NCBI GenBank assembly: GCA_965218095.1
Contig: OZ244587.1
Coordinates: forward strand, 4,000,001 to 4,064,000
Length of the DNA: 64,000 nucleotides
Source of the DNA: Candidatus Poribacteria bacterium
Lineage (GTDB): Bacteria; Poribacteria; WGA-4E; PCPOR2b
Direction: 5' to 3'
Shown here: piece after piece, positions 1 through 64,000 of the stretch
Layout of the letters: the number at the start of each line of letters is the position of its first letter
Numbering within the stretch: the first letter of the stretch is position 1
Position numbers and translations under genes: made by a program
The notes under the pieces: generated by a model
Told to the model about the DNA's origin: nothing
What the model saw: the letters and a program-made list of their open reading frames with translations, nothing else
The model's database searches: none

Positions 1-109
1 TGATCTCATCAATCTGATCATTCGCATTCGACTCTGTTAGACGAGGAAAGAGAATATAACACCCGCCATTTTGACCAGGGGTAAATACCCAGGTCACGCC
101 ATTACTCAC
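1..109 (-). CDS. 5' part of a hypothetical protein running off the window edge
   Basis: GTG at 109 with GGAGG just upstream; open frame MSNGVTWVFTPGQNGGCYILFPRL... to base 1. Confidence 0.4.
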   Translation of the reverse strand, partial: MSNGVTWVFTPGQNGGCYILFPRLTESNANDQIDEI

Positions 110-274
110 ATGTATCTCTCCTCCTGCAGCTCGCGCTTTTAGTGTCATCCATATATGATGGTTCCATGCAGTAGCCGCTTCGAGTTGGTCATGCGACGAA
201 TCTTGGAGAAAAGTCAACTCGGACTTCTGCTTCTCTGTCATCTCAATATCCTCCTCAAACATAAGGCCACAACT

Positions 275-305
275 CCCCGTCGTCAACGGCAACGATTGGT
301 TAGGA
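275..305 (-). other. left half (R''-L'') of an attC-like site
   Basis: Minus strand TCCTAAC-CAATC-GTTGCCGT-TGACGACGGG resembles the left arm of the full attC at 6266-6433. Confidence 0.55.
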
Positions 306-419
306 GAGCAATGCGTTCCAAAAAGGCTAACGGGTTTCTCCTTCTGGTTTATCCGATAGCAACCAATCCGTTAGCCCCAAAATCATCTTTCCCGTAAGCC
401 TTCCGTTTCTTCTCTCGCT

Positions 420-446
420 TCCTAACGACACAAGTCAGGTTGTGCC
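420..446 (-). other. right half (L'-R') of an attC-like site
   Basis: Minus strand GGCACAACCTGACTTGTGTC-GTTAGGA resembles the right arm GGACAACTGAACTTGGTT-GTTAGGA of the attC at 6266. Confidence 0.4.
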
Positions 447-450
447 TGAC

Positions 451-1137
451 CTACCTGCTCGTCGGAGTCTCGCGTGCTGCTTCACGGATAAACTCATTAT
501 CGTCGTTCAACGCCACGTTGAGTGAAGAAACAACATCCTTAGCCTCCGGGCCGGTGTGCCCCAAGGACTTCGCCGCATGAGATCGAACGGCCCATTCCTC
601 ATCCTTCAACGCCTCAGTCAGTGCTTGCCATTCGCGCCCTGGGGCCAATACACCCCAGCGTCTCGCATGCCTGCCCACGAACCCGATAGTCAGCGTCAGC
701 GTCCGCCAACACCTCTATCAAAGCTGGAATAGCATCCTCTGCTGAAGAACCGAGTTTACCCACGGCGAAGACCGACGGCCACTTATCTTGAACTTCTGCA
801 TCAGTCAACAGGGGCCACCAGCGACGGTACCGCTTCGCGCCCAATAGCGGACAGCGCGCAGGTGGCGCTTAAGCGCACACCATAGTCCTGGTCCTGCAGT
901 CTGAAGCAGTGAAGGGATTGCTTTTGGCGCCGCGTCGGCGAAACTCCCCAGGCGATTAGCTGCGGGTTTCCGAACAAGGTTCTTCAGTGACTTGCTGCCG
1001 TGCTTAAAATCAAGCGCACTAACAAGTGCAGAAATGGGGCCTTCCGGTTGATTTTCGAAATCGTCAACGATGGCAGCCGCTGCCCATTTCGCAGTTTCGC
1101 GGTGTCTGCCGAGTCCGACGGTGTCGAACTCGTCCAA
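451..1137 (-). pseudogene. HEAT/PBS-lyase repeat protein, frameshifted into three pieces
   Basis: Three overlapping ORFs with HEAT motifs (AIPALIEVLADADADYRVRGQACETLG; LTEALKDEEWAVRSHAAKSLG). Confidence 0.75.
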
Positions 1138-1396
1138 TTATACGGAATTTTTCCGTATAATTCGAGTTGAATCTTGCCTATAAACCGGGTAAAATACTTG
1201 ATGATTGTAGTACAATAAAGCAAGTAAAGTCAAGGATAGAATTCAGTATTTCATTAGGAATTTTTGACCATGAATTTACCAAACCACCAATGCTATATCG
1301 ATGATTGGCAGTCAAGCATTGTGCCCTGTCTGACGTTCCCGGCGTTCAGCTGATATGGACGCATCTACGTGTTCTACAACCAGAACCTGGAGAATT

Positions 1397-2269
1397 CTAA
1401 TGGCGCTCCCACCGGCTGGGGTTGATGCCAGAAGCTTCGCGGGGCATATCGGGCGGTTTGTTGCCACCCTCGTAGATCCAGATACGGGCGCTGCGATCGC
1501 TCATCAACTCGCGCAGGGCCGGAGAGAGCCTAGCTACTTCGTTCGCATCCCACGCCTCGACATCGCCGGCTGGGCCTGCCCAGGTCGGCCGGTACGAGAG
1601 TTGCAATGCCTCCCGCGCGTACGTGCCCACGTTCGGGTAGTTGCCGTGGAAAACATAATTGTTGAACAGCACCGCAGAGCCGGCTTTGCACGTTACCATC
1701 ACTTCCTCTGGGTGTTCCTCGTAGCGCAGGTACGGGTTAGCCTCGTTGTGGAAACTCAAATGCGACCGCGGCACCACGCGGAAAGGCGAAACTTCGGGTA
1801 TCAGGTCATCCAGGTAGTAAAGGACACGGATCAGTTTCGGACAGGTGTATTCCGCGCCGAAGATCCTGGACCCCCAGGGCTGGCCGTCGCAGTGCAGACT
1901 GATGCCCGGGTGCCCCGGCTCAGAGCGAGAGTAGTCGCAGGACATCAAAACCACCTGGTCGCCGCACAAGTTCTTGAGGAACTCGATCATCGGCGGGTAC
2001 ACAATCAGTTCGGTAATGGCCCCGCCGGTGAATTGGATGCTTTTCCGACCCCGCTGGTGCACGCTGTAGTCTACGTGGGTGGTTTCGAATTGCGCCGTCT
2101 GTTGTTTGAGGCGCGCAATGTGGTCGGCATCGAGTAAATCGGGTAGAACGAGGTAGCCTTCGACCTCGAGTTGCTGAATGCGCTGCCCGAGCGTGAGTTG
2201 GTTCCAGTCGCGGTCGTCTATGCGCGGGATGCCAACCGCCAGTCGGGACAAAGCAGGTGTATCTGACAT
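1397..2269 (-). CDS. phytanoyl-CoA dioxygenase (PhyH) family Fe(II)/2-oxoglutarate dioxygenase
   Basis: EGYLVLPDLL, HxD (LHCD), VVPRSH, distal FHG; GAGGAG RBS before MSDTP. Confidence 0.85.
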   Translation of the reverse strand: MSDTPALSRLAVGIPRIDDRDWNQLTLGQRIQQLEVEGYLVLPDLLDADHIARLKQQTAQFETTHVDYSVHQRGRKSIQFTGGAITELIVYPPMIEFLKNLCGDQVVLMSCDYSRSEPGHPGISLHCDGQPWGSRIFGAEYTCPKLIRVLYYLDDLIPEVSPFRVVPRSHLSFHNEANPYLRYEEHPEEVMVTCKAGSAVLFNNYVFHGNYPNVGTYAREALQLSYRPTWAGPAGDVEAWDANEVARLSPALRELMSDRSARIWIYEGGNKPPDMPREASGINPSRWERH

Positions 2270-2708
2270 GGCTCGATCTCCTCTTAAAGCATGTATCTTA
2301 TCGAAACGAATGAGCTGCATTTAACAATTAGGTGGAAATTGTCCGTTCAACTGCTTCACAGTGAATTGAAAGGCGGCCTGACAGTAGAGCTCAACGGATC
2401 GCGGTGCTCGTGGAGCGATAACATTTATCCCCACATTTACAGGATGATTTGCCGCGGCTGTCGATCTGCTGTCGAGATTCCGCTGCATGGCGTCGGTAGG
2501 TTGTTCAACGATAAAGCCGCTAACTCATGCCAAAAGAAAGTGCAAAAGTGTTAGAGAAGCCATGAAATCATTGGTGTGAATTTTGCCTTTGCACGAAGTC
2601 TTAACATGAGCCAAGCCGCTAACGTACCAGGACAGCATGACTAGTATGCCAACGGGGCTATCTCCATAATTAGTACACCTGAGACCTTGGACATCTACAG
2701 TGGCCAGT

Positions 2709-3641
2709 TCAAAATTGTGGAGCTTCATGACTGGAAGCTGGAATATCTGGGTCGCCTGATTCGGCCGATGTCAACCGTACTGCTCCTGCAAACTCCGGAA
2801 GTCGCGATAGAACAACTTGGCAGCCCGTCTTAAGGTCCTTCTGAAGCGATGTGTCAAAATAGTCAAAGGCTTCAAATTCCACGCTGAGACAGCCCTCGTA
2901 GCCAATACGCTTCATCGCGTCGAAAAAGCCGGGCCAGTCCACGCGGCCCTCGCCGAGGAAGGGGAAGCTGTCGCCAAGAATCTTGCCAACGATACCGGCA
3001 ACGTCCTTCACATGGCAGTGAAAGATCCGATCTGCCAATTGATGGATGGTCCAGGCTACTGTGTTGTCGTGCAGGGCCATGTGGGAGGGGGCGTAGTTCA
3101 CGCCGAAGCAATCCGAGTCGTAGCGCCTCATGAGCTCAGCAAGGGTGTAATACTCGCGGCAGACCATACCGTAGACTGCCTCAACAGCGATCTTGACACC
3201 GACCCGCTCGGCGATGGGAATAATACGGTCACATGCATTGCAGACCATTGACCAGGCCTCACCCTCGCTAATCTCTTGATGCAGTGTAGGTGAGCCGATT
3301 CCCATGAACGGCACCGGGCCGGTGAAGCAGTTGCCGACGCCAATCCCGAGATCGCCGGCGGCGCGGATGCAATCCGCAGTGAGCCTTATCTCGTTGTCAC
3401 GCACGATGTCGTTGAAATGGACGAATTCCCGCTGTACGACCCATTCCGAGATGGTCAGGCCGTTGGCCTCGGTCATGCGCACGAGTGCTTGCATCTGTGC
3501 TCGGGTCATGGTCTGCGGATTGAGGTGACGGATGGAGTATTCGATGCACTGGTAGCCGACCTCCGCTAACATGCCCACGACTTGCTCATCGGTCATGGGG
3601 CCCTGATCCAGATTCAGAAAGAAGCCTATCTTGTTGTTCAC
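2709..3641 (-). CDS. sugar phosphate isomerase/epimerase (xylose-isomerase-like TIM barrel), possibly decaying
   Basis: AVEAV, HCHVKD, GEGRVDW, GYEGCLSVEFE motifs. The usual DPSH motif reads APSH. An alternative frame gives a more typical C-terminus (RRAAKLFYRDFRSLQEQYG*), suggesting a late frameshift; start approximate. Confidence 0.75.
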   Translation of the reverse strand: MNNKIGFFLNLDQGPMTDEQVVGMLAEVGYQCIEYSIRHLNPQTMTRAQMQALVRMTEANGLTISEWVVQREFVHFNDIVRDNEIRLTADCIRAAGDLGIGVGNCFTGPVPFMGIGSPTLHQEISEGEAWSMVCNACDRIIPIAERVGVKIAVEAVYGMVCREYYTLAELMRRYDSDCFGVNYAPSHMALHDNTVAWTIHQLADRIFHCHVKDVAGIVGKILGDSFPFLGEGRVDWPGFFDAMKRIGYEGCLSVEFEAFDYFDTSLQKDLKTGCQVVLSRLPEFAGAVRLTSAESGDPDIPASSHEAPQF

Positions 3642-3723
3642 GACGAACCTCCCAGCCTGGACTTTCCACTTAATCTTGAAACTCACCAACCGGTTATCGA
3701 CGACAACCCGGCTGATACGGCAT

Positions 3724-4839
3724 TTAGCCAATCTGAGTCAACACCGCTTTACATCGCTCGGCAACAATCCGTTCCTGCCCAGGCTGCAGCATGTGGGGAT
3801 TGATCGCAATGCTGTCAGGGGTCAAGTGTTGACCAACCACAATACGTGGTTCGCTTTCTTGCAACGCATCTGCTATCATCTCCCGGGTGAAGCCAGCATC
3901 TGCTGTCGGGCGGATATAGAGCAGCGGCACCGTATACGTCTCCGCCTTGGTGAAACGCCCCACAGCTATATGCGGAATACCCTGCAACACTGCTTCGATA
4001 TAGTCCAGTTGAGCCGTCCAACGGGTGCTATCGGCCTCGTGGTCTCTCGCCAGATACAGTTCCAGCGCCTTCAGAAATCCGATGATTTCCTCCCGGCTCA
4101 CTTTCATCGGGCGACCGACCGTGGCGAATGGAACGCCGTTGGCGGCGCACGCTGCAACGAGGTCTTTGCGACCGATGATCAGCCCGGTGGATTGCGGTCC
4201 CATGATGCTCTTGCCACCACTGAAGATAACCAGATCCACACCCGCCCGCCAGAAACGCGTGAGGGTGGAGACCGGCGGACACTCCGAGGCGGCATCCATG
4301 ACCACCGGCACTGATGCCGCCCCGGCCATTGTCACGACATGATCCAATGGCACGGAGGCTGGATGGTCCATAACGTTGGCCATGTAGAAGATGGCCGCTG
4401 TGTTCTCATTGATGGCATGCCGCATCGCCTCAGTTGGCGGCGTCCCCTGATCATCAATCTCAATCAGAGTTGCCCCAGCCAGACGAATCGCCTGATCATA
4501 CGCAATTCGGTGCAGTTTCTGGATGATTACCTCATGCTTCATACCGGTCGTATCCGGCAATTGTCTAATCTTATCCGGATCGCTGCCAGCCATACAGGCG
4601 GCAGTAGTCAGCACCAAACCGCAGGCCGCGCTCGACGTCACATAGGCTGCCTCTACCTCAAGCATGGCGGCGATCTTTTGGCCGACCTTCTCGTGCAACT
4701 CATCGAGAAAACAGAACTGTTGGGATGCATGGCGCATACTGTCCAATACTTCGGGCGCCATCAGGGAACCGCCGTATCGGGTGACGGTTCCCGCTGCATT
4801 GATTAGCGTGCGAACGCCTAATTCCTCATAAATGCTCAT
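3724..4839 (-). CDS. SelA-like/DgaE-family PLP-dependent enzyme
   Basis: INAAGTVTRYGGS, DAASE, FSGGK (PLP lysine), GRPMKVSREEI. Confidence 0.85.
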   Translation of the reverse strand: MSIYEELGVRTLINAAGTVTRYGGSLMAPEVLDSMRHASQQFCFLDELHEKVGQKIAAMLEVEAAYVTSSAACGLVLTTAACMAGSDPDKIRQLPDTTGMKHEVIIQKLHRIAYDQAIRLAGATLIEIDDQGTPPTEAMRHAINENTAAIFYMANVMDHPASVPLDHVVTMAGAASVPVVMDAASECPPVSTLTRFWRAGVDLVIFSGGKSIMGPQSTGLIIGRKDLVAACAANGVPFATVGRPMKVSREEIIGFLKALELYLARDHEADSTRWTAQLDYIEAVLQGIPHIAVGRFTKAETYTVPLLYIRPTADAGFTREMIADALQESEPRIVVGQHLTPDSIAINPHMLQPGQERIVAERCKAVLTQIG

Positions 4840-5006
4840 AGCGGGGTCTTCCTCAGCTTATTGAATTTTAACTTCAATCAATTGGCTCATGTTAAGAAAA
4901 CGTGCAACGAGTGTTAGACCAGATTGTTGAGTTCATGGAACTCCAGACCAGGACACCGGAAGTAATAGTTGAGAGAGAAGATCCGACGGCGCCAGTGCAG
5001 CACTGA

Positions 5007-5798
5007 TTAAGCTAACACCCTCAGACACTTATCGTCGATCGGCTCCAGGGGCGTAAAGTCGCGATTGTTTTGATACCAGGGACGCTCAGTGCCAGTACAG
5101 GCGTTGCTGACAGCGTTGTAAATCAAGTACATGATTGCCCGCTGCCACGGGGAGACATTATTGGCCGAACCGTGCACCACGTTGCAGTGGACGAAAGCGA
5201 CAGATCCCGCAGGCCCGATTAACGCTTCGATCCCGCTCTCTTCGGCGAGCCGTTCCAGGGTGGCGTCATCGATATGATGCAGCGCATACCCTCTCCCTTT
5301 CGCGTCCTTGTGAAGCTTAGAGTCGAGAAGACCATGGCGATGCGAGCTCGGCACGACCAGGAGAGGCGACGTGACCGCTGTGCAGTCGTTGATGAACACG
5401 GACGCCATAATGCATCTCGGCTCAGGCATACCGTCGATCGTATGCCAGGGCGGGTAATCCTGATGCCAGTCCCATGACGTGCCCCCGCCGAAACCCTGTT
5501 TGGGATTGATACGGCTCTGATGGAGATACACATCATCCCTCAACAGTTGGCAGACCGGGTTCAACAAACGTGGAAGCAGCGCGAGACACCGGAACGGTTC
5601 GGAATACACATGCGCCCCAAAGACTAGCCTGGCCGCTGTCGGATCTTCTTTCTCACGGACCACTTCCGGCCCCTGGCAAGTCAGGGTTTCCGGCATCGCC
5701 CTCTGCAAGATTGCCACCTCATCGTTGTCCAATAGACATGGAAAAAACAGGCAGCCCTGTTCATCAAACTCTGCAATCTGGGTGTCGTTGAGTTGCAT
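5007..5798 (-). CDS. PhyH-family dioxygenase, ectoine-hydroxylase-like
   Basis: YLHQSRINPK, WHQDY, HGSANNVSPW..R motifs typical of EctD-like enzymes. Confidence 0.8.
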   Translation of the reverse strand: MQLNDTQIAEFDEQGCLFFPCLLDNDEVAILQRAMPETLTCQGPEVVREKEDPTAARLVFGAHVYSEPFRCLALLPRLLNPVCQLLRDDVYLHQSRINPKQGFGGGTSWDWHQDYPPWHTIDGMPEPRCIMASVFINDCTAVTSPLLVVPSSHRHGLLDSKLHKDAKGRGYALHHIDDATLERLAEESGIEALIGPAGSVAFVHCNVVHGSANNVSPWQRAIMYLIYNAVSNACTGTERPWYQNNRDFTPLEPIDDKCLRVLA

Positions 5799-5840
5799 GA
5801 TATTTGTGTTCTCCTTCGTTGAGTAAGGTGTATTCACGGT

Positions 5841-6185
5841 CTAGGACACCGGCAGTACGATTGGATCTTGACGCTGAATCGATTTCAGTACAGCCAGGAC
5901 AACGGCGATCGACCGAATACCATCTTGGCCGTCCACGATCGGCTTTTCCTCGCCCCTGACCACACGGCAAAAATGTTCAAGTTGAGACTTAAGCGGATCA
6001 ACCTGAGTCACTTTACTGCGTGATTCCTCCATCGGATGTTGCCAGCCCAATTAATCCTCATCAGCATAGCGCCACAACTCCATTCGCGGAAAGGCTAAGG
6101 AACCCAAGGTGCCGAGAAAGTGATAGCAGTTCTCATCCGTGTGAAAATAATACGGGTTCTCATGGGTGGTCGCCTCGTATGACCA
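5841..6185 (-). pseudogene. C-terminal remnant of a Gfo/Idh/MocA oxidoreductase
   Basis: YEATTHENPYYFHTDENCYHFLGTLGSLAFP...DED*LGWQHP...QLEHFCRVVRGEEKP; internal TAA, N-terminus missing. Confidence 0.7.
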
Positions 6186-6265
6186 GGTCTATCGTTATAT
6201 TTTTCCGTTCTCCGGGTTTCATAATTTACGGACTCCTCGGTAATCGAGTATTTCACCGTTTTTCC

Positions 6266-6433
6266 TCCTAACAACCAAGTTCAGTTGTCCGATTCTCGGA
6301 CGAGCACAGCCTGCCCCGATCCATCTGGGAAGGGGGTTTACCGAAAAACGTCCGACAAGTCAAAACCCACCACAACCCCAAAAACATTCATAAAACCGAA
6401 GATCCCGCCGTCAACTGCAACGCTTTGTTAGGG
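6266..6433 (-). other. integron attC recombination site
   Basis: Minus strand CCCTAAC-AAAGC-GTTGCAGT ... ACTGAAC-TTGGTT-GTTAGGA: complementary R boxes, L'' one base longer than L', 5/6-nt spacers; lies about 30 bp after a gene stop. Confidence 0.75.
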
Positions 6434-6593
6434 AATAGTAGGTCTGGCGTAGAAGCATGTTACTGTCAAGCAACAGATGCAAAGTGATTTGGTTCTACAT
6501 AAGTGATAGGCATACCCTTCGTCGGGGATTCCTGAAAATGAGAAAGTTTCAAAAATTGATTCACGGGAATCGTTGTTAGCGCACGAAACACTA

Positions 6594-7429
6594 GGTTCTG
6601 TTGACATTTGAGTATAAGGTTGTGGCATAATAGAAGAATGACGCCAATAACCTTACCTGATGAACAATGGAATAAGATATACCGGTTTCTTCTAAGCTGT
6701 CCCACCATCTATGTTGGCGACGAAGCTGCTACACGCCGCTTCGTCGAAGCCGTTCTGTGGGTGACTCGTAGCAGCGCTCAATGGAGACTTCTACCAGACA
6801 CCTATGGCAAATGGAACACCCGCTACAAGCGGTTTGCTCGATGGTGCGACAAAGGTATCTTCACACAGATGCACCCCCACTTCGCCTCTGACCCCGATAT
6901 CGAGTCGCTTATTGTGGACAGTACCATCTGCCGCGCTCACCCGTCTGCGGCGGGCGCCTTAAAAAGCTGGCGCCTTAAAAAAAAGGGTGGCACTGAAAAC
7001 CAAGCATTAGGTCGGTCTCGGGGCGGTTTCAGTACAAAAAATCACATCACAGTTGACGGACTAGGCAATCCCCTAAGAATTCATCTGACCCCCGGTCAGA
7101 GACATGACATAACTGAGGCGGAAGGGTTGATAATCGGATATAACAGTGAATATGTGATTGGAGACAAGGGGTACGATTCGGACGCTTTTATCGCGGTTAT
7201 TGAGGCGAATGGAGCGATTGCGGTGATACCGCCAAAAAGTCATCGTGTTGACCAAAGAACGTATGACAAACGCTTATACAAAGAGAGACATCGGGTTGAA
7301 TGTTTCATCAACAAGATAAAATGGTATCGTCGTATCTTCTCTCGGTTTGAGAAGCTAGCTGTCCGTTATTTTGGATTTCTCAGCTTTGTCGCCACTCTTA
7401 TATGGCTCCCTTGAAATGTCAACAGAACC
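6594..7429 (+). mobile_element. IS5-family insertion sequence (IS427-like), copy 1
   Basis: 16-bp perfect terminal inverted repeats GGTTCTGTTGACATTT / AAATGTCAACAGAACC around a transposase. Confidence 0.92.
6638..7414 (+). CDS. IS5-family transposase, single open frame
   Basis: QWRLLPDTYGKW, IVDST, GRSRGGFSTK, GDKGYDS, ERHRVECFINKIK. Confidence 0.9.
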   Translation: MTPITLPDEQWNKIYRFLLSCPTIYVGDEAATRRFVEAVLWVTRSSAQWRLLPDTYGKWNTRYKRFARWCDKGIFTQMHPHFASDPDIESLIVDSTICRAHPSAAGALKSWRLKKKGGTENQALGRSRGGFSTKNHITVDGLGNPLRIHLTPGQRHDITEAEGLIIGYNSEYVIGDKGYDSDAFIAVIEANGAIAVIPPKSHRVDQRTYDKRLYKERHRVECFINKIKWYRRIFSRFEKLAVRYFGFLSFVATLIWLP

Positions 7430-7726
7430 TTAATTCTCGCAAATTCTCTGGCAATTGTTCAAGTTTATCAAGCGGATAACTTCGTGGACCATACTCTGTT
7501 TGTTCGGTAAGAATTGAGAAATGGAGAAGTGTCAAGCTGACAACCCACCCCGTCTTCGGATTCAGCCGTAACAGAATGTAATCGGTCAATTCAACACCTG
7601 TTGCTAGCTCATTGTCACCAAAGAAAATCTCCAGCATATCGCCACTCTCATCATATACCAAGCATATTGTCTCCCCATTTGCAGCTTTGACTTCCGTTCT
7701 TTGGAGTTTCAAGTTGCTCATACTAT

Positions 7727-8048
7727 TCACCCTTTTGGCAGAATATAGTTTGCCCAACCTGTGCCACAAAATCGTTAGGCATGCAATTTCCCGCCCCATC
7801 GAATTGTGTTTTGAAAATCACAACGGCAATGAGGTGATTGTTCTCTGGAAGTAATTCTCAAACCGCTTGAAATAGCGATACTCGTTGGGTATCATCGCAT
7901 CTTGCTTGTGTCGTCTTGTCCGTATCGTCTCCAGAAACTGATCGAAAAACGGCTCTAATTCGGGACGCGATTCCAAGATATAATTCCAACGCTCTTCCGT
8001 CAAATAAATCGTGTTGCCGTATCGGTCTTGAACTGTCGATCTCTTCAT
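7727..8048 (-). pseudogene. putative toxin partner of the DUF2283 gene, two frameshifts
   Basis: DRYGNTIYLTEERWNYILESRPE...; continues in other frames as LLPENNHLIAVVIFK and TGWANYILPKG*; sits directly upstream of the DUF2283 gene. Confidence 0.6.
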
Positions 8049-8055
8049 CGATCAG

Positions 8056-8062
8056 ACCTAAC
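8056..8062 (-). other. GTTRRRY core site at the cassette start
   Basis: GTTAGGT 7 nt before the toxin ATG, matching the CCCTAAC inverse core at 6427-6433. Confidence 0.55.
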
Positions 8063-8205
8063 TCGTTTGCACGCTCATGCAGGAAGTACAGCAACACACA
8101 GTGATAGAATACCCGTCGCATGCGTTGGATTTGCTCTGGTGTCCGTTACTTTTCTCAAGTGCTGATTATGCGAAAGGTCAGTCCAAAGTCATTGATTTGC
8201 TGATT

Positions 8206-8403
8206 TTAACGGTTCCGTAAGTACTTACGGCCAAAGAAGGCACTGATAACGACAAGCACCAGGGAGATCGAGACCTTCACCCACCACAACCCCGTGGTGT
8301 AAAAGATGGAAACCAGCAATAAGACCGCTACGAGTAGTAAAAGCACAGCCGTGTACAATCTCTCAAACTGCTTTGTTCTTTTGGATTCTTCTGAATTTTC
8401 CAT
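8206..8403 (-). CDS. small two-TM membrane protein
   Basis: MENSEESK followed by two hydrophobic segments and a basic tail. Confidence 0.55.
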   Translation of the reverse strand: MENSEESKRTKQFERLYTAVLLLLVAVLLLVSIFYTTGLWWVKVSISLVLVVISAFFGRKYLRNR

Positions 8404-8414
8404 TTTGCATCCCC

Positions 8415-10122
8415 TTACCAGAGAAGAATAAAGAGCAGATAGCAGGCAGCGGCAAGATAAATAATCGCCTACACCCCCGGACGTTTGAACCAACGCGGGC
8501 CCCGCGCCGTCGGTTCAAACGGATATTCCGGCCGGATCGGCGCTTCCCGTAGTGTTTTTTGCAGCCAGGTCCCTTCCAGCGCTTTCAAGCGGTTGCTCAT
8601 CAGCTCTCGGAGGTCTGCGGCAACCTCATGTCGAGCGTATACCAGACCTTTTATTTCTTCTTCCCTGACGGAGCCCCACAACACATCAATAACCTTTGAC
8701 GCAATTAGCATACTTCCCGCTGGCAGAATCACGTTCCACAAATAAGCCCACCAGGTGTGCGTGTACCAGACCGGCAACGCCCAGCCTCTCGCGTCTGCCA
8801 GGATCGCCGAGATCCCGTAAGCGAGTCCCACGAGGAGTCCGATGATGCCAGTGGCACGATGCACCCGTGTGAAAACCCCCATGAGAATAACGGTCATGAG
8901 GGGAACGGCAATCGCCCCAGCCAAACGCAGATAGAACGCCACCATGCCTTCTTTGCTGAGAAACGGCACATACACAAACCCAAGCGCAATGATGAAGGGA
9001 ACCGTTATCCGGCCCACTCGGGTATAGTGAGCATCAGAACCATTCTTCACAATGAAACGGGCGTAAATATCGCGGACGAAAAGGCTTGAGATGCCGATGC
9101 CAATCGAATCGAAAGTGGAATACCCTCCAGCCACCAACCCCGCCAACACTAGCCCGATCAGCCCTGGTGGCAAATACTTCTTGACCATCAGGGGATATGC
9201 CTGGTCGCCAATCTCCAGCGCGGGAAAATCTGCTCGCGCCAACGGCCCCATGCTCACGTTGAACCAGAGGCAGATCGCCGTCGCGACGCTGGCGACCAGC
9301 GTCGCCATCTTGAAATCCCATTCGGAACGCGCTCCCAAAAAGCGAATGGCTTCGTACTGATTGATGAGCACATACGTTGTCAATACCACGATCCACCCGA
9401 AGACGACGAGAACGGGAGATACCCCGGGCTCCGTATATCCGCCCACATGCAGCAACGTCCTAGGCAAGTCGGTATCGATAGCGGCAAGTTTCTGATTTAG
9501 GCCGCCCCAGCCGCCGACATTCACCCACACCACGCCCCACAGCACGAAGGAAGCAACAATCATGGCGATGCTTTGGAGCGCGTCTGTAAAAACTCCTGCC
9601 GCCAAGCCGCCCCGGACGATGTACAGCACCGCCGTAAACGCCATCGCAACCACGATGGGCCAACTCCAGTTGCTGTCGACTTCCGCCACGATATTGAGTA
9701 CCAGGAACGTGGAAAAGAAGATATTGCCCAACACATTGGTCCGAGATTGAATATTAATCAAGACAGCTAAGAACCGAGCCCCTGGACCGAACCGAAATTC
9801 AAGCCACTCCGCGTTGGTGAATACCCCAGACCGATACATCGGGACAATGACGAAAAATTAGGATAAACCAGCCAACAGCGATTCCTAACCACCACTCGGT
9901 CAGTAGCGATAGTCCGAATTTATAGGCGCCTCCAGCGATGGCAACGTAATCGCCGGTGTCGATTGCAGTCGAAAAGGCGGATAGCCCAACAACCCACCAA
10001 GGTATAGATTTGGCGGCCAGATACCAGTCAAAACTCTCCCGCCGTCCCCTGAAAACAATGATTCCATACAGGACAATACCGCCGTTGATTGCTAGGACGA
10101 GCAGCCAGTCGATTAAGGTCAT
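8415..10122 (-). pseudogene. sodium:solute symporter (SSS) family, frameshift near 9860 and TAG at 8469-8471
   Basis: N-terminal ORF (LAAKSIPWWVVGLSAFST) and main ORF (EWLEFRFG, FTDALQS) in different frames; last TM helix AIIYLAAACYLLFILLW* continues past the stop. Confidence 0.85.
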
Positions 10123-10168
10123 AGAAGAACCTCCCTACGCTGCACTAAAGTGGTTAAGGAACTGAGCG

Positions 10169-11281
10169 CTAACAGACAACCGCCGCCGATACCGCATTGG
10201 AAACCCGCTGGAGCAAACTTCCATTATCCACCATCTGATTCGTCAAAATCACACACAGCAACTCCCGGTCAGGGTCGGCCCATGCCACCGTGCCAGTCGC
10301 GCCGGTGTGGCCAAAGGTCGCCGGGGAGACCAATTCACCGAAAAAGTTCCACACTTTTGAACCTGCCAACCCCCAGCCCAATCCCCAAGGCGCATTCAGC
10401 GTGCTGTTCTGGTCCGTTGTCATTGCCTTGACCGCAGCCGGACTGAAGACCTGTTTCCTGTCGTACGTACCACCGTTGAGCATAGTTTGCAACAGGATGG
10501 CTAGATCTGGAGCCGTGCTGTGCATCCCGCCCCACGGATTACCCAAATCCCGCCAGTAAGGGCTGTTTGGTCCAAAACGCTGCTGGTCTTCGGTCTCCTC
10601 TTTCGAGGTCCCACACCAAACCGTCTCAGGAATCTTAAATCTTCCCAGCCCCAGTGCGCTATTCTTCATTCCTAGCGGCTGGAAGATTTCTTCCGCCTCG
10701 AAATCCCGCAGGCGTTTTCCTGTAAGTCGCGCTACAATCTCCGACGCCAGCAGGATGCCTTTGCTCTGGTAGCTAAAATTTGTATTGGGTGAGTAAAGCA
10801 GCGGGGTTTGAGTCGCGTGACGGACGAACTCGTTTAACGGTGCGTGGGCGCGACGCAACTCCGTATTCTCAGGCAGCATGTCAGGCATGCCCGACGTGTG
10901 CGACAACAGATACCGGACCCGCACCTTGTCGCGTTCCCCGCCTTGAAACTCCGGCAAGTAAAGGGAGACCGAGTCATCAAGGGAGACTTGTCCCCGATCG
11001 ACCAGCAACATCAAGGCGCAAGCCGTGACCGGTTTGGTAATCGACGCCAGCAGGAAAACGGAGTCTGGCTTGACCGGGGGTGAATCCGCGTCAGGTGTCA
11101 GATGCCCATAGCCTTTTGAGTGGACGATTGTCTGGCTGCGAGCCAGCAGCAGCGCCGCCGCCGTAATCCGTCGGTTTTTGATTTCAGATTCAAGCATTGC
11201 TTCCGCCTGTGAAAGAGCTTCCTGAGACATTCCAACATCTGAGGCAGAACCTACCTTTAGTTTGGCGTGGATTGTTGACAT
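10169..11281 (-). CDS. serine hydrolase (beta-lactamase/AmpC-like family)
   Basis: SxxK (SITK), LLSHTSG, FSYQS, FGHTG. Confidence 0.88.
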   Translation of the reverse strand: MSTIHAKLKVGSASDVGMSQEALSQAEAMLESEIKNRRITAAALLLARSQTIVHSKGYGHLTPDADSPPVKPDSVFLLASITKPVTACALMLLVDRGQVSLDDSVSLYLPEFQGGERDKVRVRYLLSHTSGMPDMLPENTELRRAHAPLNEFVRHATQTPLLYSPNTNFSYQSKGILLASEIVARLTGKRLRDFEAEEIFQPLGMKNSALGLGRFKIPETVWCGTSKEETEDQQRFGPNSPYWRDLGNPWGGMHSTAPDLAILLQTMLNGGTYDRKQVFSPAAVKAMTTDQNSTLNAPWGLGWGLAGSKVWNFFGELVSPATFGHTGATGTVAWADPDRELLCVILTNQMVDNGSLLQRVSNAVSAAVVC

Positions 11282-11477
11282 AGTTTACCTGATGATTTCC
11301 TTTCGTTGTTCTGTGCTAGCACCGAGCTTATGATACGAGTTTGTCACTTTCGGCGAGTGAAGTAAAAGATGATACCGGAGAGGAAACTGGGAACCCCATC
11401 TTGCCTACCCCTGTCAACATAGATAGCCACTTAGAGCCTTCATTGGCATTCGCGTGAGAAACTCGCACCAAAGGTTC

Positions 11478-12507
11478 TTATAAATACCAAGCCCGTGCCT
11501 CCATCAAAACTTCTCGCAGTCGCTTGCCGACAATCAGCTCTTCGCCCGGCTAAAGACTGAGAGAAAAAACCGTAAGTGGGCTGCCTTTTCGCTTGACCGG
11601 CTTCCCGTCAGGACCAACCGGCGGAAAGAATTCACGGACCCGCGTCACGTAGGGGTTGTAATTGCATAACACCGATATCGGCGGATTGCCTTCGCGCAAC
11701 TCGCGCTCACACTCGTCCGTGCCTAATCCAAGGGCCTCTTCATCCCAGCACACAACCAGTTGCATGAACCGGTTGCTGCCTGTGCGGACTTCAATCCTGG
11801 TTTTAACGCTGGGGACAGATTCCACGATAACCGCAATTCTTTCCGGCATCTCCGTTTGTTCTCGATACAGCGCATCAAGATCGATGGTCAGCCACTTTTC
11901 AAGCGCCGCCATGCAGCCGATAATCTCTTCCTTGCCGACTTTCATTGCACGGCACACCGCGCCTTCAACGGGAGCTGCATTGGCGAGCGCTGCATCGATT
12001 AAGTCCGCCCCAGTAACAGCTAGCTGGTCTGGGGACCGCGTAACCCTTTACCGCCGCTAAACCCATATAAGTCCAAAGTCCACACCCATAGGCGGATATC
12101 TTCGGATATTGTCGATCGGTGGGATGCCGCCGGCCGCGTCAACAAATACGGGGACACCTGAAGATTTGCAGATCGATACCATCTCCGTCAACGGAGGCGG
12201 ATTAACCGGGTCTGGGTCAGCGGGGTATCCCGTGTAAAGCATGGCGGTCTCTCTGTTGATAGCGCTGCGGAGTTCATCCAGGGTGTTGACGACCACCGGC
12301 ACCCCGCTGCAGTTCGACTACGTCAACCATGTAATGCGACGCTTCCTCAATAGCACGGTGCACCTCCGGCCACACCACTGTAGCGCTCAAAAAGGTGAAC
12401 GGAAGGTTCGCATTGATGAACGGCTTGACTCCCAGACGGATGTAAACGTTGTCATCGAAGCTATGGTCTGTTGCCTCTGCATCCGTTCGCTTGGTTTGGC
12501 GATTCAT
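11478..12507 (-). pseudogene. second SelA-like PLP enzyme, multiple frameshifts and a stop
   Basis: Fragments YIRLGVKPFINA, VPVFVDAAG, CRAMKVGKEEI, SL*PGEE (TAG where the paralog has Q). Confidence 0.8.
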
Positions 12508-12549
12508 TCAGAGCTCCTTATCCATCTGCATTTTGAGTTGATGCATCCC

Positions 12550-12610
12550 TGTCATCCTGAATAGAGTGAGGGATCTCCTTTAACCAAGACTCTTCGCTTC
12601 GAGAGTGACA
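12550..12610. repeat. TGTCA-type REP-like palindrome
   Basis: TGTCATCCTGAA...GGATCT...AGACTCTTCGCTTCGAGAGTGACA; related copies at 24157, 43931, 44018, 45406. Confidence 0.6.
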
Positions 12611-12717
12611 TTATACGCATTCTCAAATCTGTGTCAATAAGAAAATGCAGCACATGGGTATCCATCTCGAACCTGCGGAAGGTTGAGGCGGATTGGGGAA
12701 AAGGGTCACAATTTTGA

Positions 12718-12746
12718 TTGACAAAATATATCGGTCGTGATAAGTT
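12718..12746 (+). promoter_or_regulatory. putative sigma70 promoter
   Basis: TTGACA-17 bp-TAAGTT with a TGn extended -10. Confidence 0.4.
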
Positions 12747-12924
12747 ACATCGTATCAGGGGGGAATTGGTGTGATTAATCGAAATCGGGAGACACTAAAA
12801 TCCAAAATAGAGTAGTTGGACAAAATTATCTCAACCCTTCATACCAATGGCATCGGCATCTTGATGACGAGTGACGAGCAGTTATCACTTGTCACTCCAA
12901 ATCAAAAAAGGAGAGTGAATAGCA

Positions 12925-13266
12925 ATGACGACGGATATATATGTCATATGGCTCTCACAAGGAGAGAGTGTAAGCGGAGATCTGGAACGTATTCTCGATC
13001 CAGTGGATATGGCAAGCATCGGCCACTTTACTGTGTCGAAAGCGCAACCAACGGAGCTACACTATCACGATTACGATGAGTATTGGTACTTTATTGAGGG
13101 CACAACCACTGTCATGCTGCGTACCCCTGATGGTGCGAGTAAATCGTATTGGATTGGGCCGGGCGATTTGATTGTGACTCCCAAAGGTGTTGAACACAGG
13201 CACCTCCCCGATGACGCCGTAAAAGGGGTTCAATGGGTCAGCGTGATCGAACCGAATGCCCGTTGA
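12925..13266 (+). CDS. cupin domain protein
   Basis: HYHDYDEYWYFIEG, GDLIVTPKGVEH; frame continues GHLHRE* after the TGA, so the stop may be premature. Confidence 0.8.
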   Translation: MTTDIYVIWLSQGESVSGDLERILDPVDMASIGHFTVSKAQPTELHYHDYDEYWYFIEGTTTVMLRTPDGASKSYWIGPGDLIVTPKGVEHRHLPDDAVKGVQWVSVIEPNAR

Positions 13267-13455
13267 GGGCACTTACACCGAGAATAAGCAAATCCGTGAA
13301 TGGGCAAAGATAGATGAGTATGGTAGGACGATGGGTTCATCAGTTCATGAGTTCATTTACATTTCACGTTTTACGCATTACGTTTTATACGCTGTGATGA
13401 AAACGTGAGCAGTTACGGTATTTATGCTCAAACTATATTTACACGAGGAGCACTC

Positions 13456-14352
13456 ATGTCAACACAACACGCAACAATACCCCGCCGTCGATTGGGGCGT
13501 ACCGGTTTAGAAGTGACTGCACTCAGTATGGGGGGTGCAGGAATCGGGAGAGGAGGTGTCACCGACGACGAAGCAGTCGAGGCTGTGCATCGAGCAATAG
13601 AGTTAGGAATCAACTACCTTGACACCGCACCGTTGTATGGTGACTGCGAAAGCGAAAGACGAGTGGGACTTGCGCTGACTGGCAGCTGGCGTGAGAAGAT
13701 CTATCTTGCCACCAAGACAGGAACCCATCCAGAATGGCGAGGCAACTTTTCTGCCTCAACAACGCGGAGAAGCATCGAAAATAGTCTCCATCTGTTGGGT
13801 ACGGACTATCTGGATGTATGCCTCGTTCATGACCCAAGCAGCATGGAGCCTGTGATTGCGAAGGACGGGGCGTTCGAGGAGTTACAGCACATGCGTGAAG
13901 AAGGATTGGTGCGCTTTATAGGGCTTGGCGTCCGTGAACATGAGTTTCATCGCATCGCTATCGAAACCGGCGTCGTGGACGTCATCCTGACTCATTTCGA
14001 CTACACGCTGCTTCGCCAGACCGCTGCTGAGAGTTTGCTGCCTTTGGCAGCAGAGCACGACATCGGCGTCATCAACGGCAGCCCAATTGCAATGGGACTG
14101 CTTTCAGGCGTTGAACCGGATCCCAGACCGGCTGAAGGGCAACGGGCGTACCAACTCTGGAAGTGGGCAAAAGAGAACGATCTGAATCTGCTTAACCTTG
14201 CAATCCAATTCTGCCTCCGCCAGTCACTCATCCATGTCAACCTCACCGGCTCCAAAGACGCAACAGAGGTTGAGCAGAACTTTGCTGCAGCGACGACGCC
14301 GGTTCCGGAGGAAATTTGGGAAAAATTAGCGGCTGTGATGCGCGATCTGTAG
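13456..14352 (+). CDS. aldo/keto reductase
   Basis: RRLGRTGLEVT, DTAPLYG, LATK, LGTDYLD..LVHDP; GAGGAG RBS. Confidence 0.9.
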   Translation: MSTQHATIPRRRLGRTGLEVTALSMGGAGIGRGGVTDDEAVEAVHRAIELGINYLDTAPLYGDCESERRVGLALTGSWREKIYLATKTGTHPEWRGNFSASTTRRSIENSLHLLGTDYLDVCLVHDPSSMEPVIAKDGAFEELQHMREEGLVRFIGLGVREHEFHRIAIETGVVDVILTHFDYTLLRQTAAESLLPLAAEHDIGVINGSPIAMGLLSGVEPDPRPAEGQRAYQLWKWAKENDLNLLNLAIQFCLRQSLIHVNLTGSKDATEVEQNFAAATTPVPEEIWEKLAAVMRDL

Positions 14353-14374
14353 AACGTACTGCTTTCATTTGCAT

Positions 14375-15316
14375 TTATTCTGTTTTTTCACCCTGCCGTA
14401 GTGAGACATAACTCCGATAGCGAACCGGGCTAATCTCACCTTTGCTGACAGCCTCGATAACCGCACAACCGGGCTCAGACAGGTGGACGCAATCGTTGTA
14501 TTTGCATTCACCAAGGTAGCGCTCCAATTCTGGGAAATACAGGTCGAGATTTTCGGTATCAACGCCCCACAAGCCAACCTCTCGAATACCCGGCGTATCT
14601 GCAACGTTGCCACCACATTCTAAGTGAAAGAGTTCAACCAGCGTCGTTGTATGCCGCCCTTTTCCTGTTTTCAGTCCCACTTCAGCGACGCGCAAGCCCA
14701 GGCCCGGCTGAACGGCATTCAGGAGGCTCGACTTCCCAACCCCCGACGCGCCAACGATAACACTGAATTTATCCTTCAGCACCTGCCAGAGATCATCAAT
14801 GCTTTGCGGGGCTTTGATACTCGTAAAAATCACCTGGTATCCGAGTTGCTCGTAGGCACTCAGGATGGATCTCAACTTTCGCCGTTCAGCCGAATCGATG
14901 AGATCGGTTTTATTCAGGCAGACAACGGCATCCATCTCCCCCGCTTCCGCTAAGATCAGGAATCGATCCAGGAAGCGAAAGTTGAGGTCAGGCAAACGGG
15001 TCGAGAGGACAGCGACCACCTGATCGGCATTGGCGACGACAATCTGCTCAATTTCCTCACGCTTGCCAGGGTATTTGCGCGAGAATTTTGTTCGACGCGG
15101 CAGAATTTCCTCAATGACGCCCTCCCCGTCATCAATCTGCGCGAAGATCACTTCATCACCGACAGCGACGGGGTCTGCATAGATCTGCCTGCCTTCCTCA
15201 GATCGCAGTTTACGCTTAACCCGCCCGCGGAGCGTACAGCGAAATACCGCGTCGCTGTGTTGTACATCATAGAAGCTTGTTCGGGCTCGAATGACTTGTC
15301 CTTGTATCTTTTTCAT
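14375..15316 (-). CDS. rsgA: ribosome small subunit-dependent GTPase A
   Basis: Circularly permuted GTPase: NKTD, GASGVGKSS, GRHTTT, DTPG; C-terminal CxxxxCxHxxxxxC zinc site. Confidence 0.95.
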   Translation of the reverse strand: MKKIQGQVIRARTSFYDVQHSDAVFRCTLRGRVKRKLRSEEGRQIYADPVAVGDEVIFAQIDDGEGVIEEILPRRTKFSRKYPGKREEIEQIVVANADQVVAVLSTRLPDLNFRFLDRFLILAEAGEMDAVVCLNKTDLIDSAERRKLRSILSAYEQLGYQVIFTSIKAPQSIDDLWQVLKDKFSVIVGASGVGKSSLLNAVQPGLGLRVAEVGLKTGKGRHTTTLVELFHLECGGNVADTPGIREVGLWGVDTENLDLYFPELERYLGECKYNDCVHLSEPGCAVIEAVSKGEISPVRYRSYVSLRQGEKTE

Positions 15317-15370
15317 ACCAAGTAAAACGTAAGAGGTAATAGAATTCCGCTTACCCGGACACAAGCCACA

Positions 15371-16141
15371 TCACGAGATATAGGCTTGCATCGTTTGCAA
15401 CGCAGTCTCCACGTCGCGATCAAAATCATCAAAACTGCACTCGCAGGAGACTCGACCATCGTAGCCAGCCTGCTGAAGCGCAGCGAAGAAATCAGTGAAA
15501 TCGAAGTCATCGTTCCCCAGATAAGATCGCTTGACTGGCTCGGCGATGTGGACATGCTCCAACCACTCCGCCGCGTCGAGGATGTTTTGCATCGGCTCAT
15601 CTTCTTGCCAGACGTGGTAGAGGTCTGCCAGCAGTTTAATCCCTTCACGATTCACCTGTTGCGCCATCGCCAATCCATCGGCGACGGTTCGGATGATATT
15701 CCCTTCCCGATGACAAATCGGCTCAATCACGATTGTGATGCCGTTTGCTTCCGCGTGGTCGGCAGCCATGTCCAGAAATTCCGCGATCTGATCCAACGCC
15801 CTCTCGTGTGAATAACCTTCCTCGACATCGCGCGAGCCGCTGCTCCCGTAGACAATGATCTCTCCGCCGATCTCCTTTGCACGACGGCAAGCGGTTTCAA
15901 CATAACGCGACAATCGTGGAGAATCAACGGAATCCCCAACAACGCGTAGATCGCCGGGAATGAAGCCCGCGTAAGCCTCGGGGTTCAAGGAAGCCTGTGC
16001 CACGCGATTACGAATCCTCTGAAACTCTGCATCACTTTCTTCAGGAATGAGCGTGTTTCTCACCCCCAATTCAATGTAGTCGTAGCCGACTGCTGTAAGC
16101 CGATCAATTTTTTCGAGTGGAGCGCACACGCCAAATCTCAT
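15371..16141 (-). CDS. sugar phosphate isomerase/epimerase family protein
   Basis: GYDYIEL, IVIEP, ADLYH, HVHIAE, GYDGRVSCEC. Confidence 0.85.
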   Translation of the reverse strand: MRFGVCAPLEKIDRLTAVGYDYIELGVRNTLIPEESDAEFQRIRNRVAQASLNPEAYAGFIPGDLRVVGDSVDSPRLSRYVETACRRAKEIGGEIIVYGSSGSRDVEEGYSHERALDQIAEFLDMAADHAEANGITIVIEPICHREGNIIRTVADGLAMAQQVNREGIKLLADLYHVWQEDEPMQNILDAAEWLEHVHIAEPVKRSYLGNDDFDFTDFFAALQQAGYDGRVSCECSFDDFDRDVETALQTMQAYIS

Positions 16142-16425
16142 TTGCCTTTTCCTTCCTTTACCAAATGGTCTAAGATGGTATCGATCAACGAAATAAGGAT
16201 TGCGGCAAAAATTGTGTTGATAAAGCCGTCGATCGTGAATCCTGCGATAAGCCAGTCTGTGATCCAAAGCAGAAAACCGTTAATCACGAACCAGAATAAT
16301 CCAAGCGTCACCACCATCAAGGGCAATGCAAGCAAAGCAAGAATGCCCCGAAACAGTGTTTTCAGGATGCCGTAGACGACAGCAGCCACCACCGCAATCC
16401 AGAGGCTATCGATCTTACGGACGAT
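16138..16425 (-). pseudogene. 4-TMS phage-holin-like (YvlD/DUF360) membrane protein lacking its first helix
   Basis: LALPLMVVTLGLFWFVINGFLLW motif; upstream frame is non-hydrophobic and unrelated. Confidence 0.6.
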
Positions 16426-16731
16426 AGGGTCCACGTCACGATAAAAACTGAAGCCGTGCGAAGAAACAGCCCTAAAAGTAGGTTTCGCATAAATTGATCT
16501 CCATCTCAAGTTGTTCAATTTGTTCTCTGAAATCTTGCGTGAAAACTGCAGATTCCTGTGGATGGGTATATTCGCATCTCATCGTCTCTAACTCTTCACG
16601 CAGTATTTTGAGCCATCGCTGAGAAGTCTTGAATCTCAAGGCCATTTCCTTCTTGCAATGGATTTCCGAGATCGATTGACTATTATAGCCAGTTAAGCTC
16701 ATCATGTCAAGCTAACGGGTCAAAAGCGCGG

Positions 16732-17334
16732 TTATAATGACAACTGAAGCACTATCACTGTATTGACGACAGCGATCGGTGCGGCGACAATAGTTTGAAG
16801 GAACGTGTGTCTTTTCCGGTGCACCCTTGCCCACCCAATCAACGGCAACAGGATGAACAACCAAGCAAACTGGATACTGATTAATGTCGTAAGTGCTGTC
16901 ATACACCCCGCGGCAACCCCACTGTGGAAACTGATTTTCCACGCCTGTGTAATTAAGGTAAACACAACCCCGTTAATGGCGCAGGCAATGCAGAGCCAGA
17001 CAATCTTTGGTGGTGCATGGAGGAGGTGTAAAATGCCGCTGCCGACAAGGGCACTCACAAGCGAAAACATCAGGGGTTTGGCGCGCTGTTCTCTAACAGT
17101 CAAGCGAACATCGCTCAGTTGCCCCAAACGAAAAAGTATCAAGATAAAGAGGATTGGCAGCACACTGGAAAACAGTATGACAATCAGCATCCACAAAAAC
17201 CCCTGCTGCATCGTCGCGACGGACATACGGACGATTAGCAGGATTGACGCAATCGGCAATAGGAATGGACTGAAGAGCACGGATATAGTAACAGCAATTC
17301 GATCGAGCATTTGTGTGTTTAGCGCATGACGCAT
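16732..17334 (-). CDS. PAP2-superfamily membrane protein
   Basis: Multiple TM helices, WKISFHSG and WARVHRKRH motifs. Confidence 0.7.
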   Translation of the reverse strand: MRHALNTQMLDRIAVTISVLFSPFLLPIASILLIVRMSVATMQQGFLWMLIVILFSSVLPILFILILFRLGQLSDVRLTVREQRAKPLMFSLVSALVGSGILHLLHAPPKIVWLCIACAINGVVFTLITQAWKISFHSGVAAGCMTALTTLISIQFAWLFILLPLIGWARVHRKRHTFLQTIVAAPIAVVNTVIVLQLSL

Positions 17335-17356
17335 TATTTTAGAGTCAGAACCGGTA

Positions 17357-17749
17357 TCAGGCGTGATTGACTATTTCTGACGATTTATGCCGATTCCAAC
17401 GAATCTTCCCACGATTCCATTCTTGATAGATTAGGAAAGCACCCAATGCCAACAATCCGTGGTGGAGTACCCTCGTGACCAATTTATACAGCATCACGAA
17501 CTGCCCGAGTGTCACGCGTTGAGTCAGCCAATTATCCAGTTCACCGCTGCCCCACTGGTCTATGTATAGACTAAAAACAAGGCTTGAAATCAAGCCGAAG
17601 GTCGAAGGAAAAACAAGCACAGCTGTGATAATTATCAAACCCTTTGAGCGTATACGGATACATAGCAATATCAACAAACCTGTGAATACTAACGTTAGGA
17701 CCAAAGTAATACCTAAAAGTGTGTATTGTACAAAATCAAACATCGGCAA
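17357..17749 (-). CDS. hypothetical membrane protein
   Basis: 130-aa ORF with three hydrophobic segments and GAGGAGG upstream. Confidence 0.6.
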   Translation of the reverse strand: MPMFDFVQYTLLGITLVLTLVFTGLLILLCIRIRSKGLIIITAVLVFPSTFGLISSLVFSLYIDQWGSGELDNWLTQRVTLGQFVMLYKLVTRVLHHGLLALGAFLIYQEWNRGKIRWNRHKSSEIVNHA

Positions 17750-17839
17750 ACCCTCCTCGCTTTTTCGTACATTACGAAAGCATATTATCTATTGTATCAT
17801 ATCATCAGCCTCCGTGCACATCAAATGCGCTGTTTTCCC

Positions 17840-17868
17840 TTGACACACCCCTTCATTTCTGCGACAAT
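17840..17868 (+). promoter_or_regulatory. putative sigma70 promoter of dppA
   Basis: TTGACA-17 bp-GACAAT with TGn extension, about 85 bp before the ATG. Confidence 0.5.
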
Positions 17869-17954
17869 ACTTTGATAGAAGCCTATATGCTGAAGGCTCA
17901 CTAAATTGTTAATACCGTTAGACTTCAATTATATCAATCTAGGAGTGGCTTTAC

Positions 17955-19529
17955 ATGAAACGACCATATCAATACATCTTTGCAATTTTTTTGTTTTTAA
18001 TATCTTCTGTCTATGTTGCTGACGCCAAAGTAATTGGCGGCACACTGATTTTTGGGCGCGGCGGTGATTCCGTTGGACTCGATCCTGCCCACGAAGAGGA
18101 TGGCGAATCCTTCAAGGTTTGTGAGAATATCTACGATCGGCTGGTACAATACAAAGACGAGAGCACGGAGGTCGAACCGGCGTTGGCGGAATCGTGGGAA
18201 TCATCGGAGGATGGGTTGACGTGGTGGTTCTATCTTCGCAAAGGCGTCAAGTTCCACGATGGCACACCCTTCAACGCGAACGCGGTGCTGTTCTCTCTCA
18301 ACCGACAGCACGATTCAAACCACCCCTTCCACAACGTCGGCGGTCCCTACATCTACTGGTCGGACACCGGGCTTGCAGAAATCGTGGATGAAATCACTGC
18401 GCCGGATGCGTACACCGTCCAGATCGCCCTCAAACGCCCGTACGCCCCTTTTATCTACACCATCGCGATGACGCCTTTTTCGATTGTCAGCCCAACCGCT
18501 CTCCAGAAATGGAAGGAGGATTTTACAAATCACCCTGTCGGCACGGGACCGTTCAAGTTTGCACGTTGGGACCGTGGGGATAAGGTCGTCTTGGAAGTGA
18601 ACAAAGACTATTGGGGGGGGCGTCCGCCGCTTGACCGCATTATCTTTCGATCCATCCCCGACAATTCGGTACGCCTTATCGAGTTGCAAAACGGAAGCAT
18701 CCACGCAATGGAATTTCCGAATCCGGATGACCTGCCCCAAATCCGTTCAGACTCCCAACTTAGAATTATCGAGCAACCCGGCATGAACGTCGGTTATCTT
18801 GCCATGAATCTGGATAAAAAGCCTTTCGACAATCTCAAGGTTCGCCTTGCCGTCAACCACGCAATCAACAAGCACCAGATCATCACACAGCTTTATCAAG
18901 GCATGGGCATCCCCGCCAAAAACCCCATCCCCCCGACAATGTGGAGCTATGATGACTCGATTGAGGAGTACACCTACAATCTAGCAAAGGCGAGAGCGTT
19001 ACTCACAGAGGCAGGTTACCCAAACGGCTTCGATACAACGCTGTGGGCATTGCCCGTACCACGCTCTTACATCCCCGATGGGAGTGCCCTTGCCGCGGCC
19101 ATTCAATCGGATTTGCGCCGCGTTGGAATCAAGGCACAGATCGTGACCCGCGATTGGGGGACGTATCTGGAGAAAACCAAAAATGGCGAGCACGACATGG
19201 CAATGCTCGGCTGGTCAGCCGATCTCGGCGATCCGGACAACTTCTTTTACTATCTCTTGAGTAAGGAGGCGGCGAAAAAACCGGCGGGGAATATCGCATT
19301 TTATCGGAGTGATGAAATGCAGGATACCCTTGTTCAGGCACAGTCAATCACCGACCAAGCCAAGCGAATCGAGCTATACAAAAAAGCCCAGGCGCTCTTT
19401 CACCGTGATGTCCCCTGGGTCCCACTCGCACACGCTAAACAGATCGTGATTATCAACAACCAGATCAAGAATCTCAAACTCCATCCGACGACATGGAAGT
19501 ATTTTCGGCAGATCTGGCTTGAGGAATGA
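17955..19529 (+). CDS. dppA: dipeptide ABC transporter substrate-binding protein
   Basis: Signal peptide, LDPA, PALAESW, LRKGVKFHDG, PVGTGPF, GWSADLGDPDNF. Confidence 0.9.
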   Translation: MKRPYQYIFAIFLFLISSVYVADAKVIGGTLIFGRGGDSVGLDPAHEEDGESFKVCENIYDRLVQYKDESTEVEPALAESWESSEDGLTWWFYLRKGVKFHDGTPFNANAVLFSLNRQHDSNHPFHNVGGPYIYWSDTGLAEIVDEITAPDAYTVQIALKRPYAPFIYTIAMTPFSIVSPTALQKWKEDFTNHPVGTGPFKFARWDRGDKVVLEVNKDYWGGRPPLDRIIFRSIPDNSVRLIELQNGSIHAMEFPNPDDLPQIRSDSQLRIIEQPGMNVGYLAMNLDKKPFDNLKVRLAVNHAINKHQIITQLYQGMGIPAKNPIPPTMWSYDDSIEEYTYNLAKARALLTEAGYPNGFDTTLWALPVPRSYIPDGSALAAAIQSDLRRVGIKAQIVTRDWGTYLEKTKNGEHDMAMLGWSADLGDPDNFFYYLLSKEAAKKPAGNIAFYRSDEMQDTLVQAQSITDQAKRIELYKKAQALFHRDVPWVPLAHAKQIVIINNQIKNLKLHPTTWKYFRQIWLEE

Positions 19530-19634
19530 AGCGTGAAACGTGATGCATGGGATTCTTTACGTTTCAGGTACGGAGATTCTTCGCTACGCTCTATTAGACT
19601 TCCAAGAAACTACCCGCAATGAGTTCATAGCATC

Positions 19635-19747
19635 AGGACTTACGCAATTGAATAGGCGGATTAATCCCCAACCTTCTGTGCATCTTGCATCGGATTCAAG
19701 ATTCAGGATACCGTAATCAGGTTCTGCACATCGGCTGCGTAAGTCCT
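19635..19747. mobile_element. MITE with 12-bp terminal inverted repeats
   Basis: AGGACTTACGCA ... TGCGTAAGTCCT, perfect IR around about 90 bp of non-coding DNA. Confidence 0.65.
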
Positions 19748-19802
19748 AACTGAAAACGGTATAATACATGCTAGTTTTACGCATCACACATGAGGTTGAC
19801 CC

Positions 19803-20825
19803 TTGATCGCCTACATCCTCCAACGGCTACTTTCAATGGCACTCTCCCTCTTTGGTGTATCCCTGCTCGTTTTCTTCATGGTGCATCTGATCCCCGGCGA
19901 TGCAGCACTCACAATTTTGGGGGAACGCGCCACAGAGGAAGCGTTAGCAGAACTTCGCCGCCAAATGGGGTTAGATCAACCGCTGTATAAGCAGTACGGG
20001 GTGTTTCTGTGGGACTTGGCTCACTTAGATCTCGGGAGATCTTTTAAGACCAACGAGCGGGTCATTGATGAAATCCTGCGAAAATTTCCTGCAACGGTTG
20101 AACTGACGCTTGCAGCAATGAGTTTTTCGATCGTTTTCGGTATTGGCGCAGGAATTATCGCCGCCGTCAATCGTGGGAAGTTCTGGGATCACACGACGAT
20201 GTTCGGATCGCTGGCGGGAATTTCGATGCCGATTTTCTGGCTTGGCTTGATGCTTATCCTGCTGCTCGCCTACACTTTCCCGATTTTCCCAAGCTCACAA
20301 CGGCTGGACGCCGTGTTAGATCTCGACATCCAGCACCGCACGTACTTTTACTTGATTGACACCCTTTTTGCTGGAAACCTCGCCGCGTTTCGAGATGCAA
20401 TTGCGCACCTGATTCTCCCTGCAGTGACGCTTGGCACCGTGCCATTGGCGATTATCGCCCGGATGACGCGCTCCAGTCTGCTTGAAGTCCTCAACCAGCA
20501 GTACATCATGACCGCACATGCGAAGGGGCTACCCAAACGAATCGTCATCCTCAAGCATGCCTTAAAAAATAGCATCATTCCAGTGTTGACGGTAATTGGT
20601 CTCGAATTTGGCTATCTGATGGGCGGGGCGATCTTAACGGAACATATCTTCTCCTGGCCCGGATTGGGGTCGTGGCTGCGGGCTGCTGTCGAAGCCCGTG
20701 ATATTCGTCCAATACAAGGCGGCGTTCTCTTTGTCGCTACGGTTTTCATGACGGTGAACTTGATTGTTGATCTGCTCTACGCATATTTTGATCCGCGTAT
20801 CCGGATCGGAGGAGAGACAACATGA
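19803..20825 (+). CDS. dppB: dipeptide ABC transporter permease
   Basis: IPGD, GLDQPLYKQY, PATVEL, TAHAKGL EAA-loop region. Confidence 0.9.
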   Translation: MIAYILQRLLSMALSLFGVSLLVFFMVHLIPGDAALTILGERATEEALAELRRQMGLDQPLYKQYGVFLWDLAHLDLGRSFKTNERVIDEILRKFPATVELTLAAMSFSIVFGIGAGIIAAVNRGKFWDHTTMFGSLAGISMPIFWLGLMLILLLAYTFPIFPSSQRLDAVLDLDIQHRTYFYLIDTLFAGNLAAFRDAIAHLILPAVTLGTVPLAIIARMTRSSLLEVLNQQYIMTAHAKGLPKRIVILKHALKNSIIPVLTVIGLEFGYLMGGAILTEHIFSWPGLGSWLRAAVEARDIRPIQGGVLFVATVFMTVNLIVDLLYAYFDPRIRIGGETT

Positions 20826-21664
20826 GGGAGCATCGCCGTCAATTTTACCGAGAGCTGCTGCGCCAGAAATCGGCGGTGATTGGCGCATCGATCTTGACCT
20901 TCTTCATCGTCGCCGCAATCTTTGCCCCGCTGATTGCAACGCACGACCCTCGCGACGCAGATATCATGGCACGACTCAAAGGGTGGTCTCAGGAACATTA
21001 CTTCGGGACCGATAAGGTCGGGAGGGATATTTTTAGCCGCATTGTCTACGGCTCACGGATCTCGATCAAAATCGGGTTGGTTGCGATGACGTTTTCGATC
21101 TCGATTGGCACATTGTTGGGCGTCATCGCTGGCTATTACGGAGGTTGGCTCGACAACGTCATCATGCGGGTGATGGATATGATGCTTGCCATGCCAAGTA
21201 TCCTGCTGGCGATGGTCATTGTCACTATCTTGGGCCAGAGCCTGACAAATGCGATTGTTGCCGTTTCGATTGTTTACATTCCACAATATGCTCGAATCTT
21301 GCGGGCCTCCGTCCTCATCATCCGCGAGCAGGATTATGTGACTGCCGCACGAGCCATCGGGACAAGGGACTTTCGCATTCTGACCCGGGCGGTTTTGCCC
21401 AACTGCCTTGCGCCCCTGATTGTGCAGGCGACGCTCGGCATGGGAGCGGCCATTCTTGATGCGGCCGGTCTCAGCTTTCTTGGGCTCGGTGCCGAAATTG
21501 GTGAACCGGAGTGGGGTGCGATGCTCAACGAAAATCGGGCGTTGATCCGTCGTGCACCGTGGGCCGTCATGACACCGGGCATTGCGATTTTCCTGATTGT
21601 GTTGGGATTTAATCTGCTGGGGGATGCGTTGCGGGATGTCTTAGATCCGCAGGTGCAGACGTGA
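20822..21664 (+). CDS. dppC: dipeptide ABC transporter permease
   Basis: FGTDKVGRDIFSR, LSFLGLG, PEWGAML, FNLLGDALRD. Confidence 0.9.
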   Translation: MREHRRQFYRELLRQKSAVIGASILTFFIVAAIFAPLIATHDPRDADIMARLKGWSQEHYFGTDKVGRDIFSRIVYGSRISIKIGLVAMTFSISIGTLLGVIAGYYGGWLDNVIMRVMDMMLAMPSILLAMVIVTILGQSLTNAIVAVSIVYIPQYARILRASVLIIREQDYVTAARAIGTRDFRILTRAVLPNCLAPLIVQATLGMGAAILDAAGLSFLGLGAEIGEPEWGAMLNENRALIRRAPWAVMTPGIAIFLIVLGFNLLGDALRDVLDPQVQT

Positions 21665-21799
21665 TGCGTAATGCAAATTTGCGTTCGATAATACAACATT
21701 GTCGTTCAGCGATCTGTCGCTGTTTTTCCGCGCTATGAATGTCGTAACGACATTAGAAATTCCCCATGCGTAAGCCTCCCGTTTCCTCATTTCCCTGTC

Positions 21800-23146
21800 C
21801 TATTTACTCATTTCGACCCAATTCTGCGGCGACAGCGGCGTCCCTAAAAGTGGGGCATTCACAATGATTCGCGCATCTCCTCCAAGCTCGCCAAAGGCTT
21901 TTTGAAGGACGTCATCGAAGGAACACGTCGCATAAGCGAAGCCGTAGGAGTAAGCCTGCACCTCGCTCATTTCAGTCACGATGAACGTCCGTCCGCGTTC
22001 AATAGCACGACGATGGCTCCATGCCATGCACGTACTGCGCGGCTCTCCTTCACGACGGCGAGACGGCTCAACGGAAGCTGCATCAGCCGAAAGCGGGCGA
22101 GCAGATCGAGTTCCCCTGCATTCCCACCAGCGTTGAATGTCCCTGTATTTTCCATCCAGGCGTCGGTCGAATCAATCGTTTGTTGGAGCACACGTTCCTC
22201 CGACCAATCCGAAACGTCGGGTTGCTCGTGGGCTGAACAGACGAGGATGACGATTCCGTTTTCACGAATCACCTGTTCGGCAGTTTCAATTTTCATATAG
22301 AGACAGCCAAGATTCGGGCTAGCGCCAACCCCCATAATATAGATGTCCGCCGGTTCGACCGGCGTCATGGTATGCTCCTGGCAATATTTCACAGCGGTTG
22401 GCCATTCGGCGCGGTGATACCCGGCAAAAACAGTGTTAGCTGTAAAATCAATCTTCATGTTGAACCCCCCGAGATCGCCGGCATCCTGGATGTCCTCCCG
22501 TTGCGGGTTGCCAGGCCCCCAGCCGCTAATCGGACGATCCATCAGGATGTAAGTATGGTTATGCCAGATGGTGTCACGCCCGGACGCGCCCGGCAGAATG
22601 ATGCCTGCTCCGCCGTGCCAACCAAAAAGCGAGGGAGCGCATCCACCCACGCCAAATACATAATCCGCCTCGGCGACAACTTTGTTGACCCACACCGGCG
22701 TCCCTATACGCGTTGTCCCAAGGAACGCCAAATCTTCCGATTTATAAGGATGGTGTTCCACATAGCGCACACGGTGAAGCCATCCTTCGCCCAGTTTCTG
22801 CTCCGCCTTGGCGTGACCGTGCATACCTGCCGCGTGGAGGATGGTAACTTGTTCATCGGGCACGCCGCCGGCATTGAGCTGATCAAGGAGGTAGGGGCCC
22901 GATGTTGTGCGGCGGTCCCATAAGACTGTCCATGGTGCCCGTGATCAGAAACGACACACGATCCGAGGATTTGACAGCATCCTTGATCGGCGGACAGCCA
23001 ATCGGCTTTTCGAGGGCACGCTTGACGAGATCGATGGGGGCACCCAAGTCAGGCAGATCTGGAGGGGTGACAACTGTCTCAATGTTCTCGCCGGGAACGT
23101 TGAGGGACATATGCCCGTCTACCCAGGGAATTTGAAAGGTCGCCAT
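21800..23146 (-). pseudogene. lactate racemase (LarA) domain protein, frameshifted twice
   Basis: ALEKPIGCPP, AAGMH, GTTRIGTPVWVN, GGAGIILPG in three successive frames. Confidence 0.75.
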
Positions 23147-23349
23147 GATGGAACCCCCCCTTGATCGGGACATGAAGTGCGAAACATGATGAGTGAGACG
23201 TAAAACACGATTTGTGAATGTAAGTTCAAAAGTTCAGAGATTCAGGAGTCCGATGTAATGCACTGTCAATGAATTCCTGAACTCTTGATACCCATGTACC
23301 CATGAATTCTCATTTTCCCTTTCCTAGCTCGCACTGACTTGCTGACACT

Positions 23350-24033
23350 TTATCGCGGCGTTATGCGTTCCCACGTCCCATCATCCAACTGCCGGTAATG
23401 GGTGTGGCTGGGGACGCGGTTTGGCGTTACCGTCAGCCACATGACCAGCGGCTCGTCGAAAGACTTGATTTTGTGCTTGTGCTCGGCGGGCGTGACAACG
23501 ACATCTCCCGGCCCAACGCGGAAAACCTCGCCCTCCTCGGTGACGTCGCCTGTGCCACTGAGGAACAGGAATACCTCGTCTGCTCCGTCGTGACTGTGAT
23601 AGTCGCACTCGATGTTCGGCTGAAATGTCAACATCCCGCCGCGAATCTTTTTCGAATCTGGAAAACGTTCTCCGTCCTTCGTGCCTAGCATAACTACCGG
23701 CGCCTGTTCAGTGGGGGCGGGCAACTTCCGCATTTCAGGGGTTTCGCTTGGGGCAAGCGTCCAGACCACTTTGAGTGGCTGCGTTCCGACGTTCTTCAGG
23801 GAGTACGACGTGCCTGCCGGAATGTAGGCTTGCATTGGCGCGGTGAATCGTTCAACCTGTTCCGCCCCCGGCGCGACGATTTCGCATTCGCCGGACATGA
23901 ACAGGTAGACTTCATCGGAGGCGGGATGGTTATGCAGTGCCCATCCGCCATCTGGGGCCAACTCCGTTATGCCGTACTTGACCGTCGGTGTGTGGACGAT
24001 GACCGTGCCGGGTTCTGGTCTTAGAAAGTGCAT
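23350..24033 (-). CDS. bicupin protein
   Basis: Two cupin motifs (HNHPASDEVY; HSHDGADEVF...EHKH). Confidence 0.8.
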   Translation of the reverse strand: MHFLRPEPGTVIVHTPTVKYGITELAPDGGWALHNHPASDEVYLFMSGECEIVAPGAEQVERFTAPMQAYIPAGTSYSLKNVGTQPLKVVWTLAPSETPEMRKLPAPTEQAPVVMLGTKDGERFPDSKKIRGGMLTFQPNIECDYHSHDGADEVFLFLSGTGDVTEEGEVFRVGPGDVVVTPAEHKHKIKSFDEPLVMWLTVTPNRVPSHTHYRQLDDGTWERITPR

Positions 24034-24365
24034 GGGTTACTTCTTGTCGTTCTGATGTGCTTTTTGGCTTCGTGATGATGTTTTCCCCAACCCTTTATTG
24101 AGTGTCAACGAGAAGATTATCTAAAAACTTATAGCGAGTAAAACGTGCTCTTCTCCCGTCATCATCAATGAAGTGAAGGATCTCTTGCACCTTAACAAGG
24201 AGATTTTTCGCTGCGCTCTATTAGACTTCCAAGAAACTATCCGCAATGAGTTCTAAGGGAAGTACAGAGGTAGTATTTCTAATCGATCTTCTTCCAAAAG
24301 TGAATGGGTAGATCGCGTTAAGCCCGCTTCACGAGTAGAAATTCATGAATTCGCAATTTGTGCTA

Positions 24366-25188
24366 GGTTCTGTTGACATTTGAGTATAAGGTTGTGGCAT
24401 AATAGAAGAATGATGCCAATAACTTTACCCGATGACCCATGGAAAAAGATATACAGATTTCTTCTAAGTTGCCCCAACATCTATGTTGGCAACGAAGCGA
24501 CAACGCGCCGCTTTGTCGAAGCAGTTCTGTGGGTGACTCGTAGCGGCGCTCAATGGCAGCTTCTGCCAGACACCTACGGTAAATGGAACACCCGCTACAA
24601 GCGGTTTGCTCGATGGTGCGACAAAGATGTTTTGACACAGATGCACCACCACTTCGCCTCTGCGAGTCGATTATTATTGACAGTACCATCTGCTGCGCTC
24701 ACCCGTGTGCGGCGGGCGCCTTAAAAACTGGCGCCTTAAAAAAAGGGTGGGACTGAAAGCCAAGCATTAGGTCGCTCTCAAGGTGGCTTCAGTACAAAAA
24801 ATCACATCGCAGTTGATGGACTGGGCAATCCCCTAAGAATTCATCTGACCCCCGGTCAGAGACACGACATAGTTGAGGCGGAAGGGTTGATAATCGGATA
24901 TAACAGCGAGATGTAATTGGAGACAAGAGATACGATTCGGACGCTTTTATCACGGTTATCAAGGCGAATGGAGCGATTGCGGTGATACCGCCAAAAAGTC
25001 ATCGTGTTGACCAAAGAACGTACGACAAACATTTATACAAAGAGAGACATCGGGTTGAATGTTTCATCAACAAGATAAAATGGTATCGTCGCATCTTCTC
25101 TCGGTTCGAGAAGTTAGCTGTCCGTTATTTTGGATTTCTCAGCTTTGTCTCCACTCTTATATGGCTCCCTTGAAATGTCAATAGAACC
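24366..25188 (+). mobile_element. IS5-family element copy 2, transposase degraded
   Basis: Same terminal IRs (one mismatch); CTAG target with TA duplicated; frameshifts and an internal deletion. Confidence 0.9.
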
Positions 25189-25318
25189 TAGTACGCTGCT
25201 TATTGGTCAAGGTGAGTATAAAGTTAGAGAGGTCGGGCAGGATTATGTGATGACTGGATACCCACAGCCTGATGAGGACGGTGTGCTTTATTCTCCTCTT
25301 AATCGTGCGGTTCTTCTT

Positions 25319-25519
25319 TTAAACACTGGCTTCATCACGTACAGGCTCAAAGAGGACGCTGCAACTGCTGCAACGATACCCATTTTCTGAATTCGACTCA
25401 TCAATGAGAAACAGCATGCCACAACAGATCGGACACGGTTCCTCCATCTCCATCTCCACCTGTTCAATGAGTCCGGTTCTATCTTCAAACTCAACAAGCA
25501 TTTGTATCCTTTCTAACAA
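25319..25519 (-). CDS. small zinc-ribbon-like protein
   Basis: CPICCG...CSSC; begins 1 bp after the rhodanese stop. Confidence 0.55.
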   Translation of the reverse strand: MLERIQMLVEFEDRTGLIEQVEMEMEEPCPICCGMLFLIDESNSENGYRCSSCSVLFEPVRDEASV

Positions 25520-25520
25520 A

Positions 25521-25892
25521 TCAATAGCGATTTAGCGTGGGATCAATTTCAACCGCCCACTGATCAATTCCGCCGGCTAAACTTTTGACATTCTGAAAAC
25601 CGTTCTGGTACAGGTAGTACGCCGCCTGCATACTTCGCATGCCGTGATGACAATGGAGGACAATTTCGCGGTTTGGATCGAGCTGATCCATCTGTTGGGG
25701 TAGGTCGTTAATTGGGATGAGAGTGGCTTCCTCAAGATGAACAATCTGATGTTCATCCGGCTCCCTGACATCAATGAGTTGAATTGATTCACCTTGATCG
25801 AGTTTTCGCTTGAGTTCACGAACCGAAATTTCGTGTTTCTCTGGCTGAAAAGGTGGAGGCACATCGGAGGGAGAGGCGTCTGCTATTTTCAA
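25521..25892 (-). CDS. single-domain rhodanese
   Basis: LIDVREPDE, CHHGMRS, LAGGIDQW. Confidence 0.9.
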   Translation of the reverse strand: MKIADASPSDVPPPFQPEKHEISVRELKRKLDQGESIQLIDVREPDEHQIVHLEEATLIPINDLPQQMDQLDPNREIVLHCHHGMRSMQAAYYLYQNGFQNVKSLAGGIDQWAVEIDPTLNRY

Positions 25893-25912
25893 TTTTTATA
25901 CCTCAGTTTCGA

Positions 25913-26260
25913 TTAAGTACACTGCGGACAGGGACAGATTTCCCTGAGTGTTTCAAAAGAGTAGATGCCGGTCGAATGGCCATCATTCCAGGTAAACTGG
26001 ATGGCATAGCGGCCCACAAGTTCAATGTTAATTGCTTGCATATCTTCTGGAACTAAGATCTGGTCCGGATTGCCCAGTCCTTCTGGCCCAAATAGGGAGT
26101 GAACATCCTGCCCCCTGTGCCTTGTCGTTGAACACTCCGCACATGGACATAGTCGCCTGAGATATGGATAGGTATATTCACTCTCATGCCCATCTTTCCA
26201 GACGATTTGCAGCCCGTCGTTCCCCAACCTTTTGATCGTTTTCGGCTGTTGCTGTTTCAT
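25913..26260 (-). CDS. DUF971 (GBBH-like N-terminal domain) protein
   Basis: WKDGHES, LRRLCPCAEC, VGRYAIQFTWNDGHSTGIY. Confidence 0.9.
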   Translation of the reverse strand: MKQQQPKTIKRLGNDGLQIVWKDGHESEYTYPYLRRLCPCAECSTTRHRGQDVHSLFGPEGLGNPDQILVPEDMQAINIELVGRYAIQFTWNDGHSTGIYSFETLREICPCPQCT

Positions 26261-26455
26261 AAAAAAGATAGGACTTGCGCGCTTCAGTTCTAAAAGTAGA
26301 TAGGGACGCAGATTTCGCTGATTGTCGCAGATAAAATAGAAAGACCCAAGGGATTTGCGTTCCCCTAATAGGATCTCGTTTCAAAGCAACCTTTTAATCG
26401 TCGTTGTTGGGTTTACCCTCCAACAGTTTAACCCGCCGTGGTCCATACAAGCCTT

Positions 26456-27367
26456 TTAACGTATCAAAACCCAAGTAGGTGAACCATCAGATGCTGGATT
26501 GTTAGTAATATTAACTTCGTCTGTGCCGTCGGCGTTTATGACGTAGATCTCAGAGTTGTCTACAGGATTTGACCCAAAGGCAATTTTTTTCCCATCCGGA
26601 GACCAAGCAGGATTCCAGGCCTCACCCCGTCCAGCCTTGGTAATATTGATGACATTTGTGCCGTCGGCGTTCATCACGTAGATATCAAATGACCCAAAGG
26701 CAATTTTTTTCCCATCCGGAGACCAAGCAGGATCCCAATCCGACTTCCAATCATCAGAGGTAATGTTGACGACATTTGTGCCGTCGGCGTTCATCACGTA
26801 GATATCATCATGGTCTGACCCAAAGACAATTTTTTTCCCATCCGGAGACCAAGCAGGGCTAGAGTTGTAAGCGTCATCGTTGGTAATGTTGACGATATTT
26901 GTACCGTCGGCGTTCATCACGTAGATATCATTGTCCTCCGGAGGGGGACCGGCACGGTCTGAATCAAAGGCAATTTTTTTCCCATCCGGCGACCAATCAG
27001 GGTTATTGTCCGAAGCGTCACGGTTGGTAATGTTGACGACATTTGTGCCATCGGCGTTCATCACGTAGATATCATCGTTACCTTCACGGTTGGACACAAA
27101 GGCAATCTTTTTCCCATCCGGCGACCAAGCAGGGGCATAGACGTCAGCTTCATGATTGGTAATGTTGACAACATCTGTGCCGTCGGCGTTCATCACGTAG
27201 ATATCATCGTTACCTTCACGGTTGGACACAAAGGCAATCTTTAGTAGAGAAGACTCGCTGGTGACATCATTATTGTTGTTATCATCATCATCGTCATTAC
27301 CGCAACCCAACCAAATGACAGCACACAGAATCCCTATAATAGCTAGGGATGATTGAGAAAGTGTCAT
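26456..27367 (-). CDS. TolB-like PD40-repeat beta-propeller lipoprotein
   Basis: Lipobox WLGC, D/N-rich linker, six repeats of KIAF...IYVMNADGT.VVNIT...PAWSPDGK. Confidence 0.88.
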   Translation of the reverse strand: MTLSQSSLAIIGILCAVIWLGCGNDDDDDNNNNDVTSESSLLKIAFVSNREGNDDIYVMNADGTDVVNITNHEADVYAPAWSPDGKKIAFVSNREGNDDIYVMNADGTNVVNITNRDASDNNPDWSPDGKKIAFDSDRAGPPPEDNDIYVMNADGTNIVNITNDDAYNSSPAWSPDGKKIVFGSDHDDIYVMNADGTNVVNITSDDWKSDWDPAWSPDGKKIAFGSFDIYVMNADGTNVINITKAGRGEAWNPAWSPDGKKIAFGSNPVDNSEIYVINADGTDEVNITNNPASDGSPTWVLIR

Positions 27368-27408
27368 TTTTATTTCCCTTTCTTATAGTCTAGCACAAGT
27401 TGCTAGTT

Positions 27409-27567
27409 GGTTCTGTTGACATTTCGCTGTCGCGAATTCGGCAAACGCTGTAATCATCATGCAACCCGCCAAAAACCAAGACAGTTGTCCGAAATCGCCT
27501 CAAGGTGCATCAGGTCGAAGACTCTCGGAACGGAGATTGGTTCAATCCGTCAAATGTCAACAGAACC
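27409..27567. mobile_element. MITE carrying the IS5-family terminal IRs
   Basis: GGTTCTGTTGACATTT ... AAATGTCAACAGAACC around about 127 bp unrelated to the IS interior; TAGTT on both flanks. Confidence 0.8.
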
Positions 27568-27601
27568 TAGTTGCTACCAAGTGTCAGCAATCAACGCAAT
27601 C

Positions 27602-27626
27602 GTCGGGAATCGGAATTCCCTCCTAC
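27602..27626 (-). repeat. GTAG-type REP-like palindrome
   Basis: Minus strand GTAGGAGGGAATTCCGATTCCCGAC. Confidence 0.5.
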
Positions 27627-27673
27627 AATCCCTACGGGAAAACAGATGGATTTTCAATAACTAGCGACTTGCG

Positions 27674-27973
27674 TTAAAAGATACCCAATTCGTCCTTAGC
27701 CTCTTCGCTCATCATCTCTGGGGTCCAACGCGGCGTCCAAACGACATTGATGTTCACTTCGTCAACTCCCTCAAGCTGCTGCGTTACAGCTTGTGTCCCG
27801 TTGACAAGTTGCCCGCCGGCGGGACACCCTGGACTGGTCAGGGTCATCGTGATGTCAACAGTCTCATCCTGAATATCAACACCGTAAATCAATCCCATAT
27901 CGACGATGTTAATGCCAACCTCTGGATCGATAATTTCTTTTATCGCGTCAAACACAACCTCTTCCGTTACCAT
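27674..27973 (-). CDS. sufT: DUF59 metal-sulfur cluster assembly factor
   Basis: DPE.GINIVDMGLIY, TLTSPGCP, PRWTPEMMS. Confidence 0.88.
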   Translation of the reverse strand: MVTEEVVFDAIKEIIDPEVGINIVDMGLIYGVDIQDETVDITMTLTSPGCPAGGQLVNGTQAVTQQLEGVDEVNINVVWTPRWTPEMMSEEAKDELGIF

Positions 27974-27985
27974 TGCAGGCCTCCG

Positions 27986-28300
27986 TTAATAATCCACACT
28001 CACAAGAATATCATCACCCTCGATTTTGACTTCATAACACTCGACCGGCTCAACCGCCGGCATGCAAAGCACCCTACCGGTACGTACATCGAAACGGGCG
28101 CCGTGTCGGGGACATTCAATCTGGTCGCCTTCTAATTCACCTTCAGCGAGGGGGCCTCCATCGTGGGTGCACACATCCTCGATGGCATAAAATTCACCAT
28201 TGACGTTGAAAAGCGCGACGGGTATGTCGTCCACTTCAACTAGCTTTTTCCCTCCCGGCGGCAACTCGCTCGCTTTAGCAACCTTGAAAAACTCACCCAT
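27986..28300 (-). CDS. Rieske-type ferredoxin
   Basis: CTH...CPRH Rieske ligands. Confidence 0.92.
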   Translation of the reverse strand: MGEFFKVAKASELPPGGKKLVEVDDIPVALFNVNGEFYAIEDVCTHDGGPLAEGELEGDQIECPRHGARFDVRTGRVLCMPAVEPVECYEVKIEGDDILVSVDY

Positions 28301-28699
28301 TCAGTCGGTCTCCTCGTCTTCTTCTCCGGGCCATCCCTTGAGCCCATAAGTCCCCGCTTTTAGCACTTTCAAAGCTAACAATCCACATTTCAGGCGCACA
28401 GGACCTAAGGGAATTCCAAGCAGCTCTAGAATATCATCTTTACTGAGTTTTTTGACTTCATCTAAATGTTTTCCTATAATCTCTTCCGTTAGCATGGAAG
28501 CAGCCGCCTGGCTAATTGTACAGCCGTGTCCAGAGAATCGAACGTCTGTTATGATTCCGTCCTCGACCTTGAGATCCATCCGAATTTGATCACCGCACAA
28601 GGGATTGTCTTCTTCGTAAGAGATGTCGGGATTCTCAAGGGTCCCATAATTACTTGGATTTTCGTAATGATCAAGAATATCTTCTTCGTAGATGTTCAT
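28301..28699 (-). CDS. sufU: SufU/NifU-type Fe-S assembly protein
   Basis: NPLCGD, GCTISQAAAS, RLKC. Confidence 0.9.
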   Translation of the reverse strand: MNIYEEDILDHYENPSNYGTLENPDISYEEDNPLCGDQIRMDLKVEDGIITDVRFSGHGCTISQAAASMLTEEIIGKHLDEVKKLSKDDILELLGIPLGPVRLKCGLLALKVLKAGTYGLKGWPGEEDEETD

Positions 28700-30000
28700 C
28701 GTCGCCGTCTCCGGGTCAAAATCCGCTGGGCTTTCAGAAGTCCCTCATAAAGGTTATCGATTTCTTCAAGTTTATTGTAAAGGTAGAAACTTACACGGAC
28801 TGTAGCGATAACACCAAATTTCTGCATGAGTGGCTGCGCACAGTGATGCCCCGCTCGAACCGCAACCCCAACCGTATCTAAGACACCAGCCAAGTCATGA
28901 GGGTGAATGCTCTCCAAATTAAATGTGATAGCCCCTGTTTTTTGCCGTGGTTTCGGTCCATAGATGGTAATGCCCTCAATTTCACTCAGTGTTTGGTGAG
29001 CGTATTCAAGCAATTCGTGCTCGTGGGCATGAATCGCATCGCGTCCAATCTTGTTAAGATAGTCTACGGCAGCCCCGAGTCCAACTGCTTCAGCAATGGC
29101 TGGCGTTCCTGCTTCAAATTTGGCAGGCAGATCAGCGTAAGTCGAACGTTCGCGCTGTACAGAACGGATCATCGAACCACCACCCAAAAATGGCGGCATC
29201 TCCTCCAAGAGATCTAACTTACCGTAAAGCACACCGATACCGGTGGGACCGCACATTTTATGTCCTGAGAACGCGAGGAAATCGCAATCGAGCGCCTGCA
29301 CGTCCACCGGAAAATGCGGCACACTCTGTGCGCTATCAATGAGGACCTTAGCGCCCACTGCGCGAGCGGCGGCTGTAATCTCCCGAACCGGATTGATCGT
29401 GCCGAGGACGTTGGAAACGTGCGTGATGGCAACCAGCCTGGTGCGCTCTGTCAGCAACCCATCCAAGTCATCAAGTTGCAGCAACCCTTCATCGGTTACC
29501 TCAATAAACCGCAACTTTGCACCGGTTCGCTGGGTTAACAACTGCCACGGCAAAAGGTTGCTGTGATGTTCCATCACCGTGACAAGAATTTCATCGCCCT
29601 CTCGGACGTTGGCGCTCCCCCAGCTATACGCGACCAAGTTAATCGATTCGGTGGTGTTCCGCGTAAAGATGACCTGGCTTGAATGACGGGCGTTGATGAA
29701 ACGCGCAATCTTCTGTCGCGCCTCCTCGTACCTAGCAGTCGCTTCCTCAGAAATACGGTAGATGCCCCGATGTATATTTGAATTATAAGTGCGATAGTAC
29801 CCATTCATCGCATCGATTACGCAATTGGGTGTCTGAGAAGTCGCGGCGCTGTCCAGATAGATCAAGGGCAGATCGCTTTCCGGTTTTAGAATGGAAAAGT
29901 CGTTTCGGATAGCTTCGACATCAAATGTGCGAAGCGCAAGCGCATCATTCATAGGTTGAGCGTGCATGGGGGGATCCAGTGAAATAACAGGAGGATTCAC
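28696..30000 (-). CDS. sufS: cysteine desulfurase (SufS type)
   Basis: YLDSAATSQ, FSGHKMCGP, RAGHHCAQP; start uncertain. Confidence 0.95.
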   Translation of the reverse strand: MNPPVISLDPPMHAQPMNDALALRTFDVEAIRNDFSILKPESDLPLIYLDSAATSQTPNCVIDAMNGYYRTYNSNIHRGIYRISEEATARYEEARQKIARFINARHSSQVIFTRNTTESINLVAYSWGSANVREGDEILVTVMEHHSNLLPWQLLTQRTGAKLRFIEVTDEGLLQLDDLDGLLTERTRLVAITHVSNVLGTINPVREITAAARAVGAKVLIDSAQSVPHFPVDVQALDCDFLAFSGHKMCGPTGIGVLYGKLDLLEEMPPFLGGGSMIRSVQRERSTYADLPAKFEAGTPAIAEAVGLGAAVDYLNKIGRDAIHAHEHELLEYAHQTLSEIEGITIYGPKPRQKTGAITFNLESIHPHDLAGVLDTVGVAVRAGHHCAQPLMQKFGVIATVRVSFYLYNKLEEIDNLYEGLLKAQRILTRRRRR

Positions 30001-30084
30001 AATTCGGTTCGATTTTATGGATTAAGACGTAAAACGTAACAATCCCCGGCTTTACATTTTACGTCTTACGCATTGCTTGGGCAC

Positions 30085-30114
30085 CTCGTTCCCAAGTTGG
30101 AGCTTGGGAACGAG
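30085..30114. repeat. perfect 12-bp palindrome (REP-like)
   Basis: CTCGTTCCCAAG-TTGGAG-CTTGGGAACGAG. Confidence 0.65.
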
Positions 30115-30159
30115 ATGGGTTGCGCTATAACAGCCCTCTTCTTACGTTTTACGCATTAC

Positions 30160-30537
30160 TCATTTTGAAAAAAGGTTGCTTGCCCAGTTTGACAGTTTCC
30201 CGCCTGAAAACGAGACATCCACTGCGGCGTCGCCATGGTCGGCGCAGGCCTCATCTGTCGACACATCGGTTTCGGCGTCGCTTGGCTGAACGTAGCCTTT
30301 TTCCAAGAGGTATGCTTCGACTTCATCGCCACTCACATCAGCAATAATTTCATCGTTGATTTCAATAGTTGGCTGAAGCGGCTGACCGCTTTTTTCGACC
30401 ATTTCACGATAGTTATCTGGGTTGTTAATGATGTCCAGATCGTCGTATTCCAAGCCGTATTTCTGGAATATCGCCCGGACGCCATTGCTCCAACCGCAGA
30501 CCGGTTTCATATAAGCGGTAATTTTTGGCTGACTCAT
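30160..30537 (-). CDS. monothiol glutaredoxin-like protein
   Basis: KPVCGWS active site, SGQPLQPTIEI; acidic C-terminal tail. Confidence 0.75.
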   Translation of the reverse strand: MSQPKITAYMKPVCGWSNGVRAIFQKYGLEYDDLDIINNPDNYREMVEKSGQPLQPTIEINDEIIADVSGDEVEAYLLEKGYVQPSDAETDVSTDEACADHGDAAVDVSFSGGKLSNWASNLFSK

Positions 30538-30604
30538 GTTTGTGTCCTTTCGATTTTGAAAAGTTTGAAGTGTCTCCGAAAGGTTCGGAGGCTGTTGTAA
30601 ATCA

Positions 30605-30782
30605 TCAAATATAGCGAACTTGATCTTGTATCTCGGCCGCCGTTACGTGATTGAGGATTAGTAGAAGACGCCGTACAAGTTCATAGGACGGACAGCGTAT
30701 GGCGATAATGATACCATAGTATGTCTGCCACCGGCACATTCACATCTTCGTCCAGATAGAGTTCAATGAAGAGGCGATTCAC
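30605..30782 (-). pseudogene. DUF5615 PIN-like toxin with a large internal deletion
   Basis: VNRLFIELYLDEDV... joined to HYGIIIA...LLLILN...QVRYI*. Confidence 0.75.
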
Positions 30783-31046
30783 TTTCCCTCTACCAGAGGA
30801 ACAATAAGTTCGTCTGGAATTCGATTTCGCTCAATATAAGAATTGATCTCTGCCTGATGGTCGCTGTAGTAACTGAGCGCATCGAACACTTGAGCGAGCG
30901 TGAGATGAGGTAGCTGGCTCAGCATTTCTTCAGGTAAGATCCCTTGCCGCAATAGCCCTAACTAGCGTACGTGTGCCAGCAATGATTGGCTCACTACTCA
31001 AGATGTCCTCATCGGTGATGGTGTAACAATGTTTCGTCGTTTTCAT
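30779..31046 (-). pseudogene. DUF433 antitoxin, frameshifted
   Basis: EPIIAGTRT.VRAI then shifted PEE...PHLTLAQVFDALSYYSDH. Confidence 0.8.
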
Positions 31047-31049
31047 TTC

Positions 31050-32405
31050 TTAAATCGCCAGCTTGCGATCAATTGATTGTTGAAGTTGCTCCCGGACCGA
31101 TTCCAACGTGATTCTTTGCATTAAGGGTTCAAAGAAACCATCGACAATCAGCCGTTCAGCTTGATCATGAGATAAGCCACGACTCATGAGATAAAAAACT
31201 TGATCTTTATCAATGGGCCCGGCCGTCGCACCATGCGTACAACGGATGCCTTCACTCGCCCGAATTTCTAGACCCGGAACGGGGTCTGCTCGGGCACGAT
31301 CGCTCAACATCAAATTATCATTCTTTTGATAGGCGTCAGTGTGTTGTCCGCCGGGGTGGACGTGAATCATGCCGCCCCACACGCTTCGTGAACGGTCTTT
31401 GAGAACTGTCCGATAGAGCAGGTCGCTCGTCGTGTGAGGCGCTTGATGGTCTTGACAGGTGTGAATGTCAAGGTGTTGGCGAGCATGGGTGAACGTCAGC
31501 CCCAGCATTTCAACGTGACTTCCCGGCTTTTCAAGAACTGACACCTGATTGAGTTTGCTTACGCGACTCCCCAACGCCCCCGTAACCCAGCGAAATTGGG
31601 CATCTCGTCCGATGATCGCCCGCTGTGTCGAGAAATTCCAGACTCGAAGATTCCACCTTTGCACCTCGACGTAATTCACATGGGCGCTGTCCCCGACAAA
31701 GACTTCGACGGCGCCACAGTGCAACCCTGGCACCTCCGCATCTACCGAAAGATGTTCCTCCAAAACGGTTACTTGACTCCCAGTATCGGCAATAATTAGC
31801 GTGTGTGCCAGATCTGCTCTCTGCGCTTCAGACAGCGCAACAAATACGCGCAATGGAACTTCAATAACGACGCCTTTGGGAATGTATAACAGGTATCCAC
31901 CCTGCCAGAATGCGCCGTGGAGCGCATCAAATTTATTCCAATCGACTGGAACGGCTTTGGTCATGAAATATGGCTCGACAAGCTCCGGATGTTCCTTCAA
32001 CGCCGTATTCATATTGGCAAAGTAGACGCCTTTGCGTGCGAGGTCTTTCGACAGCGTAGCGTGGGCAGCGATACCATCTTGCTGAACAATTAGTCCGGAT
32101 TCTCCATCCAGCGACTGCAATCGCTCTTTCAGAGAATCGGGCAGGGGAGAGTGTTCAGCCGAATCTGCAGGAGAAAGCGCGATCGGGTGATACTGTTGTA
32201 ACTTTAGCGTACGCAGGTCTGTCCGACGCCAGTAGTCCTGCACATGCATATCCGTTGTCCGCTTCCACGTATCCTCGTTGGGCGTTTTGGGGATTGGCAG
32301 GCTTTCATAAACGTCATAAGCCGCCAACCGCCTTTCGCGCATCCAGCGCGGCTCATCTTGCGCTTTGGATATGTTCTCTACAAATTCTCGTGAAAAATCC
32401 CCCAC
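31050..32405 (-). CDS. sufD: Fe-S cluster assembly protein SufD
   Basis: EPRWMRERR, FDALHGAF, DAYQKNDNL, PGLEI, CTHGAT, FYLMSRG; start uncertain (ORF open to 32483). Confidence 0.92.
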   Translation of the reverse strand: MGDFSREFVENISKAQDEPRWMRERRLAAYDVYESLPIPKTPNEDTWKRTTDMHVQDYWRRTDLRTLKLQQYHPIALSPADSAEHSPLPDSLKERLQSLDGESGLIVQQDGIAAHATLSKDLARKGVYFANMNTALKEHPELVEPYFMTKAVPVDWNKFDALHGAFWQGGYLLYIPKGVVIEVPLRVFVALSEAQRADLAHTLIIADTGSQVTVLEEHLSVDAEVPGLHCGAVEVFVGDSAHVNYVEVQRWNLRVWNFSTQRAIIGRDAQFRWVTGALGSRVSKLNQVSVLEKPGSHVEMLGLTFTHARQHLDIHTCQDHQAPHTTSDLLYRTVLKDRSRSVWGGMIHVHPGGQHTDAYQKNDNLMLSDRARADPVPGLEIRASEGIRCTHGATAGPIDKDQVFYLMSRGLSHDQAERLIVDGFFEPLMQRITLESVREQLQQSIDRKLAI

Positions 32406-32509
32406 ATAAACTTCATAGGAGGGATTGTAGTTTAATTCTAAACTCAATTCCAATCTCCGTCTCGCAAAACGTAACGAGGACATCTTCCCTTACGTTTTAC
32501 GTTTCACGT

Positions 32510-33931
32510 TTATCCCACCGAACCTTCCATCTGAAGCTGGATCAACCGGTTCATTTCGACCGCATACTCCATCGGGAGTTCCTTAACAAGCGGTTCAATG
32601 AATCCGTTGACGATCATCGTCGAGGCTTCCTCTTCGGACAGCCCACGGCTCATCAGATAGAAAAGTTGTTCCTCGCCAATCTTGCTGACACGCGCTTCGT
32701 GACCGACGTTCACATCGTCTGCGTCAATTTGGATAACCGGATAGGTGTCGGACCGTGATTCTTCATCGAGGATTAGGGCGTCACATTCGACGTTGGATTT
32801 ACACCCTTTCGCACCGTTGAGCACTTTGAGCTCGCCACGGTAGCTGGAACGTCCTCCGTCCTTGCTAATCGACTTGGAGGTAATACGCGAACTGGTGTTC
32901 GGCGCACAGTGAATAACCTTGCCGCCGGCGTCCTGATGCTGCCCCTTGGTTGCGAAAGCGATTGAGAGGATTTCTCCGTGGGCACCCGGCTCCATCATAT
33001 AAATGCTTGGGTACTTCATCGTCAGCTTGGAGCCTAAATTCCCATCAATCCATTCCATGTGGGCGTCTTCGTAAGCTATCGACCGCTTCGTGACGAGGTT
33101 ATATACGTTATTCGCCCAGTTCTGAATCGTGGTGTAGCGCACGCGCGATCCTTTCTTGCAGATAATTTCAACAACGGCGCTGTGCAGTGATTCACTGGAA
33201 AAGGTTGGAGCTGTGCATCCTTCGACGTAATGCACCTCCGCGCCCTCGTCCGCAATAATCAGCGTCCGTTCAAACTGCCCCATGTTTTCGGTGTTGATGC
33301 GGAAGTACGCTTGCAAAGGGTAATCGACCTTGACACCGGGCGGCACGTAGATAAAGCTACCGCCGCTCCATACGGAACTGTTTAGTGCGGCAAGTTTGTT
33401 ATCCGCTGACGGAATCACTGTGCCGAAATACTCCCTGAGCAGATCCGGATATTCGCGAACGGCTGTATCGGTATCGACGAAGATGACGCCAATCTTCTCC
33501 AGCTCTTCTTCGATATTATGATAGACAACCTCCGAATCGTATTGGGCACCAACGCCGGCGAGGAATTTTCGTTCCGCTTCCGGGATGCCGAGCCTATCAA
33601 AGGTATTTTTGATGTCGTCGGGGACATCATCCCAGCTCCGCTCGACCCGGTCAGAGGCTTTGACATAGTAGTAGATGTCATCGTAGTCGAGTCCAGAGAG
33701 GTCGCCGCCCCATTTCAGATCCGGCTTCTGCTTGAAGATTTCATAAGCCTTCAGCCGGTATTGGCGCATCCAATCGGGTTCGCCTTTGACATCGCACATC
33801 TGATTGATGACCCCAGTATCCAAGCCCTTTCGCGATTTGAAAACGGGTTTAATATCATCGTGAAATCCGTATTTGTATTCGCTGCTTACGCCGATGTCTG
33901 CCATCTCACTCGGCTTTTGTTGTTCTGCCAT
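32510..33931 (-). CDS. sufB: Fe-S cluster assembly protein SufB
   Basis: [45 protein letters not shown]. Confidence 0.97.
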
Positions 33932-33973
33932 TTTCTGTATTTCCTTTCCATTTTCGGTGAATCTGTTCTGTTT

Positions 33974-34804
33974 TTACGCTCTTAAAGAGGGCAATGTCTC
34001 TTCAGCCTCAGTTTCAACAACAGTCTCCGTGAGACCGTGTGCCTCACGAATTGGATCGTACCCTTTCTCCTCCAGCAGCTCAGCGAGCTCCCACCCTCCG
34101 GATTCGACCACCTTTCCGTCAAGCAGAATGTGTATGAACTGTGGACGGATGTAGTTGAGCAGACGTGGATAATGGGTGATAATGAGCACACCGAGGCTTG
34201 GACCAATCAACTGATTGACGCTTTCCCCAACGATACGCACCGCGTCAATATCCAACCCCGAATCGGTTTCGTCAAGGATGGCAATTTTGGGTTCAAGCAT
34301 CGCTAGCTGTAAGACTTCGGCTCTTTTCTTCTCACCCCCGGAGAATCCGTCGTTGAGGTAGCGCCGTCCAAACGATTCATCAACGCCCAGCTGTTTCATT
34401 TTTGCCCGTAACTCTCGCCGGAACTCTCGCATTGGGATGAGTTCGCTTGTTTCTGACCCGTTTGAATTTTCAGAACGCACGGCACTCACGGCCATGCGGA
34501 GGAAGTTCGCCATGCTGACACCGGGGATTGCCGTTGGATATTGAAACGCAAGGAAAAGCCCTAACTTTGCGCGTTCGTTCGGTTCTAGTTCAAGGATATC
34601 CACCCCGCCTATGGTGACTTCTCCAGAATCAACGGTATAGGACGGATTCCCCATTAGTGTGTTGGCAAGGGTACTTTTGCCGGATCCATTCGGACCCATA
34701 AGGGCGTGGATTTCACCCTGTTTGACACTCAGGTTTAAGCCTTTGATAATAGGCTGATCTTCCACGCTGACATGTAAATCTTTGATGACTAATTCGGTAC
34801 TCAT
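33974..34804 (-). CDS. sufC: Fe-S cluster assembly ATPase SufC
   Basis: GPNGSGKST, FLAFQYP, GFSGGEKKR, LDETDSGLD, ITHY. Confidence 0.97.
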   Translation of the reverse strand: MSTELVIKDLHVSVEDQPIIKGLNLSVKQGEIHALMGPNGSGKSTLANTLMGNPSYTVDSGEVTIGGVDILELEPNERAKLGLFLAFQYPTAIPGVSMANFLRMAVSAVRSENSNGSETSELIPMREFRRELRAKMKQLGVDESFGRRYLNDGFSGGEKKRAEVLQLAMLEPKIAILDETDSGLDIDAVRIVGESVNQLIGPSLGVLIITHYPRLLNYIRPQFIHILLDGKVVESGGWELAELLEEKGYDPIREAHGLTETVVETEAEETLPSLRA

Positions 34805-35185
34805 TAATTCTTGTTCGACTCCTTACTTTATAACCTGCGGTGTTAGTTGATGAGGATATCGTTTCCACCTCTTGGTTCATTTATCAGATTAAGTGTCAAG
34901 AAAAAATGCAAAAAAAATGACGTGTGCTCACGGAGTCAGTGTTCATGCAGGTTTGTGGGAGATTACCGTTGAAGAACGGTAATGCGCCCCAAAGCCAATA
35001 GAGACGCAGGTTTCAGGCTATAGAACTCCCATTTTTTTGTGGATTTTTTCACATTAATGAACCAATCAACTAATGAACCGATTAACAAATTGTTTTCACG
35101 TTTCACTGTCGGTCTTTGACCGGAAAGCGTTTCAACAGTTGTAAACTAGCACTATTGGTTCTATATCATGTAATGCACAACGTCC

Positions 35186-36184
35186 CTAACCGCCAATCAT
35201 AGACATGTTTCGTTTCGGTTTGACAAAGTTTACTGCATTAATTTGATGTCCCGGTTCTTTCTGCTTCACCGCTTCAATAATCAGGTCCCCAATAGTTTCA
35301 TCGGAGGCACCGGCACGCAACGGGGTCAACAGATCGGTTTCTGTAATAGAAAACAGACATGTCCGCAATTGCCCGTCGGCGGTGAGGCGGATCCGATTAC
35401 ACTGTTCACAAAACGGTTCAGTTACGGAAGAGATAAACCCGACATCCCCCTTGCCGTCTGCAAACTGATAAAGCTTTGCCGGGTCGTGTTTCGCATTGCC
35501 ATTCACCTTGACTGGCTCCAGGGGATAGATTCCATTGATTTTATTGATAATCTCCTTGCCCGGAATGAACATATTCCGCCCCCAAATGTCATCTGCATCT
35601 AAAGGCATGAATTCAATAAATCGAAGTTGATAAGAATTTTCACGGGAAAACTTCGCCAGATCAACAATCTCATCATCGGTAAACCCCTTCATTGCCACAG
35701 CATTGACTTTGATTGGATTAAACCCACAACGTTGTGCTTCCTGCAGACCCTCTAACACCTTTGAAAGCACCTTTCGACGTGTCATCTGCTCAAATTTCAC
35801 TTCATTCAGTGTATCAAGGCTGACGTTAATTCGGCGAAGCCCGGCATCGTAGAGGTCTTTCGCTTGCTTGATTAAGCCGATGCCGTTTGTCGTTAAACTG
35901 ATGTCCTTTAACCCCTCAAGACTGCGGAGCCGCCTGATAAGTTCTGGAATGCCGCGACGAATTAACGGTTCACCTCCCGTGAGCCGGATCTTATTGACGC
36001 CGAGATCGACAAAGATGCGGGCGAGGCGAATGATCTCGTCAAAGGTCATGATCTGTTCATCTTCCATGAACTCCATGTCTTCCGGCATGCAGTAGATACA
36101 GCGGAAGTTACACCGGTCTGTCACGGAGATGCGTAAGTTTGTGTGTTCTCTGTTGAAGCTGTCAATCAATCGTATTTTCGCCAT
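35186..36184 (-). CDS. moaA: GTP 3',8-cyclase
   Basis: LRISVTDRCNFRCIYCMP, FCxxCNRIRLT, C-terminal IGG. Confidence 0.96.
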   Translation of the reverse strand: MAKIRLIDSFNREHTNLRISVTDRCNFRCIYCMPEDMEFMEDEQIMTFDEIIRLARIFVDLGVNKIRLTGGEPLIRRGIPELIRRLRSLEGLKDISLTTNGIGLIKQAKDLYDAGLRRINVSLDTLNEVKFEQMTRRKVLSKVLEGLQEAQRCGFNPIKVNAVAMKGFTDDEIVDLAKFSRENSYQLRFIEFMPLDADDIWGRNMFIPGKEIINKINGIYPLEPVKVNGNAKHDPAKLYQFADGKGDVGFISSVTEPFCEQCNRIRLTADGQLRTCLFSITETDLLTPLRAGASDETIGDLIIEAVKQKEPGHQINAVNFVKPKRNMSMIGG

Positions 36185-36379
36185 TTTTCGTCGTAGCAAC
36201 CCAATAATTCTCTTGGAAAATCAGGGGATAGAACACCATCAACCTGGGTTAAATTCCTTTCCGGGCAGCGTTTTATGATAACATAAGCGGATGAGTTTTG
36301 CAAATTTTTTTATAAGTTTTTTATGTAAAATACCATAAAAAAGGCATTAGGGCTTCGGGGTAGCGAACACCTAACACCT

Positions 36380-36512
36380 ACGGAGAATGCCATATCGAAG
36401 ACGCAACTCTCCACTGCGAATCGATCCGGATTTGGGTCTGAATCCACTCATTCCCGTAGCAGCCGACATGATCGACGCGCCAACTATCCGCCATAATAAC
36501 GATAACGTTCAT
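36380..36512 (-). pseudogene. N-terminal remnant of a sulfatase
   Basis: MNVIVIMADSWRVDHVGCYGNEWIQT then shifted DRFAVESCVFD; GAAGGA RBS; truncated. Confidence 0.7.
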
Positions 36513-36550
36513 GATTTTCCTTCATTTCTTCTGACTTTTTTCGCTTCACA

Positions 36551-37480
36551 TCACCGAAGGAACCAGTCGATTGTTTGTCGCAAACCGGTTTTGAGATCCA
36601 CTTGCGGTTGGTAACCTAGCAAACGCTGTGCCTTGCGAATATCAGCGCGGGAATGTCGAACATCACCAGGGCGCGGCGATGTATAGACAGGTTTGGCATC
36701 GACCTCCATCAACTCTCCGATAAGGGATGCTAGCTGATTGATTGATGTCTGCCCACCACAACCGATGTTAAAGACTTCTCCTGCAACCCCTTCCGTATGA
36801 CAGGCAAGGAGGTTTGCATGAACAGCGTTCGCAATGTACGTAAAATCTCGCGATTGTTCACCGTCTCCCTCGATCGCTGGGGAGGCACCACGCAGGTAAG
36901 CATAAATAAACTTGGGGATGACCGCGGAATACTGAGAGGTCAGATCTTGGCGCGGCCCAAAGACGTTGAAATATCGCAGCGAAACTGTTTCTAAATCGTA
37001 AATCTGCGTAAAAACACGACAGTAGCATTCGCCCACATATTTGGTAATGGCATAAGGAGAGGCGGGTTGTGGGGGGAGCTCTTCAGATTTGGGAAGTGTC
37101 GGTATATTGCCATAAGCCGATGAAGAACCTGCATAAACAACACGCTTCACCTCCGCATCTCTCGCGGCAACAAGAACGTTCAAAGTGCCGTTGATATTTA
37201 CGGTATTACTCAGAATTGGATCCGCAACGGATCTGGCGACTGAAGGCCGGGCGCCTTGATGGAAGACATAATCGACCCCTGCAACCGCTTGACGTACAGC
37301 CTCGAGCTCTTGCAGGTCTCCACGCATAAACTCGACCCAATCTTTGATGTGCGCGATGTTCTCAGCTTTACCCGTTGAGCAGTTATCGAACACACGTACC
37401 CGCTCACCTTTTTTTACAAGGGCTTCAACGAGGTGGCATCCGATGAACCCAAAGCCGCCTGTAACCAAATAATGTGCCAT
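36551..37480 (-). CDS. NAD-dependent nucleotide-sugar epimerase/dehydratase
   Basis: TGGFGFIG, YAITK, LRYFNVFGP, GDGEQSRDF. Confidence 0.9.
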   Translation of the reverse strand: MAHYLVTGGFGFIGCHLVEALVKKGERVRVFDNCSTGKAENIAHIKDWVEFMRGDLQELEAVRQAVAGVDYVFHQGARPSVARSVADPILSNTVNINGTLNVLVAARDAEVKRVVYAGSSSAYGNIPTLPKSEELPPQPASPYAITKYVGECYCRVFTQIYDLETVSLRYFNVFGPRQDLTSQYSAVIPKFIYAYLRGASPAIEGDGEQSRDFTYIANAVHANLLACHTEGVAGEVFNIGCGGQTSINQLASLIGELMEVDAKPVYTSPRPGDVRHSRADIRKAQRLLGYQPQVDLKTGLRQTIDWFLR

Positions 37481-37545
37481 TAAAAAAATTCTCCTATAAA
37501 ATCGTGGATATATTCTTCGTAGCTTCTGAGTGAAAATGCAGCTTT

Positions 37546-37833
37546 CTAGCACACACAAGGCGTAGATCGGCACTTGGGACAGCCATTTGCATAGATTTGC
37601 GCGGCGTCAGCAAGGTCAATGCCAAGCAAACTCGTAAGTGTCGATAACCATGCCAACACATCAGCAAACTCAGCGCGGAGCCGCTCCACATCTCTTGGCT
37701 CACGTCGAATCTCTTTAGCCAGTTCGCCGACCTCCTCGACAAACCAAACAAATGTGCGATCCACGCCCCGTTTGGCGTCTCGATCAAAGTAGATTTGTTC
37801 AATCAGATTTTGGAATTCTTGAATGGTCATCAA
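37546..37833 (-). CDS. MazG-like nucleotide pyrophosphohydrolase
   Basis: EEVGEL...EFAD; C-terminal CPKC...CVC. Confidence 0.85.
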   Translation of the reverse strand: MMTIQEFQNLIEQIYFDRDAKRGVDRTFVWFVEEVGELAKEIRREPRDVERLRAEFADVLAWLSTLTSLLGIDLADAAQIYANGCPKCRSTPCVC

Positions 37834-37865
37834 TTTTGTCGTCTTGACCTGATGTACACCCGCTG

Positions 37866-38255
37866 TTACACTTCAACGTCGTAATTCAACTCGATTTCGT
37901 CCCCTGGGGCACCTCGGAAGCCCCAGTTATGCTTGGGCGTCTCAGTGATTGTAATTTCAAGGTCTTGTAGTGAGATATTGAGTTCTTGATGAACTCTTTC
38001 AAAAAGCAGGCAAATCAGGTGTTTCTTCGCCTTTACGGACCGGCCTTCAAACATGCTGATCTCGATAATTGTATACTTCGTCGTTAGCTCGTGGGGATAA
38101 TAAAAATCAGAGGAGTCTAAGGGAAAGAAGCGGTGTGCTCTTTTGTCTTTCGGAAAGTGCAAGGCGTCGACTGCGCACGAATGAATCACATTGGAGAGTT
38201 TCGCTTTGGTAAGGTCAAGACTTTCCCTTAATCCGTAGATTTTAATCTGCGCCAT
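37866..38255 (-). CDS. tautomerase family protein
   Basis: IEISMFEGRS...KK, EITITETPKHNWGFRG. Confidence 0.85.
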   Translation of the reverse strand: MAQIKIYGLRESLDLTKAKLSNVIHSCAVDALHFPKDKRAHRFFPLDSSDFYYPHELTTKYTIIEISMFEGRSVKAKKHLICLLFERVHQELNISLQDLEITITETPKHNWGFRGAPGDEIELNYDVEV

Positions 38256-38288
38256 TGTATTTCCTCTTGGTTATTCGCCTGATAAGAT

Positions 38289-39146
38289 TTAGGCCGTCAG
38301 AATCTCCACGCCGGTCTCCGTCACACGCACCGTATGTTCCCATTGCGCCGACAGCGAACCATCAACCGTGACCACCGTCCAGCCATCTAACAGCGTCTCG
38401 CACTCATAGTGGCCGGCATTAATCATCGGCTCAATCGTAAACACCATGTTCGATGCTAACCGAGCGCCGCTATTTCTGCGACCATAATGGGGAACCTGGG
38501 GGGGCTCCCAAAATTGCAAACCGGTGCCATGCCCGCACAATTGACGCACGACGGAATATCCGTGACTTTCGGCATGCCACTGGATTGCGTAGCCGATGTC
38601 TCCAATGGTGTTGAAAGGTTTCGCTTCCTCAATGCCAAGATAGAGGCATTCTTTCGTCACCTCAATCAACTTCAAGGCTTCTTTCGACGCCTCGCCGATT
38701 ACAAACATGCGACTTGTATCTCCAAAATACCCATCCAGAATCGGGGTGACATCGACATTGATGATATCTCCGTCCTTCAAGACCGTATCATCAGGAATGC
38801 CGTGACAGATCACATTATTAATCGAAGTACAGCAACTTTTGTGAAACCCCTTTACATCCAGCGTTGCGGGATATGCGCCGTGCTGGATGGTGTATTCGTA
38901 GACCCACCGGTCAATATCAATGGCCGTGACACCGGCCTCGATTCGCTCGGCTACCATATCCAAAGTTTGTCGCGCTAGCTGACTGCTTCTGCGAATGCCT
39001 TCGATTTGTCCCTCTGTTTTGATAATTATCCCCGAAGGCATGCGCGGTTGAGGCGTCCTTGATTTTTTGTCCTGCTTGAGATGGCAATTTTTATATTTTT
39101 TCCCGCTTCCACACCAACAGGGGGCATGTCGCGATAGTTTTCTCAT
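38289..39146 (-). CDS. map: methionine aminopeptidase with N-terminal SEC-C motif
   Basis: CWCGSGKKYKNCH; CHGIPD, NVDVT, GDTS, GHG, TIEPMIN, AQWEHT. Confidence 0.95.
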   Translation of the reverse strand: MRKLSRHAPCWCGSGKKYKNCHLKQDKKSRTPQPRMPSGIIIKTEGQIEGIRRSSQLARQTLDMVAERIEAGVTAIDIDRWVYEYTIQHGAYPATLDVKGFHKSCCTSINNVICHGIPDDTVLKDGDIINVDVTPILDGYFGDTSRMFVIGEASKEALKLIEVTKECLYLGIEEAKPFNTIGDIGYAIQWHAESHGYSVVRQLCGHGTGLQFWEPPQVPHYGRRNSGARLASNMVFTIEPMINAGHYECETLLDGWTVVTVDGSLSAQWEHTVRVTETGVEILTA

Positions 39147-39322
39147 CGTTTTACCGCCTTGTTAACACCACCTGAATTTGCGAGTCAATCAAGCTGCCTT
39201 TTCGCCGGTGATTTTTAGCAGACAGAATTGAGTCGGTATCGAAATCGCCTTTTCTCCAGCACAACGCAACTCAGCGTTTATTCGGCGCAATCCTGCTTGG
39301 TAATCTGCATCAGAGATGGTAA

Positions 39323-39723
39323 TTAGCTGTGAGCATGTATCCCTTGTGTGCCGAGGACGACATTACCGCCGCGGCCATTGGGGAGGAACAGACGCTGAAA
39401 TCCAGCTTTGGCGATTAATCTCACGATGTTTTTATAATCATTAAGGTGTAGATGTGATTGGGAGCGCTCACAGTGCCGGGGAGATCCAGATGATGATCGG
39501 AGGCACCAAGCCACAGTGCTGGCAGCAGATAGATCTGGCCGCTGAGTTGTTGTTCGACCCCTTGTGCGACTGCCGTCACAAGATAGGTGTCCGTCAGCAG
39601 TGGGGAGTGATGCCCATGTTGTTCCATCGATCCAAGCGGAAGGACGACAACTTTGTTTTTATCTGCTTCCTGAATATCACTAAGTTTGGACAATCTTACC
39701 CTCACCAAAATCAGTAATAGCAA
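39323..39723 (-). pseudogene. creatininase family remnant
   Basis: LPLGSMEQHGHH.PL.TD, GASDHH..PGT, then shifted GFQRL...NGRGGN; C-terminal half absent. Confidence 0.75.
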
Positions 39724-39991
39724 GAGTTGTGGATTTTAATCAGAGTTCATAAAATCTCTCGACTCACACAAAATTCTCCCCAATTGTCGGAGGAATGCAG
39801 GGGTCTGATTTTGGGGATTTGTCTGACCAATCTGTTACCATCGATACCGCAGATGGCTCCAAGCAAAGTCTCTTCTCACTTTAGACACTTTAGTACACTG
39901 TCCAAACTTTAGGAATATCAACCCAGCAGTTGTTTCCATATTGCATGTGAATTTGTTCTCCTGAATGATCGTGTGATTTTTTTGAAAAATA

Positions 39992-41215
39992 CTAAACGGA
40001 TAAACAATCCAAGGCATCTGCCAGACATTGTATCCCCGCGTTGATTGTTTGGAGGCTAACCGCGTATGCAAACCGCAAGTGATCGGAGCACTGAAACTTG
40101 CTCCCCGGCGCCGTTACGACATTTGCATCCCTGAGCAGGTAGTGTGCGAGATCTTCGTCTGTGTTGAGCGCCCGCTCCTCCGGTGTTCGGCGACCAAGAT
40201 AGGCGTGCATATCCGGGAAAAAGTAAAACGCGCCAGATGGAGACTCCCAAACCGCATCCTTCACCAACTCGCCAAAGCGTCTCAGTAACACATCCCGCCG
40301 GACGCAAAGTTCATCACGAATCTCGTGTCGCAAACGCAGATCTGTATCCTTCCGTAAAAAGTGTGCATATCCTTTCTGCGTCGGCAAGTTGACGCACGAG
40401 GAGGCATTTCCTTCAACATTTGCTATCGTTTGCATCACCGCCTCCGGTCCCGCGATAAACCCTAAGCGGAGTCCTGTCCCTGAAACCTCTTTGGACATAC
40501 CACCAACAAGGAGGGCTTGATCGGGAAGGCTTGATGCAATACCTACGTGTTCAACCCCATCATAGACTATAGTACGGTAGACCTCATCAGATAAGACGCA
40601 GATCTGTTCATGCCGGCGGATGATACTTGCCAATTCCTCTAATAGCGCAGGTGGATAGACGGTCCCTGTCGGATTATTGGGGGAATTCAGTACAATCAAC
40701 GCAATAGTATCGCCCTGGTTCAGGAGATCTGCCAGTTGATTTGGATCAGGGAGGAAACATGTATCGGTCTGCAGAACAATCGGTGGTTTTCCCGTCAGCA
40801 GGATGGGAAGATTTTCATAAGATTCGTAGATTGGGGCAAACGTGACAAGCCGATTCCGCCGAGAGCCTGGATTCAGCATCGCCACGCAGGCTTTGAAGAC
40901 GGCATCTTTGGGGCCGGGACAAACGACAATCTGGGATGGGGAATAGTTCAACCCGAAAAGATGAAAATCTGCGTGAATGGCTTCCAGCAACTCCGGGTCG
41001 CCGGCTGTGGGGGAGTAGTGCGTGGCATCATTCATTACGGCTTCGGCAATCGCGGTTTTCAGAAGGTAGGGCACCGGAATCTCCGGGTTCATTTCACCGA
41101 TGCCGAAATCGTAGATCTGTTTCCCTTCCTGTCTTGATTTTTCTGCAATTGACTTGATTTCCAGTGTCGGTGATGGCTTTACCTGTTGCGCCCAGGTCGA
41201 GAGAGTTAGGCCCAT
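39992..41215 (-). CDS. class I/II aminotransferase (aspartate-aminotransferase-like)
   Basis: NSPNNPTG, SDEVY, GMSK...GLRLG, GAFY. Confidence 0.9.
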   Translation of the reverse strand: MGLTLSTWAQQVKPSPTLEIKSIAEKSRQEGKQIYDFGIGEMNPEIPVPYLLKTAIAEAVMNDATHYSPTAGDPELLEAIHADFHLFGLNYSPSQIVVCPGPKDAVFKACVAMLNPGSRRNRLVTFAPIYESYENLPILLTGKPPIVLQTDTCFLPDPNQLADLLNQGDTIALIVLNSPNNPTGTVYPPALLEELASIIRRHEQICVLSDEVYRTIVYDGVEHVGIASSLPDQALLVGGMSKEVSGTGLRLGFIAGPEAVMQTIANVEGNASSCVNLPTQKGYAHFLRKDTDLRLRHEIRDELCVRRDVLLRRFGELVKDAVWESPSGAFYFFPDMHAYLGRRTPEERALNTDEDLAHYLLRDANVVTAPGSKFQCSDHLRFAYAVSLQTINAGIQCLADALDCLSV

Positions 41216-41711
41216 TTTGTAAAAAATCCTGCTGGTTAGGTGATACCAATTCTTGATCAATCCGCTACTAAAACCTTGCGAAGGTTTCAAATCTTCGCAA
41301 GATTCTACACCTTCGGTCAAGCAAAATAATAGCATGAACTGAACAACGGCGTCAATCCCAAATTTACCGGTATAGAAATTTGCAATTCCCGATCTTCGAT
41401 CGGGGTGCACGATGTTCTAAGCACCAAAGGTGCAACAACACCGGGACAAGCAAATGGACTAGGGGAAGAATGAAATGATGTCAAATTGATGATGAGACAG
41501 GAAAATTGGTCGTCACTTACCCTGTGTAAATCATAAAAAAAAAGAAACAGATCAGCAACATGCACGTAATATTTTTAGACTATACTTTCACATCTGAGGT
41601 TCGCCCATTTTCAGTGGGAAAAATGACAATTGTTAGACTTGGTACGCAAAACGTAATATGAAACGTCTGCGAGAAAGTCACGATAAAATTTGGATTCAGG
41701 AGTTAGTAAAA

Positions 41712-43058
41712 ATGAAATCATTCAGAAACAGAAGCACAGGAAAACAGAGATTGCCCGCAAATTGGGGCAAACATGTTGCGAATACATGGATGCTCCTTCT
41801 GCCAATACTCATCATCGCCTGTGGCAGCTCGCTTGGGAAGATCCAAATGGAAAATGTTGATGCCGTTATCACAAAATCTGAAACTATCATTGAACAGGCG
41901 CGCCTTGGCAACGCTCAAGCCCTTGTCCCGCAAACGTTGCAGGGGGCAGAAAGCGCTCTTGAAAGTGCAAAGGAGGCAGTGAAAACGAAGGACGAAATGG
42001 AGGCGATCCGTCTGGCTTATGATGCACTGACTCAGGCACGAATTGCGGAGCAAGAGGCGATGTACAAATCGCAAGAGGAAGGGCTGAATGCCATCATTCA
42101 ACGAAAGAAAGCGGAAATCTCTGGGCTTCAAGCAAACCTGAGAACAGTGGATGCAGAACTCGGAAAGACTCGAACTGAGATGCAGCAACTGGATATGCAG
42201 AAGAGTCAGTTGCAAGCCGAGATGGATGGGAAAATTCGGGAAGTTGAACATGAGCACCAGAAGGCATTACACGATTATAGTACAACGAAAACCGAACTTG
42301 AACAACTTCAGTCAAAGTTGGATACCACCAAAACACAACTCCTCCAGGCGCAAAATAAGGCCGAGGCGCACGAGCGTCAGATTTACCAATTGCGTCGTGA
42401 GCTTGCGCTTGCGCAATCGATGGTAAAAGAGGCTCGGAAAGAAGCGGAGGAAGCGCAGACGAAGGCAACTGCGCAGGCACAGAGCTACTCAAAGCAGATT
42501 GAACAACTGGACCAATCCAACGTGCTTAAACGAAGGAAAGATATGCTGGCTCGGAAAAGACGGGAAGCACAGGCTTATGTCCAGCGTCAGAAGGCACGAG
42601 AACCTGCTCGAACCGGAAGCACCTCACTAACCGACGAACAGATTGCAAAGGGCAAAGCGGTAATCAACGATTGGGCGCTCGCATGGGCGGCAAGAGATAT
42701 AAACCAACATTTGAGTGAGTATACCCAGGATGCAACCGTAGAGCAGATTGTTATTCGCTCAAGTAGCGAGGAGTGCACCTATCTGAACCGCATACAGCTA
42801 ATTGATGCCCTCAAAAGGATGGTAGATGCACAGTGGAAAGAAACAGATTCCGAGTTTAATGCCGATCGGGAGAGTGTTATTGGCACATATCGGTTCAATC
42901 GTCTTTCACAAGATGCGACGGGTGGAGAGCTCCCTGTCTTGTACGATGTATGGACACGGGAAGTCTGGGTCGGTCAAGTTGGCAATCAGTGGAAGATCCT
43001 TCGTGAAGTCTGGCGCATCTACGAAGATGTTCCCAAGTATGCAACTATTTTCAACTAG
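41712..43058 (+). CDS. putative lipoprotein: DUF4398-like helix, coiled coil, C-terminal NTF2-like domain
   Basis: Hydrophobic stretch ending IIAC; long A/E/K/Q heptad region; W..AW..RD...L..Y and WKILRE.W motifs; start uncertain. Confidence 0.6.
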   Translation: MKSFRNRSTGKQRLPANWGKHVANTWMLLLPILIIACGSSLGKIQMENVDAVITKSETIIEQARLGNAQALVPQTLQGAESALESAKEAVKTKDEMEAIRLAYDALTQARIAEQEAMYKSQEEGLNAIIQRKKAEISGLQANLRTVDAELGKTRTEMQQLDMQKSQLQAEMDGKIREVEHEHQKALHDYSTTKTELEQLQSKLDTTKTQLLQAQNKAEAHERQIYQLRRELALAQSMVKEARKEAEEAQTKATAQAQSYSKQIEQLDQSNVLKRRKDMLARKRREAQAYVQRQKAREPARTGSTSLTDEQIAKGKAVINDWALAWAARDINQHLSEYTQDATVEQIVIRSSSEECTYLNRIQLIDALKRMVDAQWKETDSEFNADRESVIGTYRFNRLSQDATGGELPVLYDVWTREVWVGQVGNQWKILREVWRIYEDVPKYATIFN

Positions 43059-43877
43059 GTTCTGTTGACATTTCAACGGAGCCATAGTAAGAGTGGAGAC
43101 AAAGCTGAGAAATCCAAAATAACGGATAGCTAACTTCTCGAACCGAGAGAAGATGCGGCGATACCATTTTATCTTGTTAATGAAACATTCAACCAGATGT
43201 CTCTCTTTGTACAGATGTTTGTCGTAATCTCTTTAATCCACACGATGACTTTTGGGCGGTATCACCGCAATCGCTCCATTCGCCTCAATAACAGCGATAA
43301 AATTGTCGGAGTCATATCCCTTGTCTCCAATCACATACTCGCTTTTATATCCAAGTATCAACCCTTCTGCTTCTGCTATGTCGTTTCTTTGACCGGGTGT
43401 CAGATGTATTCTTAGGGGATTACCCAGGCCGTCAACTGTGATGTGAATTTTTGTACTGAATCCCCCGCGAGAGCAGCCTAACGCTTGGTTTTCAGTGCCA
43501 CCCTTTTTTTTCGGCACCCGCCGCACACGGGTGTGCTCGAATGATTGTACTGTCCACAATAAGCGACTCGATATCGGGGTCGGCGGCGAAGTGGGGGTGC
43601 ATCTGTGTGAAGATACCTTTGTCGCACCACCGTGCAAAACGCTTATAGAGGGTGTTCGATTTACCATAGGTGTCTGGCAGAATCCGCCATTGAGCACCGC
43701 TACGGGTCGCCCAGAGAACCGCTTCGATAAAGCGGCGTATTGTCGCTTCGTTGCCAACATAGATATTGGGACAAGTTAGAAGAAACGAGTATATCTTTTT
43801 CCATTGGTTATCGGGTAAGGTTATTGGCATCATTCTTCTATTATGCCACAACCTTATACTCAAATGTCAACAGAACC
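43058..43877 (-). mobile_element. IS5-family element copy 3, transposase split with a premature TAA
   Basis: Perfect 16-bp IRs; CTAA target with TA duplicated. Confidence 0.9.
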
Positions 43878-43930
43878 TAATATCATTTCGATTTGAAATA
43901 ACGCATTACTGTCTACCGTATGCGACCTCA

Positions 43931-44071
43931 TGTCATCTTGAGGGAGTCTAAGCGACCGAAGCATCTCTATCTTGAGATGCTTCGCAAAGCGCTCAGCATG
44001 ACAGTATAAATCTAATAGAGCAAAGCGAAGGCTCTCTCCGACAGAGACTCTTCGCTTCGCTCAGAGTGACA
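43931..44071. repeat. two adjacent TGTCA-type REP-like palindromes
   Basis: TGTCATCTTGAG...GAAGCATCTC/GAGATGCTTC...CTCAGCATGACA and GAGCAAAGCGAAG...CTTCGCTTCGCTCAGAGTGACA. Confidence 0.65.
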
Positions 44072-44097
44072 TCTTACGTACTTAGGAGGATAGATCG

Positions 44098-45195
44098 ATG
44101 CGTACATTCGGTTCCACAAAACAAATGATTCAATCGGGCAAAACGGAATTTATACGCCTGTATCACAATCCGAACACCCGCTTTGCCATGATCGGCATTA
44201 TCGGCGCGTTCATTATCATCTTGGGCATGATCCTCGGGCTGAAGGTCTTTGAGAAGGAGGATTCGATTGAGATGCTCGTCCAACGGTGGAAGGAAGCTAT
44301 CGAATCGAAAAAGCCGGCGTTGTATCAGGGGCTGTGGGATTCGACCGCACAAAGCAAAAATTGGAATCAGTACAAGCGGGCGTTGAAACTCTTTAGCAAG
44401 GAAAAGGTCGAAGCGGATATAAGCGGCCTCGTCCCCCGAAAAGATTTCAGGAATGAGAATCGCCAGCGGATTGAACGCATCCCCGTAACGCTCTATCAGG
44501 ACGGTGAGGTACTCGTCACGCTCTACCGCGATTTGATCGTTGAGAAGAAGGGAATGTGGCAGCGTTGGAAGCTAATAAACGACAAAATTCGCAATGAGCT
44601 TGAATACCCTGAGGCCACCGAGGAACCGCTCGTTCAAGAAACGCCTGTTCGCTCCGCCGACCTGATAGCTTCAAGTACCCCATTTCAGCGCGTCAATGAT
44701 CCAGCAGTACCCAGAACCGTTACGCCAGATATATCTTCGCCAATTGCTGGTGGAGCGCCTCTTGATATAAAACTCAAGTTGAACCAGATTTTGGGGGAAT
44801 GGCAGGAGGCGTGGCAGGGAAAAAATCTCAAGAGATATATGTCGAAATATGCAGAGGAGGCGGAGATTACGCGGGTCACTGTTAGCGGTGGCAAGGAGTA
44901 TCCGACCCGATTGAACAAAGGACAGTTGCGAGAGAAGATGAAAATCCTCAATAGAAGGTATAGCAAAATCGAGGTGTACGTCTCCAATTTGCAGATCAAC
45001 GGGGATAATGCGGTGGCGGATGTCGGTTTTCTGCAGGAGTTCATCAGCGCCCTTGCAGCCGGCAGTCAACCAGCTTATTCAGATTACGGTACGAAGAAGC
45101 TGACTTTCATGGTCGACCCTGCTGACGGTCTCTGGAAGATTTACTCGGAAAGCTGGAAGCTTTATAAGGACGTTCCCAAGTATCCGAAGCTCTAA
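44098..45195 (+). CDS. membrane-anchored protein with two NTF2-like domains
   Basis: One TM helix; WKEAIESK..WKL domain; Pro-rich linker; WQEAWQGKNL..Y...Y, FLQEF, YSDYGTKKL, WKIYSESW. Confidence 0.65.
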   Translation: MRTFGSTKQMIQSGKTEFIRLYHNPNTRFAMIGIIGAFIIILGMILGLKVFEKEDSIEMLVQRWKEAIESKKPALYQGLWDSTAQSKNWNQYKRALKLFSKEKVEADISGLVPRKDFRNENRQRIERIPVTLYQDGEVLVTLYRDLIVEKKGMWQRWKLINDKIRNELEYPEATEEPLVQETPVRSADLIASSTPFQRVNDPAVPRTVTPDISSPIAGGAPLDIKLKLNQILGEWQEAWQGKNLKRYMSKYAEEAEITRVTVSGGKEYPTRLNKGQLREKMKILNRRYSKIEVYVSNLQINGDNAVADVGFLQEFISALAAGSQPAYSDYGTKKLTFMVDPADGLWKIYSESWKLYKDVPKYPKL

Positions 45196-45229
45196 TTGCT
45201 CCGGATGGAATTGATATGAACTGTCTACG

Positions 45230-45271
45230 AAAATCCCCTAACGCCTCAATGGGTGTTAGGGGATTTTTTTT
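45230..45271 (+). terminator. rho-independent terminator
   Basis: AAAATCCCCTAACGCC / GGTGTTAGGGGATTTT stem followed by a T run, 35 bp after the stop. Confidence 0.8.
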
Positions 45272-45672
45272 AGAATTTTGAGATTAATCTTTTATCTAAG
45301 CTGTGATACAATTTTTTGCTTACGGTTAAAACGGGTCAAATGTGAGAGGTTGAATGCCTCGTTAGATCAGCCCCTAAGGCATGGTATCAAATAACTTGGA
45401 CATCTTGTCACTCTGAGGTGCCGCGAGGGGTCTGGCGTCACTGAGATTCTTCGTAAAGCCTCTATTAGACATGTGTTGGTAGAAAATGCCGCCAAGTTGC
45501 TTTGAATCCCGATCCATCAGGGCTTGTCCGGCGTATTGATGGAACAAGCGAGCAGTGCTCGTCCGAGAATCGGACACGTTCTACCTGGGCAATTGTAGAA
45601 TCAGTTCGCCAATCCATAATACCAAACATTAACGTTTTGCAGCAGTCAATGCTGTAAGGAGGTTCTTTCAAA

Positions 45673-45999
45673 ATGAGAAGTCAGTTTCATCTAAGAAATT
45701 CCCTACTGGCCGTTGTGCTCTTTCTGATCATTCTGAACACAAGTGTTCAGGCAGATCCGGAGGGCATCGTCGGGGCCCCCGTCCAATCCCACATTACGCC
45801 GGCGGTAAGGGATTTGCCGCGGCATAAGCTTAAAGGCGCCGCCGCTCCAGTTGACCTTCCACCCCAGCAGACATATGGCAAAATCAATTTGAATCGCTCT
45901 GAGGGTGGGTTAGATCCCTTGTTGCAAGTTCAGGCCAATGTGCAGCTTTCAGTCCATGGCAATGCGCAAAGGACGTTTGCACCACCTTATCTGCATTGA
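45673..45999 (+). CDS. signal-peptide hypothetical protein, probably a truncated remnant
   Basis: AAGGAGG RBS, signal peptide ending VQA, short ORF. Confidence 0.45.
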   Translation: MRSQFHLRNSLLAVVLFLIILNTSVQADPEGIVGAPVQSHITPAVRDLPRHKLKGAAAPVDLPPQQTYGKINLNRSEGGLDPLLQVQANVQLSVHGNAQRTFAPPYLH

Positions 46000-46271
46000 G
46001 AAAAACTAGCACAAGTCGTTATGGCTGGTATTTTGTAGTCATCAAGATGATCATAGATACTATCGGTGTCCCGATCATCTACGGTATAAATCCGTTCGTT
46101 CGGATTATTCGTGCTATATCCCATCCGAGCACCTCTCCTCCCGTCAATAGGTAGCAACTTGGGGCCATTATGTTGACCACGAACCGGCTTCACTACACTA
46201 TAGTGGGTATTTGTAAATAAGTATTTGCTTTGTCAGGGAAAATGGGTTATACTTTCAAAAAATCGCCACAG

Positions 46272-46300
46272 GAATCCCCTGGCTTCAGCTATGGAGAGGA
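46272..46300 (+). mobile_element. IS200/IS605-like right-end remnant
   Basis: GGAATCCCCTGGCTTCAGCTATGGAGAGG resembles the subterminal hairpin that follows tnpB; no tnpB present. Confidence 0.4.
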
Positions 46301-46405
46301 ATACAGCATTTTCCGATTGTCTGAATTTGATTCGTTGGTTATAATCAATTTAATCCGTCGAACGGACAGCCAACGTTATATTTTAAACAGGAGGTTTTTT
46401 TCATC

Positions 46406-47254
46406 ATGGGAGACTATGTTCACCCTGAAGTGTTAGTGACTACCGACTGGGTTGCGCAGCACGGCAGCGACGCGGGTATTGGCTTGTTGGAAGTGGATGT
46501 GGATACGACAGCTTACGACGAAGGACACATTGAAGGGTCTATTGGACTCAACTGGCAGACCCAACTTTGCGACCAGGTGCGGCGCGACATTTTAACGAAG
46601 GATCAGTTCGACCAGTTGTGCAGCGAGTCTGGCATCAGCAATGACACCACCATTATCTTCTATGGCGACAATAACAACTGGTTCGCCACGTACGCCCTCT
46701 GGCAATTCCGTTACTATGGGCATGACGAGAGCAAGCTGAAGGTGATGGATGGTGGACGCCAGAAATGGATTGATGAAGGCCGTGAGTTAGTAACGGACGT
46801 GCCTTCATATCCTGCCACGAACTACAAAGCGAAATTCCCTGACGACAATGTGCGGGCGACGAAAGACCACATTCTGCCAACGCTCAATCTGGGGGTCATC
46901 AACCTTGTGGACGTGCGCTCTCCGGCGGAGTTCACCGGTGAGATCATTGCACCTCCGGGATTGCCCGAAACCGCGCAGCGCCCCGGACGCATCCCCGGCG
47001 CAGCAAACATTCCGTGGGCGACAGCGGTCGCTGAAAACGGCACCTTCAAGTCTTACGATGAACTCAAGGAGATCTACGAAGGGGCGGGTGTCGATCCGGA
47101 CAACGAGACGATTGCCTACTGCCGCATTGGGGAGCGTTCTTCGCATACGTGGTTTGCCTTGAAGTATCTGTTAGGCTATGAAAAAGTGCGCAATTACGAT
47201 GGTAGCTGGACAGAGTGGGGGAACCTCGTCGGTGCGCCTATCGCCAAAGGTTAA
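46406..47254 (+). CDS. tandem-domain sulfurtransferase (CysA/SseA-like)
   Basis: YDEGHI, LVDVRSPAEF, YCRIGERS, NYDGSWTEW. Confidence 0.92.
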   Translation: MGDYVHPEVLVTTDWVAQHGSDAGIGLLEVDVDTTAYDEGHIEGSIGLNWQTQLCDQVRRDILTKDQFDQLCSESGISNDTTIIFYGDNNNWFATYALWQFRYYGHDESKLKVMDGGRQKWIDEGRELVTDVPSYPATNYKAKFPDDNVRATKDHILPTLNLGVINLVDVRSPAEFTGEIIAPPGLPETAQRPGRIPGAANIPWATAVAENGTFKSYDELKEIYEGAGVDPDNETIAYCRIGERSSHTWFALKYLLGYEKVRNYDGSWTEWGNLVGAPIAKG

Positions 47255-47259
47255 TCGAT

Positions 47260-47312
47260 CGTGAGTTGGTGAGCTCCCGTTTATTTGCCATTTTTGAACT
47301 CACCAACTCACG
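47260..47312. repeat. 14-bp perfect inverted repeat
   Basis: CGTGAGTTGGTGAG ... CTCACCAACTCACG right after the sulfurtransferase stop. Confidence 0.6.
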
Positions 47313-47336
47313 CTTCATCTGAGGTTGGAGTTTGCG

Positions 47337-47615
47337 ATGCCCAAATTTGTTTCCGCCCATATTATCGCCTGCATGACACGGCAGCAAGTGGAAAGATTGG
47401 CCAAGCAGTTTATGGAGGAGGAAAGCGACGGGGTCAAGAGCTTGCGGGTGCAATGTGACACGATGCTTGGTCGGATGGTCTGTGAGTGGGAAGCTCCGGA
47501 TCGAAATACACTCGTCGAGTGGCTGAAAAAGCGTCATGTGCATTTTCGCGGTGGTGGGGAGTGGGTGATGCACGTGCAGATTGAGGCCGTGGAGGGGGAT
47601 GTTGTCCGGCTGTGA
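47337..47615 (+). CDS. DUF4242/SCO4226-like small protein
   Basis: MPKFVSAH...GRMVCEWEAPD. Confidence 0.55.
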   Translation: MPKFVSAHIIACMTRQQVERLAKQFMEEESDGVKSLRVQCDTMLGRMVCEWEAPDRNTLVEWLKKRHVHFRGGGEWVMHVQIEAVEGDVVRL

Positions 47616-47809
47616 TACCGGCTCATCGATTAACAGGACACAAAACAATGAGATAAATCTGCAGTTCGGAGATCCGGGACTGTTCCCACTTATGGAGGGC
47701 GGATACATAGTGTCAATGGTTAGGGAGAGTGAGTCCTACTTCTTTTTAGGGCTGCGCTTTCAAACAGGTGATTGACCACTCAAACATACAAGCAACCTTT
47801 GAAATGAGC

Positions 47810-48113
47810 GCATCATCGATTTATACTGTCCAGATCCAGCGAAATGGATCGATTGGAAAATCCGAAAGGTGACCTGAAAATGACAGAATGTTACTTTTGC
47901 CGAGGTGCAATCCGTCCTCAAAAGATTGATCGCGTTCATCGCTAGGGTAGTCAGATTCTTTTTTTGAAAGAGCTCCCAGCGGAAGTGTGCGAAAACTGCG
48001 GTGAAATCTATTTTGGTCCCGAAGCCTTAAATCTCATGGACGACACAGTGAAAGAAAAAATGCCTGTTATTGAAACCATCCAAATCCCTGTTGTTTCCTT
48101 CGCGTCCTCGTAG
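47810..48113 (+). pseudogene. decayed DUF4258 / YgiT-type zinc finger toxin-antitoxin pair
   Basis: DUF4258-like tail LYCPDPAKWIDWKIR; MTECYFCRG...HR* then shifted PAEVCENCGE.YF...IPVVSF. Confidence 0.75.
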
Positions 48114-48170
48114 AATCAGCGAACCAGCGAATTGTCTTACGTTTCACGCATCACGCAAAGGAACTTCACC

Positions 48171-49040
48171 GTGCATTACCTAACACGCCAGATTGCTTTT
48201 GAAGCCTCACACCATTATCGTATTCTTGAACTCAGCGGTGAGGAGAATTACGCACTTTTTGGATCTCCTGCAAATCCAAACGGTCATGGGCATAACTATG
48301 TCCTTGAGGCAACGGTCAAAGGAAAAGTGAACCCCGAGAATGAGATGGTTATCAATATCACAGATCTGGACAAGGTTCTCAAAGAACAGGTTGTTGCCTA
48401 CTATGATCACAAGCATATCAACATACAGCACCCTACCTTTGTCAATAACCCACATTTGCAACCCACGAGCGAGAACTTAGTGATTCAGATCTGGTACGCG
48501 ATCGAGCCGCATCTGAAGGTTGAACGAAGTGAAATCCTCGATCGAAGATCGGGGAGGACAATCCTGCACTGTATCAGGCTGTATGAAGATTCAACCCTGT
48601 TTGCTGACTATTATGGAGAACGGCAAATGGTCTATCTCACGAAAGTGTACGAATTCAGCGCATCACATCGGTTGCACAGCCCACAACTCAGCAATGAGGA
48701 AAACCAGGAGATCTTCGGCAAGTGTAACAATTTTTACGGTCACGGACACAACTATATACTTGAGGTGACCATTAAGGGTGAGGTTGATCCAAGAACCGGG
48801 ATGATTGCTGATCTGAACTTTCTCGATGAAACGATTCAGAAGCAGGTCTATGGGCGATTCGATCACAAGCATCTTAACCTTGATACCCCTGAGTTTGAGC
48901 ACCTCAACCCGACTTCTGAGAATTTTGTCCGGGTGCTCTGGGATGTTATTGAACCGAGCCTCAAACCCATCAAGTTGCATCGCCTTCGATTGAAGGAGAC
49001 GTCTAAGAACTATTTTGATTACTACGGAGACGCAGTTTAG
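48171..49040 (+). CDS. two-domain 6-pyruvoyl-tetrahydropterin synthase (PTPS/QueD family)
   Basis: Two T-fold units with F.ASH, HGHNY, DHKH and PTSEN; domain 2 has C-X5-HGH. Confidence 0.88.
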   Translation: MHYLTRQIAFEASHHYRILELSGEENYALFGSPANPNGHGHNYVLEATVKGKVNPENEMVINITDLDKVLKEQVVAYYDHKHINIQHPTFVNNPHLQPTSENLVIQIWYAIEPHLKVERSEILDRRSGRTILHCIRLYEDSTLFADYYGERQMVYLTKVYEFSASHRLHSPQLSNEENQEIFGKCNNFYGHGHNYILEVTIKGEVDPRTGMIADLNFLDETIQKQVYGRFDHKHLNLDTPEFEHLNPTSENFVRVLWDVIEPSLKPIKLHRLRLKETSKNYFDYYGDAV

Positions 49041-49043
49041 CCG

Positions 49044-49646
49044 ATGAAGATTTATACTGCCGAATCACTAGAGGATGAAACAATTACCGCCGATCCAAAA
49101 CTTGAATACATCTACGCTCAAATGCTGGAAAGTATCGGCGAGGATCCGACGCGGCAAGGCCTACTTAAAACGCCTCATCGTGCGGCGAAAGCCCTTCACT
49201 TCTTGACGCAAGGCTACCACCAAAATGTCGAGGCAATTTTGAACGGTGCAATCTTTGACGAGGAATACGATGAGATGGTCATCGTTAAGGATATCGAGTT
49301 TTATAGCCTCTGTGAGCATCATATTTTACCATTTTTTGGCAAGTGTCATGTTGGGTATATCCCCCACGAAAAAATCATTGGACTCAGTAAAATCCCGCGG
49401 ATTGTAGATATGTTTTCTCGCCGACTGCAAATTCAAGAAAAGCTGACCCGACAGATTGCGGAAGCGCTGCAAGAAGGACTAAATCCGCTTGGTGTCGCTG
49501 TAGTCATGGAAGCGCGGCACATGTGCATGATGGTTCGTGGTATACAAAAGCAGCACTCGAAAGCGACGACCAACGTGATGCTCGGCGCGTTTCGAGACAA
49601 AAGTTCAACTCGCGCGGAGTTCATGAGATGTATTCAGATCTCATAG
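49044..49646 (+). CDS. folE: GTP cyclohydrolase I
   Basis: [35 protein letters not shown]. Confidence 0.96.
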
Positions 49647-49677
49647 GTAGAGCCGCCCCGTTGCGGGGGATTTCGCT

Positions 49678-50415
49678 ATGCTCAACTTGAAGGGAATGGA
49701 AACGCTGAAGGACAAAGTTGCAATTATTACAGGGGCATCACGCGGCGTTGGTCGAGCAACAACTCTAGCTTTTGCGCAGGCAGGTGCGAAGGTTGTCCTC
49801 GCATCACGCACACGGAAAGAGCTCGAAACGGTTGCAAATCTCATACGCACGAACAGTGGGGAAGCCCTCGTTGTGCCGACAGATGTGACACAGGAAGACG
49901 CGGTGGAAGCCCTGATTGAGCAAACTCTGGAGGCATATCAGCAAATCGATATTCTTGTGAACAACGCGGGAATCGGAATCTTCGAGATGGTAATCGATTC
50001 TGATTCGGAGACGTGGGATCAAGTAATTGACTCAAACCTCAAAAGCGTCTATCTTTGCTCAAGGTATGCACTGCGCTCCATGCTTACGCGTCAATCCGGT
50101 CAAATTATCAATGTGCTGTCGATTGCCGCGAAAATTCCGTTCAAAGCATCGAGCGCGTACTGTGCGGCAAAGGCGGGCGCCCTGGCATTTACGAAGGTTT
50201 TGTCGGAGGAGGTCAGGGATAAGAATATTCGGGTTACGGCTGTTTCCCCCGGATCGATCAAAACTTCATTCTGGGATGACATTGAGCAACACCCAGGTTT
50301 TGAACTGATGTTGAAACCAGAGCATGTTGCGGAAACGATCCTCTTCGCTACGACTCAGCCGGTTGGCATGGTCACTGAAGAAATCGTCGTCACCCCGCCA
50401 CTCGGAATTTTGTAG
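49678..50415 (+). CDS. SDR oxidoreductase, candidate sepiapterin reductase
   Basis: TGASRGVG, NNAG, S...YCAAK; directly follows PTPS and folE. Confidence 0.8.
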   Translation: MLNLKGMETLKDKVAIITGASRGVGRATTLAFAQAGAKVVLASRTRKELETVANLIRTNSGEALVVPTDVTQEDAVEALIEQTLEAYQQIDILVNNAGIGIFEMVIDSDSETWDQVIDSNLKSVYLCSRYALRSMLTRQSGQIINVLSIAAKIPFKASSAYCAAKAGALAFTKVLSEEVRDKNIRVTAVSPGSIKTSFWDDIEQHPGFELMLKPEHVAETILFATTQPVGMVTEEIVVTPPLGIL

Positions 50416-50453
50416 TGGACAGTGCCCCCCGATCTTTGATCGGGGTTAAACCA

Positions 50454-51833
50454 TCACGTGCCACGTCTGATAAAACTGCCAAACTTATTGCGGATGCATA
50501 CCCTGCGAATGCTACGCATATCGGCGTCGGAGATAGTGATATAGAAGGTGTCCATTTCAACCGTCTCCCCCGGTTTGGGAATTGTGCCTGCCTGCTCAAG
50601 GATGTAACCCGCAATTGTTTCGTAATCGCCTGACGGAATTTGCAAGCCGAACTGATCGTTTAATATATCAATTTCCGTGCGTCCCTCGCATTCGAGGATT
50701 CTTGGGCTGATGACGCGGATAAGATGGACTTCATCGCGTTCATCCGAGACCTCACCGACAATCTCTTCGACCAGATCTTCAACGGTGACAAGTCCGACAA
50801 TACCACCATACTCATCGACGACAAACACCATTGTGTGGTGACTTTGTTGAATCTCTTTCAGAAGAACATTGATGTTCTTTGACTCAGGGACGAACTGGAT
50901 GTCCGTGCGGATAAATGTCTGGATGGTTTGCGTGTTCCCGTTTGCATAGATGACATCCAACACATTAACGATTCCGATGATATTATAGATCTGTTCATCG
51001 TAAATCGGTATACGAGAAAAACCGGATTCCGACGTAACCCTGTAGAACGTTTCAATATCCGTCTCCTTCTCTACAGCAACAATATCAACGAGAGGCGCCA
51101 TCACTTGTTCAACAGTGCGGGTTTGCAGGTCGAGGACGCTATGAATCATTTGGCGCTGATCTCTCAGGATTTCGCCGGACTGTTCTCCCATTGTCGCCAA
51201 CAGACGTAATTCATCGCGCCGGGCATCTGGCGAAGTAGATTCAGTGTTTTTGCCGACAATCTTTACGAGAAAATCTGTCAAGTATGTCACAACATTTACG
51301 ATAACGCCTAAGATGATTTCAGAGATTCGTAGCGGATAGGCATAGCGTAAGGTAAGGGCGTTCGCTTTGGCACGGAAGATGGTTTTGGGTAGAAGCTCAC
51401 CAAAGATTAGTACGAGCACTGTTGTGACGCTTGTTGCAACCTGTGTTCGTGTTGCCTCTGATGCATCTAACAGCACGATCACAAGCAATAGCACAAGTTG
51501 TGCGACAATGACGTTCGCCAGATTGGTTCCGACAAGCGTCATTCCAAGCATCTTTTCAGGTCTTTTGAGGAGATCTCTGATAATTTTCGCCCTTTTATTG
51601 TCTTCTTCAGCAAGCCGATTCATCTTGATCTTATCAACGGAGACTAATGCCGTTTCAGATCCGGAGTAGAAAGCAGATAATATTAGGAAAACAACTAGGC
51701 CGAGCGTGAGGAAGGCAATCCAAATGAGACTGGCCACTGTGAGTGAGACGAGGGAATCCAGTGGGGAAGTCGCACCCATTAGAAAACAGCAAAAAATCAA
51801 TAATATGAGGAATTTCAGACGGGGTACTCTCAT
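50454..51833 (-). CDS. CNNM/CorC (hemolysin-family) transporter
   Basis: FYSGSETAL, FGELLPK, CBS pair, VVDEYGG, CorC domain. Confidence 0.9.
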   Translation of the reverse strand: MRVPRLKFLILLIFCCFLMGATSPLDSLVSLTVASLIWIAFLTLGLVVFLILSAFYSGSETALVSVDKIKMNRLAEEDNKRAKIIRDLLKRPEKMLGMTLVGTNLANVIVAQLVLLLVIVLLDASEATRTQVATSVTTVLVLIFGELLPKTIFRAKANALTLRYAYPLRISEIILGVIVNVVTYLTDFLVKIVGKNTESTSPDARRDELRLLATMGEQSGEILRDQRQMIHSVLDLQTRTVEQVMAPLVDIVAVEKETDIETFYRVTSESGFSRIPIYDEQIYNIIGIVNVLDVIYANGNTQTIQTFIRTDIQFVPESKNINVLLKEIQQSHHTMVFVVDEYGGIVGLVTVEDLVEEIVGEVSDERDEVHLIRVISPRILECEGRTEIDILNDQFGLQIPSGDYETIAGYILEQAGTIPKPGETVEMDTFYITISDADMRSIRRVCIRNKFGSFIRRGT

Positions 51834-51835
51834 TT

Positions 51836-53191
51836 TTATTGTCCTAACGTGACGCTATCTGTGCTTTGAGGAAGAGTCATAATCACGGCGCCAATAAGAT
51901 TTCCCTCCATTGCAGCAACCTCAAATCGGAGGCCGTGCTCGTCGATCTGATATTCGCCGACCAATGGGATACGCCCAAAAAGCCCAAAGACATAACCGCC
52001 GATCGTATCTGCAATTCCCTCATCAATTTTCAGGTTAAACTGCTGATTTATCTGTCGCACGCTGACTCGTCCGAAGACCTCAATCACAAAGGAATTATCA
52101 GGGTGCGGAATGATCTCAGGATAAGCCAATGATGTATCATGTTCGTCGATGATGTCCCCGACGACTTCTTCGATAATATCTTCAATGGTGACGAGTCCGG
52201 AAATACCACCATACTCATCTAAAAGAATTGTCATTTCTGTTTTCTCATAGGTGAACTCCGATAGGAGATCGGCAATTTTTTTGGTTTCGAGAACAAAGAA
52301 AGGCGGACGTATAAGATTCGGTTCAGATTGTGTCTGTCTGAAAGCGTGACGTTTGATGAGAAAATCCTCAACTGTCACGTTTCTAATGTCTGTGTCTCGC
52401 CATAGGGGAATATCTTTGACGTGGAAAACGCCACAGATATTGTCGATCTGTTTCCGGTAGAGCGGGATACGGGAGAGACCAGCTTCCCTTGCTTTATCTA
52501 ATACTTCCTGGATTATGGTAGAGGACTCCATCGCGACCATTTCGGTTCGCGGCACCATAATCTCTTTGGCTTCAATCTCACGGAGTTCGAGGATGTTGCC
52601 TAAGATTTCACGCTCATCGGCTTGCAACGTTCCTTCCTCATGCGTATTGACAATTGCCTTGAAATCTTCTGCGGTGATACGGTCTTCTCTGGGAATATGA
52701 CTTCCGCCAAATAGTGGTATTAAAAGATTGGTGATACCCCGTAGAACGGTGCGTAAAGGGGAAATTAGCACGGAAAAGTTCCAAAGTGGACGTGCTGTGA
52801 TTCTGGAAAACCCTTCTGCGTATTTAATCGCATACGTTTTGGGAGTAATTTCCCCAACAATCAACAGCAGTAATGTAATGAGGACGGTTGCGGTAACAAT
52901 GGCGGGCACCGAAGGTCCTTGACCGAACAAATTGTAAATAAGGGAGGCGAAGATTGTCGCAAAGCCGGTGTTAATGAAGGTGTTTCCAAGCAGGATGGTG
53001 ATGAACAATCGGCGAGGATTGTCTACGAAATTGACGATCGCAGCGGCGCTTTTTCTCTTTTCGTTGCGGAGACGTTCAATCTGCACCTTGTTCAGGGCAC
53101 ACAGAGCCGTCTCAGAACCAGAGAAAAAACCAGATAAAAATAGGAGCAGCCCCAATCCAATTAAATGGGGCAAAAGCTGGTCAACTTCCAT
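51836..53191 (-). CDS. CNNM/CorC (hemolysin-family) transporter
   Basis: FFSGSETAL, GEITPK, MVPR, LDEYGG, TIGGY. Confidence 0.9.
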   Translation of the reverse strand: MEVDQLLPHLIGLGLLLFLSGFFSGSETALCALNKVQIERLRNEKRKSAAAIVNFVDNPRRLFITILLGNTFINTGFATIFASLIYNLFGQGPSVPAIVTATVLITLLLLIVGEITPKTYAIKYAEGFSRITARPLWNFSVLISPLRTVLRGITNLLIPLFGGSHIPREDRITAEDFKAIVNTHEEGTLQADEREILGNILELREIEAKEIMVPRTEMVAMESSTIIQEVLDKAREAGLSRIPLYRKQIDNICGVFHVKDIPLWRDTDIRNVTVEDFLIKRHAFRQTQSEPNLIRPPFFVLETKKIADLLSEFTYEKTEMTILLDEYGGISGLVTIEDIIEEVVGDIIDEHDTSLAYPEIIPHPDNSFVIEVFGRVSVRQINQQFNLKIDEGIADTIGGYVFGLFGRIPLVGEYQIDEHGLRFEVAAMEGNLIGAVIMTLPQSTDSVTLGQ

Positions 53192-53362
53192 TTTGGCTTG
53201 ACGCTTGAGGAGACCTTGAAATGTAATAAAGTTGAGTTAGGGCTGGGTTCTGTTGTTAGATTGTGAAGCCCACCATCACACAACACCACCCAGGAGAGTT
53301 AGCTAAAATTGTAGCACATAAATAGACAAACAGCAACAGAAAATCAAATATAATAGAGGTAG

Positions 53363-54016
53363 ATGATGACGAAACTGGAACAGATGCAACGGATTGAATC
53401 GTGTGGCGTTGTCGCCATCATCCGTGCGAATAGTTCCGCTGAACTGATTGAAGTCGCCGCAGCAATCAAAGAAGGGGGAGTCGATCTGATTGAAGTAACG
53501 ATGACCACCCCAAATGCATTAAACGTTATCAGTGATGTTGCTGCGCAGTATAGCAACCAGGTGCTTGTAGGGGTTGGATCTGTCCTTGATGCAGAGACAG
53601 CGCGGGCAGCCATGCTCGCAGGTGCAGAGTTTGTTGTCAGTCCCGTGACAAAACCTGATGTTATTGAGATCTGCAACCGATACAGTAAAGTCGTGATGCC
53701 GGGCGCATTTACGCCAACCGAGATTTTGAGTGCTTGGGAAGCCGGAGCGGACTATGTAAAGGTCTTCCCGTCAAGCGGTGTAGGGCCAAGCTACATCAAA
53801 GATGTGAAAGCACCAATGCCGCATATTCCACTGATTCCAACCGGTGGCGTCAATGTAAATAATGCCGGGGAATTCATCAAGGCGGGCTCAGCAGCACTTG
53901 GTGTTGGCAGCACACTCGTCAATAATAAGGTGATTGCCGAAGGCCGATTCAATCTCCTGACGGAGACAGCGAGAAAATTGGTGGAAGCTGTGCGGGGCGC
54001 CAAGGAAAACCAATGA
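53363..54016 (+). CDS. eda: KDPG/KHG aldolase
   Basis: VAIIR, IEVT, FVVSP, PGAFTPTE, VKVFP, PTGGV. Confidence 0.9.
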   Translation: MMTKLEQMQRIESCGVVAIIRANSSAELIEVAAAIKEGGVDLIEVTMTTPNALNVISDVAAQYSNQVLVGVGSVLDAETARAAMLAGAEFVVSPVTKPDVIEICNRYSKVVMPGAFTPTEILSAWEAGADYVKVFPSSGVGPSYIKDVKAPMPHIPLIPTGGVNVNNAGEFIKAGSAALGVGSTLVNNKVIAEGRFNLLTETARKLVEAVRGAKENQ

Positions 54017-54044
54017 GTTCAAAGGTACATCAGTTCATCGAACT

Positions 54045-54082
54045 TCCCGATTCTTGGATCGGGATTTCGCTTCGCTCAACCT
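54045..54082 (-). repeat. short palindromic repeat; a sister copy lies inside the PTPS gene
   Basis: Minus strand AGGTTGAGCGAAGCGAAATCCCGATCCAAGAATCGGGA versus 48517-48555. Confidence 0.7.
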
Positions 54083-54145
54083 GCACTAATGAACTCTTGA
54101 ATTTACCACGCTTCAATCATCACGTTCCGCGCTCGAAATTGACAG

Positions 54146-54174
54146 TTGACAGTTTACGTGTTTTGTGCTAATCT
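54146..54174 (+). promoter_or_regulatory. putative sigma70 promoter of the kinase gene
   Basis: TTGACA-17 bp-TAATCT with TGn extension. Confidence 0.5.
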
Positions 54175-54207
54175 CTCAGGCGGCAATACTCAGCACCATA
54201 ATTAAGG

Positions 54208-56187
54208 ATGATGCAGATGCAAATAAACGGACTCGTTTTAGGAAAATATCGTATTGAGAAACTGATTAACAACGGCAGTTTTGCCTCTGTTTTTCGGGCG
54301 AAAGAGGAGCTTACCAACCGTACAGTTGCCATCAAAACGCTGCCCAAATCCATCTACCCCGCAGGGCGGATGCGTTACCTGCTTACCGAACTGAGTGCGA
54401 TGGGGAGGAATTGGGGGCATCCGAACATCGTTTCCATCCATACCGTTGAACCCGGCGATGGCGAATACGTTGCGTATATTGTCATGGAGTACATTGATGG
54501 TCCCAGCTTGCGACGGTTGATGACAATGAAGCCTCCTGTTCCTCATTTGGCGATCAATATTGCCTTAGATATTTGCCGGGGGCTGATTGCGGCTCATGAA
54601 CATAACATTATCCACCGAGACATCAAGCCGCAAAATATTTTGCTGACTTCTGACCAAACAGCGAAGATCGCTGACTTCGGGGTAGCACGTATCCTTGAGG
54701 CAACCGGCGACTATGCTGGAACAATTACCGGGACACGGAAGTACATGGCGCCTGAGCAGTATGAAGGAAGTTACGATTATCGGGCGGACCTCTATTCAGC
54801 GGGGCTGATTCTCTATGAAATGCTCATGGGGAGATTTCCATTTCGAGGGAAAACGCATGATGAGGTCCAGATGAGGAAGCGATGCGAAGAGCTCGTGCTC
54901 GTATTCAACAGCGAACTCTTCGACGGTTTATGCGAACTTTTACAAAAGGCGTTGCATCGAGATGTGGAAGCGCGGTATCAAACGGCTACGGAGATGTATG
55001 ATGACTTAGATCATATTCGTAAAAAACGGTATACAGACACCGTATGGAAAACAATGACCGGTTACTCGAACCCGGCCCTACAGCGTGCAACGTTATCTGA
55101 ATATAGAGAGAATTTACGGCTCTCCACCGAAGTTGCGGAGAAAATCGAATTGGAAACACGCCACAAGCAGGAGGCGGAAGCAGAGCAACGGGAGCAGCAT
55201 AAACTGAAAAAGCACGTCAATGTGCACTATGATCAGGCAATTCAATATGTCCGCTCAACTCAGCCGCAGACGGCATTGCAGGAGATGCAACAAGCGCACC
55301 GTCTCTACTTGAGTGATGTCCAAGCAACGAAGAAAGCGGATTGGATATTCCGGAATTTATCCGATTTGATTGTTCCCCCCAAATCTCCCTCTACAGCAAA
55401 AGATCTGATCGATTTAATCGATCAATTGCCGGTTGACGAAATGTCGGCGCTCAAAGCATGGTTTTATGATCAATTTTTCCTCAGTGAACCGAGCGAACCT
55501 TCTTCTATCTTGGACTCGGATGTGGATGACACAGACAGTCATACCAGTTCCGGTTTGACGCCTCAAACCCTCAATCCGGAAGAGCCTGTTCCGGAATTCG
55601 TTTTGCAGAAACTTCATGAGGTGGTTCAAAATCCCCATGAGATGATTGCCGCCCAGATCCGTCAATCAGCTGAAGAATGTGCACAAGGCGGAAAAAGTAG
55701 ACGAGCCCGTGCGGAGTACAAAAAGCTTGGGGAATTTTATAGGAAATCCGCTGCGAACTTTATTGAATCGGGGGATTGGGGGTTGATTGCAGATTGTCAT
55801 GCGCGAGCACGGCTTGCCTACACAGCGGCTTGTCGTTCCGGTCGTGCGCGGCAGAGCGCACGGGAGGCGGGCAACTACTATGTGATGCTGGCAGACCTCC
55901 TTGAAAGACAACAGGATTGGGCGGAAGCCGGCAGGTTGTACGCACTTGCGGCAGAACATTACGCCCACGCCGGCCTGTCGGAGGAACCTGATGAAAGTCG
56001 GTTGCGTGCAACGATCTGCTATTTCAATGTCGCCGAAAATGCGCGTGCCGCAGGGAATCTCAATCTGGCTTACGATTATTGTGATAAAACGTTGATGATC
56101 TCGGAAGAGATGCAAAGAGCTTCCAATGCTGTGACGGGTGCACGAAAACTGATTCAGGAAATTGAAGGGCTTTTTACTGCAAGCTAG
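54208..56187 (+). CDS. Hanks-type Ser/Thr protein kinase with helical-repeat C-terminus
   Basis: VAIK, HRDIKPQN, DFG, YMAPE; TPR-like C-terminal helices; no TM segment seen. Confidence 0.88.
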   Translation: MMQMQINGLVLGKYRIEKLINNGSFASVFRAKEELTNRTVAIKTLPKSIYPAGRMRYLLTELSAMGRNWGHPNIVSIHTVEPGDGEYVAYIVMEYIDGPSLRRLMTMKPPVPHLAINIALDICRGLIAAHEHNIIHRDIKPQNILLTSDQTAKIADFGVARILEATGDYAGTITGTRKYMAPEQYEGSYDYRADLYSAGLILYEMLMGRFPFRGKTHDEVQMRKRCEELVLVFNSELFDGLCELLQKALHRDVEARYQTATEMYDDLDHIRKKRYTDTVWKTMTGYSNPALQRATLSEYRENLRLSTEVAEKIELETRHKQEAEAEQREQHKLKKHVNVHYDQAIQYVRSTQPQTALQEMQQAHRLYLSDVQATKKADWIFRNLSDLIVPPKSPSTAKDLIDLIDQLPVDEMSALKAWFYDQFFLSEPSEPSSILDSDVDDTDSHTSSGLTPQTLNPEEPVPEFVLQKLHEVVQNPHEMIAAQIRQSAEECAQGGKSRRARAEYKKLGEFYRKSAANFIESGDWGLIADCHARARLAYTAACRSGRARQSAREAGNYYVMLADLLERQQDWAEAGRLYALAAEHYAHAGLSEEPDESRLRATICYFNVAENARAAGNLNLAYDYCDKTLMISEEMQRASNAVTGARKLIQEIEGLFTAS

Positions 56188-56258
56188 CAAGATCGGTCTC
56201 TTCGACGTTCCTTACAAATCGTTGAGAGTTGGGGTGGGGAATGAAAGGAGTCGATAAC

Positions 56259-56386
56259 ATGGCTTATTCATGGATGAATCCGGTGACAATGGTTTAGTCG
56301 AAGGAAGTTCTGATTTTTATATCTTGGCAGGGATTTCAATTGAAGATCGGTATTGGAAAAAATATTTCTGGAAGATACAAGCATAG
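56259..56386 (+). pseudogene. DUF3800 family N-terminal remnant
   Basis: LFMDESGDNG....DFYILAGI; AAGGAG RBS; truncated at about 40 codons. Confidence 0.7.
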
Positions 56387-56515
56387 AAAAAGGGCTTCAG
56401 GAAAAATCCCGAAGCTCCATAGTCATGTCGTTATTAGCGCGCCCTATTCCGCCCTATATGAACGGATCAGCCGTGCATTGATAATATATCATGTGTCAAG
56501 GAAATTTATCGAAAA

Positions 56516-57304
56516 ATGAGAGCAAAGCAAATTAAATCAACCTTACGAAGCGGAGAAATTTTAGTTGGCACCTTCGTGATGGAATTTGCGGCTCCGTCAA
56601 TTGCGACCATCTTATCAAGCGCAGGTGCGGATTTCATCATTGTGGACATGGAACACACCACCTTTACGATGGAAACGGTCGGGCATATCGTCAGAGCAGC
56701 GAGGGGATCAGATCTCCCCAGTATTGTCCGTGTGCCAGAAATCGAGCGGCATTTTATCTCCAGAGCCCTTGACGCGGGCGCTTCCGGGGTGATGCTCCCG
56801 CGCATCGAATTCCGCGAAGATGTCGAAAAGGCCCTCAAGTGGGCGAAATACGCGCCAGAGGGCGACAGAGGAGTTGCATTCGGCATTGGGCACACCGATT
56901 ACGGCGACTTTCGGAAGTTGGATGGCGTGAAATACACCCATCAGGCGAATGAAGAAATCTTCGTCGTCGGACAGATCGAAACCGCGAAATCTGTGGAAAA
57001 TATCGACGAAATCCTTTCCAGCGGTGGACTAGACGCGATTTTCATCGGTCCCTATGACCTATCGACGTCGCTCGGTGTCTCAGGACAACTTGACCACCCG
57101 TTGGTTGTCGATGGCATCGAAAAGGTCATTTCCAAAGCGAAGGAACACCAGATTATCCTCGGAAGCTACGTCAACGATTTTGAGAGCGGAAAACAGTGGT
57201 TGGAGGCGGGCGTCCAGTTGATTGCCTGTGGGAACGACGCCTTTCTGATTACCTGTCGGTTTGCAGAGGAAAATCAGAAGTTTAAGGATTACGTATCACG
57301 GTGA
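56516..57304 (+). CDS. HpcH/HpaI aldolase family protein
   Basis: VDMEH, IVRVP, ALDAGA, QIET, FIGPYDLS. Confidence 0.9.
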   Translation: MRAKQIKSTLRSGEILVGTFVMEFAAPSIATILSSAGADFIIVDMEHTTFTMETVGHIVRAARGSDLPSIVRVPEIERHFISRALDAGASGVMLPRIEFREDVEKALKWAKYAPEGDRGVAFGIGHTDYGDFRKLDGVKYTHQANEEIFVVGQIETAKSVENIDEILSSGGLDAIFIGPYDLSTSLGVSGQLDHPLVVDGIEKVISKAKEHQIILGSYVNDFESGKQWLEAGVQLIACGNDAFLITCRFAEENQKFKDYVSR

Positions 57305-57308
57305 ACCG

Positions 57309-58322
57309 ATGAGCGAACAAACGTATGATATTTTAGCAATCGGACGCAGTTCGATTGATTTGTATTCCAACGACATCGGCGCGCCGTTTCCCGAAATTAC
57401 CAGCTTTGAGGCGTTTGTCGGCGGCTGTCCGACGAACATCAGCGTCGGCGTGCGAAGGCTTGGACTCCAATCCGCTGTCCTCACCGCGCTGGGCGAAGAT
57501 CCGGTAGGCGATTTCATCCTCAAATTCTTAAACGATGAGGGCGTCGAAACAAGATTTGTCCCTCGCAAGCCCGGGCACCGAACCAGCGCTGTTGTGCTTG
57601 GGATCGAGCCTCCCGATCGATTTCCGCTGGTCTACTATCGTGACAACTGCGCCGACATCGAACTCACGATTGACGATGTCCTCGCCGCACCGGTCGCCGA
57701 TAGCAAAGCACTGCTTATCTCCGGGACCGGACTCAGCAAAGAGCCGAGTCGAAGCGCGAACCTCTTTGCTGCTGAGTACGCCCGATCGATTGGGACCACT
57801 GTGTTTCTCGACCTCGACTTTCGCGCAGACCAGTGGGATGACTCCCGCGCTTTCGGCGTCGTCGTCAGGTCTGTGTTGCGGTTGGTTGATATCGCACTCG
57901 GAACGGAGGAAGAAGTCAAAGCCGCAAGTCTCACCGATGTCTCACAACTTTCTATCGAACACTCCCAGATATCGAACCCAAATATCAAAGGCGATGTCGC
58001 GGCGGCAATCGAGACGATTCTGAGTGGTGGACCGGGGGCATTGGTGATGAAGCGCGGTATTGAAGGTGCTAATGTTTATCTGTCTAGTGGAGAGGTTATT
58101 AACGCAGCCCCATTTCCCGTTGAGGTCTACAACACCCTCGGCGCGGGGGATGCCTTCGCCAGCGGTTTTATTTACGGACACTTGAAGGAGTGGGGTTGGG
58201 AGAAATCAGCGCGTTTGGGCAATGCGACCGGCGCGATTATCGTCACCCGGCACGGTTGCGCGAACTTTATGCCGACGATGCGTAAGGTTGCGGATTTTGT
58301 TGAGAAACGGGGTGGATGGTAA
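57309..58322 (+). CDS. iolC: 5-dehydro-2-deoxygluconokinase
   Basis: GRSSIDLY, VGGCPTN, GIEPPDRFPL.YYR, GAGDAF. Confidence 0.9.
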   Translation: MSEQTYDILAIGRSSIDLYSNDIGAPFPEITSFEAFVGGCPTNISVGVRRLGLQSAVLTALGEDPVGDFILKFLNDEGVETRFVPRKPGHRTSAVVLGIEPPDRFPLVYYRDNCADIELTIDDVLAAPVADSKALLISGTGLSKEPSRSANLFAAEYARSIGTTVFLDLDFRADQWDDSRAFGVVVRSVLRLVDIALGTEEEVKAASLTDVSQLSIEHSQISNPNIKGDVAAAIETILSGGPGALVMKRGIEGANVYLSSGEVINAAPFPVEVYNTLGAGDAFASGFIYGHLKEWGWEKSARLGNATGAIIVTRHGCANFMPTMRKVADFVEKRGGW

Positions 58323-58478
58323 GCAAGCGGCAGGGGCGCCCATCTGTAAAAGAACGCTACAATTTTTTTGAAAAAACTTTACATTTGATTTTTGTGGCAT
58401 ATTTAAAAAAACAGTGCGGAAATCGTTTGTACGTATGCCACAGATGGCGACCAACTTCCCAAAAAGGAAAACTTCATC

Positions 58479-61400
58479 ATGAAAACAACCTTGACGTTAC
58501 TTGTTCTTTTAACCCTGTTTTCACGAAACACCTTCGCCCAAGATTCCCCACAATGGCACCTACCCGAAGGTGTCAAAGCGCGCCTCGGCAAAGGCTGGAT
58601 AAGAGAAATAACGTATTCCCCGGACGGAAATCGCTTGGCGGTCGCCAGCAATATAGGGATTTGGATATACGATGCGCGCAGCGGTGAAGAACTTGACCTC
58701 CTCACGGGGCATACGTCCTGGGTCAATAGTGTCGCGTTCAGCCCTGATGGTGGCACGCTGGCGAGTGGGAGTCGGGACAATACGGTGCGGCTATGGGATG
58801 CCGTCACGGGGCGGCACAAAGCCACACTCACGGGGCATATATACTCGGTCTTGAGTGTTGCGTTCAGTCCCGATGGCGGCACGCTGGCGAGTGGGAGTGG
58901 GGATAAAATGGTGCGGCTGTGGGATGCCGTCACGGGGCGGCACAAAGCCACACTCACGGGGCATACGGACTCGGTCAATAGCGTATCGTTCAGTCCCGAT
59001 GGCGGCACGCTGGCGAGTGGGAGTGGGGATAAAATGGTGCGGCTGTGGGATGCCGTCACAGGGGGGCAAACCACACTCACGGGGCATACGGGGAGGGTCA
59101 ATAGTGTCGCGTTCAGCCCCGATGGCGGCACGCTGGCGAGTGGGAGTGACGACCATACGGTGCGGCTATGGGATGCCGTCACGGGGGGGCAAACCACACT
59201 CACGGAGCATACGGGGAGGGTCAATAGTGTCGCGTTCAGCCCCGATGGCGGCACGCTAGCAAGTGGGAGTGACGACCATACGGTGCGGCTATGGGATGCC
59301 GTCACGGGGGGGCAAACCACACTCACGGGGCATACGGGGAGGGTCAATAGTGTCGCGTTCAGCCCCGATGGCGGCACGCTGGCAAGTGGGAGTGACGACC
59401 ATACGGTGCGGCTATGGGATGCCGTCACAGGGGAGCAAACCACACTCACGGAGCATACGGGGAGGGTCAATAGTGTCGCATTCAGCCCCGATGGCGGCAC
59501 GCTGGCAAGTGGGAGTGACGACCATATGGTGCGGCTATGGGATGCCGTCACGGGGCGGCACAAAAAAACACTCACGGGGCATACGGGGAGGGTCAATAGT
59601 GTCGCGTTCAGCCCCGATGGCGGCACGCTGGCAAGTGGGAGTGACGACCATATGGTGCGGCTATGGGATGCCGTCACGGGGCGGCACAAAAAAACACTCA
59701 CGGGGCATACGTACTGGGTCTTGAGTGTCGCGTTCAGCCCCGATGGCGGCACGCTGGCGAGTGGGAGTCGGGACAATACGGTGCGGCTATGGGATGCCGT
59801 CACGGGGCGGCACAAAAAAACACTCACGGGGCATACGTCCTGGGTCAATAGTGTTGCGTTCAGCCCCGATGGCGGCACGCTGGCGAGTGGGAGTTCCGAC
59901 ACGGTGCGGCTATGGGATGCCGTCATGGGGGGGCACAAAGCCACGGAGCATACGAGGAGGGTCAATAGTGTCGCGTTCAGCCCCGATGGCGGCACGCTGG
60001 CGAGTGGGAGTTCCGACGGCACGGTGTGGCTGTGGGATGCCGTCACGGGGCGCAAAACCATACTCACGGGCACGGGGCGGCACAAAGTCAAACTCACGGG
60101 GCATACGAGGAGGGTCAATAGTGTCGCGTTCAGCCCCGATGGTGGCACGCTGGCGAGTGGGAGTTGGGACGAGACGGTGCGGCTATGGGATGCCGTCACG
60201 GGGGGGCACAAAGCCACACTCACGGGGCATACGTACTGGGTCTTGAGTGTCGCGTTCAGTCCCGATGGCGGCACGCTGGCGAGTGGGAGTTTCGACGGTA
60301 CGGTGCTCCTGTGGGAGCTCACACCGTCTGCCACCACGAACGCCGTTGTGAGTATCTCTCCCGCCTCGGTACAATCTCCGGCTATCGGAGAACCACTCAC
60401 ACTTGCCCTGAATATCGCAGATGGGGAAACCGTGGCAGGGTATCAGGCAACCGTGGGGTTCGATAAGACAGCACTCCGCTATGTGGAGAGCGCCAACGGT
60501 GATTATCTGCCTGATGGCGCGTTTGCGGTGCCCGCGGTTGTCTCAGGGACCGCGGTTGTCTCAGGGAATAGAGTAACGCTCGCGGCAACATCTCTCGCCG
60601 GAGAAAGCAACGGGGATGGCACGCTTGCCACCCTCACCTTTGAGGTTGTCGCCGTCAAGGCATCCACCTTGATCTTATCCGAAGTCATCCTCTCTGACAG
60701 CACTGGTGAAGCTTCGTGGCCTCGCGTTAAAAGCGGGCGGGTGGTCGAACCGCCACAGGTTGTTGGGGATGTCAATGGGGATGGGGTTGTGAACATTTTG
60801 GATTTGGCGCTCGTTGGCTCAAGTTTCGGGCAGACGGGGCAGAATGATGCGGATGTCAACGGGGATGGCGTTGTCAATATCGTTGACCTTGTCCTCGTTG
60901 CCAGCGCCTTCGATGCGGGGGCAGCCGCGCCTTCCGCACATCCACAGACACCGGCGATGCTCACCGCAGCAGACGTGCACCAGTGGCTCACCCAAGCGCA
61001 GCAAATGGCGCTGACAGATTCTGACTATCAGCGTGGCATTGCCGTGCTGGAACAACTCCTCGCGGCGTTGACCCCGAAAGAGACGGCACTATTGCCAAAC
61101 TACCCGAATCCGTTCAATCCGGAGACGTGGATACCATATCGCCTCGCTGAGGCTGCCGATGTAACGCTCACGATTTATGACACAAAAGGCGCGACGGTGC
61201 GTCGGTTGGAGCTTGGTCATCAGCCGGTGGGCTTCTACACCGCTCGGGCAAAGGCGGCGTATTGGGATGGCTGCAACGAAAGTGGGGAATCGGTGGCAAG
61301 CGGTTTGTATTTCTATCAACTCCGGGTGGGGCGCTCTGGACTCTCGGTGCCTCACCGGAGGGATTATACCGCGTTACGGCGGATGGTGATTCTAAAATAA
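58479..61400 (+). CDS. secreted WD40-repeat protein with cohesin-like, dockerin and FlgD-like C-terminal domains
   Basis: Signal peptide; 13 near-identical WD40 repeats plus one divergent; GYQATV.FD..AL.Y cohesin-like domain; two DVNGDGVVNI.DL motifs; LLPNYPNPFNPETWIPY...WDG.NE.GE.VASG.YFY. Confidence 0.9.
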   Translation: MKTTLTLLVLLTLFSRNTFAQDSPQWHLPEGVKARLGKGWIREITYSPDGNRLAVASNIGIWIYDARSGEELDLLTGHTSWVNSVAFSPDGGTLASGSRDNTVRLWDAVTGRHKATLTGHIYSVLSVAFSPDGGTLASGSGDKMVRLWDAVTGRHKATLTGHTDSVNSVSFSPDGGTLASGSGDKMVRLWDAVTGGQTTLTGHTGRVNSVAFSPDGGTLASGSDDHTVRLWDAVTGGQTTLTEHTGRVNSVAFSPDGGTLASGSDDHTVRLWDAVTGGQTTLTGHTGRVNSVAFSPDGGTLASGSDDHTVRLWDAVTGEQTTLTEHTGRVNSVAFSPDGGTLASGSDDHMVRLWDAVTGRHKKTLTGHTGRVNSVAFSPDGGTLASGSDDHMVRLWDAVTGRHKKTLTGHTYWVLSVAFSPDGGTLASGSRDNTVRLWDAVTGRHKKTLTGHTSWVNSVAFSPDGGTLASGSSDTVRLWDAVMGGHKATEHTRRVNSVAFSPDGGTLASGSSDGTVWLWDAVTGRKTILTGTGRHKVKLTGHTRRVNSVAFSPDGGTLASGSWDETVRLWDAVTGGHKATLTGHTYWVLSVAFSPDGGTLASGSFDGTVLLWELTPSATTNAVVSISPASVQSPAIGEPLTLALNIADGETVAGYQATVGFDKTALRYVESANGDYLPDGAFAVPAVVSGTAVVSGNRVTLAATSLAGESNGDGTLATLTFEVVAVKASTLILSEVILSDSTGEASWPRVKSGRVVEPPQVVGDVNGDGVVNILDLALVGSSFGQTGQNDADVNGDGVVNIVDLVLVASAFDAGAAAPSAHPQTPAMLTAADVHQWLTQAQQMALTDSDYQRGIAVLEQLLAALTPKETALLPNYPNPFNPETWIPYRLAEAADVTLTIYDTKGATVRRLELGHQPVGFYTARAKAAYWDGCNESGESVASGLYFYQLRVGRSGLSVPHRRDYTALRRMVILK
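58701..60317 (+). repeat. 13 tandem near-identical intragenic repeats of about 123-126 bp
   Basis: Recurring GTTCAGCCCCGATGGCGGCACGCTGGCGAGTGGGAGT and GTGCGGCTATGGGATGCCGTCACGGGG. Confidence 0.95.
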
Positions 61401-61411
61401 AGGAGACAACT

Positions 61412-63277
61412 ATGAAAACCCGAAAATTGACGATGGGTCAAGCTGTCGTCGAATTTCTCAAAAACCAGTATGTTGAACGCGATGGCGTCGAACATCAGTT
61501 TTTCGCGGGTATGTTCGGCATCTTTGGACACGGTAACGTTGCTGGAGTTGGTCAGGCGTTGCATCAATACGCGGACTCGTTCCGGTTCTATCAGACGCGC
61601 AATGAGCAGGCGATGGTGCATACCGCTGCGGCGTTTGCGAAGATGAGCAACCGCCTACGCACCTTTGCGTGTACCACTTCGATCGGGCCGGGGGCGACCA
61701 ACATGATTACCGCCGCTGCCGGTGCGACAATCAATCGGATACCGGTGCTGCTGCTGCCAGGTGACATTTTCTCGACACGCCTCGTTGCTCCGGTTTTGCA
61801 ACAACTTGAGTCGCCCAGTTCGCAGGATATTTCGGTGAACGATTGCTTCAAGCCGATTTCGCGCTACTGGGATCGGATCAACCGCCCTGAACAGATCATC
61901 ACCGCGCTGCCAGAGGCGATGCGCGTGTTGACCTCACCGGCGGAAACCGGCACCGTTACGTTGGCGTTGCCGCAGGACGTGCAAGCCGAAGCCTTTGATT
62001 ATCCGTCCGCGCTATTTGAGAAGCGTGTCCACACGATTCCACGCCCACGTGCCGACATGGATGTGCTGAAAAAAGCCGCTGAATGGATTCGTGCCAGCAA
62101 ACGACCGCTCATCATCGCAGGCGGCGGCGTCAAATACAGCGAGGCAACCGATCAACTTGCGCACTTCGCCGAGCAGACCGGCATCCCTGTCGCCGAAACA
62201 TTTGCAGGCAAAGGATCGCTGCGTTATGACCATCCACAATGCCTAGGCGGGATGGGGGTCTCCGGCACACTCAGCGCGAATATCATCGCTCACGATGCAG
62301 ACCTTGTCATTGTGGTCGGTTCCCGCTTGAGCGATTTCACAACCGCTTCAAAGACAGCGTTCCAGCATCCGGACGCCCGCTTCGTCAACATCAACGTCGC
62401 GGAGTTTGACGCCGCCAAGCACACGGCACTGCGGCTTGTCGCAGATGCACGCGTCACGCTTGAGGAACTTGGGGAAGCGGTGCAAGGCTATCATGTTGAT
62501 GGAGACTATAGCGCGCAGATCGTCAGGTTGCGTGAGGAATGGGCAACTGAAGTGGATCGAATCTATCACCTCGGTCACGGCCCAATTCCCAGCCAAGGGG
62601 AAGTTATCGGGTTGGTGAACGAGTTCTCCAACCCGGCGGATGTTCTTGTCTGTGCGGCAGGCAGTATGCCTGGCGACCTTCAGAAGCTCTGGCGAACCCG
62701 CGACCCCAAAGGGTATGACCTGGAATTTGGCTACTCGTGCATGGGCTACGAAGTCGCGGGTGGGTTGGGCGTCAAGATGGCAACCCCAAGCCGCGAAGTC
62801 TACGTGCTGGTCGGCGATGGCTCTTACCTGCTGATGGGACAGGAGATTATGACTTCGGTTCAGGAAGGGTATAAGCTCATTATCGTCCTGGTCAATAACT
62901 ACGGCCACAGCAGCATCGGCGGGCTGTCTGAGGCGACAGGCACCCAGACTTTTGGCACAAAATTCTGCTACCGCAATGACGTAACAGGACAACTTGATGG
63001 AGATGTGCTACCTGTCGATCTGTTTGCCAATGCTGCGAGTCTCGGTGCACACGTCATTGAGGCGGACTCGGTAACGAGTCTAAAGGCCGCACTCGGGGAG
63101 GCGAAGGAACAAGATCGCACGACGGTTATCAAGATTGATGTCGATTTCGATCAGCGCGTCCCCGGCTACGAGTCGTGGTGGGATATGCCCATTGCCCAGG
63201 TCTCTGAGGTAGATACCGTGCAGCAGACTTACAAAGAGTATGAGGTTGCAAAGCGGAAGGAGCGTTATTTTCTGTAG
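61412..63277 (+). CDS. iolD: 3D-(3,5/4)-trihydroxycyclohexane-1,2-dione acylhydrolase
   Basis: GIFGHGNVAG, RNEQAM, TSIGPGATN, GYSCMGYE, GDGSYL, SWWD; AAGGAG RBS before the ATG at 61412. Confidence 0.95.
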   Translation: MKTRKLTMGQAVVEFLKNQYVERDGVEHQFFAGMFGIFGHGNVAGVGQALHQYADSFRFYQTRNEQAMVHTAAAFAKMSNRLRTFACTTSIGPGATNMITAAAGATINRIPVLLLPGDIFSTRLVAPVLQQLESPSSQDISVNDCFKPISRYWDRINRPEQIITALPEAMRVLTSPAETGTVTLALPQDVQAEAFDYPSALFEKRVHTIPRPRADMDVLKKAAEWIRASKRPLIIAGGGVKYSEATDQLAHFAEQTGIPVAETFAGKGSLRYDHPQCLGGMGVSGTLSANIIAHDADLVIVVGSRLSDFTTASKTAFQHPDARFVNINVAEFDAAKHTALRLVADARVTLEELGEAVQGYHVDGDYSAQIVRLREEWATEVDRIYHLGHGPIPSQGEVIGLVNEFSNPADVLVCAAGSMPGDLQKLWRTRDPKGYDLEFGYSCMGYEVAGGLGVKMATPSREVYVLVGDGSYLLMGQEIMTSVQEGYKLIIVLVNNYGHSSIGGLSEATGTQTFGTKFCYRNDVTGQLDGDVLPVDLFANAASLGAHVIEADSVTSLKAALGEAKEQDRTTVIKIDVDFDQRVPGYESWWDMPIAQVSEVDTVQQTYKEYEVAKRKERYFL

Positions 63278-63438
63278 GCTTTCGCCTGTGCAAAACCGAC
63301 TGAAAGACATAGACACAGTGGCGTGGTGCGTAAACCGTAAGACATAACCATAATTTGAAAGCTCACTCGCCTGGGAGTGAAACGCCCCCAGGGGAGACAA
63401 ATATTCTTCTCGGCAATACGCTAATGTTGCCTTTGGGT

Positions 63439-63789
63439 CTATGTCGGATCGAACGTTGGCACGGTGCGTGGTGTGTCATGGGCGGTGTCGCCATCTACAG
63501 CTTCATCTATCCTCTGGATAAGTTGACGGATTGAATTGGTAAATCGCTTTTGCTTTTCGCACATTTGCGCTGCAATGTTTAGCGCAACCATGATCGCGAC
63601 ATCAGACTTATCGTGTGCGCTTTTTCGACTTACTTCATGCAACCGTCGATCTACATAAGCGGCTAACTCGCGAATTTCATCTTCCGTCAAATTCTCAGTC
63701 GGTTTAACGAAATATTGCGAATTAAAGATATTGACCTTAATCGGCGAGGACGGTAGAGATGCTGAAGGAATAGAATTTGGAGTTTTCAT
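63439..63789 (-). CDS. zapA: cell division protein ZapA
   Basis: VNIFNSQY, LAAYVDRR, AIMVALNIA. Confidence 0.8.
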   Translation of the reverse strand: MKTPNSIPSASLPSSPIKVNIFNSQYFVKPTENLTEDEIRELAAYVDRRLHEVSRKSAHDKSDVAIMVALNIAAQMCEKQKRFTNSIRQLIQRIDEAVDGDTAHDTPRTVPTFDPT

Positions 63790-63810
63790 AGTCACCTTGC
63801 GAGAATGATA

Positions 63811-64000
63811 TTAAAAGGTATTGTACGTCTGCTTCAATGCTTGTTGAAGTGCTTGCCGCATCGTCTCAACAGGCGGATGAAGGTGTGTCCATTCCTCAAA
63901 CGCAATTGCTCCCTGATGAACAAGCATGCCCAAACCACCGATTGTGTGACATCCCCTTTCAGCCGCAGCTTGCAGCAGACGGGTTTCCGGTGGTGTATAG
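63811..64000 (-). CDS. aroE: shikimate dehydrogenase, C-terminal part (runs off window)
   Basis: YTPPETRLLQAA.ERGC.TIGGLGMLVHQGAIAFEEWT. Confidence 0.85.
   Translation of the reverse strand, partial: YTPPETRLLQAAAERGCHTIGGLGMLVHQGAIAFEEWTHLHPPVETMRQALQQALKQTYNTF

What the first reader, a model, noticed from the sequence alone, without database searches (positions are those of the whole stretch)
48171..50415. Probable tetrahydrobiopterin operon: PTPS-II, FolE and a sepiapterin-reductase-like SDR
Seen: three tightly linked genes. PTPS domain 2 has CNNFYGHGH (C-X5-HGH); domain 1 lacks the Cys. Known: C-X5-HGH marks the BH4-type PTPS-II, whereas QueD has C-X3-HGH and folate-type PTPS-III has E-X2-HGH; GCH1, PTPS and SPR make up the BH4 pathway. 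From recall, the SDR C-terminal half (S.AA...F..SS.YC..K, PG...T..W, QP...V.EEI...P..G) resembles Chlorobium sepiapterin reductase. Inference: this organism makes BH4 or an isomer, which is uncommon in bacteria and relevant if it lives in an animal host. An automated pipeline would likely label it queD/folate.
Basis: partly seen in the sequence, partly recalled or inferred. Interest (0 to 1): 0.72.

Follow-up and report, generated by a model that had tools for sequence, protein, structure and literature searches.

The report
Probable biopterin operon in a Poribacteria genome
Three adjacent genes in a bacterium of the sponge-associated phylum Poribacteria look like a complete pathway from GTP to tetrahydrobiopterin or a stereoisomer of it, a cofactor better known from animals, but no enzyme activity has been tested.

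Summary
Three same-strand genes lie 3 and 31 nt apart: a two-domain PTPS (48171-49040), FolE (49044-49646) and a 245-aa SDR (49678-50415).

PTPS domain 2 carries CNNFYGHGH, the published PTPS-II signature. It resembles rat PTPS (3e-34) far more than E. coli QueD (3e-12). Domain 1 lacks the Cys.

The window belongs to Candidatus Poribacteria. All 80 related loci are Poribacteria-type MAGs, and 78 of them keep PTPS-FolE-SDR in this order while the flanking genes change.

The SDR is a generic NADP-type reductase by whole-length score. However, it keeps the two pterin-stacking residues of Chlorobium sepiapterin reductase (Phe99 and Trp196), invariant in 21 of 21 orthologues. A profile of its F/W subfamily ranks that enzyme as the best single-domain solved relative; a control profile does not.

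Best reading (about 0.6): a GTP to 6-pyruvoyl-H4-pterin to tetrahydrobiopterin pathway, possibly the L-threo isomer.

Caveats:
- There is no biochemistry.
- Synteny outside the phylum could not be tested.
- More than 100 SDR clusters score closer than the Chlorobium enzyme.

This is a new member of a known kind and is of moderate interest.

The parts
48171..49040 (+). Two-domain (bimodular) 6-pyruvoyl-tetrahydropterin synthase, 289 aa from the GTG at 48171. An upstream TTG at 48132 would add 13 non-conserved residues.
   Evidence: PF01242 at 1.8e-57 in 2 stretches. TIGR00039 scores 150.8 against a cut-off of 125.5. The start agrees with orthologues. The AF2 model has pLDDT 89.6 and pTM 0.86. 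The best fold matches are rat, human and C. elegans PTPS, with TM 0.89-0.92 normalised to the target.
48171..48614 (+). PTPS domain 1 (residues 1-148). It is Cys-less but keeps three His, Asp79-His80 and Glu139. A 12-residue loop insertion lies at about residues 117-128.
   Evidence: Counts over 81 sequences, the window plus 80 loci. The Cys42-equivalent is A 63, T 13, S 3, P 1, I 1. The Asp88-His89 equivalents are D in 81 of 81 and H in 81 of 81. The His48 and His50 equivalents are H in 81 of 81. Mean pairwise identity is 77%. pLDDT is below 50 at residues 122-127.
48615..49037 (+). PTPS domain 2 (residues 149-289), of the animal PTPS-II type.
   Evidence: Rat PTPS 1b66 matches at 3.1e-34 over residues 162-299 of the 302-aa ORF, against 2.6e-12 for E. 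coli QueD 4ntm. Cys185 is present in 81 of 81 and Asp231 in 81 of 81. Residue 232, the His89 equivalent, is H in 18, Y in 60 and F in 3.
48723..48749 (+). C-x5-HGH signature (CNNFYGHGH) of PTPS-II.
   Evidence: Translated. The motif definition comes from passages of PMC5041015.
48405..48410 (+). Asp79-His80 of domain 1. I propose that they complete the catalytic triad with Cys185 of domain 2. This is inference.
   Evidence: Both are invariant in 81 of 81 sequences. That the triad spans subunits in rat PTPS is recalled from the literature and was not seen here.
49044..49646 (+). GTP cyclohydrolase I (FolE, zinc type), 200 aa.
   Evidence: TIGR00063 scores 259.5 against a cut-off of 181.6. PF01227 matches at 2.9e-75. 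CEHH at residue 90 and HMCMM at residue 159 are seen directly. The start lies 3 nt after the PTPS stop.
49678..50415 (+). 245-aa NADP-type short-chain reductase, the candidate sepiapterin / 6-pyruvoyl-H4-pterin reductase of the Chlorobium type.
   Evidence: PF00106 at 2.8e-59. None of the 25 NCBIfam families shown reaches its cut-off; the best is NF005672 at 216.8 against 234. 2bd0 ranks 14th with the single sequence, 4th with the orthologue profile and 2nd with the F/W-subfamily profile. The AF2 model has pLDDT 85.6.
49981..49983 (+). Phe102, aligned with Phe99 of Chlorobium sepiapterin reductase.
   Evidence: Alignment printed. Invariant in 21 of 21 Poribacteria orthologues. Its role in the Chlorobium enzyme comes from passages of PMC7520308.
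50272..50274 (+). Trp199, aligned with Trp196 of Chlorobium sepiapterin reductase.
   Evidence: Alignments printed. Invariant in 21 of 21 orthologues.
50119..50172 (+). The Ser148 / Tyr161 / Lys165 catalytic triad of the SDR. TGASRGVG (49729-49752) and Arg44 form the NADP(H) site.
   Evidence: Translated. Invariant in A2.
50416..50453 (.). GC-rich hairpin (CCCCGATC-TTT-GATCGGGG) between the convergent SDR and CNNM genes. It is the likely end of the transcription unit.
   Evidence: Read directly from the sequence. The terminator scan did not report it.

Best explanation
This is a three-gene unit of a Candidatus Poribacteria genome that converts GTP into a tetrahydrobiopterin-type pterin.

Step 1. 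FolE makes 7,8-dihydroneopterin triphosphate. The family assignment is shown; the chemistry follows from established knowledge of FolE.

Step 2. The two-domain PTPS converts that product to 6-pyruvoyl-tetrahydropterin. Domain 2 supplies the Zn site and the catalytic Cys185. I infer that domain 1, which has lost the Cys but keeps an invariant Asp-His, supplies the rest of the triad across the domain interface. On that reading a trimer of the two-domain protein would mimic the animal homohexamer with half the sites active.

Step 3. The adjacent NADPH-dependent SDR reduces the two side-chain carbonyls. It holds the pterin between Phe102 and Trp199, as Chlorobium sepiapterin reductase does between Phe99 and Trp196. 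The product may therefore be the L-threo isomer rather than the animal L-erythro BH4. This step is inference from sequence.

The use of the product is not shown. It could be a cofactor of a pterin-dependent hydroxylase, the aglycone of a pterin glycoside, or something exchanged with the sponge host.
For: 1. The genes are real and tightly linked, with gaps of 3 and 31 nt on one strand.

2. The PTPS-II signature C-x5-HGH is present in domain 2. It is present in all 81 Poribacteria sequences examined and in 120 of 120 listed two-domain homologues. The motif definition is the published one (PMC5041015 passages).

3. The solved relatives of the PTPS are ordered animal PTPS (3e-34 to 3e-29), then P. 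aeruginosa and E. coli QueD-type (3e-14 to 1e-11). The fold search gives the same order.

4. Active-site loss is complementary between the domains. Domain 1 has Cys in 0 of 81 and Asp-His in 81 of 81. Domain 2 has Cys in 81 of 81 and the His89 equivalent in only 18 of 81. Both domains are conserved, at 77% and 83% mean pairwise identity.

5. Synteny holds in 78 of 80 loci, which have PTPS-FolE-SDR in order on one strand. One of the two exceptions is a contig end. The downstream neighbour changes: a KDPG-aldolase gene follows the SDR directly in L001-L016, and a CNNM pair follows it in most others. The rhodanese/orf96 genes are missing upstream in 7 loci, one of which has only 602 nt of flank.

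6. For the SDR, Phe102 = Phe99 and Trp199 = Trp196 of 2bd0. Both are invariant in 21 of 21 orthologues, and both are described as indispensable for substrate binding in the Chlorobium enzyme (PMC7520308 passages). 2bd0 is 2nd of 242 matches for the C-terminal half. It is 4th of 527 for the orthologue profile, where it is the only full-length alignment among the top four. It is the best single-domain match, at 235 bits against 208 for FabG 4rzh, for the profile of the window protein plus 32 F/W representatives. It is absent from the best 60 for a control profile of 35 representatives that lack both residues.

7. The SDR is not FabG by NCBIfam: TIGR01830 scores 171 against a cut-off of 298.

8. 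Both the PTPS and the SDR have their nearest out-of-phylum relatives in Armatimonadota. This is a weak lead for co-distribution.
Against: No activity has been measured for any of the three proteins.

Over its whole length the SDR scores as well or better against FabG-type reductases. With the single sequence, 4rzh reaches 3.5e-44 against 2.3e-34 for 2bd0. With the orthologue profile the scores are 192 and 183 bits.

All 150 best 50%-identity clusters score 205 bits or more, above the 183 bits of the Chlorobium enzyme.

The F+W pair occurs in only 32 of the 107 single-domain representatives among them. On a weakly supported tree it needs at least 4 origins or losses. It therefore marks a broad subfamily of unknown substrates, not sepiapterin reductases specifically. 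Selecting representatives by F/W also biases somewhat towards 2bd0.

The fold search does not discriminate: 2bd0 ranks 7th with a TM-score equal to that of FabGs.

The whole neighbourhood, not only the trio, is largely syntenic within the phylum. Adjacency alone is therefore weak evidence. One locus (L043) has no SDR within 5.4 kb downstream, and two loci carry 3.6-3.9 kb of unrelated genes between FolE and the SDR.

The window holds no pterin-dependent hydroxylase, pterin-4a-carbinolamine dehydratase or pteridine glycosyltransferase among the 57 ORFs scanned.

NCBIfam's QueD equivalog model is passed, at 116.1 against 89.25.
Confidence: 0.6

Rival explanations
1. PTPS and FolE do make 6-pyruvoyl-H4-pterin, but the neighbouring SDR acts on an unrelated carbonyl substrate. 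It sits there only because gene order is conserved across the phylum. The final pterin would then be made by other reductases, or would be a different compound such as a sepiapterin-like or glycosylated pterin.
For: Whole-length scores favour generic ketoacyl reductases. None of the 25 NCBIfam families shown reaches its cut-off. The F/W pair is found in 32 of 107 nearest clusters of unknown function. The FolE-SDR spacer is variable, with a median of 82.5 nt and a range of 10 to 3863 nt, against a median of 14 nt for PTPS-FolE. L043 lacks the SDR. None of the 41 long relatives is fused to a PTPS or FolE domain.
Against: The trio stays together in 78 of 80 loci while both flanks change. Phe99/Trp196 and the C-terminal QP..V.EEI...P..G tail of the Chlorobium enzyme are kept and invariant. 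The subfamily profile picks 2bd0 as the best single-domain solved relative, while the control profile does not list it in its best 60.
Confidence: 0.22
2. The two-domain protein is a QueD-type 6-carboxy-tetrahydropterin synthase, working with FolE in queuosine/preQ0 synthesis, as NCBI's naming implies.
For: TIGR03367 (QueD equivalog) scores 116.1 against a cut-off of 89.25. NCBI names some orthologues '6-carboxytetrahydropterin synthase'. FolE is also the first enzyme of that pathway.
Against: The motif is C-x5-HGH, not C-x3-HGH. QueD structures are far more distant than animal PTPS, at 2.6e-12 against 3.1e-34. In the plasmid collection, annotated or unannotated QueD-like genes reach only 31-37% identity over one domain in all 12 matching records. 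The QueD model's score is summed over two stretches. No QueC or QueE family was found among the 57 window ORFs scanned.
Confidence: 0.07
3. The protein is a PTPS-III-like folate enzyme that replaces dihydroneopterin aldolase (FolB) and makes 6-hydroxymethyl-dihydropterin.
For: It is clustered with FolE, which also feeds folate synthesis. Among the 120 best single-domain relatives, 6 also carry E-x2-HGH.
Against: Neither domain of the window protein has Glu three residues before HGH (PANPNGHGH and CNNFYGHGH). Plasmodium PTPS-III-type structures are remote fold matches, with TM 0.57-0.60 normalised to the target and E 4e-4 or worse.
Confidence: 0.03

Closest known systems
Bimodular bacterial PTPS (bPTPS-II) of cyanobacteria such as Synechococcus sp. 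PCC 7942 (Kong et al. 2006, FEBS Lett 580:4900). I saw the title in a reference list and a description in PMC5041015 passages. The paper itself is not held.
   Same: Both are bacterial PTPS-II with two PF01242 domains in one chain. The cyanobacterial enzyme was shown to have true PTPS activity in an organism that makes a BH4 glycoside. The ESM Atlas places a 319-aa PTPS cluster, commonest in Cyanobacteriota, among the three nearest clusters.
   Different: The phylum differs. Orthology to the cyanobacterial enzyme was not tested by a tree here. Whether the cyanobacterial gene sits beside folE and an F/W-type SDR could not be checked. The complementary loss of Cys in domain 1 and His in domain 2 is documented here for Poribacteria only.
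Chlorobium (Chlorobaculum) tepidum sepiapterin reductase, PDB 2bd0, which makes L-threo-tetrahydrobiopterin.
   Same: Both are about 240 aa, with NADP-type TGxxxGxG plus Arg and a Ser-Tyr-Lys triad. Phe99 and Trp196 are conserved, the C-terminal tail is similar, and identity is 32% over 240 columns with TM 0.88.
   Different: Sequence relatedness is only moderate, and many uncharacterised SDR clusters lie closer. Activity and stereochemistry are unknown. A tree that includes the Chlorobium enzyme could not be built.
Animal de novo BH4 pathway (GCH1, PTPS, SPR).
   Same: The same three chemical steps are predicted. The PTPS C-domain aligns over its whole length with rat and human PTPS, at 41-44% identity in the fold alignment.
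   Different: The animal PTPS is a single-domain homohexamer. The animal SPR belongs to another SDR branch: no chain named as a mammalian sepiapterin reductase appears in the best 60. In animals the genes are not clustered.
QueD (PTPS-I), 6-carboxy-tetrahydropterin synthase of queuosine synthesis.
   Same: It has the same T-fold, the same Zn-binding His triad and the same substrate, and it is also partnered with FolE.
   Different: QueD has C-x3-HGH, is a single domain of about 120 aa, is clustered with queC/queE, and is far more distant in sequence.

Membership tests
PTPS-II (BH4-type 6-pyruvoyl-tetrahydropterin synthase, COG0720 subfamily) | Signature CxxxxxHGH | tested here: met
   Domain 2 reads CNNFYGHGH. 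Cys is present in 81 of 81 Poribacteria sequences. The definition comes from PMC5041015 passages.
PTPS-II (BH4-type 6-pyruvoyl-tetrahydropterin synthase, COG0720 subfamily) | Three Zn-binding His, and Asp-His completing the Cys triad. The residue numbers His23/48/50, Cys42, Asp88 and His89 are recalled. They were mapped onto the rat chain through the alignment. | tested here: met
   The His48 and His50 equivalents are H in 81 of 81 in both domains. The His23 equivalent is H in 80 of 81 in domain 1 and 81 of 81 in domain 2. Asp-His is invariant in domain 1. In domain 2, Asp is invariant but His is kept in only 18 of 81.
PTPS-II (BH4-type 6-pyruvoyl-tetrahydropterin synthase, COG0720 subfamily) | Closer to characterised animal PTPS than to QueD or PTPS-III | tested here: met
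   One search gives 3.1e-34 for rat PTPS against 2.6e-12 for E. coli QueD. One search gives TM 0.91 and 44% identity for rat, 0.84-0.88 and 34-36% for QueD, and 0.57-0.60 for the Plasmodium enzymes.
PTPS-II (BH4-type 6-pyruvoyl-tetrahydropterin synthase, COG0720 subfamily) | Forms 6-pyruvoyl-tetrahydropterin from dihydroneopterin triphosphate | not testable with these tools
   An enzyme assay is needed.
Bimodular bPTPS-II (cyanobacterial type) | Two PTPS domains in one polypeptide | tested here: met
   PF01242 matches in 2 stretches. The two halves are 43% identical to each other. The model has two T-fold units with pTM 0.86.
Bimodular bPTPS-II (cyanobacterial type) | Orthology with the characterised Synechococcus PCC 7942 enzyme | not tested
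The only lead is the Atlas cluster of 319-aa PTPS proteins, commonest in Cyanobacteriota.
QueD / PTPS-I | Signature CxxxHGH | tested here: not met
   Neither domain has Cys four residues before HGH.
QueD / PTPS-I | NCBIfam equivalog TIGR03367 above its cut-off | tested here: met
   It scores 116.1 against 89.25, summed over two stretches. Given the motif and the PDB ranking, I read this as a false positive of the model on a two-domain protein.
QueD / PTPS-I | Clustering with queC / queE | tested here: not met
   No QueC or QueE family was found among the 57 ORFs of the window that were scanned. The rest of the genome was not available.
PTPS-III (folate, FolB bypass) | Signature ExxHGH | tested here: not met
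   The residue three before HGH is P in domain 1 and F in domain 2.
GTP cyclohydrolase I FolE (type IA) | NCBIfam equivalog TIGR00063 above its cut-off, and the Zn-binding Cys/His motifs | tested here: met
   It scores 259.5 against 181.6. CEHH and HMCMM are present. That these motifs bind Zn is recalled.
Chlorobium-type sepiapterin reductase | Pterin ring held between Phe99 and Trp196 | tested here: met
   Phe102 and Trp199 align with them. Both are invariant in 21 of 21 orthologues. Their role comes from PMC7520308 passages. The pair is not specific, since 32 of the 107 nearest clusters share it.
Chlorobium-type sepiapterin reductase | Classical SDR core with NADP(H) preference: TGxxxGxG, Arg after strand 2, and Ser-Tyr-Lys | tested here: met
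   TGASRGVG, Arg44, Ser148, Tyr161 and Lys165 are present. All are invariant in A2.
Chlorobium-type sepiapterin reductase | Closest characterised relative is the Chlorobium enzyme (a phylogenetic criterion) | tested here: inconclusive
   2bd0 ranks 14th, 4th, 2nd for the C-terminal half and 2nd for the F/W profile, where it is the best single-domain match. It ranks 7th by fold. All 150 listed clusters score higher than it. No tree with the Chlorobium enzyme could be built.
Chlorobium-type sepiapterin reductase | Reduces sepiapterin / 6-pyruvoyl-H4-pterin to L-threo-BH4 | not testable with these tools
   An enzyme assay and chiral HPLC are needed.
Animal-type sepiapterin reductase | Sequence membership in the eukaryotic SPR branch | tested here: not met
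   No chain named as a mammalian sepiapterin reductase appears among the best 60. NCBIfam showed only its best 25 of 237 families, and none of those is an SPR model.
FabG (3-oxoacyl-ACP reductase) | NCBIfam equivalog TIGR01830 above its cut-off | tested here: not met
   It scores 171.2 against 297.75. The other FabG models shown are also below their cut-offs.
FolM / PTR1 pteridine reductases | TGxxxRxG variant of the nucleotide-binding motif (recalled from the literature) | tested here: not met
   The window has the canonical TGASRGVG. No pteridine reductase or dihydromonapterin reductase chain appears in the best 60.

The most novel reading that the evidence does not exclude
Poribacteria, nearly phylum-wide, would carry a self-contained operon for L-threo-tetrahydrobiopterin, a stereoisomer known from few organisms. 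Its PTPS would be a pseudo-heteromer: the active site is split between a Cys-less N-domain that donates Asp-His and a C-domain that donates Cys and Zn, so only half of the ancestral sites remain. The pterin, or a glycoside of it, would be a currency or signal between symbiont and sponge. Sponge cells use pterin-dependent hydroxylases; a sponge phenylalanine hydroxylase is cited in PMC6356464.
Probability: 0.15. Interest if true: 0.65.

Novelty: new member of a known kind. Interest (0 to 1): 0.42.

Why it matters
If true, BH4-type pterin synthesis, known in bacteria mainly from cyanobacteria and green sulfur bacteria, extends to a major uncultivated sponge-symbiont phylum. There it forms a compact, conserved three-gene unit that could be expressed directly.

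It gives a concrete candidate for a bacterial sepiapterin reductase family, the F/W-type short SDRs, of which only the Chlorobium enzyme has been characterised.

It flags a systematic misnaming. NCBIfam's QueD model passes on two-domain PTPS-II proteins, and the reductase is named only 'SDR family oxidoreductase'.

It offers a natural experiment on how a homo-oligomeric active site degenerates after a tandem duplication.

I found no paper linking Poribacteria with tetrahydrobiopterin. The search for both words gave 0 papers. The search for 'pterin' anywhere gave 23 papers, of which 12 were listed. The two whose passages I read concern molybdopterin and methanopterin. A search combining Poribacteria with hydroxylase, dehydratase and queuosine terms listed no paper holding 'Poribacteria' among its 10 rows, out of 164 papers.

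Tried and rejected
- A tblastn of the PTPS against the plasmid collection, tried to find clusters outside the phylum, found 12 records. All were QueD-type, whether annotated or not, at 31-37% identity over one domain. It was of no use for synteny.
- The ESM Atlas search for the SDR returned only generic SDR clusters from many phyla.
- The fold search of the SDR model ranked 2bd0 7th, with TM-scores equal to those of FabGs. Fold does not discriminate within this family.
- Rosetta-stone fusions were looked for. All 41 relatives longer than 300 aa are double or triple SDRs, and none has a PTPS or FolE domain.
- A riboswitch or other RNA was looked for. Rfam at E <= 1 over 47200-50700 gave one chance-level snoRNA match.
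- The promoter and terminator scan found 4 promoter-like sites against 4.2 expected and 1 terminator-like site against 3.2 expected, so it is not informative.
- The F/W state on a FastTree of 114 SDRs is clustered, needing 10 changes against 32.5 in shuffles. It is not one clade, and only 13 of 111 inner branches are well supported.
- A tree with the Chlorobium reductase and other characterised sepiapterin reductases was not built. Those sequences were available only as printed PDB alignments, not as stored proteins.
- Kong et al. 2006 and the Thony et al. 2000 review are not held. A search for the PTPS triad residues found nothing relevant. The inter-subunit nature of the triad therefore rests on recall.
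- Complex prediction was not used. A trimer of a PTPS would be expected to pass by likeness to solved hexamers and would not show which domains face each other.
- The single genome-contig scan returned only Poribacteria-type loci: 80 kept of 162 relatives. Synteny in other phyla stayed unchecked.


Full report
**What is there**

Between 48.1 and 50.4 kb the + strand carries three ORFs: 48132/48171-49040, 49044-49646 and 49678-50415.
- The first matches Pfam PTPS (PF01242) at 1.8e-57 in two stretches.
- The second matches GTP_cyclohydroI at 2.9e-75.
- The third matches adh_short at 2.8e-59.

NCBIfam agrees for FolE (TIGR00063, 259.5 against a cut-off of 181.6). It also agrees for the PTPS/QueD superfamily model (TIGR00039, 150.8 against 125.5). 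None of the 25 SDR families it shows for the third protein reaches its cut-off; the best is NF005672 at 216.8 against 234, and FabG TIGR01830 scores 171.2 against 297.75.

It coincides with the N-terminus of all orthologues and of a 289-aa protein that is 99% identical.

The gaps between the genes are 3 and 31 nt. A GC-rich hairpin lies between the SDR stop and the convergent CNNM gene.

**The organism**

The single scan of one-genome-per-species contigs matched 191 stretches, of which 162 encode a relative, and 80 loci were kept. Of these, 79 are titled Candidatus or uncultured Poribacteria, and one is titled 'uncultured bacterium'.

The named protein homologues are also from Poribacteria or from the Geodia barretti sponge assembly.

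The rest of the window fits that phylum as I recall it. It holds PhyH dioxygenases, xylose-isomerase-like TIM barrels, a 973-aa WD40 protein, a Ser/Thr kinase and IS4/5 transposases.

**The PTPS**

Domain 2 reads CNNFYGHGH and domain 1 reads PANPNGHGH. The subfamily signatures are given in passages of Zallot et al. 2016 (PMC5041015):
- PTPS-II has CxxxxxHGH.
- PTPS-I/QueD has CxxxHGH.
- PTPS-III has ExxHGH.

Against solved structures the C-domain matches as follows:
- rat PTPS at 3.1e-34
- human PTPS at 6e-31
- C. elegans PTPS at 3.3e-29
- the P. aeruginosa homologue at 2.6e-14
- E. coli QueD at 2.6e-12

A confident two-domain model (pLDDT 89.6, pTM 0.86) gives the same order by fold.

In the plasmid collection only QueD-type genes matched. 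All 12 records reached 31-37% identity over one domain.

NCBIfam's QueD equivalog nevertheless passes its cut-off, at 116.1 against 89.25 summed over two stretches. That explains why NCBI names some orthologues '6-carboxytetrahydropterin synthase'.

**A split active site (inference)**

I mapped the rat residues onto both domains through the alignment. The residue numbers are recalled. I then counted residues in the window protein plus the 80 locus proteins.

| Position (rat numbering) | Domain 1 | Domain 2 |
|---|---|---|
| Cys42 | never Cys (A 63, T 13, S 3, P 1, I 1) | Cys in 81 of 81 |
| Asp88-His89 | D-H in 81 of 81 | Asp in 81 of 81; His in 18, Tyr in 60, Phe in 3 |
| Zn-binding His48, His50 | H in 81 of 81 | H in 81 of 81 |
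| Glu133 | E in 81 of 81 | E in 81 of 81 |

Both domains are under constraint. Mean pairwise identity is 77% for domain 1 and 83% for domain 2, and the two domains are 43% identical to each other.

In rat PTPS the Cys-Asp-His triad is, as I recall from the crystallographic papers, formed between subunits of the two stacked trimers. I could not see those papers.

If so, the complementary pattern means that Cys185 of domain 2 works with Asp79-His80 of domain 1. The reciprocal site has decayed. A trimer of the two-domain protein would then replace the homohexamer. This step is inferred, not shown.

**Synteny**

In 78 of the 80 loci PTPS, FolE and the SDR follow each other on one strand.
- The median gaps are 14 nt (PTPS-FolE) and 82.5 nt (FolE-SDR).
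- L075 ends 35 nt after FolE and is uninformative.
- L043 has WD40, M20-peptidase and aminotransferase genes on the other strand instead of the SDR.
- L026 and L032 carry 3.6 and 3.9 kb of unrelated ORFs between FolE and the SDR.

The flanks are less stable.
- In L001-L016 a KDPG-aldolase gene follows the SDR directly. In most other loci, and in the window, two CNNM/CorC genes lie between.
- The rhodanese and orf96 genes upstream are missing in 7 loci, one of which has only 602 nt of upstream flank.

The trio is therefore the most stable block. All of this evidence is within one phylum, where gene order is generally conserved.

**The SDR**

With the single sequence, FabG of Synechocystis (4rzh) is the best solved match at 3.5e-44. 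Chlorobium sepiapterin reductase 2bd0 is 14th at 2.3e-34, although it aligns end to end.

Three further tests favour the Chlorobium enzyme.
- The C-terminal, substrate-binding half ranks 2bd0 second of 242 matches, at 2.2e-13. It follows an uncharacterised Thermus SDR.
- A profile of 21 Poribacteria orthologues ranks 2bd0 fourth of 527, at 183.3 bits against 192.2 for 4rzh. That alignment places Phe102 on Phe99 and Trp199 on Trp196. Both residues are invariant in the 21 orthologues, as are the Ser-Tyr-Lys triad and Arg44.
[quoted passage not shown] The titles in its reference list tie that mode to L-threo-BH4.

**How specific is that?**

A profile search of 1.84 billion 50%-identity representatives returned 150 listed hits at 205 bits or more. 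All score above the 183 bits of the Chlorobium enzyme.
- 41 of them are longer than 300 aa. All are double or triple SDRs, and none has a PTPS or FolE domain.
- Of the 107 single-domain ones (200-290 aa), 32 have both Phe and Trp.
- The state is clustered on a tree, needing 10 changes against 32.5 in shuffles, with 0 of 500 shuffles as low. It is not one clade, and the tree is weakly supported.

A profile of the window protein plus those 32 representatives makes 2bd0 the best single-domain solved match. It scores 235.1 bits, against 230.4 for the metagenomic SDR 3rkr and 207.7 for FabG 4rzh. Only a protein with two SDR domains scores higher.

A control profile of 35 representatives lacking both residues is led by FabGs and does not list 2bd0 among its best 60.

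The selection on two columns favours 2bd0 by construction. My estimate is that this accounts for only about a third of the roughly 36-bit swing relative to 4rzh.

The fold comparison does not discriminate.

The nearest out-of-phylum relative, P0123 at about 50% identity, is an Armatimonadota 'SDR family oxidoreductase'. The nearest Atlas cluster of the PTPS is also commonest in Armatimonadota, followed by a cyanobacterial cluster of 319 aa.

My conclusion is that the SDR belongs to a subfamily of short NADP-dependent reductases whose only characterised member I could identify is the Chlorobium sepiapterin reductase. Its substrate is not proven.

**What it most likely does**

GTP is converted to H2-neopterin triphosphate by FolE, then to 6-pyruvoyl-H4-pterin by PTPS, then to a tetrahydrobiopterin by the SDR. 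The Chlorobium-type binding residues make the L-threo isomer a reasonable guess. I put this at about 0.6.

The rivals are:
- an unrelated SDR beside a true PTPS-FolE pair (about 0.22)
- QueD function (about 0.07)
- a FolB bypass (about 0.03)

The window holds no consumer of the cofactor and no pteridine glycosyltransferase among the 57 ORFs scanned. No riboswitch precedes the genes.

**Comparison with what is known, and novelty**

Bacterial BH4 synthesis with single- or dual-domain PTPS orthologues is established for cyanobacteria and green sulfur bacteria. I saw the title of Kong et al. 2006 and its description in PMC5041015. That paper's authors predicted about 50 bacterial genomes to take part in BH4 synthesis.

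PTPS-II-type genes now appear much more common.
- 1946 single-domain relatives of the C-domain reach E <= 1e-15. All 120 listed carry C-x5-HGH, and they are named from Paenibacillus, Terriglobales, Planctomycetes and others.
- 5586 proteins of two-domain length reach E <= 1e-10.

I found no paper that connects Poribacteria with tetrahydrobiopterin.

This is a new member of a known kind: a known pathway in a new phylum, in an unusually tidy operon. The reductase assignment and the split active site would each be worth a bench test.

Noticed in passing
window 47616-48170 (ORF remnant 47880-48113, + strand): The spacer between orf96 and the PTPS gene is 555 nt here, against about 60-90 nt in most related loci. 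It contains a 77-codon Cys-x2-Cys ... Cys-x2-Cys zinc-finger ORF with an in-frame TAG after codon 21. The ORF resembles MqsA/YgiT-type antitoxins only weakly (PF15731, E 0.03). It is probably a decayed insertion.
   Followed up: partly
window 47325-47615 (+): A 96-aa ORF lies directly upstream of the PTPS gene. It is conserved at 56-86% identity in 73 of 80 loci. Its only family match is sub-threshold, to the nickel-responsive SCO4226-like family (PF14026, E 0.026, 15.2 bits against a cut-off of 28.5). It may be co-transcribed with the pterin genes in relatives, where the gap is short.
   Followed up: partly
window 48171-49040; NCBIfam TIGR03367: NCBIfam's QueD equivalog model passes its curated cut-off (116.1 against 89.25) on this C-x5-HGH two-domain protein, because two domains add up. 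This is the likely cause of the '6-carboxytetrahydropterin synthase' names on Poribacteria and on many single-domain C-x5-HGH proteins.
   Followed up: partly
window about 48519-48554 (PTPS residues about 117-128): A 12-residue insertion (VERSEILDRRSG) lies in a loop of PTPS domain 1. In the 21-row alignment it is shared only with P0001 and, in another form, P0003. It is modelled with pLDDT below 50.
   Followed up: no
window 49647-49677: The FolE-SDR spacer holds a short GC hairpin (CCCCG-TTG-CGGGG) without a T run. This spacer varies from 10 to several hundred nt in relatives, unlike the tight PTPS-FolE junction.
   Followed up: no
window 6608-7414 (+), 24380-24724 (+), 43233-43760 (-): There is one full-length and two partial IS4/5-family transposase ORFs. 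The 114-aa one has only the DUF4096 part, and the 175-aa one has only part of the DDE domain.
   Followed up: no
window 8469-9839 and 9799-10122 (-); 39421-39723 (-); 21976-22863 (-): Three ORFs match only part of their family profiles. The sodium:solute symporter starts at profile position 65, with a 107-aa ORF just upstream. The creatininase covers positions 6-88 of 238. Lar_N covers positions 87-198 of 204. These may be split or truncated genes.
   Followed up: no
window 50454-53191 (-): Two tandem CNNM/CorC-type (CBS-domain) transporter genes lie between the SDR and the KDPG-aldolase gene. The 16 loci closest by PTPS identity (L001-L016) lack this pair, although more distant ones have it.
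   Followed up: partly
window 54208-56187 (+) and 58479-61400 (+): There is a Ser/Thr protein kinase with a long non-kinase C-terminal part, and a 973-aa protein made almost entirely of WD40 repeats. These are eukaryote-like repeat and signalling proteins.
   Followed up: no
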